Assembly: GCA_963768175.1 (NCBI GenBank)
Contig: CAVYGQ010000001.1
Span: 5,908 to 69,907 of the forward strand
Source of the DNA: Candidatus Doudnabacteria bacterium
GTDB taxonomy: Bacteria; Patescibacteriota; Doudnabacteria; UBA920
Length of the DNA: 64,000 nt
Reading direction: 5' to 3'
Shown here: positions 1-64,000 of the stretch, piece after piece
Layout: each line of letters starts with the position of its first letter
Numbering within the stretch: position 1 is the stretch's first letter
Position numbers and translations under genes: made by a program
The notes under the pieces: generated by a model
Database searches by the model: none
Told to the model about the DNA's origin: nothing
What the model saw: the letters and a program-made list of their open reading frames with translations, nothing else

Positions 1-1
1 T

Positions 2-2560
2 TACAACTCCTTTGGCACGGTAGTAGGCATTAACTCTACCACCCCCACTGCCAACCTGACTGTCCAAGGGATGTCCGGCTCTACCACCCCCATCTTTGTG
101 GTGGCTTCTTCCTCTAATGCCCAATACTTAACTGTCTTGGCTAATGGGAGAGTGGGAATTGGTAGCGCCACCCCCTCAACTACTTTATCTTTACAGGGTA
201 ATTCCGGTACTAACCCTCTATATATCGCCAGCTCTACCGGTACTGCCTTGATGGTTATGCAGCAGAACGGTAACGTCGGCATCGGCACCACCTCCCCTTC
301 CCAAGTGTTAACTGTAGGCAATAACAACCAATTCACTGTTACCTCTGCGGGTAATGCCTCGGCCACCAACCTGACCATCACCAGCTTTAGTGCTGCCAAT
401 AGCTACTGTATCCACTCGGTTAACGGCCTGCTCCAGACCACGGCTTCGGACTGTGGAGCCGGAGGCGGTGGTGCCGGTGGCGGCTGGTCTACTTCTACCC
501 CCAATATCATCTACAACTCCTTTGGCACGGTAGTAGGTATTAACTCCACCACCCCCACTGCCAACCTGACGGTGCAGGGTATGTCCGGCTCTTCTACCCC
601 TATATTTGTGGTGGCTTCTTCCTCTAATGCCCAATATTTAACCGTTTTGGCTAACGGGAATGTGGGGATTGGGACGGGGAGTCCGATGGCTTTGTTACAG
701 GTCGGCGGCGGCTTGCCCACTGCGTCCAGTTCGGGCATCAACTTTGGTGGCGATGCCACGGCGGATTTGTATAGAAGTGGTGCCGGTGAGATTACCACGG
801 ACGGAGGTTTGGTTGTCGGTAGTTATGTGTCGGCTGAGAATTATATTACTACTCCTAGTGCCTATGTCGGGACATATAATGGAGCTAGCGGCGCAAATAC
901 TACTTTTGGCCTTCGCGATACAGCCTATAATTATGATTTTCAGGATTCAACCGGCAACAATCATCTTTTATGGATTCAAAACAACGGTAACGTCGGTATC
1001 GGTACGGAGAACCCGGTCGGGCAACTCCATGTTACCAATACAGATGTAAATAGTGTTTTGGTATCTCCATATATGGGAACCGCCTTCTTTTCCGGAAAGG
1101 TATATGGTAATTTTGGATTGAATATAATTGGCGCTTCCAACTTAGCTACGGGTGACCGCCCGATATTCGGCGCGGTTAGGGCGGAAGGAACACTATCATC
1201 GCCACTCGGCGTTCAGAACGGGGATGAAACGTTTAGTTTCCTTAGCGGCGCTTATGACGGATCGTCGTTGGTTTATCCGGCTATGATTGACTTTGCCGTG
1301 GATGGCGCGGTTTCCTCGGGCGTGGTGCCTACGAAGATAACTTTTATTACCGGATCAAATGCCGGGAACAGGACAGCAAGGTTGACTGTTTCCAGCGGCG
1401 GCAACGTTGGTATCGGCAGTTCCACTCCCGCCCAACTTCTGTCGGTTGCCGGCAATATGCAGTTAACCGGTGCCCTGTTTGACAGTACCAACGCTTCCGG
1501 TACCAGCGGCATGGTTTTACAGACTACCGGCACCGGCACCCAGTGGGTGGCCACATCAACCTTGGGAATTGTCAGCGGCGGTAGCGCGGCCGGCTTAACT
1601 AATGCCATCCAATACAATAACAGCGGAAACTTTGGCGGCAGCCAGATGTTCTGGCTAGATGCCACTTCCGCTTTGGGCATAAACTCCACTACCCCCAATG
1701 CCACCTTAGTTGTCCAAGGCACAACTACCCAATCGACATTACCGATTTTAGTCATAGCTTCGTCTTCCGGCGCCACTATTTTGTCTGTTTCCGGCTCGGG
1801 TCTTATTGGGGTTAATACTAGCACAGCTACTTCGATAGTTGATATTCAGGGTCTGCCGGGTTCCGCCGCGCAGTTATTTGATGTCGGTTCTTCCAGCGGC
1901 GCCTCTTATTTCCATGTTGCCGCTAATAGTTATGTCGGCATCGGTACTTCTTCTCCGGTTGCTCAATTGTCCGTTTTGGGAATTTCCGGGAATAATCCGT
2001 TGCTTAGCATTAATTCCTCTACTGGCGCCTCCTTAATGTGGATGGGCGCCAACGGCATGTTAGCGCTGGGATCATCTACTGCTACCGCAATATTGGATGT
2101 CCAAGGCTTGCCGGGTTCCGCCGCGCAGTTGTTTGATGTTGGCTCTTCCAGCGGCGCTTCTTATTTCCACGTTGCCGCTAATGGTTATGTCGGCATCGGT
2201 ACCTCCTCGCCAATCAGCCAGTTAAGTGTGAACACTACGGCAGCCTTAACTAACGATCAGGTAACCATAACTAATGTTAATAACCCGGTGACGACAGCCG
2301 GAGTCAGTAATTTACAGTTATCTTATTTTGGCGGTGCAATGGGCATAGAATCCAGCGCCGAGAGAATAGACCTAACTGCCGGTACAAGCACCGGCGGCAC
2401 CTGGAACGGTTTGCGCATTACCGGCGCGGCTACCGGCCCGCTAGCCGGGGTGGTGGAAAACAGCATCAAACTGCAAGGCCCCACTGCTTGGGCGCCGGCG
2501 GACAGTTTAACGCGATTTATATTCCTTTGGCTAACTCCGGTACCGCCACCGGCACCATAA
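2..2560 (+). CDS. Giant tandem-repeat surface/adhesin-like protein, N-terminal portion. The 5' end is truncated by the window edge and it probably continues into the 2488..8082 ORF after a 1-nt frameshift.
   Basis: Open in frame 2 from the first base, so the ATG at 71 is not a real start. About 44-aa repeats (ASSTGTxLMxxQNGNVGIGTxSPxxLxVQG) are iterated many times, and bases 1-130 repeat 510-640. Confidence 0.6.
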   Translation, partial: YNSFGTVVGINSTTPTANLTVQGMSGSTTPIFVVASSSNAQYLTVLANGRVGIGSATPSTTLSLQGNSGTNPLYIASSTGTALMVMQQNGNVGIGTTSPSQVLTVGNNNQFTVTSAGNASATNLTITSFSAANSYCIHSVNGLLQTTASDCGAGGGGAGGGWSTSTPNIIYNSFGTVVGINSTTPTANLTVQGMSGSSTPIFVVASSSNAQYLTVLANGNVGIGTGSPMALLQVGGGLPTASSSGINFGGDATADLYRSGAGEITTDGGLVVGSYVSAENYITTPSAYVGTYNGASGANTTFGLRDTAYNYDFQDSTGNNHLLWIQNNGNVGIGTENPVGQLHVTNTDVNSVLVSPYMGTAFFSGKVYGNFGLNIIGASNLATGDRPIFGAVRAEGTLSSPLGVQNGDETFSFLSGAYDGSSLVYPAMIDFAVDGAVSSGVVPTKITFITGSNAGNRTARLTVSSGGNVGIGSSTPAQLLSVAGNMQLTGALFDSTNASGTSGMVLQTTGTGTQWVATSTLGIVSGGSAAGLTNAIQYNNSGNFGGSQMFWLDATSALGINSTTPNATLVVQGTTTQSTLPILVIASSSGATILSVSGSGLIGVNTSTATSIVDIQGLPGSAAQLFDVGSSSGASYFHVAANSYVGIGTSSPVAQLSVLGISGNNPLLSINSSTGASLMWMGANGMLALGSSTATAILDVQGLPGSAAQLFDVGSSSGASYFHVAANGYVGIGTSSPISQLSVNTTAALTNDQVTITNVNNPVTTAGVSNLQLSYFGGAMGIESSAERIDLTAGTSTGGTWNGLRITGAATGPLAGVVENSIKLQGPTAWAPADSLTRFIFLWLTPVPPPAP

Positions 2561-5500
2561 TCGGCCTGAACATCAGCAGCATTACCGGCGGCTCGGCTAC
2601 CGAAACCGCCATCTCCATCGGCAGCGGCTGGGATTCCTACTTAAACATCGCCACTATCTCCACCACGACCTTAATCAACATCCAGGGCACGGCCGGCCGC
2701 GATACCTTGAACATCTCTTCCTCCACCGGCGCTTCCATGTTCTATATTACAAATGGCGCCAGGATCGGGATTAACAGCTCTACGCCCGCGGCCACCCTCT
2801 CCGTCCAGGGAGCTGCGGTCGCCAACCCCTTGCTTATTGCCAGCTCCACCGGTACCGTCTTAATGGCCATCCTGCAAAACGGCAACGTCGGCATTGGCAG
2901 TGCCAGCCCCATTACCACCTTAGCCCTAACCGGCACTGTCGGGACCAACCCCTTAGTGGTTGCCTCTTCCACCGGTACCCAGCTCCTCACAATATTACAA
3001 AACAGCAATGTCGGTATCAGCAGTGCTACACCTGTGGCGACTCTCTCGCTGCAAGGCACTTCGGGAACCAATGCCCTTTTTATTGCCAGCTCTACGGGAA
3101 CCGGCCTGATGATCATTCAGCAAAACGGCAACGTGGGGATTGGCAGTTCCAGTCCCTCTACTAGCCTGGCCATCCAGGGTGTGGCCGGTTCCAGCGACTT
3201 GTTCAACATCGCCTCTTCCAGCGGTATTTCCGTCCTGCGCATTACCGCTACTCAAAGAGTGGGCATCGGTTCCACCAGCCCCATTGCTACTTTAGCTATA
3301 CAAGGCACTTCCACCTCGCCGACTTTGGACGTTTTAGACATAGCTTCTTCCACCGGTGCTATATTATTTAACGTCCTAGCTAATGGTAAAGTTGGTATTG
3401 GGACTTCGTCTCCGGCACAAACTTTGACACTGCAGGGCACTTCGGGAACGGATTTGCTCAACATCGCTTCCTCAACTGGGGCGAGTATAATGTATATAAT
3501 GCAGAATGGCAACGTCGGCATTGGCACCACTACTCCGGCCGCCACCTTAAACGTGCTGGGTACGGGTATTTTCCAAAGCACTACTAACACTCCCACGGCT
3601 TTCCAGGTGCAAAACGCCAGCGGCACCCCCATCTTGCTGGTTGACACCACGCCGACCTTTGGCGCCACCACCACCAATTACATCGCCAATCCGGGCTTTG
3701 AAGTCAACACCTCCGGCTGGGCGGCTTCCGGCACCGGCGCCACCATTGCCCGGGTGACTACCAATAAGTATATGGGTCTGGCTTCATTAAAGATTGACAG
3801 CTACGGCTCGGGAGCCGGCCAAGGAGCCAGCACCACCGTATTTACCATGAGCCCCACTGCCGGCACCTATGTCTTGAGCTTCTACGCCCGCACCGACATC
3901 AGCTCCTCCAGCTTTAGCACTTTAATGGCCGGCTATAGCACCAGCACCCAGTTCTCCGCCTGTACCCTAAACTCCAACACGGTCTCCAACTTGGGCTGGA
4001 GACGCTATAACTGCAGCTTTACCGTAAGCGGCCCCATTACCCAAATCTTCATCGGCCAATCCGATGCCAACCCCAACCGCACCTTCTATATTGATTCCAT
4101 CCAGCTGCAGCTGGGCAGCGCGCCCACCCCTTACGCCATCGGCAACATCCAGCTCCGCGGCGTCATTACCAGCCCGGTGTCCCTGCAGTCCCTGTCTAAC
4201 TCCGTGACCGCTTTCCAAATCCAGGATCAGACCGGAGTATCCAACCTGTTCATCGCCGATACCTTAAACAACGCCATTGACATCGGCACCTCTACCGGCA
4301 CCTCCGTTTTGAACATCCAGGGGGTAGCCGGCAGCACCAACGGTTTAGTCAGTATTTCTTCCTCTACTGGCGCTTCGCTGATGTATTTGGGCGCCAATGG
4401 CAAAGTCGGCTTTGGGTCTTCCACGCCAAACGCTACAATGGTGGTTGAGGGGGCCACGAACTTGCCGACTTCGGATATCTTACGCGTCGCCTCGTCATCT
4501 AACGCGGTTTTCTTAAATGTTACCGCGGCTGGCAATGTCGGCATCGGCACCACCACGCCGGCTACGGCTTTGAGCGTAGTTGGGTCCATTACCTCTACAG
4601 TTTTAGCCGGTACCGCCAATGGCATAGTCTATGTTGACGCCACGGGAAAATTAATCAACACCGTTTCCCCGCAGAACTTGGGCGTCAACCAATGTTTAGT
4701 TTCCAATAATGGCGGTACCCCGGCTTGGACCACCTGTACTTCTATTAACAGCACGACTACTATCTGGTCTTCCTTGGCTAATCCGACTGCCGCTTTGACC
4801 GTTAACATGGGTTCTAACACTACTAACTTTACTTATGGCAACACTACCGGCTCCGGAGTCAACTTATTTACCTTTAATGACAGCGCTAACAATACCGGCA
4901 CCGGCAGCTTATTCACCTTAAGTTCCAATACTGGTTCGGCATTAAATCCTTTCCAGGTGTTAGTCTCTTCCACTACGCCGGCCTTGGTCGTAACCGCTGG
5001 CGGTTTTGCCGGTTTTGGCACAACCACCCCCACTAGTGCTTTGTATATTTTAAACAGCACGACTTCTTTGTTCTCCATTGCCAGTACCGTCGGCTCTAGC
5101 TTGTTTGATATCAGGAATATTGGCGTTACTTTTGGCGCCGCGGGTTACGCGGGCGCGTTTGTCAGCAAAAACTCCTACTTTGGCGAAGAATACAGCCAAT
5201 TTCACAGCTTGGTTTTGACCGTAACCACGGCCGGCAAGGGAGGCACCTCCCAGGTCCGCGGCCAAAGCTCAACCTTAACCGCCAATACCGCCGGCAACGG
5301 CACCATGACTTTTAACACCAACATTACCGCCACCCCCGGCGGCTGTACCGCCACTTCCACCAACGCGCTCAACGGCATAGAAACAGTCATAGCTTCTTCT
5401 ACCGTCAGCACCAGCGCGTCTTGCATGGAAACCGTGACCACCAACGCTTCGGCTACCTTGTTGTCCATGTTCAATCCCAACAACCTGCCGGTGGTGGAAA

Positions 5501-8082
5501 TTAAAGCCAGTTCCACCAGCGTTACGGCCGCGGGCGCGACCCAGCCAAATTTGGTAGGCGCGGTCTTTTTGGGAATTGGCGATACCGCGGTGGCCTCTTC
5601 CACGCCGCCGAACAACGGCATCGTTTTTACTAATTGTACAAACCTTGCCTGTACCGCGACTTCCAGCAACTGGACCGGTATGGTCATAACCGCCGGCACT
5701 GTCAATACGGTTTCCTGTCCCGCCATAACTTTGGGCAAAATGGCTTTGCTGCGCTTTGAAGTCGCGTCTACTTCCAAGGTTAACTTTTTTGCGCAAAACA
5801 ACGTGGCTAACGGTCCTTACGAAACTTTCTGCGGCAGTGTTAACGCGGCTCTGCCCAACGTCAACATGACCGTGATGATGGAAGACAGCAGCACAGGCAC
5901 AAATAAAACCATATTGGATTTGGATTACTTCCGCGCCTGGCAGGACGATACTCCGCTGAATCCCGCCAATAATCCTCCCTCTGCCTACCAGGCCGCCTCT
6001 GCCGTGCCTGACTTAGTTACTTATGCGGCTTTAAGCCAGCGCTATCCGTCGTCCGGTGATATTCCCGACGGCTCCTTAGTCAGCTGGAATACTTCCACCT
6101 CCACGCCCTCAGTTGGGCTTTCATCCGTCCCTTATGACCAGCATATTTTGGGCGTAACCGTGCCTGAAGGCTCCATGAGCATAAACGATATGTCCGGAGG
6201 CGGAGCAGAAGTGGCGATTTCCGGCCGCGCCAGTTTGCAGGTTAGTTCGGAAAACGGCGGCATAGAGCCGGGCGACTACCTAACCTCTTCCGATATCCCC
6301 GGAGTCGCCATGAAAGCCATTAAAGCCGGCTTGGTGATTGGCAGGGCGTTAACCGAGTTTGCCGCCAGCGGTACTGGCAGCGTGGCGGTCCAAATCAGCC
6401 CCACTTACTTCTTTGGCGACTTAAATTCCCTTGCGGGCATAACCCAAGGGACGGGCAACGCCTTCTCCCAAAACCTGCTGACTTCATTGCAGGGCCAGAG
6501 CCAGCAGCTTTTGGCTTCCGCTACCGGCAGTTTGTCGCAAATCTACACCGACCGCGTAGCCGCCCTGCAGGTGGTAACGCCGCAATTAGTCAGCAACAGC
6601 TTAATGGTCAACAGCATCCAATCGGCGAGTAGTTCCGACTTAAGCATTTTGCTCGGCCAGAATAACCGTTTGGCGATTTTAGCCACCGGCACGCCGCAGG
6701 CCGGCTCCGGGCAAATTGTGCTAAGCGTAAATGCTTCCGGTAATCTGGTTACCTCCGGCACATTGGTGGTCAAAAACGGCCGGAACGTTTCGCAAATGTA
6801 TCCGGTTATAGACCAAAGCCTGGAGCCGGGCGATATTGTGGCTTTGGCTACCAGCACGATGGCTTCCGGCTCGCCCATTAGCGGCTTGGTCAAGGCTTCC
6901 AGCTCCACGCCCGATGTCTTGGGTGTTATTGCCAGTGAGCCGGGCTTAGTCCTGTCGGGCAGGACCGCCAGTTCCTTGCCGGTGTCGCTAATCGGCCAGG
7001 ACATAGTTAAGGTTTCTTTGGAAAACGGTAAGATTGAACCGGGCGACTACTTAACACTGTCCGCCATTTTGCCGGGCTACGCCATGAAGGCCGTTTATTC
7101 CGGCAATGTCATTGGGCGGGCCATGGCCGCCGCGACCGGCACTCCGGCAACATCCACAACCACCCTGCTTAGTTCCATCCAGTACGGCTGGCAGAACATT
7201 AATAATACTTTTGTACTTGGTGCCAATGACGGCCAACTGGCAAACGCGACTTCCACCTTTATGGTTTTGAGCTCGGCTTCTTCCACCGCCGCCACCATGT
7301 TGGTCAATCAAATGGGCAGCGGCGGTTTGTTACAGCTCCAGCAAAACGGTGAGGACAGATTGTTAATTGCCAATGACGGCAGCGTGAATATTTTGGCCAG
7401 TACCACCCTTGCCACTTCTACCGTATTGAGCGTGAAAGATTCCACTAGCACGCTGTTTTCCATAAACGCCCGTGGCGACGCGGCAGTGGCGGGAATAATA
7501 GTAATTAAAAACGATACGTTTGCTGGAAGCATTGCTACTGATATCAACGGGGAAGCTCAAATTATGTTTAGCTACGATGTAGGCACGGGCAAGCCGGTGG
7601 TTCAGCTAACGCCGGAAGCGGAAGTTCCGGTATTTGCTCAAGTTTTATCCTGGAGCAAAGATTCCAACCAAAATTATACAGGTTTTACTATTAAAACCTT
7701 CGGTCTGTCCGGCGCGCCGGTTTCCGCCATTGTCCACTATTTGGTGGTAGGGAAAGAAGATGGCTATCAAACTCAAGGCCAGGTTTTGCAGGTTACGCAG
7801 GCTTCGTCCGTAAATCAAGCCACAAATTCCGGACAGGTTGACCTTCAACCGGATTCGGAATCTTCAACCTCTACTGCGCCAAGCGACGCCAGTGCTTCTT
7901 CTACTTTTTCAACTACCTTGGCAACTTCGTCCGATTCGTCAATTCAGACTGCTTCGCTGGCCGCGGCTCCGGCCGCACAATCCGCCGCGGCCGCTCCTTC
8001 GTCCACTGATGATACCGCCGCCTCTGCCCCGGATACCGTTGGACAATCCGCCGCGGCTGACAACGCATCGCCAACAAATTAA
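2488..8082 (+). CDS. Giant repeat protein, C-terminal portion. It has more NGNVGIG repeats, a CBM4/9-like carbohydrate-binding module (around 3640-4150), a duplicated 'ENGxIEPGDYLT...GxVIGRA' module (around 6240-6360 and 7020-7130) and a Ser/Thr/Ala-rich C-terminal tail.
   Basis: 1864-aa ORF. Frame 1 is already open from 2311, and the protein-like translation switches from frame 2 to frame 1 around 2470-2510. The NPGFE..GW..YxxS motif is typical of a CBM. Confidence 0.6.
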   Translation: MGAGGQFNAIYIPLANSGTATGTIIGLNISSITGGSATETAISIGSGWDSYLNIATISTTTLINIQGTAGRDTLNISSSTGASMFYITNGARIGINSSTPAATLSVQGAAVANPLLIASSTGTVLMAILQNGNVGIGSASPITTLALTGTVGTNPLVVASSTGTQLLTILQNSNVGISSATPVATLSLQGTSGTNALFIASSTGTGLMIIQQNGNVGIGSSSPSTSLAIQGVAGSSDLFNIASSSGISVLRITATQRVGIGSTSPIATLAIQGTSTSPTLDVLDIASSTGAILFNVLANGKVGIGTSSPAQTLTLQGTSGTDLLNIASSTGASIMYIMQNGNVGIGTTTPAATLNVLGTGIFQSTTNTPTAFQVQNASGTPILLVDTTPTFGATTTNYIANPGFEVNTSGWAASGTGATIARVTTNKYMGLASLKIDSYGSGAGQGASTTVFTMSPTAGTYVLSFYARTDISSSSFSTLMAGYSTSTQFSACTLNSNTVSNLGWRRYNCSFTVSGPITQIFIGQSDANPNRTFYIDSIQLQLGSAPTPYAIGNIQLRGVITSPVSLQSLSNSVTAFQIQDQTGVSNLFIADTLNNAIDIGTSTGTSVLNIQGVAGSTNGLVSISSSTGASLMYLGANGKVGFGSSTPNATMVVEGATNLPTSDILRVASSSNAVFLNVTAAGNVGIGTTTPATALSVVGSITSTVLAGTANGIVYVDATGKLINTVSPQNLGVNQCLVSNNGGTPAWTTCTSINSTTTIWSSLANPTAALTVNMGSNTTNFTYGNTTGSGVNLFTFNDSANNTGTGSLFTLSSNTGSALNPFQVLVSSTTPALVVTAGGFAGFGTTTPTSALYILNSTTSLFSIASTVGSSLFDIRNIGVTFGAAGYAGAFVSKNSYFGEEYSQFHSLVLTVTTAGKGGTSQVRGQSSTLTANTAGNGTMTFNTNITATPGGCTATSTNALNGIETVIASSTVSTSASCMETVTTNASATLLSMFNPNNLPVVEIKASSTSVTAAGATQPNLVGAVFLGIGDTAVASSTPPNNGIVFTNCTNLACTATSSNWTGMVITAGTVNTVSCPAITLGKMALLRFEVASTSKVNFFAQNNVANGPYETFCGSVNAALPNVNMTVMMEDSSTGTNKTILDLDYFRAWQDDTPLNPANNPPSAYQAASAVPDLVTYAALSQRYPSSGDIPDGSLVSWNTSTSTPSVGLSSVPYDQHILGVTVPEGSMSINDMSGGGAEVAISGRASLQVSSENGGIEPGDYLTSSDIPGVAMKAIKAGLVIGRALTEFAASGTGSVAVQISPTYFFGDLNSLAGITQGTGNAFSQNLLTSLQGQSQQLLASATGSLSQIYTDRVAALQVVTPQLVSNSLMVNSIQSASSSDLSILLGQNNRLAILATGTPQAGSGQIVLSVNASGNLVTSGTLVVKNGRNVSQMYPVIDQSLEPGDIVALATSTMASGSPISGLVKASSSTPDVLGVIASEPGLVLSGRTASSLPVSLIGQDIVKVSLENGKIEPGDYLTLSAILPGYAMKAVYSGNVIGRAMAAATGTPATSTTTLLSSIQYGWQNINNTFVLGANDGQLANATSTFMVLSSASSTAATMLVNQMGSGGLLQLQQNGEDRLLIANDGSVNILASTTLATSTVLSVKDSTSTLFSINARGDAAVAGIIVIKNDTFAGSIATDINGEAQIMFSYDVGTGKPVVQLTPEAEVPVFAQVLSWSKDSNQNYTGFTIKTFGLSGAPVSAIVHYLVVGKEDGYQTQGQVLQVTQASSVNQATNSGQVDLQPDSESSTSTAPSDASASSTFSTTLATSSDSSIQTASLAAAPAAQSAAAAPSSTDDTAASAPDTVGQSAAADNASPTN

Positions 8083-8449
8083 CCTGGTCAAAAAAATCGT
8101 CTTTTTTCCCTTGCTGGGGCGCATCAATATTTTTAAAAACAGCCCTCCAACCCGAGAGGGATCAAAACCGGCCCTCTGGTGGAAGTCTTCAAAAAGCCTT
8201 ATAATATTCCTAAACGGCCATTACGCCACCGAGGTGGTACTATAAAAGAGTTCCCAAAAATCCAACCAAGATTTTTATAAGGGATTTTTGGGATAGAGGG
8301 GCAACAACGAATTGAGCGAAAGTTTTATTCGCGACGTAGAGCGAGTGAAAGTATATGCCTCCGGCAGATACTTTCCGAGCCGAGGAGCTAATGCAGGCTT
8401 AGGCCGTTATTCTAATAAAATTTAAACGAAAACGAGTTTATTGCGGCGA

Positions 8450-8742
8450 GGTTCCGTAGCTCAATGGATACCCGCCCGACTCGCCTGACGAGGCCTCGTA
8501 GCTCAATGGATAGAGCCGCGCTCTTCTAAGGCGCTGATGTAGGTTCGATTCCTACCGAGGTCACCAGACGAGTCAGGCGGGCGGGGAGCAGTGTTCTTCT
8601 AAGGCATTGATGTTGGCTTGCCTCGCACCAATTTCCTTAGTTGTTCTTGATGTGTAATATTATTATTGCAGAAAAAAATATTCATTCAATAAGAGTTGGT
8701 TAGGGGAATTGGTGCGGGGTGAGATTCCAACCGGGACCGCCA
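8450..8742 (+). pseudogene. Degenerate tRNA-Arg(TCT)-like gene interrupted by two insertions. An IR-flanked cassette holding the intact tRNA-Arg sits in the D-region, and a ~100-nt hairpin element sits in the T-loop.
   Basis: 8450-8470 matches the tRNA 5' part at 19 of 21 positions (GGTTCCGTAGCTCAATGGATA). 8583-8615 matches the D-stem 3' strand plus a wobble-paired TCT anticodon arm. 8616-8742 gives a T-stem GTTGG/CCAAC, acceptor 3' strand CGGGACC, G and CCA. The first insert is bounded by the imperfect inverted repeat cccgcccg..gcctgacg / cgtcaggc..gggcgggg. Confidence 0.4.
8492..8566 (+). tRNA. tRNA-Arg (anticodon TCT)
   Basis: Cloverleaf readable by eye: acceptor GGCCTCG/CGAGGTC, D-arm GCTC-AATGGATA-GAGC, anticodon loop CTTCTAA, T-arm GTAGG-TTCGATT-CCTAC, discriminator A and an encoded CCA. 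Confidence 0.85.
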
Positions 8743-8935
8743 TGAATTTAAAAGTCTTTCAGGTGTATAACTTTACTTGACACTAAATAACAAAAGGGTT
8801 AAATAGAAGGGGGGAGGGGGGAAAGGAGACCTTAAGACCTAAGATTTTTTAATAACAAATTTTATTAAATAGTCTCATATTTTAGCCTGATCATGGAGTT
8901 TAAATTTTTGATTTAAAATCCTACATTGGGAGGAG

Positions 8936-9121
8936 GTGATAAATATGCAGAATTTTCACATGTATATGTGCGATGGCTGCGGCTATTCCCGCGAAAAACC
9001 CGGAATCTGTCCATATTGCCAGGCTCCATTGACGGTTTATAGCAAGGAAGACCAGGCGGAGTATCTGGTGGATATGGAAGAAGCTATGCGCACAATGAGC
9101 GAGTATAAGTGGTATGTGTGA
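8936..9121 (+). CDS. Small zinc-ribbon (rubredoxin-like CxxCG...CPxC) protein, 61 aa
   Basis: Strong RBS GGGAGGAGGTGA upstream, a TTGACA-17-TAAATA promoter near 8767-8800, and the motifs MCDGCGY...CPYCQ. Confidence 0.5.
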   Translation: MINMQNFHMYMCDGCGYSREKPGICPYCQAPLTVYSKEDQAEYLVDMEEAMRTMSEYKWYV

Positions 9122-9170
9122 ATAACAAATAATTAATAATTGATAACAGAAAACATGTTATACAGCAGTT

Positions 9171-9202
9171 AAAACCCCGCATTAAACGATGCGGGGTTTT
9201 GT
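9171..9202. terminator. Bidirectional rho-independent terminator hairpin (AAAACCCCGC-attaaacgat-GCGGGGTTTT)
   Basis: GC stem flanked by A- and T-runs, between convergent genes. Confidence 0.6.
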
Positions 9203-9215
9203 TATGGGTTATAAA

Positions 9216-10291
9216 TTATTTGTTATTAGTTTTTCCGTGGTATTTCCTATGGATTTCCCTTAACCCTTGGTCGGTAACGTGGGTATAAATTTGCGTAGTG
9301 GTTATGCTGGAGTGTCCTAGCAGGGTTTGGACTGAGCGGATGTCGGCGCCATTTTGCAAAAGATCAGTGGCAAAGCTATGGCGCAATGTATGGGGCGTGA
9401 CTTTTTTTACAATTCCGGCCAAGCGGCAATATTTTTTTATAATCCTTTGGATTTGGCGGGGAGTGAGCCCGGACTGATTTGAGATTTCGGGTTTCTGGCT
9501 TGAAGATTTAAAACCTTGGGAGGCTATTTCTTTTTCCATTCTTTTTTGTCTGGCATCGACGGATTTCTTGTCGGTCTTTTCGGGTTTATCGGAAACTTTG
9601 CCAATTGTGGAATGGCCAATAAATAAAGCTTTGCTGTTGTCCTTTCTTTTGGCCAAATACTTTTTTAAGTCCTGGGCGGCTTCGTCGCTCAAAAATACCA
9701 GGCGCAATTTGCTGCCTTTGCCACGGACGGTAAATTCCCTTCTTTCCAAATTAATGGAGTCGCGTTTGAGCCCGGCGACTTCGGAAACGCGCAAGCCGGT
9801 GGAAAAGAGCGTTTGCAAAATTGCGGCATCCCTTAAGCGGGGAAGCTCTTGTTTTTCCTGGGCGGTGGCGGCGAATAGCCGTTGCAACTCCTCTTTCCCC
9901 AAAAATTCCACTTGCCTTTGGGGATTTTTTGGCAGCTCAATTTTTTCCGGACTTAAAGTTTTTACGTCATTCTTCATCAAGTATTTTAAGAATGCCCGGA
10001 GCGCGATTAAATGGTAGTTTTGCGTAATCAGTTTAAGAGTGCCGCCCTTGTCGTTTTCCAGCCTGTTTAAATAAAGCCGGTATTTGTTTACCGTCTGTAA
10101 AGTGATATCTTTTGGATCTTTCACCCCCAAGCTTGCCGCAAAACGCAAAAATTTAATTAAGTACCTGTAGTAAGCCGCTACAGTGTTAGGGCTTTGATTT
10201 TTTGCAATCTCGGAATACTCCAAAAAGTCGTTAACATAGGTCTGTAGGGGAGTAAGCTGAACCGGGCTTTTTTTAGGTTGATTTTCCATGT
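9216..10291 (-). CDS. xerD: Tyrosine site-specific recombinase/integrase (XerC/XerD family) with an internal K/S-rich insertion
   Basis: N-terminal SAM-like core-binding region, and C-terminal R...HTLRHSFAT...LLGHSSITTTQIYTHV catalytic motifs. Start placed at MENQPKK, because the upstream ORF extension is non-coding repeat DNA. Confidence 0.85.
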
Positions 10292-10486
10292 TTTTAAGAC
10301 CGATATTGCGCGATGTTGAAAATGTTGCGCAATATTGGTGCAATATGCGACATTTGTAATGTAGCATATTGTTACATTGCGCGACATGATAGTTATCCAC
10401 AATACCCACAGCGGTTATTACGACAATGACAATTATCCCCAAAGATAAATGCGTTACGCGACGCGTGACTATCAGGTAACCCTTTT

Positions 10487-10571
10487 GGCGTCATTCCGAG
10501 CGTAAAAGTAAACAATTCGCGGGGAATCTGTCTTTTTGAGATCCTTCACCCTTCGGGTTCAGGATGACGCC
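10487..10571. repeat. MITE-like element, family GGCGTCATYCTGA...TCAGGATGACGCC (copy 1)
   Basis: Terminal inverted repeat ggcgtcattccgag...tcaggatgacgcc, with the internal GATCCTTC/AGAGATYC core shared with the other copies. Confidence 0.7.
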
Positions 10572-10610
10572 ATAATTTAAGTTATGGCGGGTTTTTGCTA
10601 AGATTAACAC

Positions 10611-11489
10611 ATGATCTTAGTTATCTCATCTAAAAAAGTTTACGCTGCGAAAAGGCTGGCATGGGAAGCAGGCATTAGGAATCAAGAATTGCGGATTATG
10701 GATATGCAGGATTTGATTACCTGTAATTTTCAGATTGATCCAAACAAGTTTGATGCCCTGTACATCCGCGATCCTTATTTAAAAGACAGTCCAAAATACA
10801 CTCCGCAAATCGTCAAACTTGCAAAAAAATTTAAAGCCGCGGGCAAAAAGGTTGTTGATTCCGCGATTGCCGACGGGGAACTCGGCCAAGGCAAATGGGC
10901 GGATTATCAGAGGCTTCAAAAAGCCGGCTTGCCAATTCCAAAGACCGGTTTATTGTCTGACTACCCACTACCCACTATTCACTACCCACTAATTCTCAAA
11001 TGGACCTACGGCTTTAAGGCAAAAAATGTTTTTCTGATAAAAAACCAGCAACAGCTAAAAAATATCCTGCCCCTGCATCTCAAAAAAGAATGGCTGGTTC
11101 AGGAATTTATTAAAGCGGATTATGAATATAAAGTTATTACCGTCGGATACAAAGCATTGCCGGTGGTGTTGAGGTTTTCCACCAGAGGCGGATCCGCCTC
11201 TGGTGGAAAGATTAAAGACAACGGTTTTAGGACGGATTTCAAATCCGCATGCAGCGTGCCCATTTATGGGCGATCCAGACAGCCGATGAATCGGCACGCT
11301 ACCATTGTTAAATTTGCCGAAAGGGCATCGAAAATCTTAAACCGCGAACTGGCCAAAGTTGACATTTTGGAAGCCAAAGGCAAATTCTATATTCTGGAAG
11401 TTAACCGCTTCCCCGGCCTTAAGAGTTTTGAACAATTGACAGGCTATAATGTCTTTAAGGATTTTTTTAAATATCTTGTTTTAAAATGA
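10611..11489 (+). CDS. ATP-grasp family protein (RimK-like ligase)
   Basis: EWLVQEFI...YEYKVITVG ATP-grasp core. Carries the in-frame palindrome insert at 11178-11208 encoding GGSASGG. Confidence 0.65.
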   Translation: MILVISSKKVYAAKRLAWEAGIRNQELRIMDMQDLITCNFQIDPNKFDALYIRDPYLKDSPKYTPQIVKLAKKFKAAGKKVVDSAIADGELGQGKWADYQRLQKAGLPIPKTGLLSDYPLPTIHYPLILKWTYGFKAKNVFLIKNQQQLKNILPLHLKKEWLVQEFIKADYEYKVITVGYKALPVVLRFSTRGGSASGGKIKDNGFRTDFKSACSVPIYGRSRQPMNRHATIVKFAERASKILNRELAKVDILEAKGKFYILEVNRFPGLKSFEQLTGYNVFKDFFKYLVLK

Positions 11490-11605
11490 CTTGCGTAATT
11501 CGTCCGTTTAAGTTATAATGAGTTTATTAAATTAATTCCACGCGCGGGAAATTTACTGCCCGTAGCGTGCAGAAAGGCGCATCGATTACATCGGGCGAAA
11601 AGTAA

Positions 11606-11881
11606 ATGCTTACTCCTAGAGAGAAGAATAATATCATAAAGAAATTCCAGACCCACAAGGACGACACTGGCAGCCCCGAGGTCCAGGTTGCCATACTGAC
11701 CAAGGAAATTGAGCAGGTTTCCGAGCATTTAAAAACCCACCGCAAAGACAACCACTCCCGCCGGGGGCTGCTTAAAATGGTCGGCAACCGCAGAAGGCTT
11801 TTGCGCTATTTAAAGAGTGAGGACGAAAAGCGTTTTGAAAAACTTGCCGAAAAACTAAAGCTTAAAGTGGATTTACAATAA
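11606..11881 (+). CDS. rpsO: 30S ribosomal protein S15
   Basis: [10 protein letters not shown]...[29 protein letters not shown] signature. Confidence 0.92.
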
Positions 11882-11955
11882 TTTTCTATTATAGTAAATC
11901 CATCCCGAACGCAGTGAGGGATCTCTTAAATTTATTTAAATTAAACACAAATACT

Positions 11956-12369
11956 ATGGTAGTTAAAAGTTCAAATTTTGAGGATTTTGACAAAGAGTGG
12001 ATGGAATTAGGCAAACAAATTTGTCAGGCAGTATATATCCATCCCATGATCCGAAAAATTAAGGATTCGTTGCAAAAAAAAGGATTTTTGACGCTGGAAG
12101 AAAAAAGCGAGTTTATTAATACTTGTGATAAGGTTAAATATGAAGTTATTTACGCCAAATTCGGTGATGAGCAATCAGAAGGGTATAAGAAGTTCAGCGA
12201 AAGTTGGAAACAGTGGTTTCAGGAAAAGGGTGTCGGCAGCAACCAAAACCGTGGCCAGCGCAACAGCGTGGAGCATATTTTATTCGGCAGTACGCCTGAT
12301 CCGGTGCGATTTTTAACCAAGTTTGAGGAAGAGGTAGTAAATAACCATAATCATAATCATAATCATTAA
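11956..12369 (+). CDS. Hypothetical protein with a C-terminal (NH)n tail, inserted between rpsO and pnp
   Basis: ORF with start moved to the ATG at 11956, because the upstream part overlaps a partial MITE copy. No recognisable domain. Confidence 0.4.
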   Translation: MVVKSSNFEDFDKEWMELGKQICQAVYIHPMIRKIKDSLQKKGFLTLEEKSEFINTCDKVKYEVIYAKFGDEQSEGYKKFSESWKQWFQEKGVGSNQNRGQRNSVEHILFGSTPDPVRFLTKFEEEVVNNHNHNHNH

Positions 12370-12531
12370 TTAGTAACTATTAAAGTTTCGGATGGTGAAT
12401 AGGTAGAGCGCGGATTTTTTAAGTCCACGTTTACATATTTGTCATCCTGAAATTCACCCCGGTCAAATAAAAATTTCTTTGAAATTTTTGATTCGCTTCG
12501 CGAATCATTTGACGGGGTAAAAAGGATTAAG

Positions 12532-14802
12532 ATGGGAGTCAAAAAAATTAGCGTAAAAATCGGCGGGGCCGATTTTAGTTTTGAGACCGGCAGGCTGGCC
12601 GGACAGGCCAGTGGAGCGGTTTTGGCGCGCGTAGGCGACACGGTGGTTTTGGCCACCACCGTAATGAGCGAGAAGGCCAGGGAAGGGATTGATTTTTTCC
12701 CGATGCTACTCGATTATGAAGAGCGGCTTTACGCGGCCGGTAAAATTAAGGGTAGCCGTTGGATAAAGCGCGAGGGCCGCGCCACCGACGACGCAATTTT
12801 AAAAGGACGGGTAATAGACCGCACGCTGCGTCCGCTTTTTCCGGAAGGCATGCGCAACGACGTGCAGGTTACGGCAACGGTTTTATCCATTGACGGCGAA
12901 AATGAACCGGATATGCTGGCGGTTAACGCCTGTTCCATGGCTTTGGCTGTTTCCAACGTGCCTTTTGACGGACCGGTGGCAGGCGCGAGAGTGGGTAAAG
13001 TTGACGGCAAATATATTATTAATCCAACCCATCAGCAGCAGGAAACGTCGGTAATGGATTTAATAGTCTGCGGCACCGGCGAACATATTATTATGGTGGA
13101 AATGGGCGCCAAATTGGTTAAGGAGGAAGAAATCGTGGAAGGCATTAAATTCGCCCAGCCGTTTTTAGGAGAGTTGGTTAAATGCCAAATTAAATTTGCC
13201 GAACAGGTTGGCAAACAAAAAAGCGAGCCAATTATGGTTTTGCCCAACGAAGCCGTAATGGCCAAGGTTAAAGAGCTGTTGACCGAGGATAAAATCGATG
13301 CCGCACTTTATGTTCCGGGCAAAGAGGTGCGCGAGGAAAATATTAAAAAATTGACCGAGGAAATTACGGCAGCCGTTAAATCCGTTTTGGGAGATCCGCC
13401 AGCTGGCGGAGAAGGCGTGAACGTGGAAAACGATACGGCTAAAGCCATGGATAAAATTTTAAAAAAATACCAGCAAAAGCAGATTTTGGAAAAAGAGCGC
13501 CGCGTGGACGGGCGCAAACTAAACGAAACCCGCCCTATAAGCTGCGAAGTCGGGGTCTTGCCGCGCACGCACGGCAGCGCCATATTTAACCGCGGCGAAA
13601 CGCAAGCTTTAACAACCGTTACGCTGGGCAGTAAAGGCGACGAGCAAACTTTGGACGGCATGGAAGACCCTACCGAAGGCCGCACCAAGCGCTATATCCA
13701 CCACTATAATATGCCGGGCTACAGCGTGGGCGAAGTTGCCCCGCTGCGGGGTCCCGGCCGCCGGGAAATCGGCCACGGCATGCTGGCCGAGCGCGCGGTG
13801 GAAGTTGTCTTGCCGCCGCAGGAAACTTTCCCTTATACCATGAGGCTGGTGTCCGAGATTATGTCCAGCAACGGTTCCACTTCCATGGCCGCCACTTGCG
13901 GTTCCACTTTGGCTTTAATGGACGCGGGCGTGCCGATTACCGCAATTATCGGCGGCTGCGCCATGGGTTTGGTAATGGACGAAGAAAATCCGTCGCGTTT
14001 TAAAGTTTTAACCGACATTGCCGGGATAGAAGATTTTAACGGCCATATGGACTTTAAAGTTACCGGATCGGAAACCGGCATTACCGCACTGCAGCTGGAT
14101 ATGAAGCTTAAAGGGCTGTCGGCGGATATCTTGGCCAAAGCTTTAGAGCAGGCCAAGCCTGCGCGCGTACACATCATCTCCAAAATGAAGGAAGCTTTGC
14201 CGGCTCCCCGGCCGGATTTGTCGCCTTATGCTCCCCGAATAACATCGTTTATGATTAAGCCCGACAAGATCCGCGAAGTCATCGGTAGCGGCGGCAAAAC
14301 CATTAACGAGATTATTGCCAACTGCCCGGGCGTGAAAATAGATATAGAAGACAGCGGTTTGGTTATGGTCACTTCCGTAGATGCGGAAGCCTCTGCCAAA
14401 GCGGTAAAATGGATTCAGGACATTGTGCGCGAAGTTGAGGCCGGAGAAATTTTTGAAGGCAAAGTCACCCGCTTGATGGATTTTGGCGCTTTTGTGGAAG
14501 TTCTGCCCGGCAAGGAAGGCTTGGTGCACATTTCCCAGCTGGCCAATTACCGGGTTAACCGTGTGGAAGATGTCTGCAAAGTTGGCGACACGATGAAAGT
14601 GCAAGTGTCGGAGATTGACGATCAAGGGCGGATTAACCTTACCCACAAACCGTTTGCGGGTCCGGCGCCCGAGGGTGCGGCCGGAGCGTTTGGCAGCGGC
14701 GACCGCGGCTACGACAATCCGCGTCCGCGCCGCCCGTCATACGGTCCTCGGCGGGGCTCGGACTCTTCGGGCAGCCGCAGGCCTCCGAGAAGGAATTATT
14801 AA
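12532..14802 (+). CDS. pnp: Polyribonucleotide nucleotidyltransferase (PNPase)
   Basis: Full-length 756 aa with two RNase PH domains, KH and S1 domains, and an R/G/P-rich C-terminal tail. Confidence 0.95.
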   Translation: MGVKKISVKIGGADFSFETGRLAGQASGAVLARVGDTVVLATTVMSEKAREGIDFFPMLLDYEERLYAAGKIKGSRWIKREGRATDDAILKGRVIDRTLRPLFPEGMRNDVQVTATVLSIDGENEPDMLAVNACSMALAVSNVPFDGPVAGARVGKVDGKYIINPTHQQQETSVMDLIVCGTGEHIIMVEMGAKLVKEEEIVEGIKFAQPFLGELVKCQIKFAEQVGKQKSEPIMVLPNEAVMAKVKELLTEDKIDAALYVPGKEVREENIKKLTEEITAAVKSVLGDPPAGGEGVNVENDTAKAMDKILKKYQQKQILEKERRVDGRKLNETRPISCEVGVLPRTHGSAIFNRGETQALTTVTLGSKGDEQTLDGMEDPTEGRTKRYIHHYNMPGYSVGEVAPLRGPGRREIGHGMLAERAVEVVLPPQETFPYTMRLVSEIMSSNGSTSMAATCGSTLALMDAGVPITAIIGGCAMGLVMDEENPSRFKVLTDIAGIEDFNGHMDFKVTGSETGITALQLDMKLKGLSADILAKALEQAKPARVHIISKMKEALPAPRPDLSPYAPRITSFMIKPDKIREVIGSGGKTINEIIANCPGVKIDIEDSGLVMVTSVDAEASAKAVKWIQDIVREVEAGEIFEGKVTRLMDFGAFVEVLPGKEGLVHISQLANYRVNRVEDVCKVGDTMKVQVSEIDDQGRINLTHKPFAGPAPEGAAGAFGSGDRGYDNPRPRRPSYGPRRGSDSSGSRRPPRRNY

Positions 14803-14817
14803 TTTAAAAATAATTAA

Positions 14818-15006
14818 ATGATAAAATTTATGGGGACACAACCAGGGGTAGGAAATCCGGAGGCTGGGGGCTTTCATCCGGAATATATGGATCAACCGGT
14901 AGAAATTACTATGAAAGGTCCTGATGGGGTCAGATCTTTTAGATCGGTCAAGGAAATGTTAGATACTTTGAAGGAAGAAAATGCAAACAGGGATAGATGG
15001 AATTGA
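14818..15006 (+). CDS. Small hypothetical protein (62 aa)
   Basis: ORF only, with a weak RBS. Confidence 0.25.
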   Translation: MIKFMGTQPGVGNPEAGGFHPEYMDQPVEITMKGPDGVRSFRSVKEMLDTLKEENANRDRWN

Positions 15007-15089
15007 TTAAAAACAGCTCCGGTGACTCCGCCAGCCCCGACGTAACGTCGGGGCCAATTGGCGGACCGGAGCTGTTTTGGTATAATATT

Positions 15090-15175
15090 GTCATCCGGGC
15101 GTCATCCTGAGGCCGAAGGCCGAAGGATCTCAATAAAGAGATTCTTCGCCGCCAAAGGCGGCTCAGAATGACGCC
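15090..15175. repeat. MITE-like element, GGCGTCATCCTGA family (copy 2), immediately 5' of tgt
   Basis: gtcatccgggcgtcatcctgagg...gctcagaatgacgcc. The ORF-track ATG at 15168 lies inside its terminal repeat. Confidence 0.7.
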
Positions 15176-15185
15176 GTTATGTTTT

Positions 15186-16514
15186 ATGGCGTATTTTGAT
15201 TTAATAAAAAAAGTTTCGTCTGATAACGCGCCAACAGGCAGAGGTGTCCCCTCTGGAAGAGGGGACACCTCTGCCGCCAGAATCGGGATAATCCACACCG
15301 CGCACGGGGACGTAAAAACGCCGGCGTTTTTGCCTATTGGCACCAAAGGCACGGTTAAATCGGTCACCTCGGAAGAACTTAAGTTTTGGGGCGCGGATAT
15401 GATACTGGCCAATACCTATCATTTGTGGCAGCGTCCGGGCGACGGGCTTATTTATAAAGCTGGCGGCCTGCATAAATTTATGAACTGGAAAGGGCCGATT
15501 TTTACCGACAGCGGTGGGTTTCAGGTTTTTTCTTTGGCCAAAATGCGCAAGGTCATGGAAGCTGGCGTGTTGTTCCAGTTTGATCTGGACGGCAGGCAGG
15601 AAATTTTGTCGCCGGAAAAATCCGTGCAAATACAGGCCAACTTAGGCAGCGACATTGCTTTAATTTTGGACGATTTTCCGGGGTATCCATTTGAGTACGA
15701 GCGATCAAAAGAATCTATTGCGCAAACCAAGCGCTGGGCCGAGCGTGCGCAAAAAGAATATCAAAAAATAATGACGACCATATCCGCCGGAGGCGGATCC
15801 GCCTTTGGCGGAAATCCCGGGCAGAAATTGTGGGGGATTGTGCAGGGAGCTTCGTTTCCCGATTTGCGCAAACAGTCGGCAAACGATATGGCTAAGTTAG
15901 GATTTGAAGGATTTGCCATTGGCGGAGTGGCCGTGGGGGAGCCGCACGAAGAAATGATGAAAGCCGTGGAAGCATCCGTGCCTTTTTTGCCGGAATCCGC
16001 GCCAAAACATCTGTTGGGCGTGGGTACCCCTTTTGACATTGTGCAGGCAGTAAGCCGCGGCTGTGACACTTTTGATTGCGTTATCCCAACGAGGGAAGCG
16101 CGCCATGGTAGGCTTTATGTGTCCGCAAAAATCCACCCCTCTCTAACCCTCCCCCTCAAGGGGAGGGAAATTAAAGGAAAGCCAGGCGGTGTTGTTCCTC
16201 CCCCTGGAGGGGGGAGGCTAGGTGGGGGTGATGAATCTGTTGAAGGTTACTCAACAATTGACATCCGGCTTGAAAAATACAAAGAAGATTTTACGACAAT
16301 AGACAATACTTGCGATTGTTATTTATGCTTAAATCATACCAGATCTTATCTTCGCCACCTGTTTGCCGGCGGCGAGCCGTTGGCTATCCGTTTAGCTACC
16401 ATGCATAATCTGCGTTTTTATTTAAACTTGATGGCCAAAATCCGTAAAGCCATAGAATATGATTATTTTAACGAGATGGCGGAAAATTACAAAGATTATA
16501 CTAATATGGTATAA
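15186..16514 (+). CDS. tgt: Queuine tRNA-ribosyltransferase (tRNA-guanine transglycosylase), carrying in-frame palindromic inserts
   Basis: GIIHTAHGDVKTPAFLPIGTKGTVK and the zinc subdomain CDCYLC...H. In-frame inserts at 15238-15273, 15784-15811 and ~16135-16230. Confidence 0.85.
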   Translation: MAYFDLIKKVSSDNAPTGRGVPSGRGDTSAARIGIIHTAHGDVKTPAFLPIGTKGTVKSVTSEELKFWGADMILANTYHLWQRPGDGLIYKAGGLHKFMNWKGPIFTDSGGFQVFSLAKMRKVMEAGVLFQFDLDGRQEILSPEKSVQIQANLGSDIALILDDFPGYPFEYERSKESIAQTKRWAERAQKEYQKIMTTISAGGGSAFGGNPGQKLWGIVQGASFPDLRKQSANDMAKLGFEGFAIGGVAVGEPHEEMMKAVEASVPFLPESAPKHLLGVGTPFDIVQAVSRGCDTFDCVIPTREARHGRLYVSAKIHPSLTLPLKGREIKGKPGGVVPPPGGGRLGGGDESVEGYSTIDIRLEKYKEDFTTIDNTCDCYLCLNHTRSYLRHLFAGGEPLAIRLATMHNLRFYLNLMAKIRKAIEYDYFNEMAENYKDYTNMV

Positions 16515-16677
16515 TAAGTAAAATTATGAGGCAGTAATGTTGCATCACAATGGGCACCATTGTGTTGCACAATGGTGCCCATTGTATGGATCAACGATGA
16601 CAGAAAAAAATGATTTATCCAACTCCGCCACCCGCCGTCGCCAAGGCTATGGTGGACAAGAGGCTACGTCGGACAAG

Positions 16678-18095
16678 ATGGAAAAAATAGTATCTTTGTG
16701 CAAAAGGCGCGGGTTCATTTTTCCGGGCTCGGAAATTTACGGCGGGTTTGCCAACTCCTGGGATTACGGACCCGTAGGGGTGGAATTAAAAAATAATATT
16801 AAGCAGCTTTGGTGGGAGCGGTTCGTGCACCAGCGGGACGATATGGTCGGCATAGACGCGGCTTTGATAATGAAGCCGGTGGTCTGGGAAGCCAGCGGGC
16901 ATTTAAAAAATTTTTCTGATCCTTTGATAGAATGTAAAAAATGCCATAACAGATTTAAACCTGATCAGCTAGAGGGTATAAAACAAATTGAGAATTTGCC
17001 TGGGGAGTATCCTGCAGGTAAAAATGTCCATTCTGGTTTGGGATCAGGCGTGAGCATCGTTGGAGAAGATAATAAAAGAATTTTTATAAGCGAAAATACT
17101 AAATGCCCCACTTGTGGACAAAAATTTGAATTGAGCGATAAGCCTAAACAATTTAACTTAATGTTTAGAACCCATATCGGCCCTGTAGAATCTGATGAAA
17201 ACATCGTCTATTTCCGTCCGGAAACCGCGCAAGGGATGTTCGTACAATTTAAAAATGTTTTGGACACCAGCCGCAAAACCGTTCCGTTTGGAATTGCGCA
17301 GGTCGGTAAGGCTTTCCGCAACGAAATTACGCCTGGCAATTTTATTTTCCGCACGCGCGAGTTTGAACAAATGGAAATAGAGTATTTTATCCCGGTGCCA
17401 AAGTTGACCAAGACTGGAATAAGTATTTTGAAGATTGGCGGAAGCAGATGCTTTCCTGGATTAAAGATGATCTTGGTATTAAACTGAACCATATCCACGA
17501 GCTGGAAGTGCCGGAAAATGAGCGCGCGCATTACAGCAAACGAACCATTGATTTTGAATATGATTTTCCTTTTGGAAAATCGGAGTTGTATGGGTTGGCT
17601 TATCGCGGCGATTTTGATTTGGCGAACCATCAAAGAATGTCAGGCCAATCTTTGGAATATACCGACCCGCAGACCAACGAAAAATATCTGCCGCACGTAA
17701 TAGAGCCGACTTGGGGCGTGGACAGGAGCGTTTTGGCGGTTTTGTGCGAGTTTTATCGCGAGGAAGAAGACCGCGTGGTTTTGGCTTTGCCGCCAAAATT
17801 GGCTCCTTATAAAGTCGCGGTTTTTCCGCTTTTAAAGAACAAGCCGGAGCTTGTCGCTAAAGCAAAATCAATTTACGATGAATTGCGGAAATCTTTTGCT
17901 ACGGCCTGGGACGAGCGCGGCAATGTGGGCAAGCGTTATTATAGCCAGGACGAAATCGGCACGCCGTTTTGCGTTACCGTGGATTTTGACAGCTTGGAAG
18001 ATGGTATGGTAACCGTCCGCAACCGCGACAGCAAAGAACAGCCGAGGGTGAAGATTGAGGAATTGAAAAATTATTTGTTGGATAAAACCTTTTAA
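16678..18095 (+). CDS. glyQS: Glycyl-tRNA synthetase (alpha2 type), split over two frames by an apparent 1-nt indel near 17395-17405
   Basis: The 16537..17487 and 17448..18095 ORFs together give a complete GlyRS. Frame 1 (…EIEYFIPVPK) joins frame 0 (VDQDWNKYFEDWRKQM...). Start placed at MEKIVSLCKRRGF. Confidence 0.85.
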
Positions 18096-18097
18096 AG

Positions 18098-18400
18098 ATG
18101 GCAGAACGTTTTTCTTACCAAGAAAGTATGAGTTTTGAGCAACAAGCTATTGTTGCTAGATTAGAAAATTTGTGGGGTAGCGTAGAAGATGCTACAGCAA
18201 AATCATTCCCTCATATGTCGGAAGATGATCTTCCATATAATTATCAGCAAGATTATAAGACAATTAAGCATGAAATGTTGGAGATAATTAAGAAGATGAA
18301 ATCGGATCGGAATTATATACCTAGCGAGGAAACTACGCTTAACGATATTAGAATGCAGGTATTGGAATTTTTGGAAAGAGATGAATCAAAGAAATATTAA
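18098..18400 (+). CDS. Hypothetical protein
   Basis: 100-aa ORF with no recognisable domain. Confidence 0.35.
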   Translation: MAERFSYQESMSFEQQAIVARLENLWGSVEDATAKSFPHMSEDDLPYNYQQDYKTIKHEMLEIIKKMKSDRNYIPSEETTLNDIRMQVLEFLERDESKKY

Positions 18401-19571
18401 AATTTTACAGGGTAAATTATTAAACCCTATTCTGATTAAGAAAAAAGAAAACCTGTTGTATTTAACAGGTCGTTCTTTTATGCAGGGGTATCTTTTGGTA
18501 AAACCCTCCCGGCGTCATTCTGAACGAAGTGAAGAATCTCAAAGGAAGAGATCCTTCGGCCGCCAAAGGCGGCCTCAGGATGACGCCGTTGTGTTTTTTG
18601 GGGACGGGCTGGAAAAAGCAGAAGGAATACATACTGACATACTTAAGAATGTAAGGATGTATTTAGGCAAACAGAAAGTGTTGGATTTGGAAGATGAGTT
18701 TACTTTTGCGGAATATAATTATATCAAGTGCAAGTTAAAAGATGCAAAGCGCAAGGTAAAACTACAGCATGTCAAAAGTCCCGTAGATTTTCAAAGAGCT
18801 TTAAAAGATGAGCAGGAAATCGCGTTTGTTAAGAAATCAATGCAAATAGTGGAAAGGGTCTTTGGTTTAGTGCGAAGGGAAATCAAGAAGCCAGGGATAA
18901 CGGAAATTAGGCTGGCAAATTTTATTAAATCGTCAGGATTAAAAATGGGCGCGCAGGACATTAGTTTTCCGCCGATTGTGGCAAGCGGTCAAAACGCCGC
19001 GGTGCCCCACCACGTTCCGTCTTCAAAGCGCTTAAAAGCAGGGGAATCTATAATTTTGGATTTTGGGTTTAAATATAAAAATTACTGCAGCGATTTTACC
19101 CGCACGGTTTTCTTAAAAAAAGTGCCGCCAAAACTGGAAATGGTTTATAATCAGGTGGAAAAGGCGTATAAAGAGTGCATGTCATTGCGAGGAGTGCAGC
19201 CGACGAAGCAATCTCATCAAAGAGACAAATTGCCGCGCCCCTCGGATGCACTCGGGGCTCGCAATGACAGACCTGTGACAGGTAACGAACTTTACCAAAA
19301 ATCAGTTTCTGTTTTAGCCGAAAAACATCTGGATAAATATTTTATCCATTCCTTGGGTCATGGCACCGGCCTGGAAATCCACGAATTGCCTAATTTATCG
19401 CCAAAATCCAAAGACATTCTGCAAGACGGCATGGTTTTTAGCATAGAACCTGGCGTTTATATCCCAAACCAAGGTGGCGTAAGAATAGAGGATTTGGTAT
19501 ATTTAAAAGGGAATAAAGTTAATAAGTTTATAGATATCTCAACGAAATTGGAGAGCAATATAATAAAATAA
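18381..19571 (+). CDS. M24 family metallopeptidase (Xaa-Pro aminopeptidase / PepP-like) with two in-frame mini-element insertions
   Basis: ISFPPIVASGQNAAVPHH...DFTRT...HSLGHGTGLEIHE...GGVRIEDLV metal-binding motifs. In-frame inserts at 18511-18587 and ~19196-19280. Confidence 0.8.
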   Translation: MNQRNIKILQGKLLNPILIKKKENLLYLTGRSFMQGYLLVKPSRRHSERSEESQRKRSFGRQRRPQDDAVVFFGDGLEKAEGIHTDILKNVRMYLGKQKVLDLEDEFTFAEYNYIKCKLKDAKRKVKLQHVKSPVDFQRALKDEQEIAFVKKSMQIVERVFGLVRREIKKPGITEIRLANFIKSSGLKMGAQDISFPPIVASGQNAAVPHHVPSSKRLKAGESIILDFGFKYKNYCSDFTRTVFLKKVPPKLEMVYNQVEKAYKECMSLRGVQPTKQSHQRDKLPRPSDALGARNDRPVTGNELYQKSVSVLAEKHLDKYFIHSLGHGTGLEIHELPNLSPKSKDILQDGMVFSIEPGVYIPNQGGVRIEDLVYLKGNKVNKFIDISTKLESNIIK

Positions 19572-19574
19572 TTT

Positions 19575-19871
19575 ATGGGCGAATTTGATGAAATAAAAAA
19601 GAGATTGTCTACCGGAGAAATGGAAACCTTACAGTTGCTATATAGTTTAGAAGAAGAACTAGACAAGCCGACTTTTAGGGTTCAATCGGATCCATGGAAG
19701 TCGGAGTGGTATAAATTAAAAGCTAATATTCAGAAAACCATTTTTTTGATAAACGGAAACCAAGAGCTGCCATTGGAATTGGGGAAAAGTGTGTTAGTAG
19801 AGAGAGCGGCAAAATTGCTTGCGCAAACACAAATAAATCCTAAAAATTTGCCTGACCCGGACAACCTATAA
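19575..19871 (+). CDS. Hypothetical protein
   Basis: ORF only. Confidence 0.35.
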   Translation: MGEFDEIKKRLSTGEMETLQLLYSLEEELDKPTFRVQSDPWKSEWYKLKANIQKTIFLINGNQELPLELGKSVLVERAAKLLAQTQINPKNLPDPDNL

Positions 19872-19882
19872 ATAAGGAAACT

Positions 19883-21178
19883 ATGAAATATAATAAAAAA
19901 GTTTTATCGAATGGCCTAACAATAATTGAAGTTCCTTCTAGCGACGCGGAAAGCGTGGTGGTGGATTTTTTTGTGAAGACCGGCTCGCGCAGCGAAACCG
20001 CCAAAGAAAACGGCATTTCCCATTTTTTGGAACATTTTTTATTCAAGGGCAGCAGAAAATATCCTTCGGCCATGGCTATTTCGGAGGTTGTAGATGCCAT
20101 TGGCGGGGAAATGAACGCCAATACTGGCAAGGAATATACCCAGTTTTATATTAAAGCGGCCAGCAAACATTTGCCGCTGATTTTTGGAATTCTTACGGAC
20201 ATGATCCAGAATCCTCTTTTGGACAAAGAGGAAATGAAACGCGAGAAGGGCGTGATTATGGAAGAAATCAATATGTACAAAGACATGCCTATGGTGGAAA
20301 TAGACAACGTGCTGGAACGAACTATGTGGCCGAAAGATGCCTTAGGTCGCGATATTGCCGGCACCAAGAAAATCGTGGCCAAATTTAGCCGCCAAATGTT
20401 CGCAGATTATATTAATAGGCATTATCAGACGCCAAATATACTTTTGGGAGTTTCGGGTAAATATAATGCCAAGCAATTAAGTCAGCTAATCCAAAAATAT
20501 TGGCAATCTAGGAAGAGGACTGTCCTTTTTAAAAAGGACAGTCCTCACTGGATTCGCGTTAAAGACAAACAATCCACCCCGCGGATAAAAATAGATTACA
20601 AAGATACCAAACAAGCGCATTTGGCTTTGGGTTTTAAGGGCTTTGCTTATGGTGACAGCCGCAATTCTGCGGTGTCGGTTTTGGCCGCCGTTTTGGGCGG
20701 CGGGATGTCCAGCCGCCTATTTACGGAAGTGCGGGAAAAGCGCGGCTTGGGCTATTATGTGCGCTCAAGCCAGGGAAACTATCAGGATACCGGCAGCTTT
20801 ACCGTAAGCGCGGGCGTGCAGGTGGATAAAATTACGGAGGCGCTAAAAGTTATTTTAGTTGAATTAAAAAAGATTAAAGGCACTCCCGTTGGGGAAAAAG
20901 AAATCCAAAAAGCCAAAGAATACATAAAAGGCAAAACCGTTTTGGCATTGGAAGACAACCAAGTCAGGCTGGACTGGTTTTTGGAGCGCACGGCGTTTTA
21001 TAAAAAAATAGAAATTCCGGAAGAAGTTTTTAAGCGCATAGACGCGGTATCGGCAAAAGACATTGCCAAAGTCGCAAAACAATTATTCGTTAATAAAGGA
21101 ATGACATTGGCAATAATTGGTCCATATAAAACTGATAGAAATTTTAGGAGAAATTTAAATGTTGAAAGTAAAAAATAG
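19883..21178 (+). CDS. M16 family zinc peptidase (insulinase/PqqL-like)
   Basis: HFLEHFLFKGS HxxEH zinc-binding motif, 431 aa. Confidence 0.85.
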   Translation: MKYNKKVLSNGLTIIEVPSSDAESVVVDFFVKTGSRSETAKENGISHFLEHFLFKGSRKYPSAMAISEVVDAIGGEMNANTGKEYTQFYIKAASKHLPLIFGILTDMIQNPLLDKEEMKREKGVIMEEINMYKDMPMVEIDNVLERTMWPKDALGRDIAGTKKIVAKFSRQMFADYINRHYQTPNILLGVSGKYNAKQLSQLIQKYWQSRKRTVLFKKDSPHWIRVKDKQSTPRIKIDYKDTKQAHLALGFKGFAYGDSRNSAVSVLAAVLGGGMSSRLFTEVREKRGLGYYVRSSQGNYQDTGSFTVSAGVQVDKITEALKVILVELKKIKGTPVGEKEIQKAKEYIKGKTVLALEDNQVRLDWFLERTAFYKKIEIPEEVFKRIDAVSAKDIAKVAKQLFVNKGMTLAIIGPYKTDRNFRRNLNVESKK

Positions 21179-22104
21179 CTTGCTGATTGGCTGCCATGTT
21201 TCCTCCGCCGAGGGGGTGTTTAATGCGCCAAAAAACGCGGCAGATTTAGGCTGCGAAACCTTCCAGATTTTTACGCGGCCGCCTATGGGAGGCAAGGCGC
21301 CGGAGCTGACGGATGAGATTGCCAGGCGGTTTAAAGAGGAAATGGAAAAGTATTTTGACAGAGGTGTCCCCTCTGCTGCAGAGGGGACACCTCTGTTCGT
21401 GGTCCACTGCCCGTATTTTGTTAATTTCGGATCCAAGAGCCCGCATTTACCACGGTTCAATTTCGGTCGTGGGCGAGGAGTTAAAAAGAGCCAATATGCT
21501 TGGCGCAAAATATGTAATGACGCATTTGGGCAGCGGCAAGGATCTTGGCCAAACAGCTGCCCTTCATCAGGCTAAAGAAGGTTTAACGGAAGTCTTAAAA
21601 AAGTATGAGGGCCAAACCCAATTCTTGCTGGAAATTGCCGCCGGGGTAGGCGAAACGCTTGGCGGGACTTTTGAGCAATTGGCCGAACTGATGGGGCCAC
21701 TGGTAAAATTTAAAACTTTCGGCGGAATTTGCTTTGATACCCAGCATGCTTTTGCCAGCGGTTACGATTTGCGCGACGGCGCGGCCGTAGCGGAAACTTT
21801 TAAAAAATTTGATAAAACAATCGGCCTTAGATGGCTAAAAATGAGCCATATTAACGATTCCAAAATAGAGTTGGGCGGCAAAAAAGACCGCCACGAACAC
21901 ATCGGAGACGGGAAAATCGGGGAGAAGGGATTTGGGGCGCTTTTGGCTTATTTAAGCACCCTCTCTGCCACCCTTCGGGTGGCATCTTCTCCAAAGGGGG
22001 AGAAAGATAATGTGCTCCGCGCTTTACCCTTGATTTTGGAAACCGAGCATGATAAAGTAGAGGCAGATATTAAAATTTTGAAAAGTATAAGAGACAAAAT
22101 TTAA
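21159..22104 (+). CDS. nfo: Endonuclease IV (AP endonuclease), split by an apparent 1-nt indel near 21455-21470. Carries two in-frame palindrome inserts.
   Basis: The 21159..21575 ORF (…HCPYFVNFGSKSPHL) and the 21313..22104 ORF (SISVVGEELKRANMLGAKYVMTHLGS...) together match Endo IV. Inserts at 21359-21395 and ~21958-22010. Confidence 0.8.
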
Positions 22105-22120
22105 GAAAGGAAATAAATAT

Positions 22121-22333
22121 ATGTTAGAAGGTCGAAGAAGCGTGCCTGAAGCGAGGCCAACTATGCCAGATGTACCCCGTGATATTGAGACTCAAGGCAG
22201 AATAAAAATACCATCCATCTCACCTGAGTTAGCAACTCTCAAAATGAGAGATCCTTATGAGTGGGGTCAGAGAATTGTTGGCGATGACGGTCTTTTTCGA
22301 ATGATAACCGAGAGATTAGAAAGAAATCAATAA
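22121..22333 (+). CDS. Small hypothetical protein
   Basis: ORF only. Confidence 0.3.
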   Translation: MLEGRRSVPEARPTMPDVPRDIETQGRIKIPSISPELATLKMRDPYEWGQRIVGDDGLFRMITERLERNQ

Positions 22334-22336
22334 GAC

Positions 22337-22561
22337 ATGGACAATAAAACCCAAAGCATTATAGATTTAATCCGCCAAACGGATTTAGACCAAACTATTA
22401 AAGATATCCTCATTCGTGATTTACAAAACGAGGGGTTGACCGATTTTCTTAGAGAGCAAATAAAAGCTTACTGTCTGCAAGGGTTGAAAGAAATTGAGCC
22501 TCATTTGGAAGAAGCAAAAAAAATTCTTGAAGAACGCCAAAAACAAAATCCGGGGCAGTAA
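22337..22561 (+). CDS. Small hypothetical protein, followed by a terminator-like hairpin
   Basis: ORF, with tccggggcagtaactccgga + T-run downstream. Confidence 0.3.
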   Translation: MDNKTQSIIDLIRQTDLDQTIKDILIRDLQNEGLTDFLREQIKAYCLQGLKEIEPHLEEAKKILEERQKQNPGQ

Positions 22562-22606
22562 CTCCGGATTTTTGCTTTTTTACGGCAAATATTCTAATAT
22601 TACGGT

Positions 22607-23593
22607 ATGAAGTATAACGAACTGGACATTTCCACCAAAGTCATACTGCAGGTTGTGTTTGTGTTTTTGGCTTTGGTTTTTTTGTGGCTGATCCGCGATA
22701 TCATCCTTTTATTGTTGATTTCCCTTATTTTGGCGTCGGCCATGGAGCCTTTGGTGGACGCTTTGCACGAGAAAAAGGTGCCGCGGGTTTTAAGCGTATT
22801 TGTAGTCTACATAATTTTTATCGGCGTAGCCGCGCTGGTTATTTATTTGATGATTCCTCCCGTAATCCAGCAGGTGAAAATTTTGCAGGCCAACCTGCCT
22901 CAATACGGCCAGGCGCTGCAGTCGCAGTTCGGGGGTTTGGACGTCCAGAGCTTTTTGCAAAGCTTGGTTTCCGGCTTTAACGGAGGCAACGTGGTGCAGA
23001 GCACTTTTGGCGTATTCAACGGCGCGCTTAACGCCATCGCGGTGGTAATTATCTCGGTCTATCTGGTGGCCGAAGAAAAGGGCATGAAGACTTTTGTGGC
23101 GTCGCTTTTGCCCGCCCGCCACCACGAATTTGCCTTAAATTTAATCATCAAGATCCAAAAGAAAATGGGCGGGTGGGTTTTGGGGCAGATAATTATCAGT
23201 TTCGGCATCTTTTTATTTACCTACATCGGCCTTTTGCTGCTGCATGTCCAATATGCCCTGGTTTTAGCCTTGCTTTCGGGATTGTTTGAAGTTGTGCCTT
23301 ACATCGGCCCGTTTATTTCGGCCATTCCGGCAATGTTCATTGGTTTTATCCAGCACCCAAGCCTGGCTATTTGGGTAGCCGTGCTTTACTTGCTGGTGCA
23401 CGAAGTGGAAGGTTACGTTCTGGTCCCCAAAATTATGGAGAAGACTACCAGCACTTCACCGCTGTTGACCTTGGTGGCCTTAATGATAGGTTACGAGCTG
23501 GCCGGGGTTATTGGCTTGGTTATTTCCATACCCATTGCCACGGCTTTAACCGTGGCGGTCCAGGAGTTTTTTGCCAGCCGCAGCGCATCTTAA
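22607..23593 (+). CDS. AI-2E family transporter (PerM/UPF0118)
   Basis: Multi-TM protein with the typical AI-2E family layout. Confidence 0.75.
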   Translation: MKYNELDISTKVILQVVFVFLALVFLWLIRDIILLLLISLILASAMEPLVDALHEKKVPRVLSVFVVYIIFIGVAALVIYLMIPPVIQQVKILQANLPQYGQALQSQFGGLDVQSFLQSLVSGFNGGNVVQSTFGVFNGALNAIAVVIISVYLVAEEKGMKTFVASLLPARHHEFALNLIIKIQKKMGGWVLGQIIISFGIFLFTYIGLLLLHVQYALVLALLSGLFEVVPYIGPFISAIPAMFIGFIQHPSLAIWVAVLYLLVHEVEGYVLVPKIMEKTTSTSPLLTLVALMIGYELAGVIGLVISIPIATALTVAVQEFFASRSAS

Positions 23594-23754
23594 TGATTTG
23601 AAAAAAACGCTTTAAAAAGGTATAATAAAAGGGCTAGAAATAGCCTTTTTGTTTTATAGCGACACAAATATACGAATGCCACACTAATGATATGAATTCA
23701 TGGATTAGTATCATTCGTGTGTAAATTTATGTCATTAGTATCGCTTTTGCTTTT

Positions 23755-25275
23755 ATGGAAAAATTTTACATCACCACAACCTTGCCTTATGTAAACTCCG
23801 ATCCTCATTTGGGGTTTGCTTTAGAAATGGTCCAAGCCGACGTTATTGCCCGTTATCATAAGGATATTTTAAAGCAGGAAGTATTTTTTAACACGGGCAC
23901 CGATGAGCACGGGCTGAAAATTTTCCGCAAAGCCAAAGAAGAAGGCAAGGAAATCCAAAGCTACGTTAATGAATACGCGGAAAAGTTCAAAAAATTAATG
24001 CCGGCTCTGGGTATAATGCCGGATGTCCATTTTATCCGTACCACCGACCCGCACCATCTTGCCGCTTGCCGGGAGTTCTGGATAAGGTGTTTTAATAATG
24101 GCGATATTTATAAAAAAATCTATAAAGTTAAATATTGCGTAGGCTGCGAGCTGGAAAAAACCGAGAGCGATTTGGACGAAAACGGACGATGCTTGATCCA
24201 TCCGCATTTAAAAATTGAGCTTATAGACGAAGAAAATTATTTTTTCAGGTTTTCCAAATACCAACAGCCGCTTTTGGAATTGTACGGAAAAAATCCGCAA
24301 TTCGTGGTGCCGGATTTTCGCTTTAACGAAATTAAGCAATTCGTAAAATCCGGTTTGCAGGATTTTTCCGTCTCCCGTTTAAAATCCAAAATGCCCTGGG
24401 GCGTGCCGGTGCCGGATGACGAAAACCATGTAATGTATGTGTGGTTTGACGCGCTGATAAATTATGTGTCAACTTTGGGTTGGCCCTCCTCCGCTAAAGC
24501 TCCGGAGGGCAAGCCGTCAGAATTCGATCAATTATGGGGAACGCGCGAACACCCCAATTGCATACAAATCGCCGGCAAAGATAATATCCGCCAGCAGTCG
24601 GCCATGTGGCAAGCCATGCTAATGTCCGCCGGCCTTCCCAATTCCAAACAAATAATTATCCACGGCTTTATTAACAGCGGCGGGCAAAAAATGTCCAAAT
24701 CTTTGGGCAACGTGGCGGATCCGTATGTGATTATCGATCAGCTTAAATCTAAGGGCTTAACCGACGAACAAGCCATAGACGCCCTGCGCTATTATCTTGT
24801 GCGCGAAGTTTCCACCTTTGAAGACGGCGATTACACTTGGGAAAAGTTTGCGGAGAGCTATAACGCGGGCTTGGCGAATGGTATTGGCAATTTAACTAGC
24901 AGGATTATGAAGATGGCAATTAGTAACGATGTAAGTCCTATCAGTCCTATCAGTCCTATCAGTCCTATCAGTCCTATTTCGTCCTATCAGTCCAACCAGT
25001 TCTTGGATAACTACGAGCTCCAAAAAGCTTTCGACGCCGTTTGGCAAAAAATAAAAGCTTGCGATGAGTTTATCCAAAAAAACGAGCCATTCAAAGTTAT
25101 AAAGACAGACAAAGAAAAGGCCACGAAAGATATACAACATTTGTTATCGGAACAGCATCAGATCGCAACCGATTTAATTCCTTTCCTTCCCGCAACCAGC
25201 GAAAAGATATTAGCCGTTTTAAAAAATCCTAAATTGGAAAACATTCCAAAATTATTTCCGAGAATTGATTTTTAA
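23755..25275 (+). CDS. metG: Methionyl-tRNA synthetase, containing an in-frame (SPI)n microsatellite
   Basis: PHLGFA (HIGH-like) and KMSKSLGNV motifs. A 9-bp tandem repeat (agtcctatc) at 24934-24990 encodes SPISPISPISPIS. Confidence 0.85.
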   Translation: MEKFYITTTLPYVNSDPHLGFALEMVQADVIARYHKDILKQEVFFNTGTDEHGLKIFRKAKEEGKEIQSYVNEYAEKFKKLMPALGIMPDVHFIRTTDPHHLAACREFWIRCFNNGDIYKKIYKVKYCVGCELEKTESDLDENGRCLIHPHLKIELIDEENYFFRFSKYQQPLLELYGKNPQFVVPDFRFNEIKQFVKSGLQDFSVSRLKSKMPWGVPVPDDENHVMYVWFDALINYVSTLGWPSSAKAPEGKPSEFDQLWGTREHPNCIQIAGKDNIRQQSAMWQAMLMSAGLPNSKQIIIHGFINSGGQKMSKSLGNVADPYVIIDQLKSKGLTDEQAIDALRYYLVREVSTFEDGDYTWEKFAESYNAGLANGIGNLTSRIMKMAISNDVSPISPISPISPISPISSYQSNQFLDNYELQKAFDAVWQKIKACDEFIQKNEPFKVIKTDKEKATKDIQHLLSEQHQIATDLIPFLPATSEKILAVLKNPKLENIPKLFPRIDF

Positions 25276-25303
25276 ACCTTCAATCATAAATCTTAAATCT
25301 GTA

Positions 25304-26299
25304 ATGCTGATAGACACCCACGCCCATGTTAATTTTCGCAGTTTTAAAGACGATGCCAAGGAGACTTTGCAGCGGGCGCTTGACAGTGGCACTTGGGTAA
25401 TTAATGTCGGTTCGCAAATAGATACGTCGCGCCAGGCTGTGGAGCTGGCTAATCAGTTTGAAAAAGGAATTTACGCGGTGGTCGGGCTTCACCCGGAGCA
25501 TACGCATTCAAAATTTGTGGATGAGGAAGAAACGCACTTTTTAACTCGCGAAGAAAATTTTGACTACGAAAATTACAGGAAGCTGGCGCAAGATCCCAAA
25601 GTTGTAGGCATAGGGGAATGTGGACTTGACTATTATCGTTTGCCCGGAGGTGTTGAACCGCAAATCATTAAGCAAAAGCAAAAAGACGCATTTAGGTTAC
25701 AGGTAAAATTGGCGAAAGAATTAAATAAAGTTTTGGTCGTTCACAGCAGGCCGGAAAAAGACAGCGAAGAATTATTTAACGATTTAATTACGATCCTTGA
25801 TGAAGAACTCCTCCCTCGGCGTCATTCTGAGGGAGTGCAGCCGACTGAAGAATCTCAATCCAAGAATAAAGAGATCCTTCCCCCGGCTCAAGGCCGGGGT
25901 CAGGATGACGCCCTTCTTCGTTTTGAAGTTCATAGTTTTACCGGTAGCCCGGAATCTTTGCAAAAATTTCTTGACCGCGGCGCGTACGTCTCTTTTAACG
26001 GCATTATCACTTTTGGCCGACCAAAAAATAAAAATAGCCGGCCATCCGCCGAAGCTTTAGCGAAGGTGGATGATAAAACCGGCAATATGGAAAAATTGGT
26101 AAAACTGGCCCCGCTTGATAAAATAATATTGGAAACTGATTGCCCGTATTTGGCACCGGTGCCAAATCGCGGAAAAAGAAATGAACCCAGTTTTGTAAAG
26201 TTTGTGGCTAATAAGGTCGCGGAGATTAAGGGTTTATCAGTTGATGAAGTTGCCGAAGAGACAACTAAAAACGCTAAGCAATTATTCCTTCTCCCTTGA
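25304..26299 (+). CDS. tatD: TatD family hydrolase/DNase, with a ~95-nt MITE copy inserted in-frame
   Basis: MLIDTHAHVNF...GLHPEH...ETDCPYLAPVP motifs. In-frame insert at 25818-25912. Confidence 0.85.
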   Translation: MLIDTHAHVNFRSFKDDAKETLQRALDSGTWVINVGSQIDTSRQAVELANQFEKGIYAVVGLHPEHTHSKFVDEEETHFLTREENFDYENYRKLAQDPKVVGIGECGLDYYRLPGGVEPQIIKQKQKDAFRLQVKLAKELNKVLVVHSRPEKDSEELFNDLITILDEELLPRRHSEGVQPTEESQSKNKEILPPAQGRGQDDALLRFEVHSFTGSPESLQKFLDRGAYVSFNGIITFGRPKNKNSRPSAEALAKVDDKTGNMEKLVKLAPLDKIILETDCPYLAPVPNRGKRNEPSFVKFVANKVAEIKGLSVDEVAEETTKNAKQLFLLP

Positions 26300-26322
26300 G
26301 GGAGAAGGTGGCCGGAGGCCGG

Positions 26323-26676
26323 ATGAGGGGGATAGAAAGCCAAAAACTAATAACAATTGCCAAAAAGTTAAGGCAAAATCAAACACCTTGGGAAGCTAAA
26401 CTTTGGCAGTTGTTAAGAGGCAGGAGGTTTAGAAACTTCAAATTTAGAAGGCAATACCCAATCGGAAAATACGTAGCTGACCTTTGTTGTTTAAGTAAAA
26501 AATTGATTATTGAATTGGACGGAAGCGGTCATAATATGCCGGAAAATAAAGCTTACGATTTCAAGAGAAATAGGTTCTTTACACAGAAAGGTTATAAGGT
26601 TTTAAGAGTTTGGAATTCTGAACTAGATAATAATTTAGAGGGTGTGCTGCAGGAAATTTATAAATTTTTATCTTAA
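26323..26676 (+). CDS. DUF559 (Vsr-like endonuclease fold) protein
   Basis: KLWQLLRGRRFRNFKFRRQYPIGKYVADLCCLSKKLIIELDGSGH signature. Confidence 0.7.
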   Translation: MRGIESQKLITIAKKLRQNQTPWEAKLWQLLRGRRFRNFKFRRQYPIGKYVADLCCLSKKLIIELDGSGHNMPENKAYDFKRNRFFTQKGYKVLRVWNSELDNNLEGVLQEIYKFLS

Positions 26677-26680
26677 TAAC

Positions 26681-26760
26681 CCCCTCACCCGTCACCCTTC
26701 CGCCTCCGCCAAGGCTACGGCGGACAGGTCGGGTGACACCCTCTCCCTAAGGGAGAGGGG
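26681..26760. repeat. 80-nt element CCCTCACCCGTCACCC..CGCCAAGGCTACGGCGGACAGGTCGGGTG..CTCTCCCnnnGGGAGAGG (intergenic copy)
   Basis: Near-identical to 39081-39160, which lies inside purH. Confidence 0.7.
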
Positions 26761-26861
26761 TAATTGATTGCTATTATGCAAAAGTATAATCACAAAAAAA
26801 TAGAGGCCAAGTGGCCCTCCTTCGTCCGCCTTTGGCGGACTTCGGAGGGTAAACAAAAGAT

Positions 26862-29822
26862 ATGAATAAATATAATTTTAGTAAGATCGAAAAAAAATGG
26901 CAGTCTTATTGGTCAAAGAAAAAAATTTTTTTGGCCAAGGATTTTAGCAAAAAGCCCAAGAAATATATCTTGGTGGAATTTCCGTATCCCAGCGGCGCGG
27001 GGCTTCATATGGGGCATTTAAGGCCTTATGTGGCGGCCGATGTTTATACCAGATACAGCAGAATGAAGGGTTACGAGACTTTGTTTCCCATCGGCTGGGA
27101 CGCATTTGGCTTGCCCGCGGAAAATTACGCCATTAAAATGGGCGTGCATCCCTCCAAGACTACGGCGCAAAACGTTAAGAATGCCAAGAAGCAAATGCAG
27201 TCTTGGGCGCTTTCTTTTGACTGGAGCCGCGAAATTAATACCACGGACCCGAATTATTATAAATGGACTCAGTGGCTGTTTTTGCAATTTTACAAAAAGG
27301 GTTTGGCTTACGAAGCCACGGGTTTGATTAACTGGTGCCCTAAAGATAAAACCGGTTTGGCCAATGAAGAAGTGATCGATGGAAAATGTGAGCGTTGCAG
27401 CACGACCGTGGAAAAAAAAGAATTGCGCCAGTGGTATTTAAAAATTACCGCCTACGCGGAAAAATTATTGGAAGGACTTAAAAATTTGCCCGACTGGCCG
27501 GAACCGGTCAAGCTCCAGCAGGAGAATTGGATTGGCAAAAGCGTGGGCGCGGAAATAGATTTTATGCTTGTCCAGCCGCTGGTCAAGAGGTTTGTAATTC
27601 TACACGGGAGGGACGGCTCATCACGTAAAAATTTTACCCCTTGGCTCAAAAAAGAACTTGAGTTGCGCGGATTTGAAGTTCAGGCCCCAGATATGCCAAG
27701 TCCGGATATGCCGAATGATGTTCAGCAGGCCGAATTTGTTAAAAATAATTGTAAGTTAGACGAGCAAACCGTTATCATTGGCCATTCTTTTGGCGGGGTG
27801 GTAGCGTTGCGTCTTTTGGAGCAGGGAATTAAAGTTAACCGGACGGTTTTAGTATCAACCCCTTATAGCGGGAAGTTTTTGGACGGCAAGGAGAGGCCGA
27901 CTGTTGCCGCGGCGGTAAAAAAAGGTTTTGATTTTGGGTTCATTAAAAAACAAAAAGCATGTTTTAGCCTTTTGTATGATTTGGGCGATTATGTGGTGCC
28001 GATGTCCGATGGCGAGGAATTTGAGAAGCATACCGGCTTTGGGGTATTAAAAGCCAAAGCTCAGCAGCCGCATTTTAGTGCCAACGAGGAACCGGAAGTG
28101 CTGTCGGTAGCTTTAGGAGCCGTAAGAGTTTTTACCACCAGGCCGGATACGATTTTTGGAGCCACTTATTTGGTATTGGCGCCGGAGCATCCGGTGGCTC
28201 GCGCCACTGCCATGCAGGTCTCCAATTCCGCGGAGGTTTTAAAATATATTGAAGAGGCAAAAAATAAGACAGACATCCAGCGTTCGGCGACTGAAAAAGA
28301 CAAAACAGGCGTGGAGTTAAAGGGTGCGTTCGCGATTAATCCGGCCACCAAAGAAAAAATTTCTATTTGGGTGGCGGATTATGTGCTTTGGGTCTATGGC
28401 ACGGGTGCGATTATGGCCGTGCCCGCGCATGATGAAAGGGATTATGCATTTGCTAAGAAATATCAGCTGCCAATCAAGAGGGTCGTGGTTCCTAAAGGGT
28501 ATTTCGCAAAAGACGACTTTTATACAGGACCTGGCATACTTAAAGATTCGGATGATTTTAGTAATTTAGACTCTGAAGTTGCTATTCCTAAAATGGCAAA
28601 GGAGTTTGGCAAACCGGCCACACAATATAAACTGCGCGATTGGGTATTTTCCAGGCAAAGATATTGGGGCGAGCCGATCCCAATTATCCATTGTCCGAAG
28701 TGCGGGATTGTGCCCGTGCCGGACAAGGACTTGCCGGTAAAGCTTCCGCCGGTTAAAAATTATCAGCCGACCGGGACCGGGGAGTCGCCTTTGGCGGCAG
28801 TCAGCAAATGGGTAAATGTTAAATGTCCGGCCTGCAAATCTTCAGCTAAAAGGGAAACTAATACCATGCCAAATTGGGCAGGGTCATCGTGGTATTGGCT
28901 AAGGTATACCGACCCCAGAGATAAAAAATCTTTTGCCGATTTGCAAAAGCAAAAATACTGGACGCCGGTGGACGTGTATTTTGGCGGAATGGAGCACACC
29001 ACCTTGCATTTACTTTACTCAAGATTTTGGAATTTGTTTTTGTATGATCAAAAGTTGGTAACGTCGCGCGAGCCATACGCCTTGCGCAAGCCGCACGGCA
29101 TTATTTTAGGGCCGGACGGCGAGAAAATGTCCAAGAGCCGCGGCAATGTGGTCAATCCGGACGATATAGTCAAATCTTACGGTGCAGATACTTTAAGGAT
29201 GTATGAAATGTTTTTGGGCCCGCACGAAGATGCCATAGCCTGGAACGGCGAGAGCGTGATTGGCGTGAAGCGGTTTTTGGATAGGGTGTGGAATTGGGTA
29301 AGCGAAGTTGCGGGTGGCAAGTTGTTGGTCGAAAGTGATTCGGAAAAGGTTGCCCGTGCTTTAAATAAGCTGATAAAAAAAATTACCGAAGACATTGAAA
29401 ATTTCCATTTTAATACGGCCATTTCGGCGTTTATGGAATTCCATAATGAGGTTAAAGATGAGCCAATATCTGTGGAATCCATCAAAACATTTTTAAAATT
29501 ACTCTATCCGTTCGCGCCGTATATTTCGGAAGAACTAAATCAGCTTGTTGGCAAAACGCGCGGCCGCGCAAAAAGTCAACAATCCTTGCAGCTGGAAAAC
29601 TGGCCGGCTTTTGACCCGTCAAAAATTGTTGATGCCACTGTGGAAATTGTCGTGCAGATTAACGGCCGTGTTAAAGCCAAGCTGGCCGTGGATGCCGGCA
29701 GCAGTCAGCAACAAGTAAGCGCTAAAGCACAGGAGCTGAATGTAGTTAAGCAGGCTTTAATGAACAAAAGTATCAAGCGAATAATTTTTGTGCCAGGCAG
29801 GCTGATAAATTTTGTTATATAA
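26862..29822 (+). CDS. leuS: Leucyl-tRNA synthetase, carrying an internal ~185-aa YdeN/RBBP9-like alpha/beta serine-hydrolase domain insertion (about 27568-28126)
   Basis: HMGH and KMSKS class I motifs and a full-length LeuRS. Between ...IGKSVGAEIDF and RVFTTRPDTIFGATY lies FVILHGRDGSSRKNFTPWLKKEL...IIGHSFGG..., which resembles YdeN (VYIIHGY..FPWLKKRL.., GHSLG). Confidence 0.9.
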   Translation: MNKYNFSKIEKKWQSYWSKKKIFLAKDFSKKPKKYILVEFPYPSGAGLHMGHLRPYVAADVYTRYSRMKGYETLFPIGWDAFGLPAENYAIKMGVHPSKTTAQNVKNAKKQMQSWALSFDWSREINTTDPNYYKWTQWLFLQFYKKGLAYEATGLINWCPKDKTGLANEEVIDGKCERCSTTVEKKELRQWYLKITAYAEKLLEGLKNLPDWPEPVKLQQENWIGKSVGAEIDFMLVQPLVKRFVILHGRDGSSRKNFTPWLKKELELRGFEVQAPDMPSPDMPNDVQQAEFVKNNCKLDEQTVIIGHSFGGVVALRLLEQGIKVNRTVLVSTPYSGKFLDGKERPTVAAAVKKGFDFGFIKKQKACFSLLYDLGDYVVPMSDGEEFEKHTGFGVLKAKAQQPHFSANEEPEVLSVALGAVRVFTTRPDTIFGATYLVLAPEHPVARATAMQVSNSAEVLKYIEEAKNKTDIQRSATEKDKTGVELKGAFAINPATKEKISIWVADYVLWVYGTGAIMAVPAHDERDYAFAKKYQLPIKRVVVPKGYFAKDDFYTGPGILKDSDDFSNLDSEVAIPKMAKEFGKPATQYKLRDWVFSRQRYWGEPIPIIHCPKCGIVPVPDKDLPVKLPPVKNYQPTGTGESPLAAVSKWVNVKCPACKSSAKRETNTMPNWAGSSWYWLRYTDPRDKKSFADLQKQKYWTPVDVYFGGMEHTTLHLLYSRFWNLFLYDQKLVTSREPYALRKPHGIILGPDGEKMSKSRGNVVNPDDIVKSYGADTLRMYEMFLGPHEDAIAWNGESVIGVKRFLDRVWNWVSEVAGGKLLVESDSEKVARALNKLIKKITEDIENFHFNTAISAFMEFHNEVKDEPISVESIKTFLKLLYPFAPYISEELNQLVGKTRGRAKSQQSLQLENWPAFDPSKIVDATVEIVVQINGRVKAKLAVDAGSSQQQVSAKAQELNVVKQALMNKSIKRIIFVPGRLINFVI

Positions 29823-29833
29823 ATAATTAACAC

Positions 29834-29922
29834 GGATCTACTGATGGCACGCGGATCAACGGGTAACTGCTGATGTCCGAATCCGTAGACATCCGTAGAT
29901 CCGAATTCAATCCGTAGATCCG
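29834..29922. repeat. MITE-like element with the 11-bp TIR CACGGATCTAC / GTAGATCCGTG and internal ATCCGTAGA direct repeats
   Basis: Seen directly in the sequence between leuS and tsaC. Confidence 0.6.
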
Positions 29923-29926
29923 TGTT

Positions 29927-30604
29927 ATGGTAATTATTGATTACAAAAAACAATATCACAAACAAATTATCGCCGCGGCGGTAAAAGCTTTAAAAAGCGG
30001 CAAAGCAGTCGTTTATCCAACGGACACCAGCTATGGTTTGGCCGTGGATGCGGGTAACATTAAGGCTATAAAAAAACTATATAAAATTAAAGAACGCCAA
30101 AGCACCCAGCCCGTTCATATAGTGGTGCCGTCTGTGGCTTACGCGAAAAGCATCGTGCAGTGGAATAATTCAGCGTTAAAACTTGTAAAAAAGTTTTGGC
30201 CCGGACCGCTGACTTTAATTTTGTGCCTGAAAGTTAAAGGTATGGGATTAAAAATGCTATCGGCCAAAACTGGAAGCCTTGGTTTAAGAATGCCGGACAA
30301 CCTGATCGCGATGGACTTAGCAAGATATCTTGGCCGGCCGATTACGGCGACCAGCGCCAATGTATCGGGCCGGGCAGATTGTTACTCGGTCAAAGAAATA
30401 ATCGGACAGTTTTCCGCCAAAGGCGGATCCGCCTCCGGCGGAAAAAACCAAAAATACAAGCCCGACATTATCATAAATGCCGGCAAATTGCCCAAGCGTA
30501 AGCCCTCCACTTTAGTCCGTGTTTTTGACGATGTGGTAAAAGTCTTGCGCCAAGGTCCTGTTACTGAAAAAGAAATATACAAGGCTTTAGATATTAGATA
30601 TTAA
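29927..30604 (+). CDS. tsaC: L-threonylcarbamoyladenylate synthase (YrdC/TsaC/Sua5 family), with an in-frame GGCGGATCCGCC palindrome insert
   Basis: AVVYPTDTSYGLAVDA...KERQSTQP...GPLTLIL motifs. Insert at 30413-30440 encodes GGSASGG. Confidence 0.8.
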   Translation: MVIIDYKKQYHKQIIAAAVKALKSGKAVVYPTDTSYGLAVDAGNIKAIKKLYKIKERQSTQPVHIVVPSVAYAKSIVQWNNSALKLVKKFWPGPLTLILCLKVKGMGLKMLSAKTGSLGLRMPDNLIAMDLARYLGRPITATSANVSGRADCYSVKEIIGQFSAKGGSASGGKNQKYKPDIIINAGKLPKRKPSTLVRVFDDVVKVLRQGPVTEKEIYKALDIRY

Positions 30605-30650
30605 GTTTTAGTAAAATGGAAACACAAATAAAATCTAACATCCAGCCAGA

Positions 30651-31805
30651 ATGTCCAATTTATTAAATTTCCGTCTCCCGCACTACTTTTCCAAAGATGT
30701 GCGCAAGGAAATGGGCGAGCTTTACGCTTCCTCGGCCATTTCCAATTTCGCGCTGTCCATAATTACCCTATTTGAGCCGATTTTTTTGTATTCTGTTTTG
30801 CATTTAAAAATTCCCGTCATATTGCTGTTTACGGCGGCGGTTTATTTTGTTTATATTTTGTTAATTCCCTTTGGCGGTAAATTCGCAAGCGCTTACGGCT
30901 ACCGCCACGCCATCGTTTTAAGCGCGCCGTTCCAGATTTTTTACTGGCTGGCGCTGCTTGCCAGCATCGGGCATCCTATGGCCGTGTTCTTGGCCGCGCC
31001 GGTTTTGGCTTTGCAAAAATCCTTTTATTGGCCCGGTTTCCATTCGGTCATGGCCTATTATGGGCAAACCGAACAGGTGGGGCGCGAATTCGGCATGGTC
31101 TATGCCATAGAAAATATTTCGCAAATTGGCGGCCCGGTTTTGGGCGGAATTTTGGCCCAATACTTTGGCATGCCTGCGGCATTTTTAGTGGCCGCGCTTG
31201 TTTATTGCGTGAGTATTATTCCGCTGTTGCTCGCTGCGGAGATTTTTACGCCAAGGGATTACTCGTTTAGGCAGACTTGGGAATTATACAAAAGTTTTCC
31301 TAAAAAATTTGTCGGCTATTTGGGTTTTGGGGATGAGCTTTTTGTATTAACAATCTGGCCGGTATTTATTTACATTATCGTGACTGATTATAAAGACACC
31401 GGCCTGCTTACGGCCGGCGCCGCCTTAATTGCCACGATTACAGCTTTATTTTTGGGGAAAATTACCGACAGTTATACCAAGCGGGTTTTGGTAAAAATCG
31501 GCGCATTTTTTGGCTCAATATTTTGGGTCGGGCGTTATTTTTGCACCAACTTTGTCACGACTTTTACCGCCGACACCCTCTCGCGCACCAGCCGGGAGAC
31601 TATGTTTATCCCGCTGTCCACCTTAACTTACCTCCGCGCCGAGCAAACCCATGTGGTGCCTTATGCCGTATTTTTTGAGCAGTCCTTAGCTATAGGCAAG
31701 CTTAGCGCCTGTCTGCTCGGCGCGTTGCTATTTTATTTAACCAACAGTTTTATGGTATTATTCATAGTAGCAGCGGTGTACAGTTTGCTTTACATGTATA
31801 TTTGA
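30651..31805 (+). CDS. MFS-type membrane transporter
   Basis: About 12 predicted TM helices. Confidence 0.55.
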   Translation: MSNLLNFRLPHYFSKDVRKEMGELYASSAISNFALSIITLFEPIFLYSVLHLKIPVILLFTAAVYFVYILLIPFGGKFASAYGYRHAIVLSAPFQIFYWLALLASIGHPMAVFLAAPVLALQKSFYWPGFHSVMAYYGQTEQVGREFGMVYAIENISQIGGPVLGGILAQYFGMPAAFLVAALVYCVSIIPLLLAAEIFTPRDYSFRQTWELYKSFPKKFVGYLGFGDELFVLTIWPVFIYIIVTDYKDTGLLTAGAALIATITALFLGKITDSYTKRVLVKIGAFFGSIFWVGRYFCTNFVTTFTADTLSRTSRETMFIPLSTLTYLRAEQTHVVPYAVFFEQSLAIGKLSACLLGALLFYLTNSFMVLFIVAAVYSLLYMYI

Positions 31806-32353
31806 TTTTGATGTTCCTGGGTTTTATAATTTTGGGCTTAGTGTTTATTTCCATTCTTGCTTATTTTTTGTTTGTACTTGATGGGTTTTTTGGAGGCTAC
31901 GATTTTACAAGCAGCTCGGCCGTATCAGACAAGGTTATTAAAATTATTTCAGACCGGCGTTTACAGAGCGGTAAATTTTACGATTTTGGCTGCTGCCGGG
32001 GAGGCTTTGCCGTCAGGCTCGCCCGACATTTTCCAAAGTTGCGCATTTCGGGCATTGATGACAGCTGGTTTAGGATTTTTTGCTCAAAAGTCAGGGCGGT
32101 ATTTTTTAAAAATCTTAAGTTTAAAAAACAAGACATTTTTACCGCCGATATTTCCGATGCCGATGTCATCTATCTATATTTACCGCAGGAATTAATGCCT
32201 GCTTTGCAAGCTAAGCTGCAAAAAGAATTAAAACACGGCAGTTTGGTTATTAGCAATTCGGTAAGTTTCGCCAATTGGCAACCGGACGAGATTTTAATTA
32301 CGCATCAAGGCAAGCCGGATTTTAAAAGACTTTTCATCTACGAATTTATATAA
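31802..32353 (+). CDS. Membrane-anchored class I SAM-dependent methyltransferase (putative)
   Basis: N-terminal TM helix and a YDFGCCRGGF motif I-like glycine-rich loop. Confidence 0.45.
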   Translation: MILMFLGFIILGLVFISILAYFLFVLDGFFGGYDFTSSSAVSDKVIKIISDRRLQSGKFYDFGCCRGGFAVRLARHFPKLRISGIDDSWFRIFCSKVRAVFFKNLKFKKQDIFTADISDADVIYLYLPQELMPALQAKLQKELKHGSLVISNSVSFANWQPDEILITHQGKPDFKRLFIYEFI

Positions 32354-32439
32354 TCTTATGCAAAAGACAAAATTGCAAATCAAATATCAAAGTTTAAATT
32401 GGTAAGTTGTGGCGTGCCCGTTTATGGGTGGTTTTTTTC

Positions 32440-32540
32440 GGCGTCATTCTGAGGCAGTAGCAGCCGACGAATAATCTCGTCATCGTCAGTTGATTGAGAT
32501 CCTTCATTCCTCGGATGCACTCGGGATTCAGGATGACGCC
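32440..32540. repeat. MITE-like element, GGCGTCATYCTGA family (copy)
   Basis: ggcgtcattctgagg...ttcaggatgacgcc. Confidence 0.7.
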
Positions 32541-32584
32541 ATCAGAAGTAAATACGTACTCTATAATTTATTAACTATAAAAAT

Positions 32585-33925
32585 ATGAATTACTCAACAA
32601 TAAAGGAAGAAGATCCGGAAATTTATAATTTAATTCAAAAAGAAAAGCAAAGGCAAAAGGAGGGTTTGGAATTAATTCCTTCCGAAAATTACACTTCAGC
32701 CGCGGTTATGGAGTGTATGGGTTCCATTTTAACCAACAAATATTCCGAAGGCTACGCCAAAAAACGCTATTACGGCGGCAATGAGTTTATAGACGGCATT
32801 GAAATTTTGGCCATAGAGCGCGCTAAAAAATTATTCGGCGTGCCTCACGCCAATGTCCAGCCTTACAGCGGCAGTCCGGCCAACCTGGCCGTTTATATGG
32901 CCACCTGCCAGCCCGGCGACAACATTATGGGTTTGGCTTTGCCCGAAGGGGGGCATTTAACCCACGGCTGGAAAGTTTCGGCCACGGCGATATTTTATAA
33001 AAGTACGCAATACCACGTGCGCGAAGACGGCCGGATAGATATGGATGAGCTTTGGAAGCTGGCCAAAGAGCACAAGCCAAAATTAATCTGGGCCGGCGCC
33101 ACGGCTTACCCGTATATATACGAATACGATAAATTTGCGGAAGTGGCCGACAGCGTCGGGGCTTTTTTGGCCGCGGATATCGCCCACGTGGCCGGGCTTA
33201 TCGCCGCCGGCGCGCATCCCAGTCCGGTGCCTTACGCGCACATTATAACCACCACAACCCATAAAACTTTGCGCGGGCCACGCGGGGCCATGATTATGGT
33301 TACGCAAAAAGGGTTGGATAAAGATCCGGAACTTGGCGATAAAGTAGATAAAGCGGTGTTCCCGGGGCTCCAGGGCGGCCCGCACGACCACCAAACCGGG
33401 GCAATTGCCATCGCGCTTAAAGAAGCCGCAACCCCTGAATTTAAAATCTACGGACATCAAATTGTCAAAAACGCGAAAGCTTTGGCCAAATCGTTAAAAG
33501 CCAATGGCATAAAATTAGTGGCTAACGGCACGGAAAACCATTTGCTGCTTCTTGATTTGGTGCCGGTATTCGGTCCGGGCGGCGGGATTTTTGTCTCCGA
33601 AGCTTTGGATGTGGCGGCCATGACGGCCAATAAGAACACAATCCCCAAAGACCCTTCGTCTCCTTTTTATCCCAGCGGAGTCCGTATGGGTAGTCCGGCT
33701 TTGACCACGCGCGGTTTTAAGGAGAAAGAAATGGAAAAAGTGGGGGAGTGGGTTGCCCGGGTAATAAAAAATATAAGCCACTATAAATTGCCGGCGGCCA
33801 AAGAAGAACGCGCCGCTTACATAAATAAGTTCAAAAAGGAAATTAAAGATAACCCCGAGTTGAAAAAGATCAGGGCCGAAATAAAAGAATTAACCGTAAA
33901 TTTTCCGGTCCCGGGAATAGAATAG
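32585..33925 (+). CDS. glyA: Serine hydroxymethyltransferase
   Basis: LELIPSENYTS...TTTTHKTLRGPRG PLP-lysine region. Confidence 0.95.
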   Translation: MNYSTIKEEDPEIYNLIQKEKQRQKEGLELIPSENYTSAAVMECMGSILTNKYSEGYAKKRYYGGNEFIDGIEILAIERAKKLFGVPHANVQPYSGSPANLAVYMATCQPGDNIMGLALPEGGHLTHGWKVSATAIFYKSTQYHVREDGRIDMDELWKLAKEHKPKLIWAGATAYPYIYEYDKFAEVADSVGAFLAADIAHVAGLIAAGAHPSPVPYAHIITTTTHKTLRGPRGAMIMVTQKGLDKDPELGDKVDKAVFPGLQGGPHDHQTGAIAIALKEAATPEFKIYGHQIVKNAKALAKSLKANGIKLVANGTENHLLLLDLVPVFGPGGGIFVSEALDVAAMTANKNTIPKDPSSPFYPSGVRMGSPALTTRGFKEKEMEKVGEWVARVIKNISHYKLPAAKEERAAYINKFKKEIKDNPELKKIRAEIKELTVNFPVPGIE

Positions 33926-33933
33926 AACAAAAC

Positions 33934-33965
33934 TTCTTAAAACCGCGGCCGCGGTTTTAAGAAGT
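33934..33965. terminator. Palindromic terminator CTTCTTAAAACCGCGGCCGCGGTTTTAAGAAG (the same core recurs at 51216-51247)
   Basis: Perfect GC-rich palindrome flanked by A- and T-runs. Confidence 0.6.
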
Positions 33966-33973
33966 AAGGTAAT

Positions 33974-34582
33974 ATGCTTATTGACATTGTCATTTTGCCG
34001 CCCAAAAATATAAGATCAAAAGTCGGCAAAAAAATCCAAGCTGTGGCAAAAGATTATCCGCATCGTTATATTGTGGACAATGTTAAACTTATCCCGCATT
34101 TAAGTTTGTTCCATTTAAGGGTGTCAAAACCGAAGTTGAAGAAGTTAGGACAAGCAGTTGGGAAAATTGTCGGAAAATATCAACCATTCCGATTAAAGTC
34201 CGTTCGTATTGTTAAGTATGAAAAAGATACGGTTTTACATTTTAGAATTTCAAAACCCGCGATTCTTTCCAAATTGAACAGGGAAATTACGGAAAAGTGC
34301 CGTAAATTTAGGGATGGAGAGCTATTTGCTTGGTATAAAAATCACCCTTTCCCGAAGCAGGACAGGCCTTATATAAAAAAGTATGGGTCCTATTGGAGCA
34401 CAGGCAAAAATTTTGATCCCCATTTAACAATGGTTAAATACAAATCTCCTTCAGACGGGCCGAAGATGATTAAGAAAATGGGTAAATTTGGTTTTAATTT
34501 TTTGGCTGACACCGTTGCTTTGTGTGAGATAAATAAACACGGGCAAGTTTATAAAGTTTTAAAACAGTTTAAATTAAAATAA
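33974..34582 (+). CDS. 2H phosphoesterase superfamily protein (LigT-like)
   Basis: Two H-x-T/S-x motifs (PHLSLFH and DPHLTMVK). Confidence 0.55.
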   Translation: MLIDIVILPPKNIRSKVGKKIQAVAKDYPHRYIVDNVKLIPHLSLFHLRVSKPKLKKLGQAVGKIVGKYQPFRLKSVRIVKYEKDTVLHFRISKPAILSKLNREITEKCRKFRDGELFAWYKNHPFPKQDRPYIKKYGSYWSTGKNFDPHLTMVKYKSPSDGPKMIKKMGKFGFNFLADTVALCEINKHGQVYKVLKQFKLK

Positions 34583-35115
34583 TGCCTATTTCCGATCAGA
34601 GTTATTTGAATTGGCAAAGACAATTGTCTGCAAAAAAAATATTCCGCTGGTTTTGGGAATTTTGGGGGCTTTACATTCTCGGATTTTTTTATGCCGGAAC
34701 GGTGTTGTTCTTTTTTCCCCGCTTTAGGATTTTAGCAGTTTTAGCTTTAATTACTTTTTTGTTTGCCAAGTTCGCAGTTAATGACTTAGTTTATTTTTTT
34801 TATAAAAGGCAGCGGCCTTACCAAAAGCTGAATTTTTCCCCGCCGGCTTCGCCGTTTTTCCTTTCCCGGTTGCATAAAAAATTCAACTCCATGCCTTCTG
34901 ACCATGCCGCAAGCCTTATGGCTATCGCTTGCGTCTGTTTGGTATTTTTGCCTTGGCTGGGCGTATTGGGGTTAATGGCGACCATATTAGACGGTGTGGC
35001 CAGGGTGATTTTAGGCTATCACTATCCGTCCGATATTTTAGTCGGCTGGCTGGTGGGGGTATTATCGGCTTTAGCGGTGGTTCATTGGCTTGGACCGCTA
35101 CTCTTTACCCATTAG
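34582..35115 (+). CDS. PAP2 family phosphatase (membrane)
   Basis: PSDHAAS...GYHYPSDILVG PAP2 motifs. Confidence 0.7.
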   Translation: MPISDQSYLNWQRQLSAKKIFRWFWEFWGLYILGFFYAGTVLFFFPRFRILAVLALITFLFAKFAVNDLVYFFYKRQRPYQKLNFSPPASPFFLSRLHKKFNSMPSDHAASLMAIACVCLVFLPWLGVLGLMATILDGVARVILGYHYPSDILVGWLVGVLSALAVVHWLGPLLFTH

Positions 35116-35150
35116 GGGAATTTTGTTAGAATGGTTAAGAACTTAAGTAG

Positions 35151-35235
35151 GCCGGAGTGATGAAACTGGCAAACATACACAACTCAAAATCGTGCGCCGA
35201 AAGGCTTGTGGGTTCAAGTCCCACCTCCGGCACCA
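35151..35235 (+). tRNA. tRNA-Leu (anticodon CAA), class II with a long variable arm
   Basis: Acceptor GCCGGAG/CTCCGGC, anticodon loop CTCAAAA, variable arm GCC-GAAA-GGC, T-arm GTGGG-TTCAAGT-CCCAC, discriminator A and CCA. The ORF-track N-terminus of 'parB' overlaps it and is spurious. Confidence 0.7.
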
Positions 35236-35343
35236 GACTTCGTTAAAGCTTCGTCTGGCCTTCGGCCACTACACTTGCAGCTTTTGCGAAGTCTGTCCGA
35301 CGAAGCCTTGGCGAAGTCGGACCGGTTGAAATATTTAATTTTT

Positions 35344-36375
35344 ATGGACGACATTACCGCACAACCAAACGTTACAATCCAGTCTTTAGACTCTTTAGCT
35401 GTGCCGCAAATCGGTACGCCCGCCTTCGCCAAGGCTTCCGACTTCGCTAAAGCTACGTCGGACAAGTCGGCGGGTGAAGCGGCCTTGCCGGCTGAGCCCG
35501 TCTTGCACGATTTGCCTTCTGCCCCGACATCGGCAACAACATTGCCGGATCCGGAAAAAGTTTCCTACGCCGACGCCAAGATCCAGGAAATTGAAGTAAC
35601 TAAAATTTCCCCCAACCCCTTTCAGCCAAGAAAGGTTTTTGAACCGGCAGCGCTAAGGGAATTGGCTAATTCCATAAAAGAGCACGGCGTAATCCAGCCT
35701 TTGGTGGTTACCCAAACCCCGGTCGGTTACGAGATGGTGGTGGGGGAACGGCGTTTCCGCGCCGCGCAGCTGGCAGGTTTGGAAAAAGTGCCGGCCATCA
35801 TCAAGGAAGCCATGGTGGACCAGACTAAGCTGGAGGTCGCGCTGATAGAAAATATCCAGCGGCAGGAACTAAACCCCATAGAAGAAGCGCAGGCCTATGA
35901 GCGCTTGATGAAGACCTTTAATTTGACGCAGGACCAGGTGGCAAAAAAAGTCGGCAAGAGCAGGCCGGCCGTGGCTAATACCGTCAGGTTATTGAACCTG
36001 CCGGCGGAAATCCAGCGCGCGGTTATAGAAGGCAAGCTTATGGAAGGCCATGCCAGGGCTTTGCTTGGCTTAAACGATCCGGAAAAAATGTTGCTAATGT
36101 ACAAAGTGGTAATTGACCAGAACTTAAACGTGCGGCAGGTGGAAAGCAAAGTCCGCGATTTAATGGCCAAGCGCCAAATGGACTCCGCCGCGCCCGATCC
36201 CAAACTTTTGGCCATGGAAAGCGAACTGCGCGGCAAGCTGGGCACGCAGGTGAAAATCTCGCGCCAGGGGCAGGGCGGGAAAATTACCATTGAATTTTTT
36301 AGCGACGAAGAGCTGAATGAGATTATCCGCAAAATGGCCAAAGAGAATGCGGGGGAAGATTATCTTACTGTATAA
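35344..36375 (+). CDS. parB: ParB/Spo0J family partition protein (no parA adjacent)
   Basis: ParB N-terminal domain (GERRFRAAQLAGL..VPAII) and the HTH region. Start moved downstream of the tRNA-Leu. Confidence 0.8.
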   Translation: MDDITAQPNVTIQSLDSLAVPQIGTPAFAKASDFAKATSDKSAGEAALPAEPVLHDLPSAPTSATTLPDPEKVSYADAKIQEIEVTKISPNPFQPRKVFEPAALRELANSIKEHGVIQPLVVTQTPVGYEMVVGERRFRAAQLAGLEKVPAIIKEAMVDQTKLEVALIENIQRQELNPIEEAQAYERLMKTFNLTQDQVAKKVGKSRPAVANTVRLLNLPAEIQRAVIEGKLMEGHARALLGLNDPEKMLLMYKVVIDQNLNVRQVESKVRDLMAKRQMDSAAPDPKLLAMESELRGKLGTQVKISRQGQGGKITIEFFSDEELNEIIRKMAKENAGEDYLTV

Positions 36376-36566
36376 TATGCCGTTTGTGGAAAATTTTACT
36401 TGACAAAAAATCATTTTGTGATTATACTTCACTTACTTAAATTATTTTGTTTATGAAGAGCTCTCGCCAAAGCTGGATTATCTCCGTTCCGACCCTCTCC
36501 GAAGTCGTCCTTTTTGTTGCGCGTGGGGCAGTAAGGTGAAAGTGTAAAAAGTTTTAACTCACCAAA

Positions 36567-36593
36567 CCTGCCCCGCAAAGGGCAGGTTTTTTT
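36567..36593 (+). terminator. Rho-independent terminator (CCTGCCCCGCAAAGGGCAGG + T7) closing a short promoter-driven unit (promoter TTGACA-17-TATACT around 36402-36430)
   Basis: Seen directly in the sequence. Confidence 0.55.
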
Positions 36594-36760
36594 GAGAACA
36601 TTAATAAAAATAATAGCCGAAATTCGCTAGAGCCTTGGCGAAGGCGGACAAAGCCTAAGTTTACAGTTAGTTGCAATTTTATCCTAAAAGTTTGAGGATA
36701 AGTTTGCAGCTCGTTGTCATCCAGGGCAGAGCTGTCGCAGGACGAAAGTCTGCGGCCCAA

Positions 36761-37241
36761 TCATAGACTGATGGAGGAAACAAGGTGGTGGAAAAGGTCC
36801 CAGTTTGGATTGACGGCCAGAGGGTGTACCTCCGGGTCACGCGGCTTTACTGCCGGCACTGTCGCGCTTTCGAGCGCAAAGTGGTGGTAAACACCAAAGT
36901 CATACCAGACGGCAAGATGGACCTCTTGCCGGATGGCAAAGAAGTGGGGATATGCTTGGGGTGTTACGAATTCGGCCAGTATTTTGGCCGGTCGGAACCG
37001 CTTTTCCAGGCATTCACGCTGATGCCCGTAGCCGCGCGCGTGTGCGAGATGGAACTCGCAACCGTCGCCACCTGATCCGATATAGTGGGCATTAAGATTT
37101 GCGCCGGCGATAGCTAGGCCGACGACGGAGTCTTAACTGGCCCAAATTTGCTGGTCCCAACCAGGAGCCAGCGCTCACAACTCGCTCCGGCGAGTTAACC
37201 CCGAGGGACGTTGTTTGTTGATGGACTATCCAGTCTGTCAT
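36761..37241 (-). pseudogene. GC-rich (~60%) gene of unknown function, frameshifted near 37125-37140. It is a paralog of the 51390..52043 gene.
   Basis: Manual translation of the minus strand gives MTDWIVHQQ...GPANLGQ / DSVVGLAIAGANLNAHYIGSGGDGCEFHLAHARGYGHQRECLEKRFRPAKILAEF...SSISL*, with a GAGGAG RBS. The span length is 3n+1. It shares the motifs YIG..GG..EF...(R)E(R)C..P(A)KI..AE with the 51390..52043 ORF. Confidence 0.45.
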
Positions 37242-37278
37242 TCAGATAGCGTCTCCTCGGGTCGCTGTTTTTCACAAT

Positions 37279-37305
37279 AAAAAAACCGCCTAACGGCGGT
37301 TATTT
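37279..37305. terminator. Bidirectional terminator hairpin CCGCC-taa-CGGCGG flanked by A6 and T-runs
   Basis: Seen directly in the sequence. Confidence 0.5.
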
Positions 37306-37312
37306 TCATTTG

Positions 37313-37386
37313 TGGTCGGGCTGCCGGGAATTGAACCCGGTCTACATGCACCCCATGCATGCGTACTACCGGTATACTACAGCCCG
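37313..37386 (-). tRNA. tRNA-Pro (anticodon GGG)
   Basis: Minus-strand cloverleaf: acceptor CGGGCTG/CAGCCCG, D-arm GTAT/GTAC, anticodon stem CATGC/GCATG with loop ATGGGGT, T-arm CCGGG-TTCAATT-CCCGG, discriminator A and CCA. Confidence 0.8.
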
Positions 37387-37479
37387 AGATTTCGGAATAC
37401 TCCAAACATTATAACTAAAAGCCATATAAATATCAATTATTTTCTTATATAATATCGGTTTTTATGCTAAAATCACTTT

Positions 37480-38055
37480 ATGAACAGGCAAATTATTTTA
37501 GCATCAGCATCGCCAAGAAGGTTGGAGATGTTTAAGCTTTTAAAGATAAAGTTTAAAGTTGTGGATTCGGGATATAAAGAGGTGGTTAACCCTAAACTTA
37601 GCCATAAAGAGCTGGTCCAGTTTTTGGCTTTGGGCAAGGCGCAGGCCACGGCAAAAAAATATCCAAAAGCGGTAATTGTCGCGGCAGACACAATGGTATC
37701 ATTTAAGGGTAAAATTATCGGCAAACCAAAAAATAAGAAAGACGCGGAAAAAATGCTTAAAAGTTTTAGTGGTAAGGCGCAGGAACTTATTACTGGCGTG
37801 GCGGTTTTGGACGCGTCTACCAAACAGGTTAAAGTAGCGGTAGACAAAATTAAAATTTATTTTAAAAAATTATCAGACGCGGAAATATCGGCTTACGTAA
37901 AAAGCGGCGAGCCTTTTGGCAAAGCCGGAGGCTACAACTTACAGGGGCTTGGCTTTAACTTAATTCAGAAAATTGAGGGTGATTTTACCTGCGCCTTGGG
38001 CCTGCCCATGACCATAGTATTTAATGCTTTGGAAAAGTTGGAGGTGGAAGTTTAA
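37480..38055 (+). CDS. maf: Maf-like nucleoside triphosphate pyrophosphatase
   Basis: ILASASPRR...AADTMV...NLQGLG motifs. Confidence 0.85.
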   Translation: MNRQIILASASPRRLEMFKLLKIKFKVVDSGYKEVVNPKLSHKELVQFLALGKAQATAKKYPKAVIVAADTMVSFKGKIIGKPKNKKDAEKMLKSFSGKAQELITGVAVLDASTKQVKVAVDKIKIYFKKLSDAEISAYVKSGEPFGKAGGYNLQGLGFNLIQKIEGDFTCALGLPMTIVFNALEKLEVEV

Positions 38056-38175
38056 TTTTGCTATAATCAAAAGGTCAATATTGTTCGAGTTTGTCGAGAA
38101 TATATTGACCTTAGAGAAAATTTTGGCTTCTCGACAAGCTCGAAGACTAAAATTTTTATCAGTTTTCAGCCAATT

Positions 38176-38700
38176 ATGATCATAAAAGGAGAAAAAGTTA
38201 TACTTCGTCCTATAAGGCTTTCCGACGCCCCGCGGTTTGTGAAGTGGTTTAATGATCCAAAATTCAACAAGTTTATGTTAGTCAGGAAAGCGACTCTGCG
38301 AGAGGAAATTAAATGGATAAAAGATTTGGCGAAAAAGAAAAAAACCGACCTGGTTTTTGCGATTGAAACCGAAAGCGGAAACCATATTGGTAGCGTAGGG
38401 TTACACCAGATTAATAAAGAATATGGCCATGCTACTTTGGGCATAATGATAGGTGGCAGGAGATATTGGAATAAGGGTTACGGAACTGACGCGTCCCGCG
38501 CTATTATCAATTACGGTTTTAAAAAAATGAAGCTTCATCGCATAGGTTTGGATGTATACGAATACAATCCTAGGGCGATAAAAGTTTATAAAAGATTGGG
38601 ATTTAAAATTGAAGGCAGGAAAAGAGAACTGACAAAATTAAATGGAAAATATTATGACGCTTTTTATATGGGGTTGCTCGGGAGCGAGTGGAAAAAATAA
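38176..38700 (+). CDS. GNAT family N-acetyltransferase (RimL-like)
   Basis: GNAT motif A region (IGLDVYEYNPRAIKVYKRLGF). Confidence 0.8.
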   Translation: MIIKGEKVILRPIRLSDAPRFVKWFNDPKFNKFMLVRKATLREEIKWIKDLAKKKKTDLVFAIETESGNHIGSVGLHQINKEYGHATLGIMIGGRRYWNKGYGTDASRAIINYGFKKMKLHRIGLDVYEYNPRAIKVYKRLGFKIEGRKRELTKLNGKYYDAFYMGLLGSEWKK

Positions 38701-38732
38701 TTAATTTAATACATTCATACACGACTGTATGA

Positions 38733-40427
38733 ATGTACGAAAAAATGAAAACAGCGTTAATTTCAGTTTACAATAAACAAGGGATCGCGGAGTTTGTCAA
38801 AGACTTGGCGGATTTGGGATTTAAGATTTTGGCGAGCAGTGGGACGGCCAAGGTCTTGTCGGAGGCCGGAATTGAGGTGACGGATGTAGCTTCGCTTGTC
38901 GGCGGGGCGATTTTGGGGCATCGCGTGGTTACGTTGTCGCGTGAAATCCATGCAGGACTTTTGGCGCGGGATGTTAAGGGAGACCGTGATGAACTGGAAC
39001 GGTTAAACATTCCTTGGATAGATTTGGTTTGCGTGGACTTGTATCCGTTATCGGAGGAGATCGCTAAGTGGGATCAAAGAACCCTCACCCGTCACCCTTT
39101 CGCCTCCGCCAAGGCTACGGCGGACAGGTCGGGTGGCACCCTCTCCCAAAGGGAGAGGGAGAAAATGACTTCGGCTATAATCGAAAAAACCGATATAGGC
39201 GGGCCGGCAATGTTAAGGAGCGCGGCTAAAGGCAGGAGAATTGTAGTTTGCGACCCGGCCGATCGCCAATCCGTTATCAGCTGGCTAAAAAACGAGCAAC
39301 CCGACAAAGAACAGTTTATTGCATCGCTGGCCGCGAAAGCCGAAGCCGTGGTGGCGGATTATTGTTTGGTTTCGGCGCAGTATCACAGTGGCGGTGATTA
39401 TGAAGGCATGGTTGGGCATCAGGTTGTGGTCTGCAAATATGGGGAAAACGGATATCAAACGCCTGCCGGGCTTTATCGAGTTTCCGGCGGCGACGAGTTG
39501 GCTTTATTGAAATTTAAAGTTTTAGCCGGCATGGCCCCGAGTTACAATAATTGGGCGGATGTTGACCGGCTGCTTCAAACCATGACGCATATTGCCTCGG
39601 GGTTTGACGTGAATTTTCATCAGACGCCAAAAATCGCGGTCGGGGTTAAGCACGGCAATCCCTGCGGCGCGGCGGTCGGCCAAGATAAATCGGAAGTTAT
39701 CAAAAAAATGCTGGAAGGGGATTTGCGCGCGATTTTTGGCGGCCTTGTTATGGTAAATTTTCCGGTTGATGAAAGCTTGGCCGAAGTTTTATTAACTCAT
39801 AAAATGGAAAACGGCAGAAGGCTGCTGGACGGCATAATCGCGCTTTCGTTTACAACGGAAGCGATAAAAATGCTTAAACGAAAAGGCGACAAATGCCGGT
39901 TCATGGTTAATAAGGCATTATTGTCGTTAAATAAAAATTCTTTAGACATCCATAAACGCTTGCGTTACGTGCGCGGCGGATTTTTGGCTCAGCCGAATTA
40001 TACTTTTGTTTTGGATTTTAAGAGTAAATCGTTGGAGAAGGCCGGACAGGCAACCGGCGAGCAGGAAAAAGATATGCTGCTGGCCTGGGCCATTGGTTCA
40101 ACTTCCAACAGTAATACGGTCAGTTTGGTAAAAAACGGCATGTTGCTCGGCAATGGCGTGGGACAGCAGGACAGGGTCGGTTGCTGCCAGTTGGCGATTA
40201 AACGCGCTATTGATGCCGGCCATAAAATCCAAGGTGCCGTGGCTTACAGCGACAGTTTTTTTCCTTTTGTGGACGGGCCGCAGACTTTGGCCGATGCCGG
40301 AATTTCCGCAATTTTCGCTACCAGCGGCAGCGTCAGGGATGCGGACGTAAAAAAGTTTTGCCAGGAAAAGAATATCGGGTTATACTTAATACCCGACAGC
40401 GAGGCCAGGGGATTTTTTGGTCACTAG
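38733..40427 (+). CDS. purH: Bifunctional AICAR transformylase/IMP cyclohydrolase, with an 80-nt repeat element inserted in-frame
   Basis: MGS-like N-terminal domain (ISVYNKQGIAEFVKDLADLGFKILASSGT) and the AICARFT domain. Insert at ~39081-39160 encodes ...RTLTRHPFASAKATADRSGGTLSQRERE. Confidence 0.85.
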   Translation: MYEKMKTALISVYNKQGIAEFVKDLADLGFKILASSGTAKVLSEAGIEVTDVASLVGGAILGHRVVTLSREIHAGLLARDVKGDRDELERLNIPWIDLVCVDLYPLSEEIAKWDQRTLTRHPFASAKATADRSGGTLSQREREKMTSAIIEKTDIGGPAMLRSAAKGRRIVVCDPADRQSVISWLKNEQPDKEQFIASLAAKAEAVVADYCLVSAQYHSGGDYEGMVGHQVVVCKYGENGYQTPAGLYRVSGGDELALLKFKVLAGMAPSYNNWADVDRLLQTMTHIASGFDVNFHQTPKIAVGVKHGNPCGAAVGQDKSEVIKKMLEGDLRAIFGGLVMVNFPVDESLAEVLLTHKMENGRRLLDGIIALSFTTEAIKMLKRKGDKCRFMVNKALLSLNKNSLDIHKRLRYVRGGFLAQPNYTFVLDFKSKSLEKAGQATGEQEKDMLLAWAIGSTSNSNTVSLVKNGMLLGNGVGQQDRVGCCQLAIKRAIDAGHKIQGAVAYSDSFFPFVDGPQTLADAGISAIFATSGSVRDADVKKFCQEKNIGLYLIPDSEARGFFGH

Positions 40428-40534
40428 TTTGATTGACAAGATCGGCATGAATTAAAAGAATGACAAGAATACTCTGCAAATTTAAGAATTTGTTGTAGTT
40501 AAATTTTGAACCTTAAATCTTTAATCTAATATCT

Positions 40535-40708
40535 ATGTCTCACTACGTATGCACTGGCGGTTGCGGCGGGGTGTCGGATACCCCGGGCATCTGCCAAGCC
40601 GAAAGTTGCTCGCTTTTTGGCCAGTCCCTAAAAGAATGTAATTGCACGGACGGTAAACACGAGGAAGTTTTTGCTAAGGCCGAAAATGCCGACAAGCAAG
40701 GTCGGTAA
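40535..40708 (+). CDS. Small Cys-rich protein (57 aa) sharing a YxCxGCG..S..PGIC motif with the 8936..9121 protein
   Basis: Manual ORF (below the ORF-track size cut-off): MSHYVCTGGCGGVSDTPGICQAESC... It is followed by the bidirectional terminator at 40726-40760. Confidence 0.35.
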   Translation: MSHYVCTGGCGGVSDTPGICQAESCSLFGQSLKECNCTDGKHEEVFAKAENADKQGR

Positions 40709-40725
40709 TCATCAGATATTCCAAT

Positions 40726-40760
40726 AAGGGGCATCCTTTTGTTGCAAAAGGATGCCCCTT
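40726..40760. terminator. Bidirectional terminator AAGGGGCATCCTTTT-gttgc-AAAAGGATGCCCCTT (the same palindrome core recurs at 56093-56140)
   Basis: Perfect 15-bp inverted repeat between convergent genes. Confidence 0.6.
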
Positions 40761-40765
40761 ATTCT

Positions 40766-42070
40766 TTACTGGTCAATCAGAGTTTTTACGGTCGAAGTCA
40801 GCGCTGCATTACCGGTAGCCGCGGTCAGTTTGGTCGGCCAGGCTTTGTCGCCAACATCAATGTCCGGCAAAACGCCGTTGTCCTGGATAGGTGGCTGACC
40901 TTGCACAACCGTCAGGGCGGTGACCAAGTGCACCGAATAAATCTGGTTAAAATCAAACTGGTTGCTAATGGAAAAGGGCTGTTCGTTTTCTACCGTGCCC
41001 CAGCCGAAAGTTTTGTTGCCCACCAAAATGCCGACATTGAATTTTTTAAGCGCCCCGGCCAAAAGTTCGGTGGAAGATTGGTCTTGGCCGTCAATCAAAA
41101 TTACAATATGCTTAAAGCGCGCCAGAGCCGGCAATACGTTAGCCGTGGTCTGGAATGATTGGTAGTTGCCCTGATGCAAAAATTGATAGGCGACCTGGTT
41201 TTGGCCGACAAAGAAGCCGAGCATCTGTGGAATTATGTCCAGGTAACCGCCAATATTGCCGCGTAAATCAAAAATCAGAGTGTCCAGCTTAGGTGGCTGG
41301 CTGCTTACGGAATTGACTGCATCGGTAAATTCTTTAATTGAGGTGCTCGGCGAAAAACGGACAAAGTGCATATAAAAAATTTCCGACGACAGCTGTTTGT
41401 TGACAATGGTGGCTTGGATGCCTTGCGTGTCGTACAATTGTTTGCTTGAGGGTTGGGACAGGGTGGCGTAGGCATTGTTGATTTTTGCCAATTTTTGCTT
41501 GGCCGCGGGCGTATTTTGTTTATTTAAAGCCGCGGACTGCTGTTGGTAGGACTGCTGGATCTGTTGGGGGCTGGCGTTTTGGCCTAAGCCCAAATCCGCG
41601 TAAAGGTTTTGGTTGGGGTTAATATTATTGAGTTCGTACATCAGCGCTTGCTGGGAGGCCTGGGTGTAAAGGGCACTGCGGCCGGTCGGCGGCAGGTTGT
41701 TTAAGACATTGGCGGACAGCAGAGAGGCATAGAGGTTTTGCTGTTGGATGGTAAAACCGGCCATGGCTTGGGTCATCATTGTTTCCAGCCCCGCTTTATT
41801 GGGGCTCGGCAAAGGCACATGTTTGCCCAGCAGTTTATCGGAAGCGTCCTGATAGAGCTTGGTCAGCTGCTGGTCGGAAATGTTATCCCAATAATTTTTT
41901 TGGATGGTGTCGTAGACTTCGTCGGTAAAGGCCAGGTAAGTGTTTTTGGTCTGCGCGGCGGCCGGCGTGGATTTACTCTGTTTGATTTTTACCGCAGCAA
42001 AAACCGCGGCGCCTATTAATATTGCCGCAATCAGTATCCAGGCTATTAGATTGGGGTTAAGCTTTTTCAT
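40766..42070 (-). CDS. S41 family C-terminal processing peptidase with an N-terminal TM anchor and a degenerate J-domain-like segment
   Basis: LIFDLRGNIGGYL...ILIDGQDQSSTELLAGALK...VGNKTFGWGTVE. The segment YADLGLGQNASPQQIQQSY...AKQKLAKINNAYATLSQPSSKQLYD resembles a J-domain lacking HPD. Confidence 0.75.
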   Translation of the reverse strand: MKKLNPNLIAWILIAAILIGAAVFAAVKIKQSKSTPAAAQTKNTYLAFTDEVYDTIQKNYWDNISDQQLTKLYQDASDKLLGKHVPLPSPNKAGLETMMTQAMAGFTIQQQNLYASLLSANVLNNLPPTGRSALYTQASQQALMYELNNINPNQNLYADLGLGQNASPQQIQQSYQQQSAALNKQNTPAAKQKLAKINNAYATLSQPSSKQLYDTQGIQATIVNKQLSSEIFYMHFVRFSPSTSIKEFTDAVNSVSSQPPKLDTLIFDLRGNIGGYLDIIPQMLGFFVGQNQVAYQFLHQGNYQSFQTTANVLPALARFKHIVILIDGQDQSSTELLAGALKKFNVGILVGNKTFGWGTVENEQPFSISNQFDFNQIYSVHLVTALTVVQGQPPIQDNGVLPDIDVGDKAWPTKLTAATGNAALTSTVKTLIDQ

Positions 42071-42090
42071 ACTTTATTATTATACCAAAC

Positions 42091-42126
42091 AAAACCCCGC
42101 CCCTCGACTTCGCTCGGGGCGGGGTT
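42091..42126. terminator. Terminator hairpin AAAACCCCGCCCC-tcgacttcgct-CGGGGCGGGGTT
   Basis: Seen directly, downstream of rpmB on the minus strand. Confidence 0.55.
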
Positions 42127-42137
42127 AATTAATCTGG

Positions 42138-42314
42138 TTATTTTGCGGCTTTAGCCTGGGTTTTTATGCATTTGGTGCAGGCTTTTACCCTTTTACCGTC
42201 AAAAACCGCGTATTGCAAATTCGGCAACAGCCTGCGGATGGAGGCTCTCATGGAGTGGGAACGTTTTATGGTGCGGGAATAAATTTTGCCGCATTGGGTG
42301 CACATTCTTGGCAT
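42138..42314 (-). CDS. rpmB: 50S ribosomal protein L28
   Basis: Manual translation MPRMCTQCGKIYSRTIKRSHSMRASIRRLLPNLQYAVFDGKRVKACTKCIKTQAKAAK. The ORF track lists a different-frame ORF here. Confidence 0.8.
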   Translation of the reverse strand: MPRMCTQCGKIYSRTIKRSHSMRASIRRLLPNLQYAVFDGKRVKACTKCIKTQAKAAK

Positions 42315-42435
42315 AAAAATATTTAGTCTTCGACCCTGTGGAGAAACTAAATATTTTTAGTTCTCGACAAACTCGAACAATATTGATTAAATCAAGTCTT
42401 TGATAGATTATCATAATATGATAAAATAAGCAAGT

Positions 42436-43062
42436 ATGGAAATAATAATTGTATTAATTATCCTATTATTTTCCGCCATTGTGCATGAAGTCAGCCACGG
42501 ACTGATGGCGGAAAAACTGGGCGACGACACGGCGCGGGAGCAGGGGAGAATTACCCTAAATCCTATATCCCACATAGACCCTTACGGTACTATACTCTTG
42601 CCGATTTTAATGTATTTTGCCCAGGCGCCGTTTACCGCGCATCCCATAATTTTTGGCGCGGCCAAGCCGGTGCCGGTAAACTTCAGCCAGCTTAAACCAA
42701 GAAAACTCGGCATGATTTTGGTTTCCCTGGCCGGGCCGTTTTCTAATTACGCTTTGGCGGTTTTGTTCGGCGTAATTATAAAGCTTGGTTTGTCTAACAG
42801 CATATCTTACCCGATTTTAGTGGATGCGATTTTTGTAAACCTTTTGCTCGGCACGTTTAATTTAATTCCCATTCCGCCGCTGGACGGCAGCAAGGTTTTT
42901 GCCGCGCTTTTGCCGGACGAAGTTATGTACAGAATTTTGTCGTGGGAGCGCTGGGGGTTTATTTTGGTCTTGGTATTTTTGTATTTGGGTTGGCTGGGGA
43001 ATATTTTATTGCCGGTACTAAGCCTTTTTAGCAGGATATTCGGAATTGATTTTGGGCTTTGA
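42436..43062 (+). CDS. M50 family (site-2 protease-like) membrane metalloprotease
   Basis: HEVSHGLMA HExxH motif in a TM helix, plus an LDGS motif. Confidence 0.75.
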   Translation: MEIIIVLIILLFSAIVHEVSHGLMAEKLGDDTAREQGRITLNPISHIDPYGTILLPILMYFAQAPFTAHPIIFGAAKPVPVNFSQLKPRKLGMILVSLAGPFSNYALAVLFGVIIKLGLSNSISYPILVDAIFVNLLLGTFNLIPIPPLDGSKVFAALLPDEVMYRILSWERWGFILVLVFLYLGWLGNILLPVLSLFSRIFGIDFGL

Positions 43063-43456
43063 CAAAATTTTAATAAGCAAGTATAATACTAACAATTAAA
43101 TAAGGAACCTCCCGCTCTGGCGGGAAATTACTCAATTTAAGTCGATTTGGCCGGGAAGAACCCTCATCCGCCACCCTTTGGGTGGCACCTTCTCTCAAAG
43201 GGAGAAGGAAAGAAGGAAAGGGCTATGCATCAAAAGGTTTCAGATGAGTACCGGCCGAACGAAGTAGCAAAAAATCCTTTTTTGCTTGGGATTTTTTTGT
43301 TGCAATAGATTTTTAATCATTATTTTTCTCCCCAAAGCTTGGGGAGATGTCCCGAGCGGGAGCGAGGGATAGAGAGGTTTGAACCTTACTTTTAACCTCT
43401 CCCCCGACCCCTCTCCATGAATTGGAGAGGGGAGCCCAATAAGGAAAAAGATTCTT

Positions 43457-43870
43457 ATGCCAACTATAAATCAACTCGTTCGTAGTGGCCGGCACGCTTT
43501 TAAATACAAAAGCAAGAGCCCGGCGCTGATGCGCAGACAAAACTTGATTAAGAATAAAACTTTGTTTATAAAAACCGGGGCGCCGTTTATGCGCGGCGTG
43601 TGCTTAAAGGTTTATACCACCACGCCTAAAAAGCCGAATTCGGCTTTGCGCAAAGTCGCCAAGGTCAAGCTGACCAACGGCATGGAAGTTATTGCTTACA
43701 TTCCCGGCATCGGCCACAACTTGCAAGAGCACAGTGTGGTAATGATCCGCGGCGGCAGGGTAAAAGATTTGCCCGGCGTGCGCTACCACATTATTCGCGG
43801 GAAATTGGATACGTTAGGCGTTGACGGTCGTGAACGCTCAAGAAGCAAGTATGGAGCAAAAAAGAAATAA
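43457..43870 (+). CDS. rpsL: 30S ribosomal protein S12
   Basis: MPTINQLVR...[18 protein letters not shown]. Confidence 0.95.
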
Positions 43871-43948
43871 GCAACCAGTAGGACGTAGGGAAGTAGGAAG
43901 GTAGACTAAGCTACTGGCCTACATCCTACCAACCTACGAGCTAAACAT
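43871..43948. repeat. Structured repeat family R3 (GTAGGAAGGTAG...CCTAC...GCTAAAC + ATG), immediately 5' of the rpsG start codon. Other copies at 53088-53166, 59088-59160 and 63196-63268, plus a variant at 58553-58670.
   Basis: Shared tagg/ctac-rich hairpin-forming sequence ending in gctaaa(c/g)(t) + ATG. Confidence 0.6.
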
Positions 43949-44584
43949 ATGCCAAGAAAATCCAGAAGTTACGATAAACATATCCCGGCGCCCGACCCGA
44001 AATACGGCAGCGTAAAATACGCTAAATTTATTAATTATATAATGGAGCGCGGGAAAAAGAACGTGGCGCGCAAGATTTTTTACGATGCCTTGGATATTGT
44101 CGGCGAAAAAGTCGTTGCCGCGCCTGTGGCAGCTCCTGCTCCGGTAAAGCCGGCTATGGAGGTTAAAGGTAAATCAGCCGATAAAAAATCCGTCATTGAA
44201 GCTAAAACGGTTGAAGAAAAGCCGCAAGTCCATGCCGAGGGAAAACAGAAAGCGCAGGACAAAAAGTTGGACGGACGTACGGTTTTTGATATCGCATTAA
44301 AAAACGTGGCGCCGATTATGGAATTAAAATCACGCAGAATCGGCGGCGCCAACTACCAGGTGCCTATGGAAGTGCAGGAACCGCGCAAAACAACCTTGGG
44401 CATGCGCTGGCTTTTGACCGCGGCCAGGAGCAAAAAAGGCATGCGCATGGCCGAGCGTTTGGCCGGCGAGATAATGGATGCTTACAACAAGACCGGCATA
44501 GCCATGAAGAAGCGCGAAGACGTCCACCGCATGGCCGAAGCCAACAAGGCTTTCGCGCATTTTGCGAGGTTTGGCAGGAGATAA
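43949..44584 (+). CDS. rpsG: 30S ribosomal protein S7 with a ~55-aa A/P/K/E-rich low-complexity insertion
   Basis: S7 ends conserved (…[16 protein letters not shown]...[18 protein letters not shown]). The insert [24 protein letters not shown]...QDKKLDG is absent from canonical S7. Confidence 0.9.
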
Positions 44585-44606
44585 AAAATTAAAAATTATT
44601 GAAACT

Positions 44607-46799
44607 ATGTCAAGAGAATATCCTATTGAAGTTACAAGAAATATCGGCATTATCGCCCACATAGATGCCGGCAAAACAACCGTCACCGAAGGCGTTTTGT
44701 ATAACACCGGCATGGTCCACAAAATCGGCGCGGTGCACGAAGGTGATACCGTTACCGACTGGATGGAGCAGGAGCGCGAGCGCGGCATTACCATTACCGC
44801 CGCGGCCGTAACCTGCTATTGGGTGCCAAAATTTATTAAATTGGCTAACGACATTAATCCCGTTAGAAGTCAGACGCCAGGGGCGTCTGCTGGTGCGCGA
44901 GCGCACCAGACTTCTAACGGGATAAAGCATAAAATAAATATTATAGACACTCCCGGCCACGTGGACTTTACCGTGGAAGTGGAGCGGTCTTTGCGCGTGC
45001 TGGACGGCGCGGTGGTCGTGTTTGACGGCAAAATGGGCGTGGAGCCGCAAAGCGAAACCGTGTGGCGCCAGGCTGACAAATACCACGTGCCGCGCATGTG
45101 CTTTATCAACAAAATCAACCAGACCGGCGGAGACTTTTACAAGTCGCTGGACTCAATCCATAAAAGATTATCGCCGAACGCTTTTCCCATCCAGTTGCCC
45201 ATAGGCTTTGAAAAAGACATTTGCGGGGTGGTGGATTTGATAAACATGAAAGCTTACACTTACAAGGATTTTACGGACAAGGAATTTACCGTGGGCGAAG
45301 TTCCGGCCGACATGCTGGAAAAGGCCAAAGAATGGCGCCACAAGCTTTTGGAAAAAGTCGTGGAGAGCGATGACGTAATAATGGAAAAATATTTGTCCGG
45401 ACAGGAGCTAACGGAAACCGAAGTTTTAACGGCTATCCGCAAGGCCGTGCAGGGCGGACAGTTCTTCCCGGTTTTGGGCGGAGACGGCCGGGGCATTATT
45501 GTGCAGACTATTTTGGATGCCGTAACCAACTTTTTGCCGAGCCCGGTAGACCGCGGCAATATCAAAGGCCATGACCTTAAAACTGGTATGGAGATAGAAA
45601 GAAAGCCCAGCGATGACGAGCCTTTTACCGCTTTGGCTTTTAAAATCGCCACCGATGCTTTTGTCGGAAGGTTGTGTTTTTTCCGCGTTTACGCCGGGCA
45701 TTTGGAAGCTGGCTCCTACGTGCTTAACGCGCGAACGGAAAATAAAGAGCGCGTGGGGCGCATTGTGCGCATGAAGGCGGATGAACGCGAAGAAGTCAAG
45801 GAAGTTTTTGCCGGCGATATTTGCGCGCTGGTCGGGCCCAAAGATACTTTTACCGGAGACACTTTGTGCGACGTGGAAAAACCCATTGTCCTGGAAAGAA
45901 TCAAGTTTGCCGAGCCGGTAATCCACATGTCCATTGAGCCCAAGACCAAAGCCGACCAGGAAAAAATGGGCATCGCGCTTTCCAAACTCGCCGAAGAAGA
46001 CCCGACTTTTAAACTTTCCACCAACGAGGAAACCCAGCAGACCATTATTGGCGGGATGGGCGAACTCCATTTGGAAATCATTGTGGACAGGATGAAGCGC
46101 GAATTTAAAGTGGAAGCCAATGTGGGCAAGCCGGAAGTCGCGTATAAAGAAACCATCAAAAAAACGGCCGAAGCCGAAAGCAAATACATCCGCCAAACCG
46201 GCGGCCGCGGGCAATACGGGCATGTTTATTTGCGCGTAGAGCCGCTGCAGCGCGGTAAAGGCTATGAGTTTGTGGATGAAGTTGTCGGCGGCGTTATTCC
46301 CAAAGAATACATTAAGCCGATAGACAAAGGCATCCAGGAAAGCGCGGCTAACGGCGTCATTGCCGGATATCCTTTGGTGGACTTTAGGGCCGCGGTATTC
46401 GATGGTTCCTACCACGAAGTTGACTCTTCGGAAATGGCGTTTAAAATTGCCGCTTCCAAGGGCTTGCAGGACGCGGTCAAAAAAGCCGACCCGGTTATTT
46501 TGGAGCCGATTATGAAGGTAGAAGTTACCACGCCGGAAGTCAATATGGGCGACGTGATTGGGGATTTGAATTCCAAGCGCGCGCAGATAAATGAAATGAC
46601 GGGCAAGTTGCATTTAAAAGTTATTGATGCGATGGTGCCGCTTTCTGAAATGTTTGGTTATGCCACGGCTCTTCGTTCCATGACACAAGGACAAGCTAGC
46701 TACACTATGGAGTTTGACCATTACGCCGAAGTGCCTAGGAACGTCGCGGCCGGGATTATTGAGAGCAGGGCCGGGATTAATGTACGTAAGGGGATGTAA
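44607..46799 (+). CDS. fusA: Elongation factor G, with a 22-codon in-frame palindromic insertion in the G domain
   Basis: [14 protein letters not shown]...DTPGHVDF. Insert 44857-44923 encodes ...[22 protein letters not shown]. Confidence 0.95.
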
Positions 46800-46843
46800 A
46801 CCGCTGAATGAACGCGGATTGCTACGCTGATTAGACGCTGAAT

Positions 46844-46868
46844 AAGGGCGGCCTACGGCCGCCCTTTT
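46844..46868 (+). terminator. Terminator AAGGGCGGCC-tac-GGCCGCCCTTTT after fusA
   Basis: Seen directly in the sequence. Confidence 0.6.
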
Positions 46869-47139
46869 ATATAGTTGTCATTGCGAGGAGCCTCGAGTGC
46901 ATCCGAGAGGCGACGAAGCAATCTTATTTTGTGTCATTCCGGAATTTTGCGGAGCAAAATATCCGGAATCTAGATTCCCGCTTTCGCGGGAATGACATGA
47001 ATATTCTGGAAAAAGAAAAAGCCCGCTGCGCCGTGGAGGTTCGCAGTAGGCAGTTGAGCCGCAGTTCCGTCGGAACCGCCGGGAGGCGGGTGGGGGAAAA
47101 GGGCGCGGATATGTGGCGACCACTCGGGCAGTGTCGGGG

Positions 47140-47274
47140 TTATTGGTATTTCTTTTCCAGGCACCGAACTGCATAACCGATTGCCATCCCCATTGCGAGT
47201 AAGCCCGTGACGGGCCAAGTCAGATTAAGCAGGTAATGGCCGGCCAACAGACCGAGACCCATTATGGCCCACAT
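47140..47274 (-). CDS. Small hydrophobic membrane protein (44 aa)
   Basis: Strong RBS (AAAGGAGGCTGT-ATG) and two predicted TM segments. Confidence 0.35.
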   Translation of the reverse strand: MWAIMGLGLLAGHYLLNLTWPVTGLLAMGMAIGYAVRCLEKKYQ

Positions 47275-47395
47275 ACAGCCTCCTTTCGTGGAACACCAAG
47301 AATAGCAAAGAGACAAGCAGTTGTAAAGGCTTAAGAACAGGGGTATAATCAATAGCAGATATTAGGATATTGATTGATATTAAGATATTAAACAC

Positions 47396-47746
47396 ATGAC
47401 AAATCTAAATGATTTAATTAATCTAGCTAAAGCCGATGGAGGCAAGTTTTTTGTCATTGACGAGAGCGGGGATGCTAAGTTGGTGATAATGAGCGTGGAA
47501 GATTACCAGCGCCTGCTACTCGGCAAGCTCCAGCGCCAGGTAATGGATGTGGAAAGCATCAACAAGGAAATTTTAAAAGCCCAGCTGGAAGAGCAGCCTT
47601 CGTCGCCCGCACCGCAAACCAAAGGCCCGACTGTCGTCAACAGGCCGCAAGTCCATCAACAGCGCAATTCCGTTGATTTGCGCGCGGAAGTTATAGACCC
47701 GAGTTTTGATTTTGAAGGCCCGAAGGTGGAAATAGATGATTTGTAA
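47396..47746 (+). CDS. Phd/YefM-like antitoxin-fold protein with an unusual C-terminal tail (orphan, no toxin adjacent)
   Basis: N-terminal KFFVIDESGDAKLVIMSVEDYQRLL resembles the Phd/YefM fold. Confidence 0.4.
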   Translation: MTNLNDLINLAKADGGKFFVIDESGDAKLVIMSVEDYQRLLLGKLQRQVMDVESINKEILKAQLEEQPSSPAPQTKGPTVVNRPQVHQQRNSVDLRAEVIDPSFDFEGPKVEIDDL

Positions 47747-47898
47747 AACGCTGATTTCACGCTGATAAGGACGCTGAAATTACGCTGATGACAGGCGTGC
47801 CCATTCCGGAATTTTTGATTGAAATAAGATTATCATCGGCAATCAAAAATATCCGGAATCCAGAAACATATACATTATCATCTTAAAATCAAAATAGT

Positions 47899-48195
47899 GT
47901 GCAAGAAAAATTATATTACGTTTACATATTAGCCAACCACAAAAACGGGACTTTGTATACCGGATTTGCAAGCAACCTTGTGCAAAGGACATTTACCCAT
48001 AAAAACGATATTGTTAAAGGTTTTACGCAGAAATATCAAGTTCATCGGCTGATGCATTATGAAGTTTTTGAAGACCGGGACGAAGCCCTAAAACGCGAAA
48101 AACAGCTTAAAAAATGGCATAGAAAATGGAAACTGGAGCTTATTGAAGAAACGAATCCCGATTGGAAAGATCTTTACGATAAAATTGCAGGTTAA
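47899..48195 (+). CDS. GIY-YIG nuclease family protein (UPF0213/YhbQ-like)
   Basis: YYVYILANHKNGTLYTGFASNLVQRTFTH GIY-YIG motif. Confidence 0.7.
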   Translation: MQEKLYYVYILANHKNGTLYTGFASNLVQRTFTHKNDIVKGFTQKYQVHRLMHYEVFEDRDEALKREKQLKKWHRKWKLELIEETNPDWKDLYDKIAG

Positions 48196-48276
48196 ATTAT
48201 TTATTCTGGACCCCGGATATTTTCCAGACGATGAATTGCTTAAACTGAAAAATTCCGGGGTGGAGACACCTGTTTT

Positions 48277-49002
48277 ATGAAAAGGATACTGTTAGCATCA
48301 ATAACAATTTTAACAATTTTTCTTTTAGCCGCCGGATGCTCTAAAACGCAGCCGGCGGTTCAGACTGCGCCGGTAAGCCAAAATCAACCGTCACAAAACC
48401 AGCAGGCAAATCTATCACCGGTTTCCGCGACCACTACCCCACAAAAATCGGCAGCTTCCACTACGCCGCTGACCCTGAATGTTTACAACAATGCCGCGGA
48501 GCATTTTAAGGTTTTATATTTAAGTTATTTTAAACTTTTTACTCCGGCAAGTATAAAAGCAAATAATCCCAAGAGCGTAAATTTTTCCGCCTGCGTGCCG
48601 TATGGAATAATGCCGGGCTGGTGTTTTGTGTTAAATAATCAGCCTTATGCGGATACAAATTTGGAATCGGCGGGAGTAGCGATATCAATCTTAAAAAATA
48701 AAACCGGTATTGCCGATTGCGGGAATTTTAGCGCGCAGGATTTGGAGGGCGGCCATACCACAAGCCCGGTGCAGGCCAACGGCGTGGTTTTTGTTACGGC
48801 CACCGCCTCCGACGCCGGAGCCGGCAATTTTAGCGAAACTCATTTTAACAGGGCATTTTACGGAACAACCTGTTATGAAGTAGATGAAACTGCCAGGTGG
48901 GCTAACGCGGAGGTTTTTGACCCGCCAAGAACGGAGTTTGACCGGACAGATGTTTGGGGCAAGCTGGATGTTTTGAGGAACGGCTTTCAATTTGTTAAAT
49001 AA
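48277..49002 (+). CDS. Lipoprotein (lipobox LAAGCS) with a Q/N-rich linker
   Basis: Signal peptide plus Cys, then TAPVSQNQPSQNQ... Confidence 0.55.
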   Translation: MKRILLASITILTIFLLAAGCSKTQPAVQTAPVSQNQPSQNQQANLSPVSATTTPQKSAASTTPLTLNVYNNAAEHFKVLYLSYFKLFTPASIKANNPKSVNFSACVPYGIMPGWCFVLNNQPYADTNLESAGVAISILKNKTGIADCGNFSAQDLEGGHTTSPVQANGVVFVTATASDAGAGNFSETHFNRAFYGTTCYEVDETARWANAEVFDPPRTEFDRTDVWGKLDVLRNGFQFVK

Positions 49003-49600
49003 TGAAATGAGGAAATATTTTGTTATCGCATCAATTTTCCTTTTAGCCACCGGCTGTGCAAAACAGCCCGTCTTGCCCAGCGCGGGCCGAGGCGGACAAC
49101 CCCTAATTCAGACTGCGCCGATAAGCCAAAACCAACCGGCGCAAAATCAGGCGACATCCACGCCGGATCAAACCGCGACTTCCACTACAATATCGCTTCC
49201 GGTTAAGTATGATAATGCCCAATACGGATTTATTTTTTTTCTGCCCGCCGACTGGCAGGGGTATTCCATTTTGAACAAAACATGGCAAGGCACTCCCGCG
49301 GCTTCCGAAGGCGATGTAAATGCCGTTAAAGTCAGCGGACCTTTAATTTATATCCGCAATCCAAACTGGACAACCAAAAATCCTTATGAAGATATCCCGG
49401 TTGCGGTTTTTACACCGGATCAATGGGATCAAGTCCAAGCAGGACAGCTTGATGTTTACGCCGCCCCGTTCCCGCCATCCGAGCTCGGGCGTAATAAGAA
49501 TTATGTTTTTGGCCTGCCTCCCCGTTATAATTACGATTTTCGTGCAGGATTTGAGGAAGTCGAAAAGATAATGCAGAATAATCCTTTGGTTGGTTATTAA
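48992..49600 (+). CDS. Lipoprotein (lipobox LATGCA), a paralog of the preceding lipoprotein in its N-terminal region
   Basis: Signal peptide plus Cys, then TAPISQNQPAQNQ... Confidence 0.55.
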   Translation: MLNNEMRKYFVIASIFLLATGCAKQPVLPSAGRGGQPLIQTAPISQNQPAQNQATSTPDQTATSTTISLPVKYDNAQYGFIFFLPADWQGYSILNKTWQGTPAASEGDVNAVKVSGPLIYIRNPNWTTKNPYEDIPVAVFTPDQWDQVQAGQLDVYAAPFPPSELGRNKNYVFGLPPRYNYDFRAGFEEVEKIMQNNPLVGY

Positions 49601-49675
49601 TAATCATGGATTTAACCCCATTAGAAGTCAATGCCTAAAGGCATCAGTTGGCGCGATGCGCGCCAGATTTTTAAC

Positions 49676-49705
49676 AGGGTTGACAAATTTGATAAATAAC
49701 TTTAA
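49676..49705 (+). promoter_or_regulatory. Sigma70-like promoter for tuf (TTGACA-17-TAAAAT). The leader carries a copy of the CTTCGCTAAAGCTTCG repeat.
   Basis: Seen directly in the sequence. Confidence 0.5.
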
Positions 49706-49924
49706 AATAAGTTGTAGTTAAAAAATTAATTTTTGCTCTGGATTCCAATACGCCCCTGCTTCGCTTCCCCCTTCGCTAAAGCTTCGGGGGACAAGAAAGC
49801 TTCGCAGGGCAGGGAAAAAAAGAGATAAACCCTTGGTCTTGTGCCAAAGATCGATCAGGCACAGTGCCTAGGGTTTCTCGGGCAAATATCGCCCCCAGAA
49901 TGGGGGAAAAGAAAGGTTAAAACA

Positions 49925-51112
49925 ATGGCAGAAAAATTTGACCGCAGCAAGACGCACGTCAATGTGGGAACCATCGGCCACGTAGACCACGGAAAAACCA
50001 CTTTGACCGCCGCGATTACCATGGTGCTCGCCAAAACCGGCGGAGCCAAGGTCCGCCCTTACGACAGCATTGACAATGCCCCGGAAGAAAAAGCCCGCGG
50101 CATTACCATTAACACCGCGCACGTGGAATATTCCACGGCCAAGCGCCACTACGCGCACGTGGACTGTCCGGGGCACGCCGACTACATCAAAAACATGATT
50201 ACCGGCGCCGCCCAAATGGACGGAGCGATTTTGGTGGTTTCGGCCGCCGACGGCCCAATGCCCCAGACCCGCGAACATATTTTATTGGCCAGCCAAGTCG
50301 GCGTTAAGTACATTGTGGTTTACATGAACAAGTGCGACATGGTCCAGGATGCCGAACTTTTGGATTTGGTGGAAGAGGAAATCCGCGATCTTTTGACTAA
50401 ATATGGTTATCCCGGAAAAGATACTCCGATTATCCGCGGCAGCGCCTTAAAAGCCCTGGAAGGGGATGCCAGCGAGATGGGTGAAGGTTCCGTTAAAAAA
50501 TTGCTTGATGCTTTGGACACTTATATTCCGGATCCGAAGCGCGAAACCGACAAGCCGTTTTTGATGCCCATAGAAGATATTTTTTCCATTGAAGGCAGAG
50601 GAACCGTGGTTACCGGCAGGATTGAACGCGGAGAAATTAAGTTAAACGAAGAAGTGGAAATTGTCGGCTTAAGGCCCACCCAAAAAACCGTGGTTACCGG
50701 TATTGAAATGTTCAACAAACAGCTGGACAGCGGTATGGCCGGCGATAACGCCGGAGTTTTGCTCCGCGGCACCAAGAAAGAGGAAGTGGAACGCGGACAG
50801 GTTTTGTGCAAACCAGGTACTATTACCCCGCACACGGAATTTGAAGGCGAAATTTATATTTTGACCAAAGAAGAAGGCGGACGCCATACCCCGTTCTTTA
50901 AGGGTTATAAGCCGCAATTCTATATCCGCACCACGGACGTAACCGGCGATGTAACTCTTCCTGAAGGCCAGGAAATGGTTATGCCCGGCGACACCGTGAA
51001 ATTAGTCATTAAGCTGATTACCCCGGTCGCTTTGGAAGAAAAAAGCAAATTCGCTATTAGAGAGGGTGGTCATACCGTGGGTGCGGGCGTAGTTACTAAG
51101 ATCATCAAGTAA
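49925..51112 (+). CDS. tuf: Elongation factor Tu
   Basis: [30 protein letters not shown]... The ORF-track start at 49841 is an upstream in-frame extension. Confidence 0.97.
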
Positions 51113-51148
51113 AAAGATAAACACGGACTGATAATGGATTAACACGAA

Positions 51149-51184
51149 AAAGGACTGTCCTTGTTTAGGACAGTCCTTTTGGTT
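51149..51184 (+). terminator. Terminator AAAGGACTGTCC-ttgtttagg-ACAGTCCTTTT after tuf
   Basis: Seen directly in the sequence. Confidence 0.6.
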
Positions 51185-51389
51185 ATGTACGTTTGTTTAT
51201 CTGGTTGACTACAACTGCTTAAAACCGCGGCCGCGGTTTTAAGCAGTAACTTCTTCTTTCCACTCGCAAATGTTTGTGGGCGGGAAGAAGGGGACGAACA
51301 AACAGCGTTCGTCCCAAAGTGCATACCCTGAACCGCTAAAGAGCGGTTCAGCCGCTCGGATTGCCCGAGCAGCTCTGCCAGGATTTTGG

Positions 51390-52043
51390 CTATTTGTATA
51401 TGAGGCGTGTCGCCTCTCCCAGAGAGCGGAGGCGGCGCCAGTCAATTGCTACGGGGATTGGTGCGGAGACGGGGTACCATCTCCTCCAGCTCCCTTCTGA
51501 CCGGCAGGCCCAGATGGGACGGGCGAATTTGTCCACGAAAACTACCGTGGAAGATTCCGAGCCGCCGATGCGGGCGACCGCCTCTGCTGGCGGCCGAACG
51601 GCGGTCGTCCCCTTTGCGAAGCAGACTTCCTTCGGTCTGGGGTCGTTCCTGTGGGAGAAACACATCCGCCTTGCCTGTTGCAAGGTGACGTGCTCTTCTC
51701 GCCGTTCGGCCCGGATTTTGGGCAGGGTGCAGCGCTCCCACAGCCGGGTAGCTATCAGGCTCGCCGGGCACGGCCGGATGAGGAACTCCACCCCTCCGAA
51801 CTTCAATGTATGACCGATGTACGATCGGTCCAAACGCATACGGAATAGCGCGTCGACCACATACAGTGGGCCGACGGCCGCGTTGGTGTGATAGCCCTTC
51901 TGTCTTACTTCTTCAAAATCCCCCGGCTTTGGGGGCTCACTGAAGAAGCGGGTATGAATCCCATACCCGATCCCCGAAAGGATCGTGTCCTCCAGGCCGG
52001 CTACTCCAGCCTCGAAGTCCACTAGCAACAACATCTTCGCCAT
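51390..52043 (-). CDS. GC-rich (~60%) hypothetical protein (217 aa), inserted between tuf and rpsJ. Paralog of the frameshifted gene at 36761..37241.
   Basis: Strong RBS (AAGGAGTAAGAAA-ATG) at the MAKM start. Local GC is far above the window average. Hairpin clusters lie 3' of the gene (51270-51360), and an imperfect 24-bp inverted repeat (CTTATAGGGAGCAAACCAATTATC / GATAATCAATTTGTTCCCTATAAG) lies 5' of it (52100-52170). Confidence 0.5.
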   Translation of the reverse strand: MAKMLLLVDFEAGVAGLEDTILSGIGYGIHTRFFSEPPKPGDFEEVRQKGYHTNAAVGPLYVVDALFRMRLDRSYIGHTLKFGGVEFLIRPCPASLIATRLWERCTLPKIRAERREEHVTLQQARRMCFSHRNDPRPKEVCFAKGTTAVRPPAEAVARIGGSESSTVVFVDKFARPIWACRSEGSWRRWYPVSAPIPVAIDWRRLRSLGEATRLIYK

Positions 52044-52526
52044 TTTCTTACTCCTTCCCTTGCCAGTCACCTTGCGCCAGCTGGCGCAAAGCGAAATTCT
52101 GGGCTTATAGGGAGCAAACCAATTATCTTTAAAAGTTAGGATTTAGATAATCAATTTGTTCCCTATAAGAGTTGTTAGGAAAGAAATAAGGCAATCTATT
52201 TTATTTTGTCAAAGAACTAACCGATTGTCTGATGCCTAAATTTAGCTTCTCCACAAGGTCGAAGACTAAATATTTAGCATTCGGCAATACTGGCTCCAAA
52301 ATCTTATTTCAGATTTTGAAGTAATATTATAGCATATATTCAATTTTTTGTCAATACTGCCCATTTCTATTGACAAAAGCTACATCTTACTATAAACTAT
52401 TGCAAGTATGTTATTGTAACGCGGAAGGACGCGGAATTTAACGCGGAACAACGCGGAAGCTATATTTTTATCAATTAATAAGGCAAAAGTCGCCAGTTTT
52501 AGATTTGCGGACAAGGTCTTTAAAAA

Positions 52527-52850
52527 ATGGATAAGGAAGCCCAAGCTCCAAAGATTCGCATAAAGATAAAAGCTTATGACCATAAGCTTATTGATCAAAG
52601 TGCGAAACAGATTGTAGAGACCGCCAAACGCACCGGCGCGTCTATTTCGGGCCCGATTCCGCTTCCTACGGAAAAGACCAAGTATACCGTGCTTCGCTCC
52701 ACCTTTGTGCACAAAGACAGCCGCGAACAGTTTGAAATGCGCGTCCATAAACGGCTGATTGATATTTTAAACGCCACGCCAAAAACCATAGATTCTTTAA
52801 CGAACTTGAATTTACCGGCGGGAGTTGACGTAGAAATCAAAATGAGCTAA
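52527..52850 (+). CDS. rpsJ: 30S ribosomal protein S10
   Basis: [30 protein letters not shown]. Confidence 0.95.
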
Positions 52851-53087
52851 AGCTCATTTCTAGTTATAAAGTTGAAAGTTATAAAGTTAATAAAGTAAGT
52901 GAATTAGTTCTATTTTTCTTAGAGCTATAAGAAGGCCTAAGAAAATAACCCTCTCTGCCCGCCTTCGGCGGACATCTCCCCCAAAGGGGGAGAGAAATAA
53001 GGAAAGGCTATGTAGAAAACGATTTGCTCCAAACATTATCAAGTTTTTGATATTATTGCGGGCAAATCGGCCCCGCATTTTTATTTA

Positions 53088-53166
53088 GCAAGTAGGAAGG
53101 TAGCAAGTAGCTTGTAGCAACCGCAAGGCTACCGCCCTACTATCCTACAAGCTACAAGCTAAAGTT
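53088..53166. repeat. R3 family structured repeat, immediately 5' of the rplC start
   Basis: GCAAGTAGGAAGGTAGCAAGTAGCTTGTAGC...CTACAAGCTAAAGTT-ATG. Confidence 0.6.
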
Positions 53167-53856
53167 ATGAATTTTTTATTAGGCAGAAAATTAAATATGA
53201 CCCAGTATTTTGACGAAGCCACGGGCGAAGTAATCCCGGTGACCGTTATTTCGGCCGTCCCGATGACTGTAACGCAAGTCAAGGAAGCCGCCGGCAAAGA
53301 CAAATACAGCGCGGTTCAGGTTGGCATAGATAAAAAGAACCCTTCGACTTCGCTCAGGGCAAGAAAGCAGTCTAAATCTTTACAGGGACACTTAAAGGGT
53401 TTGGGTGCTTTTGCCGTTTTATCGGAGTTCAGGGTGAACGACGCAAACAGCTATAAAAAAGGCCAAAAGGTAGATATTTCCGGCTTTAAGCCTGGTGAAA
53501 TGGTCAATGTGGAAGGAACAAGCAAAGGCCGCGGTTTTGCCGGCGCGATGAAGCGCCACGGTTTTGCCGGTTTTCCCATGTCCCACGGCCACAACAGGCC
53601 GCGCTCTGTGGGATCTATCGGCCAACGTTTTCCCCAGCATACCAGAAAAGGTATGCGCATGGCCGGCCATATGGGCAACATCGGCGTTACCGTAAAGAAC
53701 TTGCAGGTTGTGGAAGTTGACCCCAAGAAGAATCTGATTAGCTTAAAAGGTGCCGTACCGGGACATCCTCACGCTTTGGTTAAAATAATTTCCACCGGAA
53801 GAGTTAAAGCTTTGGTAAAAGTGGAAGTTGTGAAGGAAGAGAAAAAGAAGAAGTGA
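53167..53856 (+). CDS. rplC: 50S ribosomal protein L3
   Basis: MTQYFDE...GKGFAG.MKRHGFAG. Confidence 0.95.
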   Translation: MNFLLGRKLNMTQYFDEATGEVIPVTVISAVPMTVTQVKEAAGKDKYSAVQVGIDKKNPSTSLRARKQSKSLQGHLKGLGAFAVLSEFRVNDANSYKKGQKVDISGFKPGEMVNVEGTSKGRGFAGAMKRHGFAGFPMSHGHNRPRSVGSIGQRFPQHTRKGMRMAGHMGNIGVTVKNLQVVEVDPKKNLISLKGAVPGHPHALVKIISTGRVKALVKVEVVKEEKKKK

Positions 53857-53866
53857 CGCCAGGCTT

Positions 53867-53967
53867 GGCGTCATCCTGAGTCCGCTCTAAGCAAATCTAG
53901 GCGGACGAAGGATCTCATCAAAGTTTAAGAGATTCCTCGGTCGGCTGCACTCCCTCGGAATGACGCC
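53867..53967. repeat. MITE-like element, GGCGTCATCCTGA family, between rplC and rplD
   Basis: ggcgtcatcctgagt...ctcggaatgacgcc. The ORF-track start of rplD at 53960 lies inside it. Confidence 0.7.
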
Positions 53968-53989
53968 GGATGACGGAAGTTATGAATCT

Positions 53990-54669
53990 ATGAAGACGAA
54001 TCTTTACAATCAAAAAGGTGAAACTATCGGCGATGTGGAATTAAACCCAAAGATTTTTGAGGTTAAACCCAACGAACATCTTTTAGCCGAAGCGGTAAGG
54101 ATACAATTATCCAATTCCCGCCAGGGCACCAGCAATACTAAAACCCGCGGCGAAGTATCCGGCGGCGGCAAAAAGCCCTGGAAGCAAAAAGGCACCGGCC
54201 GCGCCCGCGCAGGCTCAAGCAGAAGCCCGATTTGGCGCCACGGCGGCATTACTTTTGGCCCCGCTCAAACCGCAATTGGGAATTAAAAATCAACAAAAAG
54301 GCCAAGACCGCGGCGCTGTTTATGTCCCTTTCCGACAAGGCCAAAGAAAAGCAGTTTTTTGTCATTGACCAAATTGTTTTAGAAAACCCCAAGACCAAGG
54401 AATTCGTCGCAGTGTTAAAAGGTTTGGAAGCGAAGCTTTCCGTCGAAGGCGGATCCGCCTTTGGCGGAAAGAATTTGGGCAAGAAGCAAATGCTTATTCT
54501 TCCAAGAAAAGACGCAAAGCTAGTCCGTGCTACCAGCAATTTACAATCGGTCAATACCGTTTTGGCAAACAGCCTGAACCTGGTGGATGTAATAACGGCT
54601 AACAGCATTATCGCGCTTAAAGACAGTTTGCCGGTCATAGAGAAAGTATATCTTAAAAAAAGCAAGTAA
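53990..54669 (+). CDS. rplD: 50S ribosomal protein L4, with an apparent 1-nt frameshift near 54265-54290 and an in-frame GGCGGATCCGCC insert (54445-54467)
   Basis: Frame 2 [10 protein letters not shown]...[13 protein letters not shown] then frame 1 ...[20 protein letters not shown]... The shift lies at gggaattaaaaatc. Confidence 0.85.
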
Positions 54670-54670
54670 A

Positions 54671-54768
54671 ATGACAAAAACGACGGAAATGACAAAAATG
54701 AGCAAAAATAAACTACAGTTCTAATTTTTGTCATTTATTTAATTTTTTTAATTTTTGTTCATTAATTT
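54671..54768. repeat. Repeat family R1 (~97 bp: ATGACAAAAA..GAAATGACAAAAATGAGCAAAAATAAACTACAGTTCTAATTTTTGTCATTTATTTAATTTTTTTAATTTTTGTTCATTAA), immediately 5' of the rplW start. A near-identical copy lies at 61279-61378, 5' of rpsN.
   Basis: Two copies are >90% identical. Each contains the internal inverted repeat ATGACAAAAAT / ATTTTTGTCAT. Confidence 0.75.
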
Positions 54769-55150
54769 TATGGCCATTTTTTCCAAAAAACCAGAAACTG
54801 ACGAGAAGGTTGAATATAAAACGGATGACAAACCTTCCGCTACTGTCGGCAATGGCCCGACAATAAAAATCCCTACCATTTTAATCCAGCCCAGAATTTC
54901 CGAAAAAGCGGGTAGCTTAGCGCAAATGAACAAGTATGTTTTTTTGGTCGCAAAAGCCGCCAATAAAGTAGAGGTCAAAAAAGCGGTGGAAGCGGTTTAT
55001 AAAGTCAAAGTCACGCAAGTTAACGTTATAAATAATTATGGGAAGAAAAGAAATTATGGACAGACAAAAGGCGTAACCTCGGATTTTAAAAAAGCAATAG
55101 TAACACTAAAAGCTGGAGATAAAATAGAAGGGATAACGGAGACTATTTAA
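54769..55150 (+). CDS. rplW: 50S ribosomal protein L23
   Basis: ...VFLVAKAANKVEVKKAVEAVYKVKVTQVNVIN. Start placed at ATGGCC by analogy with the identical repeat/start junction at rpsN. Confidence 0.85.
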
Positions 55151-55246
55151 ATGACAAGAATGACATGATTGAGCAAGAATGACAAGGATCGCTGCAGTCA
55201 AATCATGTCAATCATTTAAATCTTTTAATTCATGTTCAATTAATCT
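55151..55246. repeat. Repeat family R2 (ATGACAAGAATGACA...CTGCAGTTAAATCATGTCAATCATTTAAATCTTTTAATTCATGT), immediately 5' of the rplB start. Other copies at 57775-57868 (5' of rpsC) and 62739-62837 (5' of rplR).
   Basis: Three copies share a >80% identical core ending within ~20 nt of the start codon. Confidence 0.75.
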
Positions 55247-56083
55247 ATGGCGGTAAAACTTTACAAACCAACAAGTGCCGGACGGCGCATCCAAAGTGTG
55301 ACCGATTATTCGGTATTGCGGAAAAAGTACAAAACACCTAAAGGATTAATAGTGAGCAAAGCCAAGCCGGCCGGCCGCAATAATAGCGGCAAGATCACCG
55401 TGCGCCATCAGGGCGGCGGAGCCATCCGCAAAACCAGGATTGTGGATTTTTCCCGGGCCGATAAAAAAGACATTCCGGCAAAAGTTTTGACCATAGAGTA
55501 CGATCCGACCCGCACCGCATTTATATCTTTGGTGTCCTACAAAGACGGCAGTAAGCGTTTTATTTTAACCCCACAGGGCTTGAAAGTCGGCGACAAGGTG
55601 ATGTTTGGGGAAAATGCCGAAATCCTTCCCGGCAACAGGCTAATGTTAAAAAATATTCCGGTCGGCTCTTTTGTTCATGATATTGAATTAATTCCCGGCC
55701 AGGGCGGGAAAATTGCCCGCAGTGCCGGCAATTATGCCATACTCCAGACTGTGGAAGCCGGTTATTCTTTGCTGAAAATGCCGAGCGGCGAGATACGCAA
55801 AGTCCGCGAAACTTGTTTGGCCTCCATTGGCCAGCTCGCCAACGCGGATTGGATGAATGTCAGAATAGGCAAGGCCGGCCGGATGCGGCATATGGGCTGG
55901 CGGCCCACAGTCCGCGGTAAAGTGATGAACCCGGTGGACCACCCGCACGGCGGAGGCGAGGGCCACAACCCGATTGGTATGAAATACCCAAAAACCCCGT
56001 GGGGCAAGCATGCTTTGGGGGTGAAGACGAGGTTAAAGAAAAAGTATAGCAACAGTTTTATAGTTAAACGAAGATCTAAGTAA
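55247..56083 (+). CDS. rplB: 50S ribosomal protein L2
   Basis: [10 protein letters not shown]...[11 protein letters not shown]. Confidence 0.97.
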
Positions 56084-56152
56084 GCAAACAACCAAGGGGC
56101 ATCCTTGGTCTGAGGACTAACTAAGTCAAAGGATGCCCCTTGGGTCAAAGTT

Positions 56153-56773
56153 ATGAAGAAATATTTTCTCCTTACAATCCCATTCCTGTTCCTCGCCGCG
56201 GCCTGCAATAATCAGCAAGCCCAGGTTCAGCCTGTGCAAAATCAGCTGGTGCAGACAGCACAGCAGCAGGTTCAGCCGGTACAACCAGCGCAAGTTCAGT
56301 CACAAGCACAGCAACCACAAGCTGCGCCAACCGATGAAACCGCAAATTGGCAAACCTACACGGATAGCTTTTATAATTTTACTTTTAAGTATCCCAATGG
56401 AATGGTTGCTAACCTATTAAAGTTAAATGGTTCAGTTGCCAATTCGGTGCCAAGTCAATATACAATTAAAATCAACAGACCCAATGACGTTACTACAAAC
56501 GGAGTAACAATTGGCGATGTTTCTGAGGCATTTTTGAATATCAGTGCCGCCCCTGTTAAAGTTACCGGTTCTACGATCAATATTGATAGTCCTTCAGGCC
56601 AAATAGCCGCTACCTACTCCACAGCAACTACCCCGATGGGATATACATATTATGAGTATGACTTTCAAAAAAATGGGAACTATTACTCATTTAGAATGAA
56701 TAACTACGATCCGGTTTTCCTGAGTGCGGCTGATTTCAAAAAAATGGTTGATACCATTAAGTTTGCTAAGTAA
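56153..56773 (+). CDS. Q-rich lipoprotein (lipobox LAAACNN) inserted inside the S10 operon between rplB and rpsS
   Basis: Signal peptide plus Cys followed by [28 protein letters not shown]... It is preceded by the palindrome at 56093-56140 (CCAAGGGGCATCCTT...AAGGATGCCCCTTGG). Confidence 0.6.
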
Positions 56774-56780
56774 TAAATAT

Positions 56781-57113
56781 ATGTCTAGAAGCTCAAAAAA
56801 AGGACCATACGTAGACCCAAGAGTACTCAAGAAAGTAATGGCGGGCAAAGCGGGCAAGACCCAGATTAAGACCTGGTCTCGCGCTTGCAGTATTGCGCCG
56901 GAGTTTGTGGGTTTTACCTTTTTGGTGCATAATGGCAGGACGCACGTGCCGGTTTTTGTGACGGAAAATATGGTTGGCCACAAATTGGGCGAATTTTCCT
57001 TAACCCGTAAGTTCCAGAGGCATGGCGGCAAGATGGCCAAAGAGCAGGAAATGGCCAAAGCCGAAGCCGAGAAGGCAAAGCTGGCCGCGGCAAAAGAACC
57101 GGAAAAAAAATAA
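56781..57113 (+). CDS. rpsS: 30S ribosomal protein S19 with a K/A/E-rich C-terminal extension
   Basis: [18 protein letters not shown]...[23 protein letters not shown]. Confidence 0.92.
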
Positions 57114-57138
57114 GACAAATAGGACCTATTAGACCTAT

Positions 57139-57765
57139 ATGACCAATAAGGCATCAACAACCGAATCAGGAAAGTTAGTCACGGCGCACGCCCGCGATCT
57201 TCATATTGCTCCCAGAAAAATGCGCTTGGTAACTAACTTAGTCAAAAATATGAACGCCTTGGATGCCTTGGTCCAGCTTCAGCATACCGACAAAAAGGCT
57301 TCGCCGATGTTAATTAAGTTAATCCAGTCTGCCGTGGCGAACGCCAAGAATAATTTTTCGCTTGACCCCCAGCATTTGTTTATTAAGGAATTGACCTGTG
57401 ATATGGGCAAAGTAATGAAGCGCTACTTTCCCCGCGCCCGCGGCAGCGCTTTTGAGATTAGGCGCAAAATGAGCCATGTGAACATTGTTTTGGAAGAGCG
57501 CAAGAAAGCCAAAGCCAGCAAGGTCAAGGCTGGATTTCTTACAAAGCCGAAAGCCGAAGAGAAAAAAGTCCAGAATGTAGATCAGCAGGCTGCCGTTAAT
57601 AAAGAACCCTCCTTCGCTCCCGACTTCGCTAAGGCTTCGTCGGGCAAGAAAGCTACGGAGGGCAAAGAAGTCAAAAAGAGCCAGGTGTTTAGGACGGACG
57701 AGCAGAAAAAAATGAGTACCGCGGCAAATAAGAGAAGGCTGTTTAACAGGAAGTCCGGAGAGTAA
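57139..57765 (+). CDS. rplV: 50S ribosomal protein L22 with a ~90-aa K-rich C-terminal extension containing the DFAKASSGKK repeat
   Basis: ARDLHIAPRKMRLV...QSAVANA L22 core. The extension includes EPSFAPDFAKASSGKKATEG (57600-57665). Confidence 0.9.
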   Translation: MTNKASTTESGKLVTAHARDLHIAPRKMRLVTNLVKNMNALDALVQLQHTDKKASPMLIKLIQSAVANAKNNFSLDPQHLFIKELTCDMGKVMKRYFPRARGSAFEIRRKMSHVNIVLEERKKAKASKVKAGFLTKPKAEEKKVQNVDQQAAVNKEPSFAPDFAKASSGKKATEGKEVKKSQVFRTDEQKKMSTAANKRRLFNRKSGE

Positions 57766-57868
57766 AATAATTGACAAAATTGACATGAATGAACAAGAAT
57801 GACAAAAATTTACTGCAGTTAAATCATGTCAATCATTTAAATCTTTTAATTCATGTCCAATCAAACCT

Positions 57869-58552
57869 ATGGGTCATAAGATAAATCCGACATCGTTTAG
57901 AATGAATATTACCGAAGGCTGGAAATCCAGATGGTTTTCCAAGGGGCATTTTTCCAAGCAGCTCATGGAAGACGTAAAAATACGTGAATATTTGGAACTG
58001 CACTTAAAGAAAGCCGGCTTGGTAAGAATTGATATTGAGAGATTAAACGATGGAACAATCACGGTAATCATCAGAACCACCAAACCCGGGTTGATTATTG
58101 GCAAAGGCGGCGCAGGAATTGAGGAATTAAAAAAGAAAGTTAAAACCAAATTGGGAATTAAGCAGGAGCTCAAGATTAATATAGAGGAAGTCCGCGACGT
58201 GAATTTGCAGGCCCAGGTTATTGCCAACGGCATTGCCGAACAGCTGGAAAAGCGCGTGGCTTTCCGCAGGCTGATGAAACAGAGCCTGGAGCAGATTATG
58301 AACGCCGGAGCCAAGGGTGCCAAAGTCGCTATTGGCGGACGGCTAAACGGGGCGGACATTGCCCGCACGGAGCATTTGTCGAACGGCAAAATTCCTCTTC
58401 ACACCCTTCGCGCCGATATCGACTTTGCGAGAGCGACTGCATTTACAACCTACGGCACGGTCGGGATAAAGGTTTGGATTTATAAAGGAGATGTGTTTGA
58501 GGACAAGAAATCCGGCGGTAAGACTAAAGTTATTGAATCGGAGAAAGTTTAG
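57869..58552 (+). CDS. rpsC: 30S ribosomal protein S3
   Basis: MGHKINPTSFR...KH domain... Confidence 0.95.
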   Translation: MGHKINPTSFRMNITEGWKSRWFSKGHFSKQLMEDVKIREYLELHLKKAGLVRIDIERLNDGTITVIIRTTKPGLIIGKGGAGIEELKKKVKTKLGIKQELKINIEEVRDVNLQAQVIANGIAEQLEKRVAFRRLMKQSLEQIMNAGAKGAKVAIGGRLNGADIARTEHLSNGKIPLHTLRADIDFARATAFTTYGTVGIKVWIYKGDVFEDKKSGGKTKVIESEKV

Positions 58553-58670
58553 TAGATATCTGTCTTTACTAACTACTAATCTTTACGAATATACTAAACC
58601 GTGAAGTCAGCATCAGTATATTGGTACCAATTAGTAGTTAGTAAATTAAGTAAGATAATCAAGTATATCT

Positions 58671-59087
58671 ATGTTTATACCGAAAAAATTAAAGCACAGA
58701 AAGCATCATCGCGGGACCACTAAAGGGCAGGCGACGGCCGGCCAGGAAATTGCGTTCGGCCAGTATGCCTTAAAGGCTTTGGAAAGTTCCTGGGTAACGG
58801 CCCGGCAAATTGAAGCCGCCAGGCGCGCCATGACCAGATACGTCCAGCGCGGCGGTAAAATTTGGATTCGCGTGTTTGCCGATAAGCCCGTAACTTTGCA
58901 CGGCAACGAAAGCCCGATGGGCGGCGGAAAAGGCGCGGTGGACCATTTTGTCAGCGTGGTTAAAAAAGGCAAAATATTATTCGAAATGGACGGGGTTACC
59001 AAGGAGCAGGCCCAGGAAGCCATGAGGTTAGCCAGCTACAAGTTACCGGTTAAATCCAGATTTTTAACAAAGGAACATCAAGGGTAG
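58671..59087 (+). CDS. rplP: 50S ribosomal protein L16
   Basis: [15 protein letters not shown]... Confidence 0.95.
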
Positions 59088-59160
59088 GTTAGTAGTATGT
59101 TGTAAGTTGGTAAGCAGCAAGTTACTTACAACTCTACAACTTAGAACTTACAACTTTTTT

Positions 59161-59355
59161 ATGAAGTACAAAGAACTTACAATCAAGACCGAAGCTGAAG
59201 TCAGGCAGCTGCTAATGGAGCTTCGCGAGAAGAGCCACGATTTATCGGTAAAGCTCAAGTTGAACCAGCTTAAAAATACCAAAGAGTTGGGCGCGGTAAA
59301 AAAAGACATCGCGAAGATAATGTTTTACTTGCACTCACGAAAAAGTAAACAATAG
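59161..59355 (+). CDS. rpmC: 50S ribosomal protein L29
   Basis: MKYKELTIKTEAEVRQLLMELREK...; start moved to the ATG at 59161. Confidence 0.8.
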   Translation: MKYKELTIKTEAEVRQLLMELREKSHDLSVKLKLNQLKNTKELGAVKKDIAKIMFYLHSRKSKQ

Positions 59356-59367
59356 CAATCCAGTTTT

Positions 59368-59444
59368 GGCGTCATCCTGAACGCAGTGAAGGATCTTAAA
59401 TATAGAGAAAAGAGATTCTTCGCGTACCGCTTAGGAATGACGCC
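59368..59444. repeat. MITE-like element, GGCGTCATCCTGA family, between rpmC and rpsQ
   Basis: ggcgtcatcctgaacgcagtgaaggatct...ttaggaatgacgcc. Confidence 0.7.
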
Positions 59445-59461
59445 GAAGGGAAAATCAATTT

Positions 59462-59707
59462 ATGGATAAAATTTCAAAAAAACAACAGCTCATCGGCATC
59501 GTCGTGTCTGATAAAATGGATAAGACCGTCGTGGTTAAAGTTGACATGAGAAAGCGCCACCCCAAATATAAGAAAGCTTATACCATTTCCAAAAAATTCA
59601 AGGCGCATGATGAAAACGAAGAGTACAAAATCGGCGACAGGGTGGTTATAGAATCCATTCGGCCGATGAGCAAAGAAAAGAAGTTTAAGGTTATAAGTAA
59701 AGCATAG
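59462..59707 (+). CDS. rpsQ: 30S ribosomal protein S17
   Basis: [16 protein letters not shown]... Confidence 0.95.
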
Positions 59708-59819
59708 ACCGCTGAATGGACGCTGATAGGGACGCTGAAAAAACGCTGAGAGCATAATCTCAGCTCAGCGACATGTCAGCGTAGTAATCAGCGACCAATC
59801 AGCGGAATAAGCAATATAT

Positions 59820-60212
59820 ATGCTACAAGTACGATCCTACATTAAAATAGCGGATAACACCGGCGCGAAAGTCGTCAATGTTTTCAGCGTCAACGGGAAA
59901 AACAGCAACCGGTTTGCCAGGATTGGCGATGTTGTAGCCGGCTCGGTAAGGCAGGTATCGCCGAATGCCAATATAAAAAAAGGCGATAAAGTTTATGCGG
60001 TAATTGTCCGTTTGCGCAAGGAAATAAGGCGCAAGGACGGTTCATACATCCGTTTTGACGAGAATGCCGGCGTGCTTGTAGACAAAGAATCGGGCGAGCC
60101 CAAAGGTACCCGCATTTTCGGCCCCGTCCCCCGGGAAATCCGCGAGAAGGCCAAAGGTAATTACGAAGATGGGTTTAAAAAAATAGTATCATTAGCTCCC
60201 GAGGTCATTTAA
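59820..60212 (+). CDS. rplN: 50S ribosomal protein L14
   Basis: [17 protein letters not shown]... Confidence 0.93.
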
Positions 60213-60225
60213 GAACTACCAGATT

Positions 60226-60298
60226 GGCGTCATCCTGAACGCAGTGAAGGATCTCCTCAAAGGAAAAGAGATTCCTCGCCCCGCTCGGGATGACGTCG
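60226..60298. repeat. MITE-like element, GGCGTCATCCTGA family, between rplN and rplX (near-identical to the copy at 59368-59444)
   Basis: ggcgtcatcctgaacgcagtgaaggatctc...ctcgggatgacgtcg. Confidence 0.7.
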
Positions 60299-60320
60299 AT
60301 GGGGGCAATAAATTTATTAT

Positions 60321-60641
60321 ATGAGCAACAAACTAAAGATTAGAACCGGCGATACCGTCAAGCTGTTGTCCGGCAAGGACAAAGGCAAGACCGGTAAGGT
60401 TATAAAGGTTTTTCCCAAAACGGGCAAGCTCGTGGTTGAAGGTGTAAACTCAAAAACCAGGTTTGAGCGTTCCAAGAAGGCGGGGGACTCCGGAAAGAAA
60501 ATAACCTTTTTTGCTTCACTCTTTGCCTCCAAGGTTATGCTGGTAGATCCGAATTCGGGAAACCCCACCAGGGTTTCATTTACAATTTTAGAAAACGGCA
60601 ACAAACAAAGAATCGGAAAGGACAGCGGAAAAGCTATATAG
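60321..60641 (+). CDS. rplX: 50S ribosomal protein L24
   Basis: KIRTGDTVKLLSGKDKGKTGKV KOW motif. Confidence 0.95.
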   Translation: MSNKLKIRTGDTVKLLSGKDKGKTGKVIKVFPKTGKLVVEGVNSKTRFERSKKAGDSGKKITFFASLFASKVMLVDPNSGNPTRVSFTILENGNKQRIGKDSGKAI

Positions 60642-60742
60642 CTCTACTAAATACTAAAAGGAGCGAAATACGAAATATAGAAAATCCCAAGTTTAGTATT
60701 TAGTTCCCTTTCGTATTTAGTAGAAAAATTTATTTAAATTTT

Positions 60743-61282
60743 ATGGAAAGACTTCAGGAACAATATAATAAGAAAATCGTCCCGGCTTTGAAAGAGAAGT
60801 TTGGTTTTAAGAATATTATGCAGGTGCCAAAAATCCTGAAAGTCGTGGTTAACGCCGGCGTGGGCAAATTTAAGGACGATAAAAAGAAAGTTGACCAGAT
60901 AGTGGAAGACATTAAAAAGATTACCGGGCAGGCGCCCATAAAGGCCAAAGCCAGAAAATCTATTGCCGGTTTTAAAGTCAGGGAAAACCAGGTTGTCGGG
61001 ATTGTCTGCACTTTAAGGGGTTTTAGGATGTATAGCTTCTTGGATAAACTGGTAAACGTGGCTTTACCAAGGGTCCGCGATTTTCAGGGCATTTCACTGG
61101 GCGGTTTTGACGGACGCGGTAATTATCATTTAGGCATTAAGGAGCATCTGGTTTTTCCGGAAATTTCCTCGGAAAGCCTGGAAAACATTTTTGGCCTGGA
61201 AGTATCGGTTGTCACCAACGCGAAGAAAGATGCGACTGCCGGGGAATTATTAACATTAATGGGATTCCCATTCAAGAAATGA
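60743..61282 (+). CDS. rplE: 50S ribosomal protein L5
   Basis: MERLQEQYNKKIVPALKEKFGF... Confidence 0.95.
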   Translation: MERLQEQYNKKIVPALKEKFGFKNIMQVPKILKVVVNAGVGKFKDDKKKVDQIVEDIKKITGQAPIKAKARKSIAGFKVRENQVVGIVCTLRGFRMYSFLDKLVNVALPRVRDFQGISLGGFDGRGNYHLGIKEHLVFPEISSESLENIFGLEVSVVTNAKKDATAGELLTLMGFPFKK

Positions 61283-61378
61283 CAAAAACGATGGAAATGA
61301 CAAAAATGAGCAAAAATAAACTACAGTTCTAATTTTTGTCATTTATTTAATTTTTTTAATTTTTGTTCATTAAACTTT

Positions 61379-61573
61379 ATGGCCACAGAAGCACAAATTG
61401 CAAAAGCAAAACGCAGCAGGATTAATCCGAAGTTTTCCACAAGACTCATCCGGCGCTGTTGGAAATGTGGGCGCAAAGCCGCATATATGAGGGATTTTGA
61501 TATGTGCAGGATTTGTTTTAGGGAGCTGGCTTCCAAGGGAGAAATCCCCGGAATAGTTAAAGCGTCCTGGTAG
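61379..61573 (+). CDS. rpsN: 30S ribosomal protein S14 (type Z, zinc-binding)
   Basis: [25 protein letters not shown]. Confidence 0.93.
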
Positions 61574-61679
61574 AAATAATTTTCAATTCTTAATTTTCAA
61601 TTTTTAAACAATTTTCAATGAATAAATTTTCAATAACTAATATTAAAAATTAGAAATTGAAAATTGAAAATTTTACTCT

Positions 61680-62078
61680 ATGTACACCGATCCTATAGCC
61701 GACATGTTAACCCGCATCCGCAACGCAAGCTTAGCCCAAAAAGCCGAGCTGGTTTTACCGTATTCCAAATTCAAGGCTCGCCTTGCGGAGCTGTTGGTTA
61801 AATCGGGTTTCGTTGCCGGCTGCACTGAGATGCTTTCGGGCGATAACCATAAGTTATTGCAGATTAAATTAAAGTATTCGGGCGCGGGCGAGCCGGTTAT
61901 AGCCGGAATTAAAAGAGTCAGCAAGCCGGGCCAGCGGATATATTTGGCGGCCGACAAGTTGCCCAGGACTAACAGCGGATACGGCGTAACGGTAGTTTCC
62001 ACTTCCAAGGGCTTGATGACGGACAAAGAAGCCCGCAAGTTAAAAGTCGGCGGCGAGGTTGTGTGCCAGGTTTGGTAG
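61680..62078 (+). CDS. rpsH: 30S ribosomal protein S8
   Basis: DPIADMLTRIRNA. Confidence 0.95.
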   Translation: MYTDPIADMLTRIRNASLAQKAELVLPYSKFKARLAELLVKSGFVAGCTEMLSGDNHKLLQIKLKYSGAGEPVIAGIKRVSKPGQRIYLAADKLPRTNSGYGVTVVSTSKGLMTDKEARKLKVGGEVVCQVW

Positions 62079-62179
62079 TATAAATGAAAAGTCCAAAAAC
62101 CAAAATGTTAAATAAATGATTCCGCCAAAGGCGGAAACCTAAATTTTAAACTTTGATATTTACATTTTAATTTTCTTTT

Positions 62180-62734
62180 ATGAGCAGAATAGGGAAAAAA
62201 CCAGTAGCCCTTCCTTCCGGCGTCAAGGCCGAAAAAAAAGATTTAACTTTGACCGTTACCGGTCCCAAAGGGATTTTGGTTTTGTCTTTGCATCCTAAAG
62301 TGGGAGTTACCGTAAGCGAAAAAGAAATTTTGGTTGACGTAAAGAGCAAAGATAACAAGCGCGAAAAAGCCCTGTGGGGACTATTCCGTTCCTTAATCCA
62401 AAATATGGTTGAGGGCGTAACCAAAGGTTTTGAAAAGAAATTGGAAGTTGTGGGTGTGGGCTTTAAGGTTGCCACAACTCCGGGCAAACTGACTTTAAAT
62501 TTGGGTTTTTCCCATCCGATAGTTGTTGAGGTACCGAAAGAGTTGACCATTGCCGTGGATAAAAACACCATCAGCATTTTTGGCGCCGATAAGCAGAAAG
62601 TCGGGCAGTTTGCCGCCGAAGTCCGCGAATTAAAAAAACCCGAGCCATATAAAGGCAAGGGCATTAAATATATAGACGAAGTGATTTTGAGAAAAGCGGG
62701 TAAGGTTGTTAAAGTGGTCGGGGGAGGAAAGTAG
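62180..62734 (+). CDS. rplF: 50S ribosomal protein L6
   Basis: MSRIGKKPVALPSGV. Confidence 0.95.
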   Translation: MSRIGKKPVALPSGVKAEKKDLTLTVTGPKGILVLSLHPKVGVTVSEKEILVDVKSKDNKREKALWGLFRSLIQNMVEGVTKGFEKKLEVVGVGFKVATTPGKLTLNLGFSHPIVVEVPKELTIAVDKNTISIFGADKQKVGQFAAEVRELKKPEPYKGKGIKYIDEVILRKAGKVVKVVGGGK

Positions 62735-62837
62735 AAAAAATTGACAAGATTGACATAATTGAGCAAGAATGACAAGAATGGACTGCAGTTAAATCATGTC
62801 AATTATTTAATTCATTTAAATCTTGATCAATCAAACT

Positions 62838-63191
62838 ATGAACAAGCAAAGGCAAAAAAGAATAAAGCGAGCCATCCGCCATCAAAGGGTAAGGAGCAGG
62901 GTAACGGGGACAGAAGGTAAGCCCAGGCTTTCGGTTTTTAAGGCTAACCGGCATATTTACGCCCAGTTAATAGATGACGGCGCCGGCAAAACATTAGTTT
63001 CCGCTTCCAGTTTGGAAGTTAAATCCAAGGGCAAAAAAAGCGATATTGCCAAAGAAGTGGGCAAGCTGGTCGCATCCAAAGCTTTGGCAAAGAAAATTAA
63101 GGCAGTGAAATTTGACCGCGGCGGTTTTGCGTATCACGGCAGGATTAAAGCCTTGGCGGAAGGCGCCAGGGAAGGCGGATTAGAATTTTAA
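62838..63191 (+). CDS. rplR: 50S ribosomal protein L18
   Basis: [37 protein letters not shown]. Start moved to the ATG at 62838. Confidence 0.92.
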
Positions 63192-63268
63192 ATATTAGGG
63201 GAGTAGGTTAGTAGGAAAGTAGCCAGTAGGCTACTGACCTACCATCCTACCAGCTACAGGGCTAAACT

Positions 63269-63772
63269 ATGGAAAAAAGACGAAGACAATCAAATAGGGA
63301 AGGCTCAGAGCGGGAACGCAGCGAGTTTGACCAAAAAGTCGTGGAAGTTAAAAGGGTCACCCGCGTGGTTGCCGGCGGAAAAAGAATGCGCTTCCGCGCT
63401 CTGGTGGTTATTGGAAACCACAAAGGCAAGGTTGGCATGGGCTTAAAAAAAGGCGCGGATGTTGCCGAGAGCGTGAATAAAGCGGTGAACGCCGCCAAAA
63501 AGAATTTAATCATTTTGCCTCTGGTAAACGAAACAATCCCCCACGCCCTAAATGTTAAATACAAATCCAGCAGCCTGATGCTCAAACCGGCTAAGCCCGG
63601 TACCGGCGTTATTGCCGGCGGCGCAGTCCGCAGCGTTATGGATCTTTCCGGCGTTAAGAATGTGGTCTGTAAAATGCTTGGCAGCAACAACAAAGTAAAC
63701 AACGTTAAAGCGGTTTTTTCGGCTTTCGGCAAAATGAAGAGCAAGGAAACACTTTGGCAGATGAGAAAATAA
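63269..63772 (+). CDS. rpsE: 30S ribosomal protein S5
   Basis: VKRVTRVVAGGKRMRFRALVVIGN. Confidence 0.95.
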   Translation: MEKRRRQSNREGSERERSEFDQKVVEVKRVTRVVAGGKRMRFRALVVIGNHKGKVGMGLKKGADVAESVNKAVNAAKKNLIILPLVNETIPHALNVKYKSSSLMLKPAKPGTGVIAGGAVRSVMDLSGVKNVVCKMLGSNNKVNNVKAVFSAFGKMKSKETLWQMRK

Positions 63773-63859
63773 TTATCCACCAATTCGCGAATCACCACTA
63801 ATCACACTAGACAATTTCGTGGTATTCGTGCAATTAGTGAATTGGTGGGCAAACAATTT

Positions 63860-64000
63860 ATGCTAAGACTCCACGAACTTCATAAACATCCTAAATCCAC
63901 CCACCGCCGCAAAGTTGTCGGGCGCGGTCTTGGAAGCGGCCACGGCACTTATTCCACGCGCGGCGGCAAAGGGCAGACAGCCAGAACCGGACACAGCAAG
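63860..64000 (+). CDS. rplO: 50S ribosomal protein L15 (3' truncated by the window), directly after rpsE with no L30 gene
   Basis: MLRLHELHKHPKSTHRRKVVGRGLGSGHGTYSTRGGKGQTARTGHSK. Confidence 0.85.
   Translation, partial: MLRLHELHKHPKSTHRRKVVGRGLGSGHGTYSTRGGKGQTARTGHSK

Follow-up and report, generated by a model that had tools for sequence, protein, structure and literature searches.

Few gene orders in prokaryotes are as stable as the adjacency of rplB and rpsS, which lies within the syntenic block used for CPR phylogenomics. Non-ribosomal genes do occur in ribosomal protein operons, as in the spc operon, which carries secY, adk, map and infA. Conserved genes can have free-standing GIY-YIG homing endonuclease genes between them, the Seg genes of phage T4 being an example, and spacers can hold palindromes, of which the REP/BIME-type intercistronic elements of enterobacteria and the palindromic elements of Rickettsia are described families. 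Mollicutes have families of variable surface lipoproteins (Vlp, Vsa and Vsp). The Mog1/PsbP-like fold includes PsbP, Tsi3, DcrB, LpqN, Apa and BT_1490, and several bacterial proteins with this fold are lipoproteins of the envelope or secreted binding proteins. Here we describe a locus in Doudnabacteria at which a lipoprotein gene with a hypervariable main domain separates rplB from rpsS, an arrangement that a literature search on Doudnabacteria, S10 operon insertions and GIY-YIG genes of CPR bacteria did not find described.

We analysed a 64-kb window (the whole stretch of DNA considered here) of the approximately 949-kb genome of a Candidatus Doudnabacteria bacterium. On its plus strand, rplB (ribosomal protein L2; 55247–56083) and rpsS (ribosomal protein S19; 56781–57113) are separated by an ORF of 206 amino acids (56153–56773, +), with rpsS starting 7 nt past the ORF's stop codon. 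An initial annotation of this DNA had placed a lipoprotein-type gene at the junction, which both the ORF coordinates and the same gene order in relatives bear out; the coordinates that it gave for the ORF were right, and the rpsS start that it implied was off by 2 nt. The RplB encoded in the window is 96–97% identical to Doudnabacteria RplB, with Pfam Ribosomal_L2 on record for the orthologous genes, and RpsS is 95–97% identical to its nearest relatives. In all non-Doudnabacteria outgroups fetched, the gap between rplB and rpsS measured −26 to 82 nt, and the junction is therefore normally closed. An Rfam scan of the window returned three tRNAs only, with no match in the tuf–rpsJ gap. The public gene call of the 56153 lipoprotein begins at an internal GTG, which hides the signal peptide and serves as a warning for annotators; a look-up of the public copy of the gene (P0001) returned nothing on record.

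The order rplB–lipoprotein–rpsS recurs in at least 14 independent Doudnabacteria assemblies with RplB identities of 65–97%, drawn from ENA, JGI, NCBI and Logan and representing different samples and assemblers. The slot is occupied in the window and in L001, L003, L006, L007, L010, L023, L066/L106, L090, L092, L093, L101, L105/L107 and L108, and a separate Logan contig encodes an identical protein of 206 aa (P0215). The synteny check proposed with the initial annotation thus showed an insertion conserved across relatives, with no misjoin. At least one probable homopolymer error does occur in the window, a frameshift in rplD at 54259–54263, and could be taken to favour an assembly misjoin or a spurious ORF; that explanation is refuted by the gene order repeated across sources, the identical second copy and the conserved lipobox and domain motifs, and we give it practically no credence. 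The insertion of a lipoprotein gene between rplB and rpsS in Doudnabacteria is confirmed as real. An occupied slot is rare, with 3 of about 62 species representatives having one, and its distribution over the ribosomal protein tree is patchy; most of the clade can thus do without the gene. The insertion spans deep Doudnabacteria lineages. In the basal lineages L066, L101 and L108, the lipoprotein gene lies 0–3 nt from both neighbours, with neither repeats nor a nuclease, a packing that looks like that of an old, integrated operon member.

The predicted protein combines a conserved signal peptide and lipobox, a conserved and probably flexible Q-rich tether, and a PsbP/Mog1-like head that would lie outside the membrane. 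Its N-terminus (56153–56206, +) passed a PROSITE PS51257-style rule, applied as a regular expression that calls for a positive N-terminus, a hydrophobic stretch without D/E/R/K, the motif [LIVMFWSTAG]2-[LIVMFYSTAGCQ]-[AGS]-C and a Cys within the first ~35 residues. The lipobox Cys is residue 18, and 14 of 14 slot homologues also passed, so the signal peptide and lipobox initially read from the ORF are retained in every slot homologue. Their N-terminal 30 residues are near-invariant despite synonymous codon changes. From these features, we infer that the 56153 protein is exported and lipidated. Among ORFs of 80 aa or more, the 64-kb window contains only three with a lipobox: the one at 56153 and those at 48277 and 48992/49007, which are considered below. 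The Q/A/V/P-rich tether (47 aa; 56207–56347, +) has a conserved start and a TDETAN end, and its composition (Q18, A7, V6, P5 and N4 in the 47 residues past Cys18) agrees with the Q/V/P-rich linker described at the outset; AF2 modelled it as disordered (pLDDT 53–67).

The head, which comprises about 140 aa and is encoded together with the stop codon at 56348–56773 (+), is the hypervariable part. The AF2 model of the window protein had a mean pLDDT of 83, rising above 90 over most of the head, and the best PDB matches of the head in Foldseek were Tsi3, PsbP, BT_1490, Apa and Mog1, with a probability of 1.00 for the top matches (Tsi3, PsbP and BT_1490), modest TM-scores (0.5–0.6 on the target) and 8–14% identity. 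Using hhalign, the window-type head aligned with other slot proteins (A3 versus A4) at 98.6% probability (E = 1.3e-15, 136 columns), and the alignment profile matched PsbP (2xb3) at E = 0.0026. The window lipoprotein had no Pfam family at E <= 1, falling short of the gathering threshold of PsbP_2 (PF18933; 27 bits), and nothing significant in NCBIfam; the slot relatives L090a (41.5 bits), L006 (33.3 bits) and L007 (30.8 bits) exceeded the PsbP_2 threshold. Profile comparison and predicted fold point to homology of the head with PsbP_2 and the Mog1–PsbP-like fold.

Two further lipoprotein genes lie between fusA and tuf. Lipoprotein A (241 aa; 48277–49002, +; Cys21) is followed 4 nt past its stop by lipoprotein B (197 aa from its ATG; 49007–49600, +, in an ORF open from 48992; Cys17), and both passed the lipobox rule. 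The two ORFs contain QTAPVSQNQPSQNQ and QTAPISQNQPAQNQ, and the N-terminus of B resembles that of A, with a match over signal and linker (E = 3e-14) that does not extend to the heads. The 56153 protein matched the fusA–tuf lipoproteins weakly and at the N-terminus only. The description of the lipoproteins upstream of tuf as paralogous consequently holds for their N-termini but not for their heads, and the three window lipoproteins are not full-length paralogues. Lipoprotein B had a faint PsbP_2 match (E = 0.15). An orthologue of lipoprotein A (P0197) lies between fusA and tuf in L095, and lipoproteins or PsbP_2-like envelope proteins occupy this position in the window, L095, L121 and L124. Directly upstream of the fusA–tuf lipoproteins is a small GIY-YIG nuclease gene (47899–48195, +; Pfam GIY-YIG, E = 8.6e-17).

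The lipoprotein gene is tightly joined to rpsS. In the 12 readable lineages, the distance from lipoprotein stop to rpsS start is 7, 3, 10, 3, 26, 3, 0, 3, 21, 3, 3 and 1 nt (0–10 nt in 10 of the 12; median 3 nt), and the other spacers of the ribosomal cluster in the window measure 70–120 nt and contain hairpins. No promoter-like site was found on the plus strand of 56084–56781. The 56153 gene thus lies on the operon's strand with a short spacer and no separating promoter or terminator, as expected of a member of the S10 operon. Because the gene abuts rpsS, co-transcription with the S10 operon is most likely and translational coupling to rpsS is probable, as judged from spacing. Upstream, the gene is preceded by an intercistronic hairpin (56092–56143, +) whose arms (56092–56106 and 56129–56143) form a perfect 15-bp stem, CCAAGGGGCATCCTT / AAGGATGCCCCTTGG, lengthened by inner pairs, with an MFE of −34.0 kcal/mol (z = −8.0 versus shuffles). 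The initial annotation was correct in reporting a palindrome here, with coordinates 1–3 nt off, and in its observation of a core shared with a second hairpin at 40726–40760: the 13-mer AAGGGGCATCCTT occurs exactly four times in the window (0.02 expected by chance), once in each arm of the two hairpins. This core is absent from 175 related loci, and the 56092–56143 hairpin belongs to a window-specific palindrome family. Stable palindromes are also present in frame inside fusA, rplD and rplV of the window.

If the 56092–56143 hairpin were a terminator or insulator, the lipoprotein gene and the genes downstream would form a transcription unit apart from rplB. Its great stability is compatible with such a role, as is the setting of the second hairpin, which lies between convergent genes (38733–40427, +, and 40766–42070, −), where a terminator is expected, and is followed by the T-rich stretch TTATTCTTT. 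However, the stem upstream of the lipoprotein gene gives way on the plus strand to GGGTCAAAGTTATG, with no U-tract (following bases, GGGTCAAAGTT), and a terminator scan around it returned only a minus-strand candidate (56110–56090). The hairpin ends just 9 nt before the ATG, too close for a promoter to fit between them, and neither the spacer nor the gene has a plus-strand promoter-like site. Comparable hairpins occur in about 18 of the 22 spacers of the str/S10/spc cluster in the window, and relatives with an empty slot also have one between rplB and rpsS; if all of these terminated transcription, expression of the operon would be impossible. A separate transcription unit is highly improbable on these grounds, and the suggestion that the palindrome specifically brackets or insulates the lipoprotein gene does not hold. 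As the gene sits after the hairpin downstream of rplB and abuts rpsS, read-through from the operon promoters is most likely.

Head sequences differ sharply even between close relatives. The 29 head modules fall into 23 sequence types, eight of which are shared out among five genomes whose RplB proteins are at least 95% identical. At the DNA level, the window is homologous to its relatives through rplB and into the first ~100 nt of the lipoprotein gene, up to ~56260–56355, and again from ~56757–56793 through rpsS, but not in the head. The low GC content of the head (0.37) is no indication of foreign origin, since all slot heads are AT-rich. Slot contents vary as well: lipoprotein genes number from one to three in tandem, some slots encode two-domain proteins and some hold a small GIY-YIG nuclease gene. 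At least three tandem lipoprotein copies are present in L023 and two each in L090 and L105, and the second copy of L090 opens with a duplicated rpsS 5′ end (39/40 nt identical); the window slot holds a single copy. A search for a within-genome switching device at the window locus found no tandem or simple repeats, and no flanking inverted repeats except the generic hairpin. The predicted combination of a conserved N-terminus and a variable exposed part is characteristic of phase-variable or antigenically variable lipoprotein loci.

These patterns could have arisen by purely vertical descent, without any cassette exchange, if the gene was inserted once in the distant past, was then lost many times and has a head that diverged very fast under weak constraint. 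All slot heads belong to one superfamily with the same first-strand and last-helix motifs, the insertion spans deep lineages, and RplB and RpsS, tested as flanks for co-conversion, showed no sign of it, occupied loci being no closer to the window than empty ones; these points favour the scenario. Against it, genomes with 98–99% RplP identity and 95–97% RplB identity have heads without detectable similarity beyond a 20-aa motif, and modules are shuffled, one type being the second domain in L007, the first in L010 and the only one in L092. Furthermore, the head of the window protein is 46–47% identical to the TM-anchored proteins P0002 and P0003, which lie outside any ribosomal context, and no slot protein is as close to it. 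We therefore consider purely vertical diversification unlikely, although the extreme divergence could in part reflect fast vertical evolution rather than exchange; the data suggest recombination as the mechanism of head variation. It is also rather unlikely that the lipoprotein gene travels as a passenger in a selfish mobile cassette, based on the GIY-YIG gene or the palindromes, that inserts in spacers beside conserved genes, carries or recruits the lipoprotein gene and spreads laterally through recombination in the flanks, with no functional link to the operon. A GIY-YIG gene does lie between rplB and the lipoprotein in three occupied lineages (L003, L092 and L093) versus none of ~59 empty slots (hypergeometric p ~0.003), and the nuclease preceding the fusA–tuf lipoproteins of the window is 52% identical to that in the rplB–rpsS slot of L003. 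Repeated palindromes flanking the GIY-YIG genes, the presence of the same palindrome in different spacers of different genomes and the patchy occupancy are likewise consistent with mobility. Yet the ORF list contains no GIY-YIG ORF in the rplB–rpsS slot of the window (56084–56780), where a homing endonuclease cassette would have its nuclease within the inserted segment, and most other occupied slots also lack one. The GIY-YIG proteins (95–113 aa) comprise just the catalytic domain and lack the DNA-binding domain found in known homing endonucleases, and a single one of them matched TIGR01453, weakly (21 bits versus a cutoff of 56). The close packing without repeats or nuclease in L066, L101 and L108, the lack of a co-conversion signal in the flanks and a scan of viral contigs that found no relatives of the slot lipoprotein further argue against a selfish cassette.

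We favour, with a probability of roughly 0.6, the explanation that a lineage-specific accessory gene is part of the S10 operon in some Doudnabacteria and encodes a lipoprotein with a conserved signal and tether and a variable PsbP/Mog1-like head. The conserved ends of the gene (the 5′ signal and tether, and the 3′ '...ILSTFKFTK' with the rpsS start) would enclose a head that lineages replace, duplicate or shuffle, as would befit a surface protein diversifying under selection, with host-cell contact or phage as possible sources of the pressure. Under this explanation, ribosomes completing the lipoprotein ORF probably go on to translate rpsS, and lipoprotein output would follow ribosome synthesis; the gene would be expressed strongly and in step with growth while needing neither its own promoter nor its own regulator. 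A bolder and doubtful proposal is that rplB–rpsS, and in parallel fusA–tuf, is a recombination-driven 'display slot' that swaps or duplicates heads between conserved ends, with signal and tether on one side and the domain end motif and rpsS start on the other, and with expression and stoichiometry fixed to ribosome synthesis by translational coupling to S19; if so, the heads would be strain-specific host-attachment or phage-resistance determinants of these episymbionts. The insertion illustrates that the core S10 operon can acquire and retain accessory genes even in reduced genomes. The slot, with its universal-gene flanks, provides an easily located marker of strain-level surface variation of uncultured Doudnabacteria in metagenomes, and the lipoprotein can be named as a concrete candidate for conferring host- or phage-interaction specificity in organisms of poorly understood cell biology.

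The locus shares features with each of the systems introduced above. In L003, L092 and L093, a patchily distributed GIY-YIG ORF stands between conserved essential genes in the manner of the T4 Seg genes, but the Doudnabacteria proteins have the catalytic domain only (~95–113 aa), none is encoded in the rplB–rpsS slot of the window and no co-conversion of the flanks was detected. Like REP/BIME and Rickettsia elements, the window palindromes are stable families in operon spacers, here with in-frame copies in fusA, rplD and rplV; they differ in being unrelated in sequence and extremely dense, with about one per spacer in the ribosomal cluster. The predicted head fold is that of PsbP_2 and Mog1–PsbP proteins, and slot relatives exceed the PsbP_2 threshold, whereas the window protein lies below every Pfam threshold and shares 8–14% identity with solved structures. 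The conserved signal and N-terminus, the highly variable, predicted exposed region and the tandem copies in L023, L090 and L105 recall the Vlp, Vsa and Vsp families of Mollicutes; unlike these, the slot lipoprotein showed no invertible promoter, homopolymer or short tandem repeat tract, its variation was observed between genomes, its variable part is a predicted folded domain rather than repeats, and it is located in a ribosomal operon. Like secY, adk, map and infA, the slot lipoprotein gene is a non-ribosomal gene that shares the strand of the ribosomal protein genes, stands close to them and is presumably transcribed with them. These four genes occur almost universally, with conserved sequences and at the distal end of spc, whereas the slot lipoprotein is restricted to one clade and a minority of its species, lies in the S10 core at a junction closed in the outgroups examined and has a hypervariable main domain. 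Co-transcription of an envelope protein with ribosomal proteins, initially considered unusual, has a precedent in secY of the spc operon; what is unusual about the insertion is its position and hypervariability.

The + strand of the window carries a lipoprotein-type gene between rplB (55247-56083) and rpsS (56781-57113, starting at the ATG at 56781, not 56783). In the ORF list, rplB is followed by a 69-nt spacer containing a hairpin (56092-56143), a 206-aa lipoprotein ORF on the + strand (56153-56773) and, 7 nt further on, rpsS, with rplV next on the + strand after 25 nt. Cys18 of the 206-aa product fits a PROSITE PS51257-style lipobox rule, and the 47 residues after it include 18 Q, 7 A, 6 V and 5 P; only three ORFs in the 64-kb window (56153, 48277 and 49007) carry a lipobox. 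ORF coordinates and lipobox rule bear out the initial annotation, which had placed a lipoprotein gene at this junction, with small coordinate corrections. In the public data a near-identical copy (P0001, from a 949-kb contig) is called as a 179-aa protein from an internal GTG, leaving out the signal peptide and lipobox (window 56153-56234), so standard annotation would not flag the protein as a lipoprotein; an independent Logan contig encodes the protein at its full length of 206 aa (P0215). Upstream, an apparent 1-nt deletion in a C-run (54259-54263) breaks rplD into two ORFs (53960-54286 and 54232-54669); this is probably a homopolymer sequencing error, as relatives read continuously here. 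With at least one such probable error in the window, single-base details need care.

Window RplB is 96% identical to that of MAGs labelled Candidatus Doudnabacteria (Patescibacteria/CPR), and some MAGs in this close-RplB set carry the wrong label 'Saccharibacteria'. Among fetched loci of related genomes and contigs (L handles), the order rplB-lipoprotein-rpsS recurs in L001/L002, L003, L006, L007-L009, L010, L023, L066/L106, L090/L091/L098, L092, L093/L094, L101, L105/L107 and L108, with RplB 65-97% identical to that of the window. The synteny comparison proposed with the initial annotation thus favoured the insertion: its recurrence in independent assemblies (from ENA, JGI, NCBI and Logan) excludes a misjoin. 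Searching with the lipoprotein favours loci whose slot is occupied; the unbiased sample of occupancy was an RplB-based scan with one genome per species, comprising ~62 Doudnabacteria loci in which the junction could be read. Of these, just three were occupied, L010 (gap of 1104 nt), L066 (559 nt) and L023, and rplB-rpsS gaps measured 1-180 nt in all other Doudnabacteria loci of the scan and -26 to 82 nt in all outgroups. On a rough distance-based neighbour-joining tree of seven ribosomal proteins, drawn without support values, the window, L007, L010, L090 and L006 form a tight occupied cluster with an empty sister (L011); the remaining occupied loci occur one at a time between empty ones, and L066 and the L101/L105/L108 group branch deeply, with empty slots in their closest labelled neighbours (L061 and L063). 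On this unsupported topology occupancy is thus either old or spread laterally, and often absent. Its history is one of either many losses or several gains, and comparison of flanking RplB and RpsS among occupied loci found no sign of co-conversion.

All slot proteins share a signal peptide with lipobox, a post-Cys motif starting N(K/N), a Q/P/T-rich tether of 21-47 residues and a first-strand motif, (T)DETANWKTYTN..YGFEFKYP..W; most end in ...ILSTFKFTK, for which the window version has MVDTIKFAK. In the N-terminal module the protein is conserved and codons vary synonymously, a pattern that points to purifying selection and not to a recent transfer of DNA. Between the motifs, diversity is extreme: the 29 head modules fell into 23 types (cut-off, at least 33% identity over at least 60% of length), and eight types occur in five genomes that share at least 95% identity in RplB and, where RplP is present on the fetched stretch, 98-99% identity in that protein. 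One type is the second domain of the L007 protein, the first of the L010 protein and the single domain of the L092 protein (50-67% identity among the three). At the DNA level the window matches its relatives in rplB, in the opening ~100 nt of the lipoprotein gene and in rpsS, and homology is gone across the head. The nearest proteins to the window head, at 46-47% identity, are TM-anchored (P0002 and P0003, on short contigs without ribosomal genes), and only ~10 full-length relatives were found among 1.8 billion cluster representatives.

AlphaFold2 confidently modelled the ~140-residue region after the tether as a β-sheet domain with a C-terminal helix (pLDDT for the window lipoprotein: mean 83, most of the head >90, residues 1-50 53-67). 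Foldseek against the PDB matched the head to Tsi3 (3wa5_B), cyanobacterial/plant PsbP (2xb3, 1v2b), BT_1490 (3hlz), Apa, Mog1, LpqN and DcrB (E ~5e-4, TM 0.5-0.6 normalised on target), and an alignment profile matched PsbP 2xb3 (E = 0.0026). The window lipoprotein reached no Pfam family threshold; slot proteins L090a, L006 and L007 exceeded the PsbP_2 (PF18933) gathering score, and a profile of window-type heads matched one built from the remaining slot proteins across the full domain (98.6% probability, E = 1.3e-15). Together, the structural matches, profile matches and PsbP_2-passing relatives identify the modelled head as a divergent member of the PsbP_2/Mog1-PsbP-like superfamily. Bacteria use this scaffold mostly in envelope binding proteins; the fold matches point to no specific ligand.

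Several loci preserve traces of how the slot changes. L023 has at least three tandem lipoprotein genes with one N-terminal module and differing heads, L105 and L090 have two genes each, and two-domain proteins occur in L007, L010 and P0153, joined at '...STFKF(T/I)NQTSDWKTY...'. The second lipoprotein gene of L090 (5001-5618; also in L091 and L098) opens with a duplicate of the rpsS 5' end (first ~18 codons, 39/40 nt identical), joined to the signal peptide core at a KK/AAAAAG microhomology, and the end of the first gene resembles that of the second. This arrangement appears to be the footprint of an unequal crossover across the lipoprotein-rpsS junction; the second product would have an S19-derived N-terminus. 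In L003, L092 and L093 a GIY-YIG gene (95-113 aa) lies between rplB and the lipoprotein gene. Copies of a repeated palindrome stand on both sides of these small genes, GTGTCATTGCGAGG...GCAATCTT in L003 (1911-2540) and L092 (4505-5000) and GTGTCATTCCC...GGGAATCC in L093 (1672-2086), which suggests a compact mobile unit. GIY-YIG genes occur in 3/14 occupied slots vs 0/~59 empty ones, a suggestive hint of a role in mobility rather than proof.

The palindrome after rplB was initially taken as bracketing the insertion and as sharing its core with one at 40726-40760. The shared core is real: the 56092-56143 hairpin (15-bp perfect stem; MFE -34.0 kcal/mol, z = -8.0) contains the 13-nt AAGGGGCATCCTT, present in exactly 4 copies in the window vs 0.02 expected by chance, and the hairpin at 40726-40760, between convergent genes, has AAGGGGCATCCTT core arms. 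The tie to the insertion did not hold, as relatives with an empty slot also have an rplB-rpsS hairpin, of lineage-specific sequence, and nearly every spacer in the window's str/S10/spc cluster (43871-63268) spans 70-120 nt with a long hairpin (z down to -9.7) ending 3-16 nt before the next ATG; no Shine-Dalgarno sequence was found for genes of this cluster. The exceptions are lipoprotein-rpsS (7 nt), rpsS-rplV (25 nt), the two lipoprotein genes upstream of tuf (4 nt) and rpsG-fusA, and basal relatives have spacers of 1-30 nt instead of 70-120 nt. Another palindrome, CTTTACTAACTACTAATC.TTACGAATATAC..., is found in the rpsC-rplP spacer of the window (58565-58645) but in the spacer from rplB to the lipoprotein gene in L001 (5901-6000) and L010 (938-1042). 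Because one palindrome occupies different spacers in different genomes, these hairpins appear to behave as portable repeat elements, and that at 56092-56143 is a generic, apparently mobile, intercistronic element, not specific to the insertion.

Other repeats occur in the cluster. Palindromic elements lie in frame within the essential translation genes fusA (~44856-44925), rplD (54434-54473) and rplV (57616-57648), lengthening EF-G by 23 aa, L4 by ~12 aa and L22 by 16 aa, all residues that close relatives' orthologues lack; in this they resemble Rickettsia palindromic elements. S19 of L108 (rpsS 3548-3916) has a similar 'SASGGSASGGK' stretch. A 97-nt repeat (99% identical) fills the rplD-rplW (54669-54765) and rplE-rpsN (61277-61373) spacers, and a second family of tandem (A/T)TGACA motifs, which score as promoter-like sites, occupies spacers at 55144-55245, 57765-57866 and 62735-62836.

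No U-tract follows the 56092-56143 hairpin on the + strand, and a consensus scan of 56084-56781 found no + strand promoter. The distance between the lipoprotein stop and the rpsS start has a median of 3 nt and is 0-10 nt in 10/12 readable lineages, and in basal L066, L101 and L108 the gene is also just 1-3 nt from rplB, without a hairpin. The simplest reading of this spacing is that the gene is an operon cistron: read-through transcription of the S10 operon would cover it, and rpsS translation would be coupled to its ORF.

The fusA-tuf junction is a second such slot. Lipoproteins A (48277-49002) and B (49007-49600) both pass the lipobox rule and share QTAP(V/I)SQNQP(S/A)QNQ, as first noted from their similar N-termini. 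Paralogy of the three window lipoproteins holds for signal and tether (A vs B, E = 3e-14 over ~80 residues; the 56153 protein vs B, E = 2e-4, and vs A, E = 0.046) and fails for the heads, which gave no alignment when compared. The GIY-YIG gene 5' of A and B is 52% identical to the one in the rplB-rpsS slot of L003. In L095 an orthologue of A (P0197) occupies the fusA-tuf junction; L095 and L011, which has an empty rplB-rpsS slot, belong to one contig. Among 80 metagenomic loci fetched for proteins ending ...ILSTFKFTK, 6 were in the rplB-rpsS slot, 2 directly upstream of tuf (L121 and L124, with a TM-anchored PsbP_2-like protein) and ~70 elsewhere. PsbP_2-superfamily envelope proteins thus recur at two translation-cluster junctions, an enrichment biased upward because the query derived from slot proteins. 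Also in the fusA-tuf slot, a 116-aa ORF (47396-47746) has a weak, below-threshold Phd/YefM antitoxin match (E = 0.013). The 1.4-kb tuf-rpsJ gap (51113-52526) contains a 600-nt G+C-rich patch (0.60-0.63; whole window, 0.46) in which both strands carry overlapping ORFs; the patch ORFs had no Pfam match and the gap no Rfam match.

We regard the slot gene, its position and its variability as solid, and infer its mode of expression and role. The literature searched contained no description of a rplB-lipoprotein-rpsS locus, which matches none of the four closest known systems fully. Each fits in part: genes of non-ribosomal function carried within ribosomal operons (for example secY); the variable surface lipoproteins of Mollicutes, with their conserved N-termini; free-standing GIY-YIG genes between conserved genes; and PsbP/Mog1-like envelope proteins.
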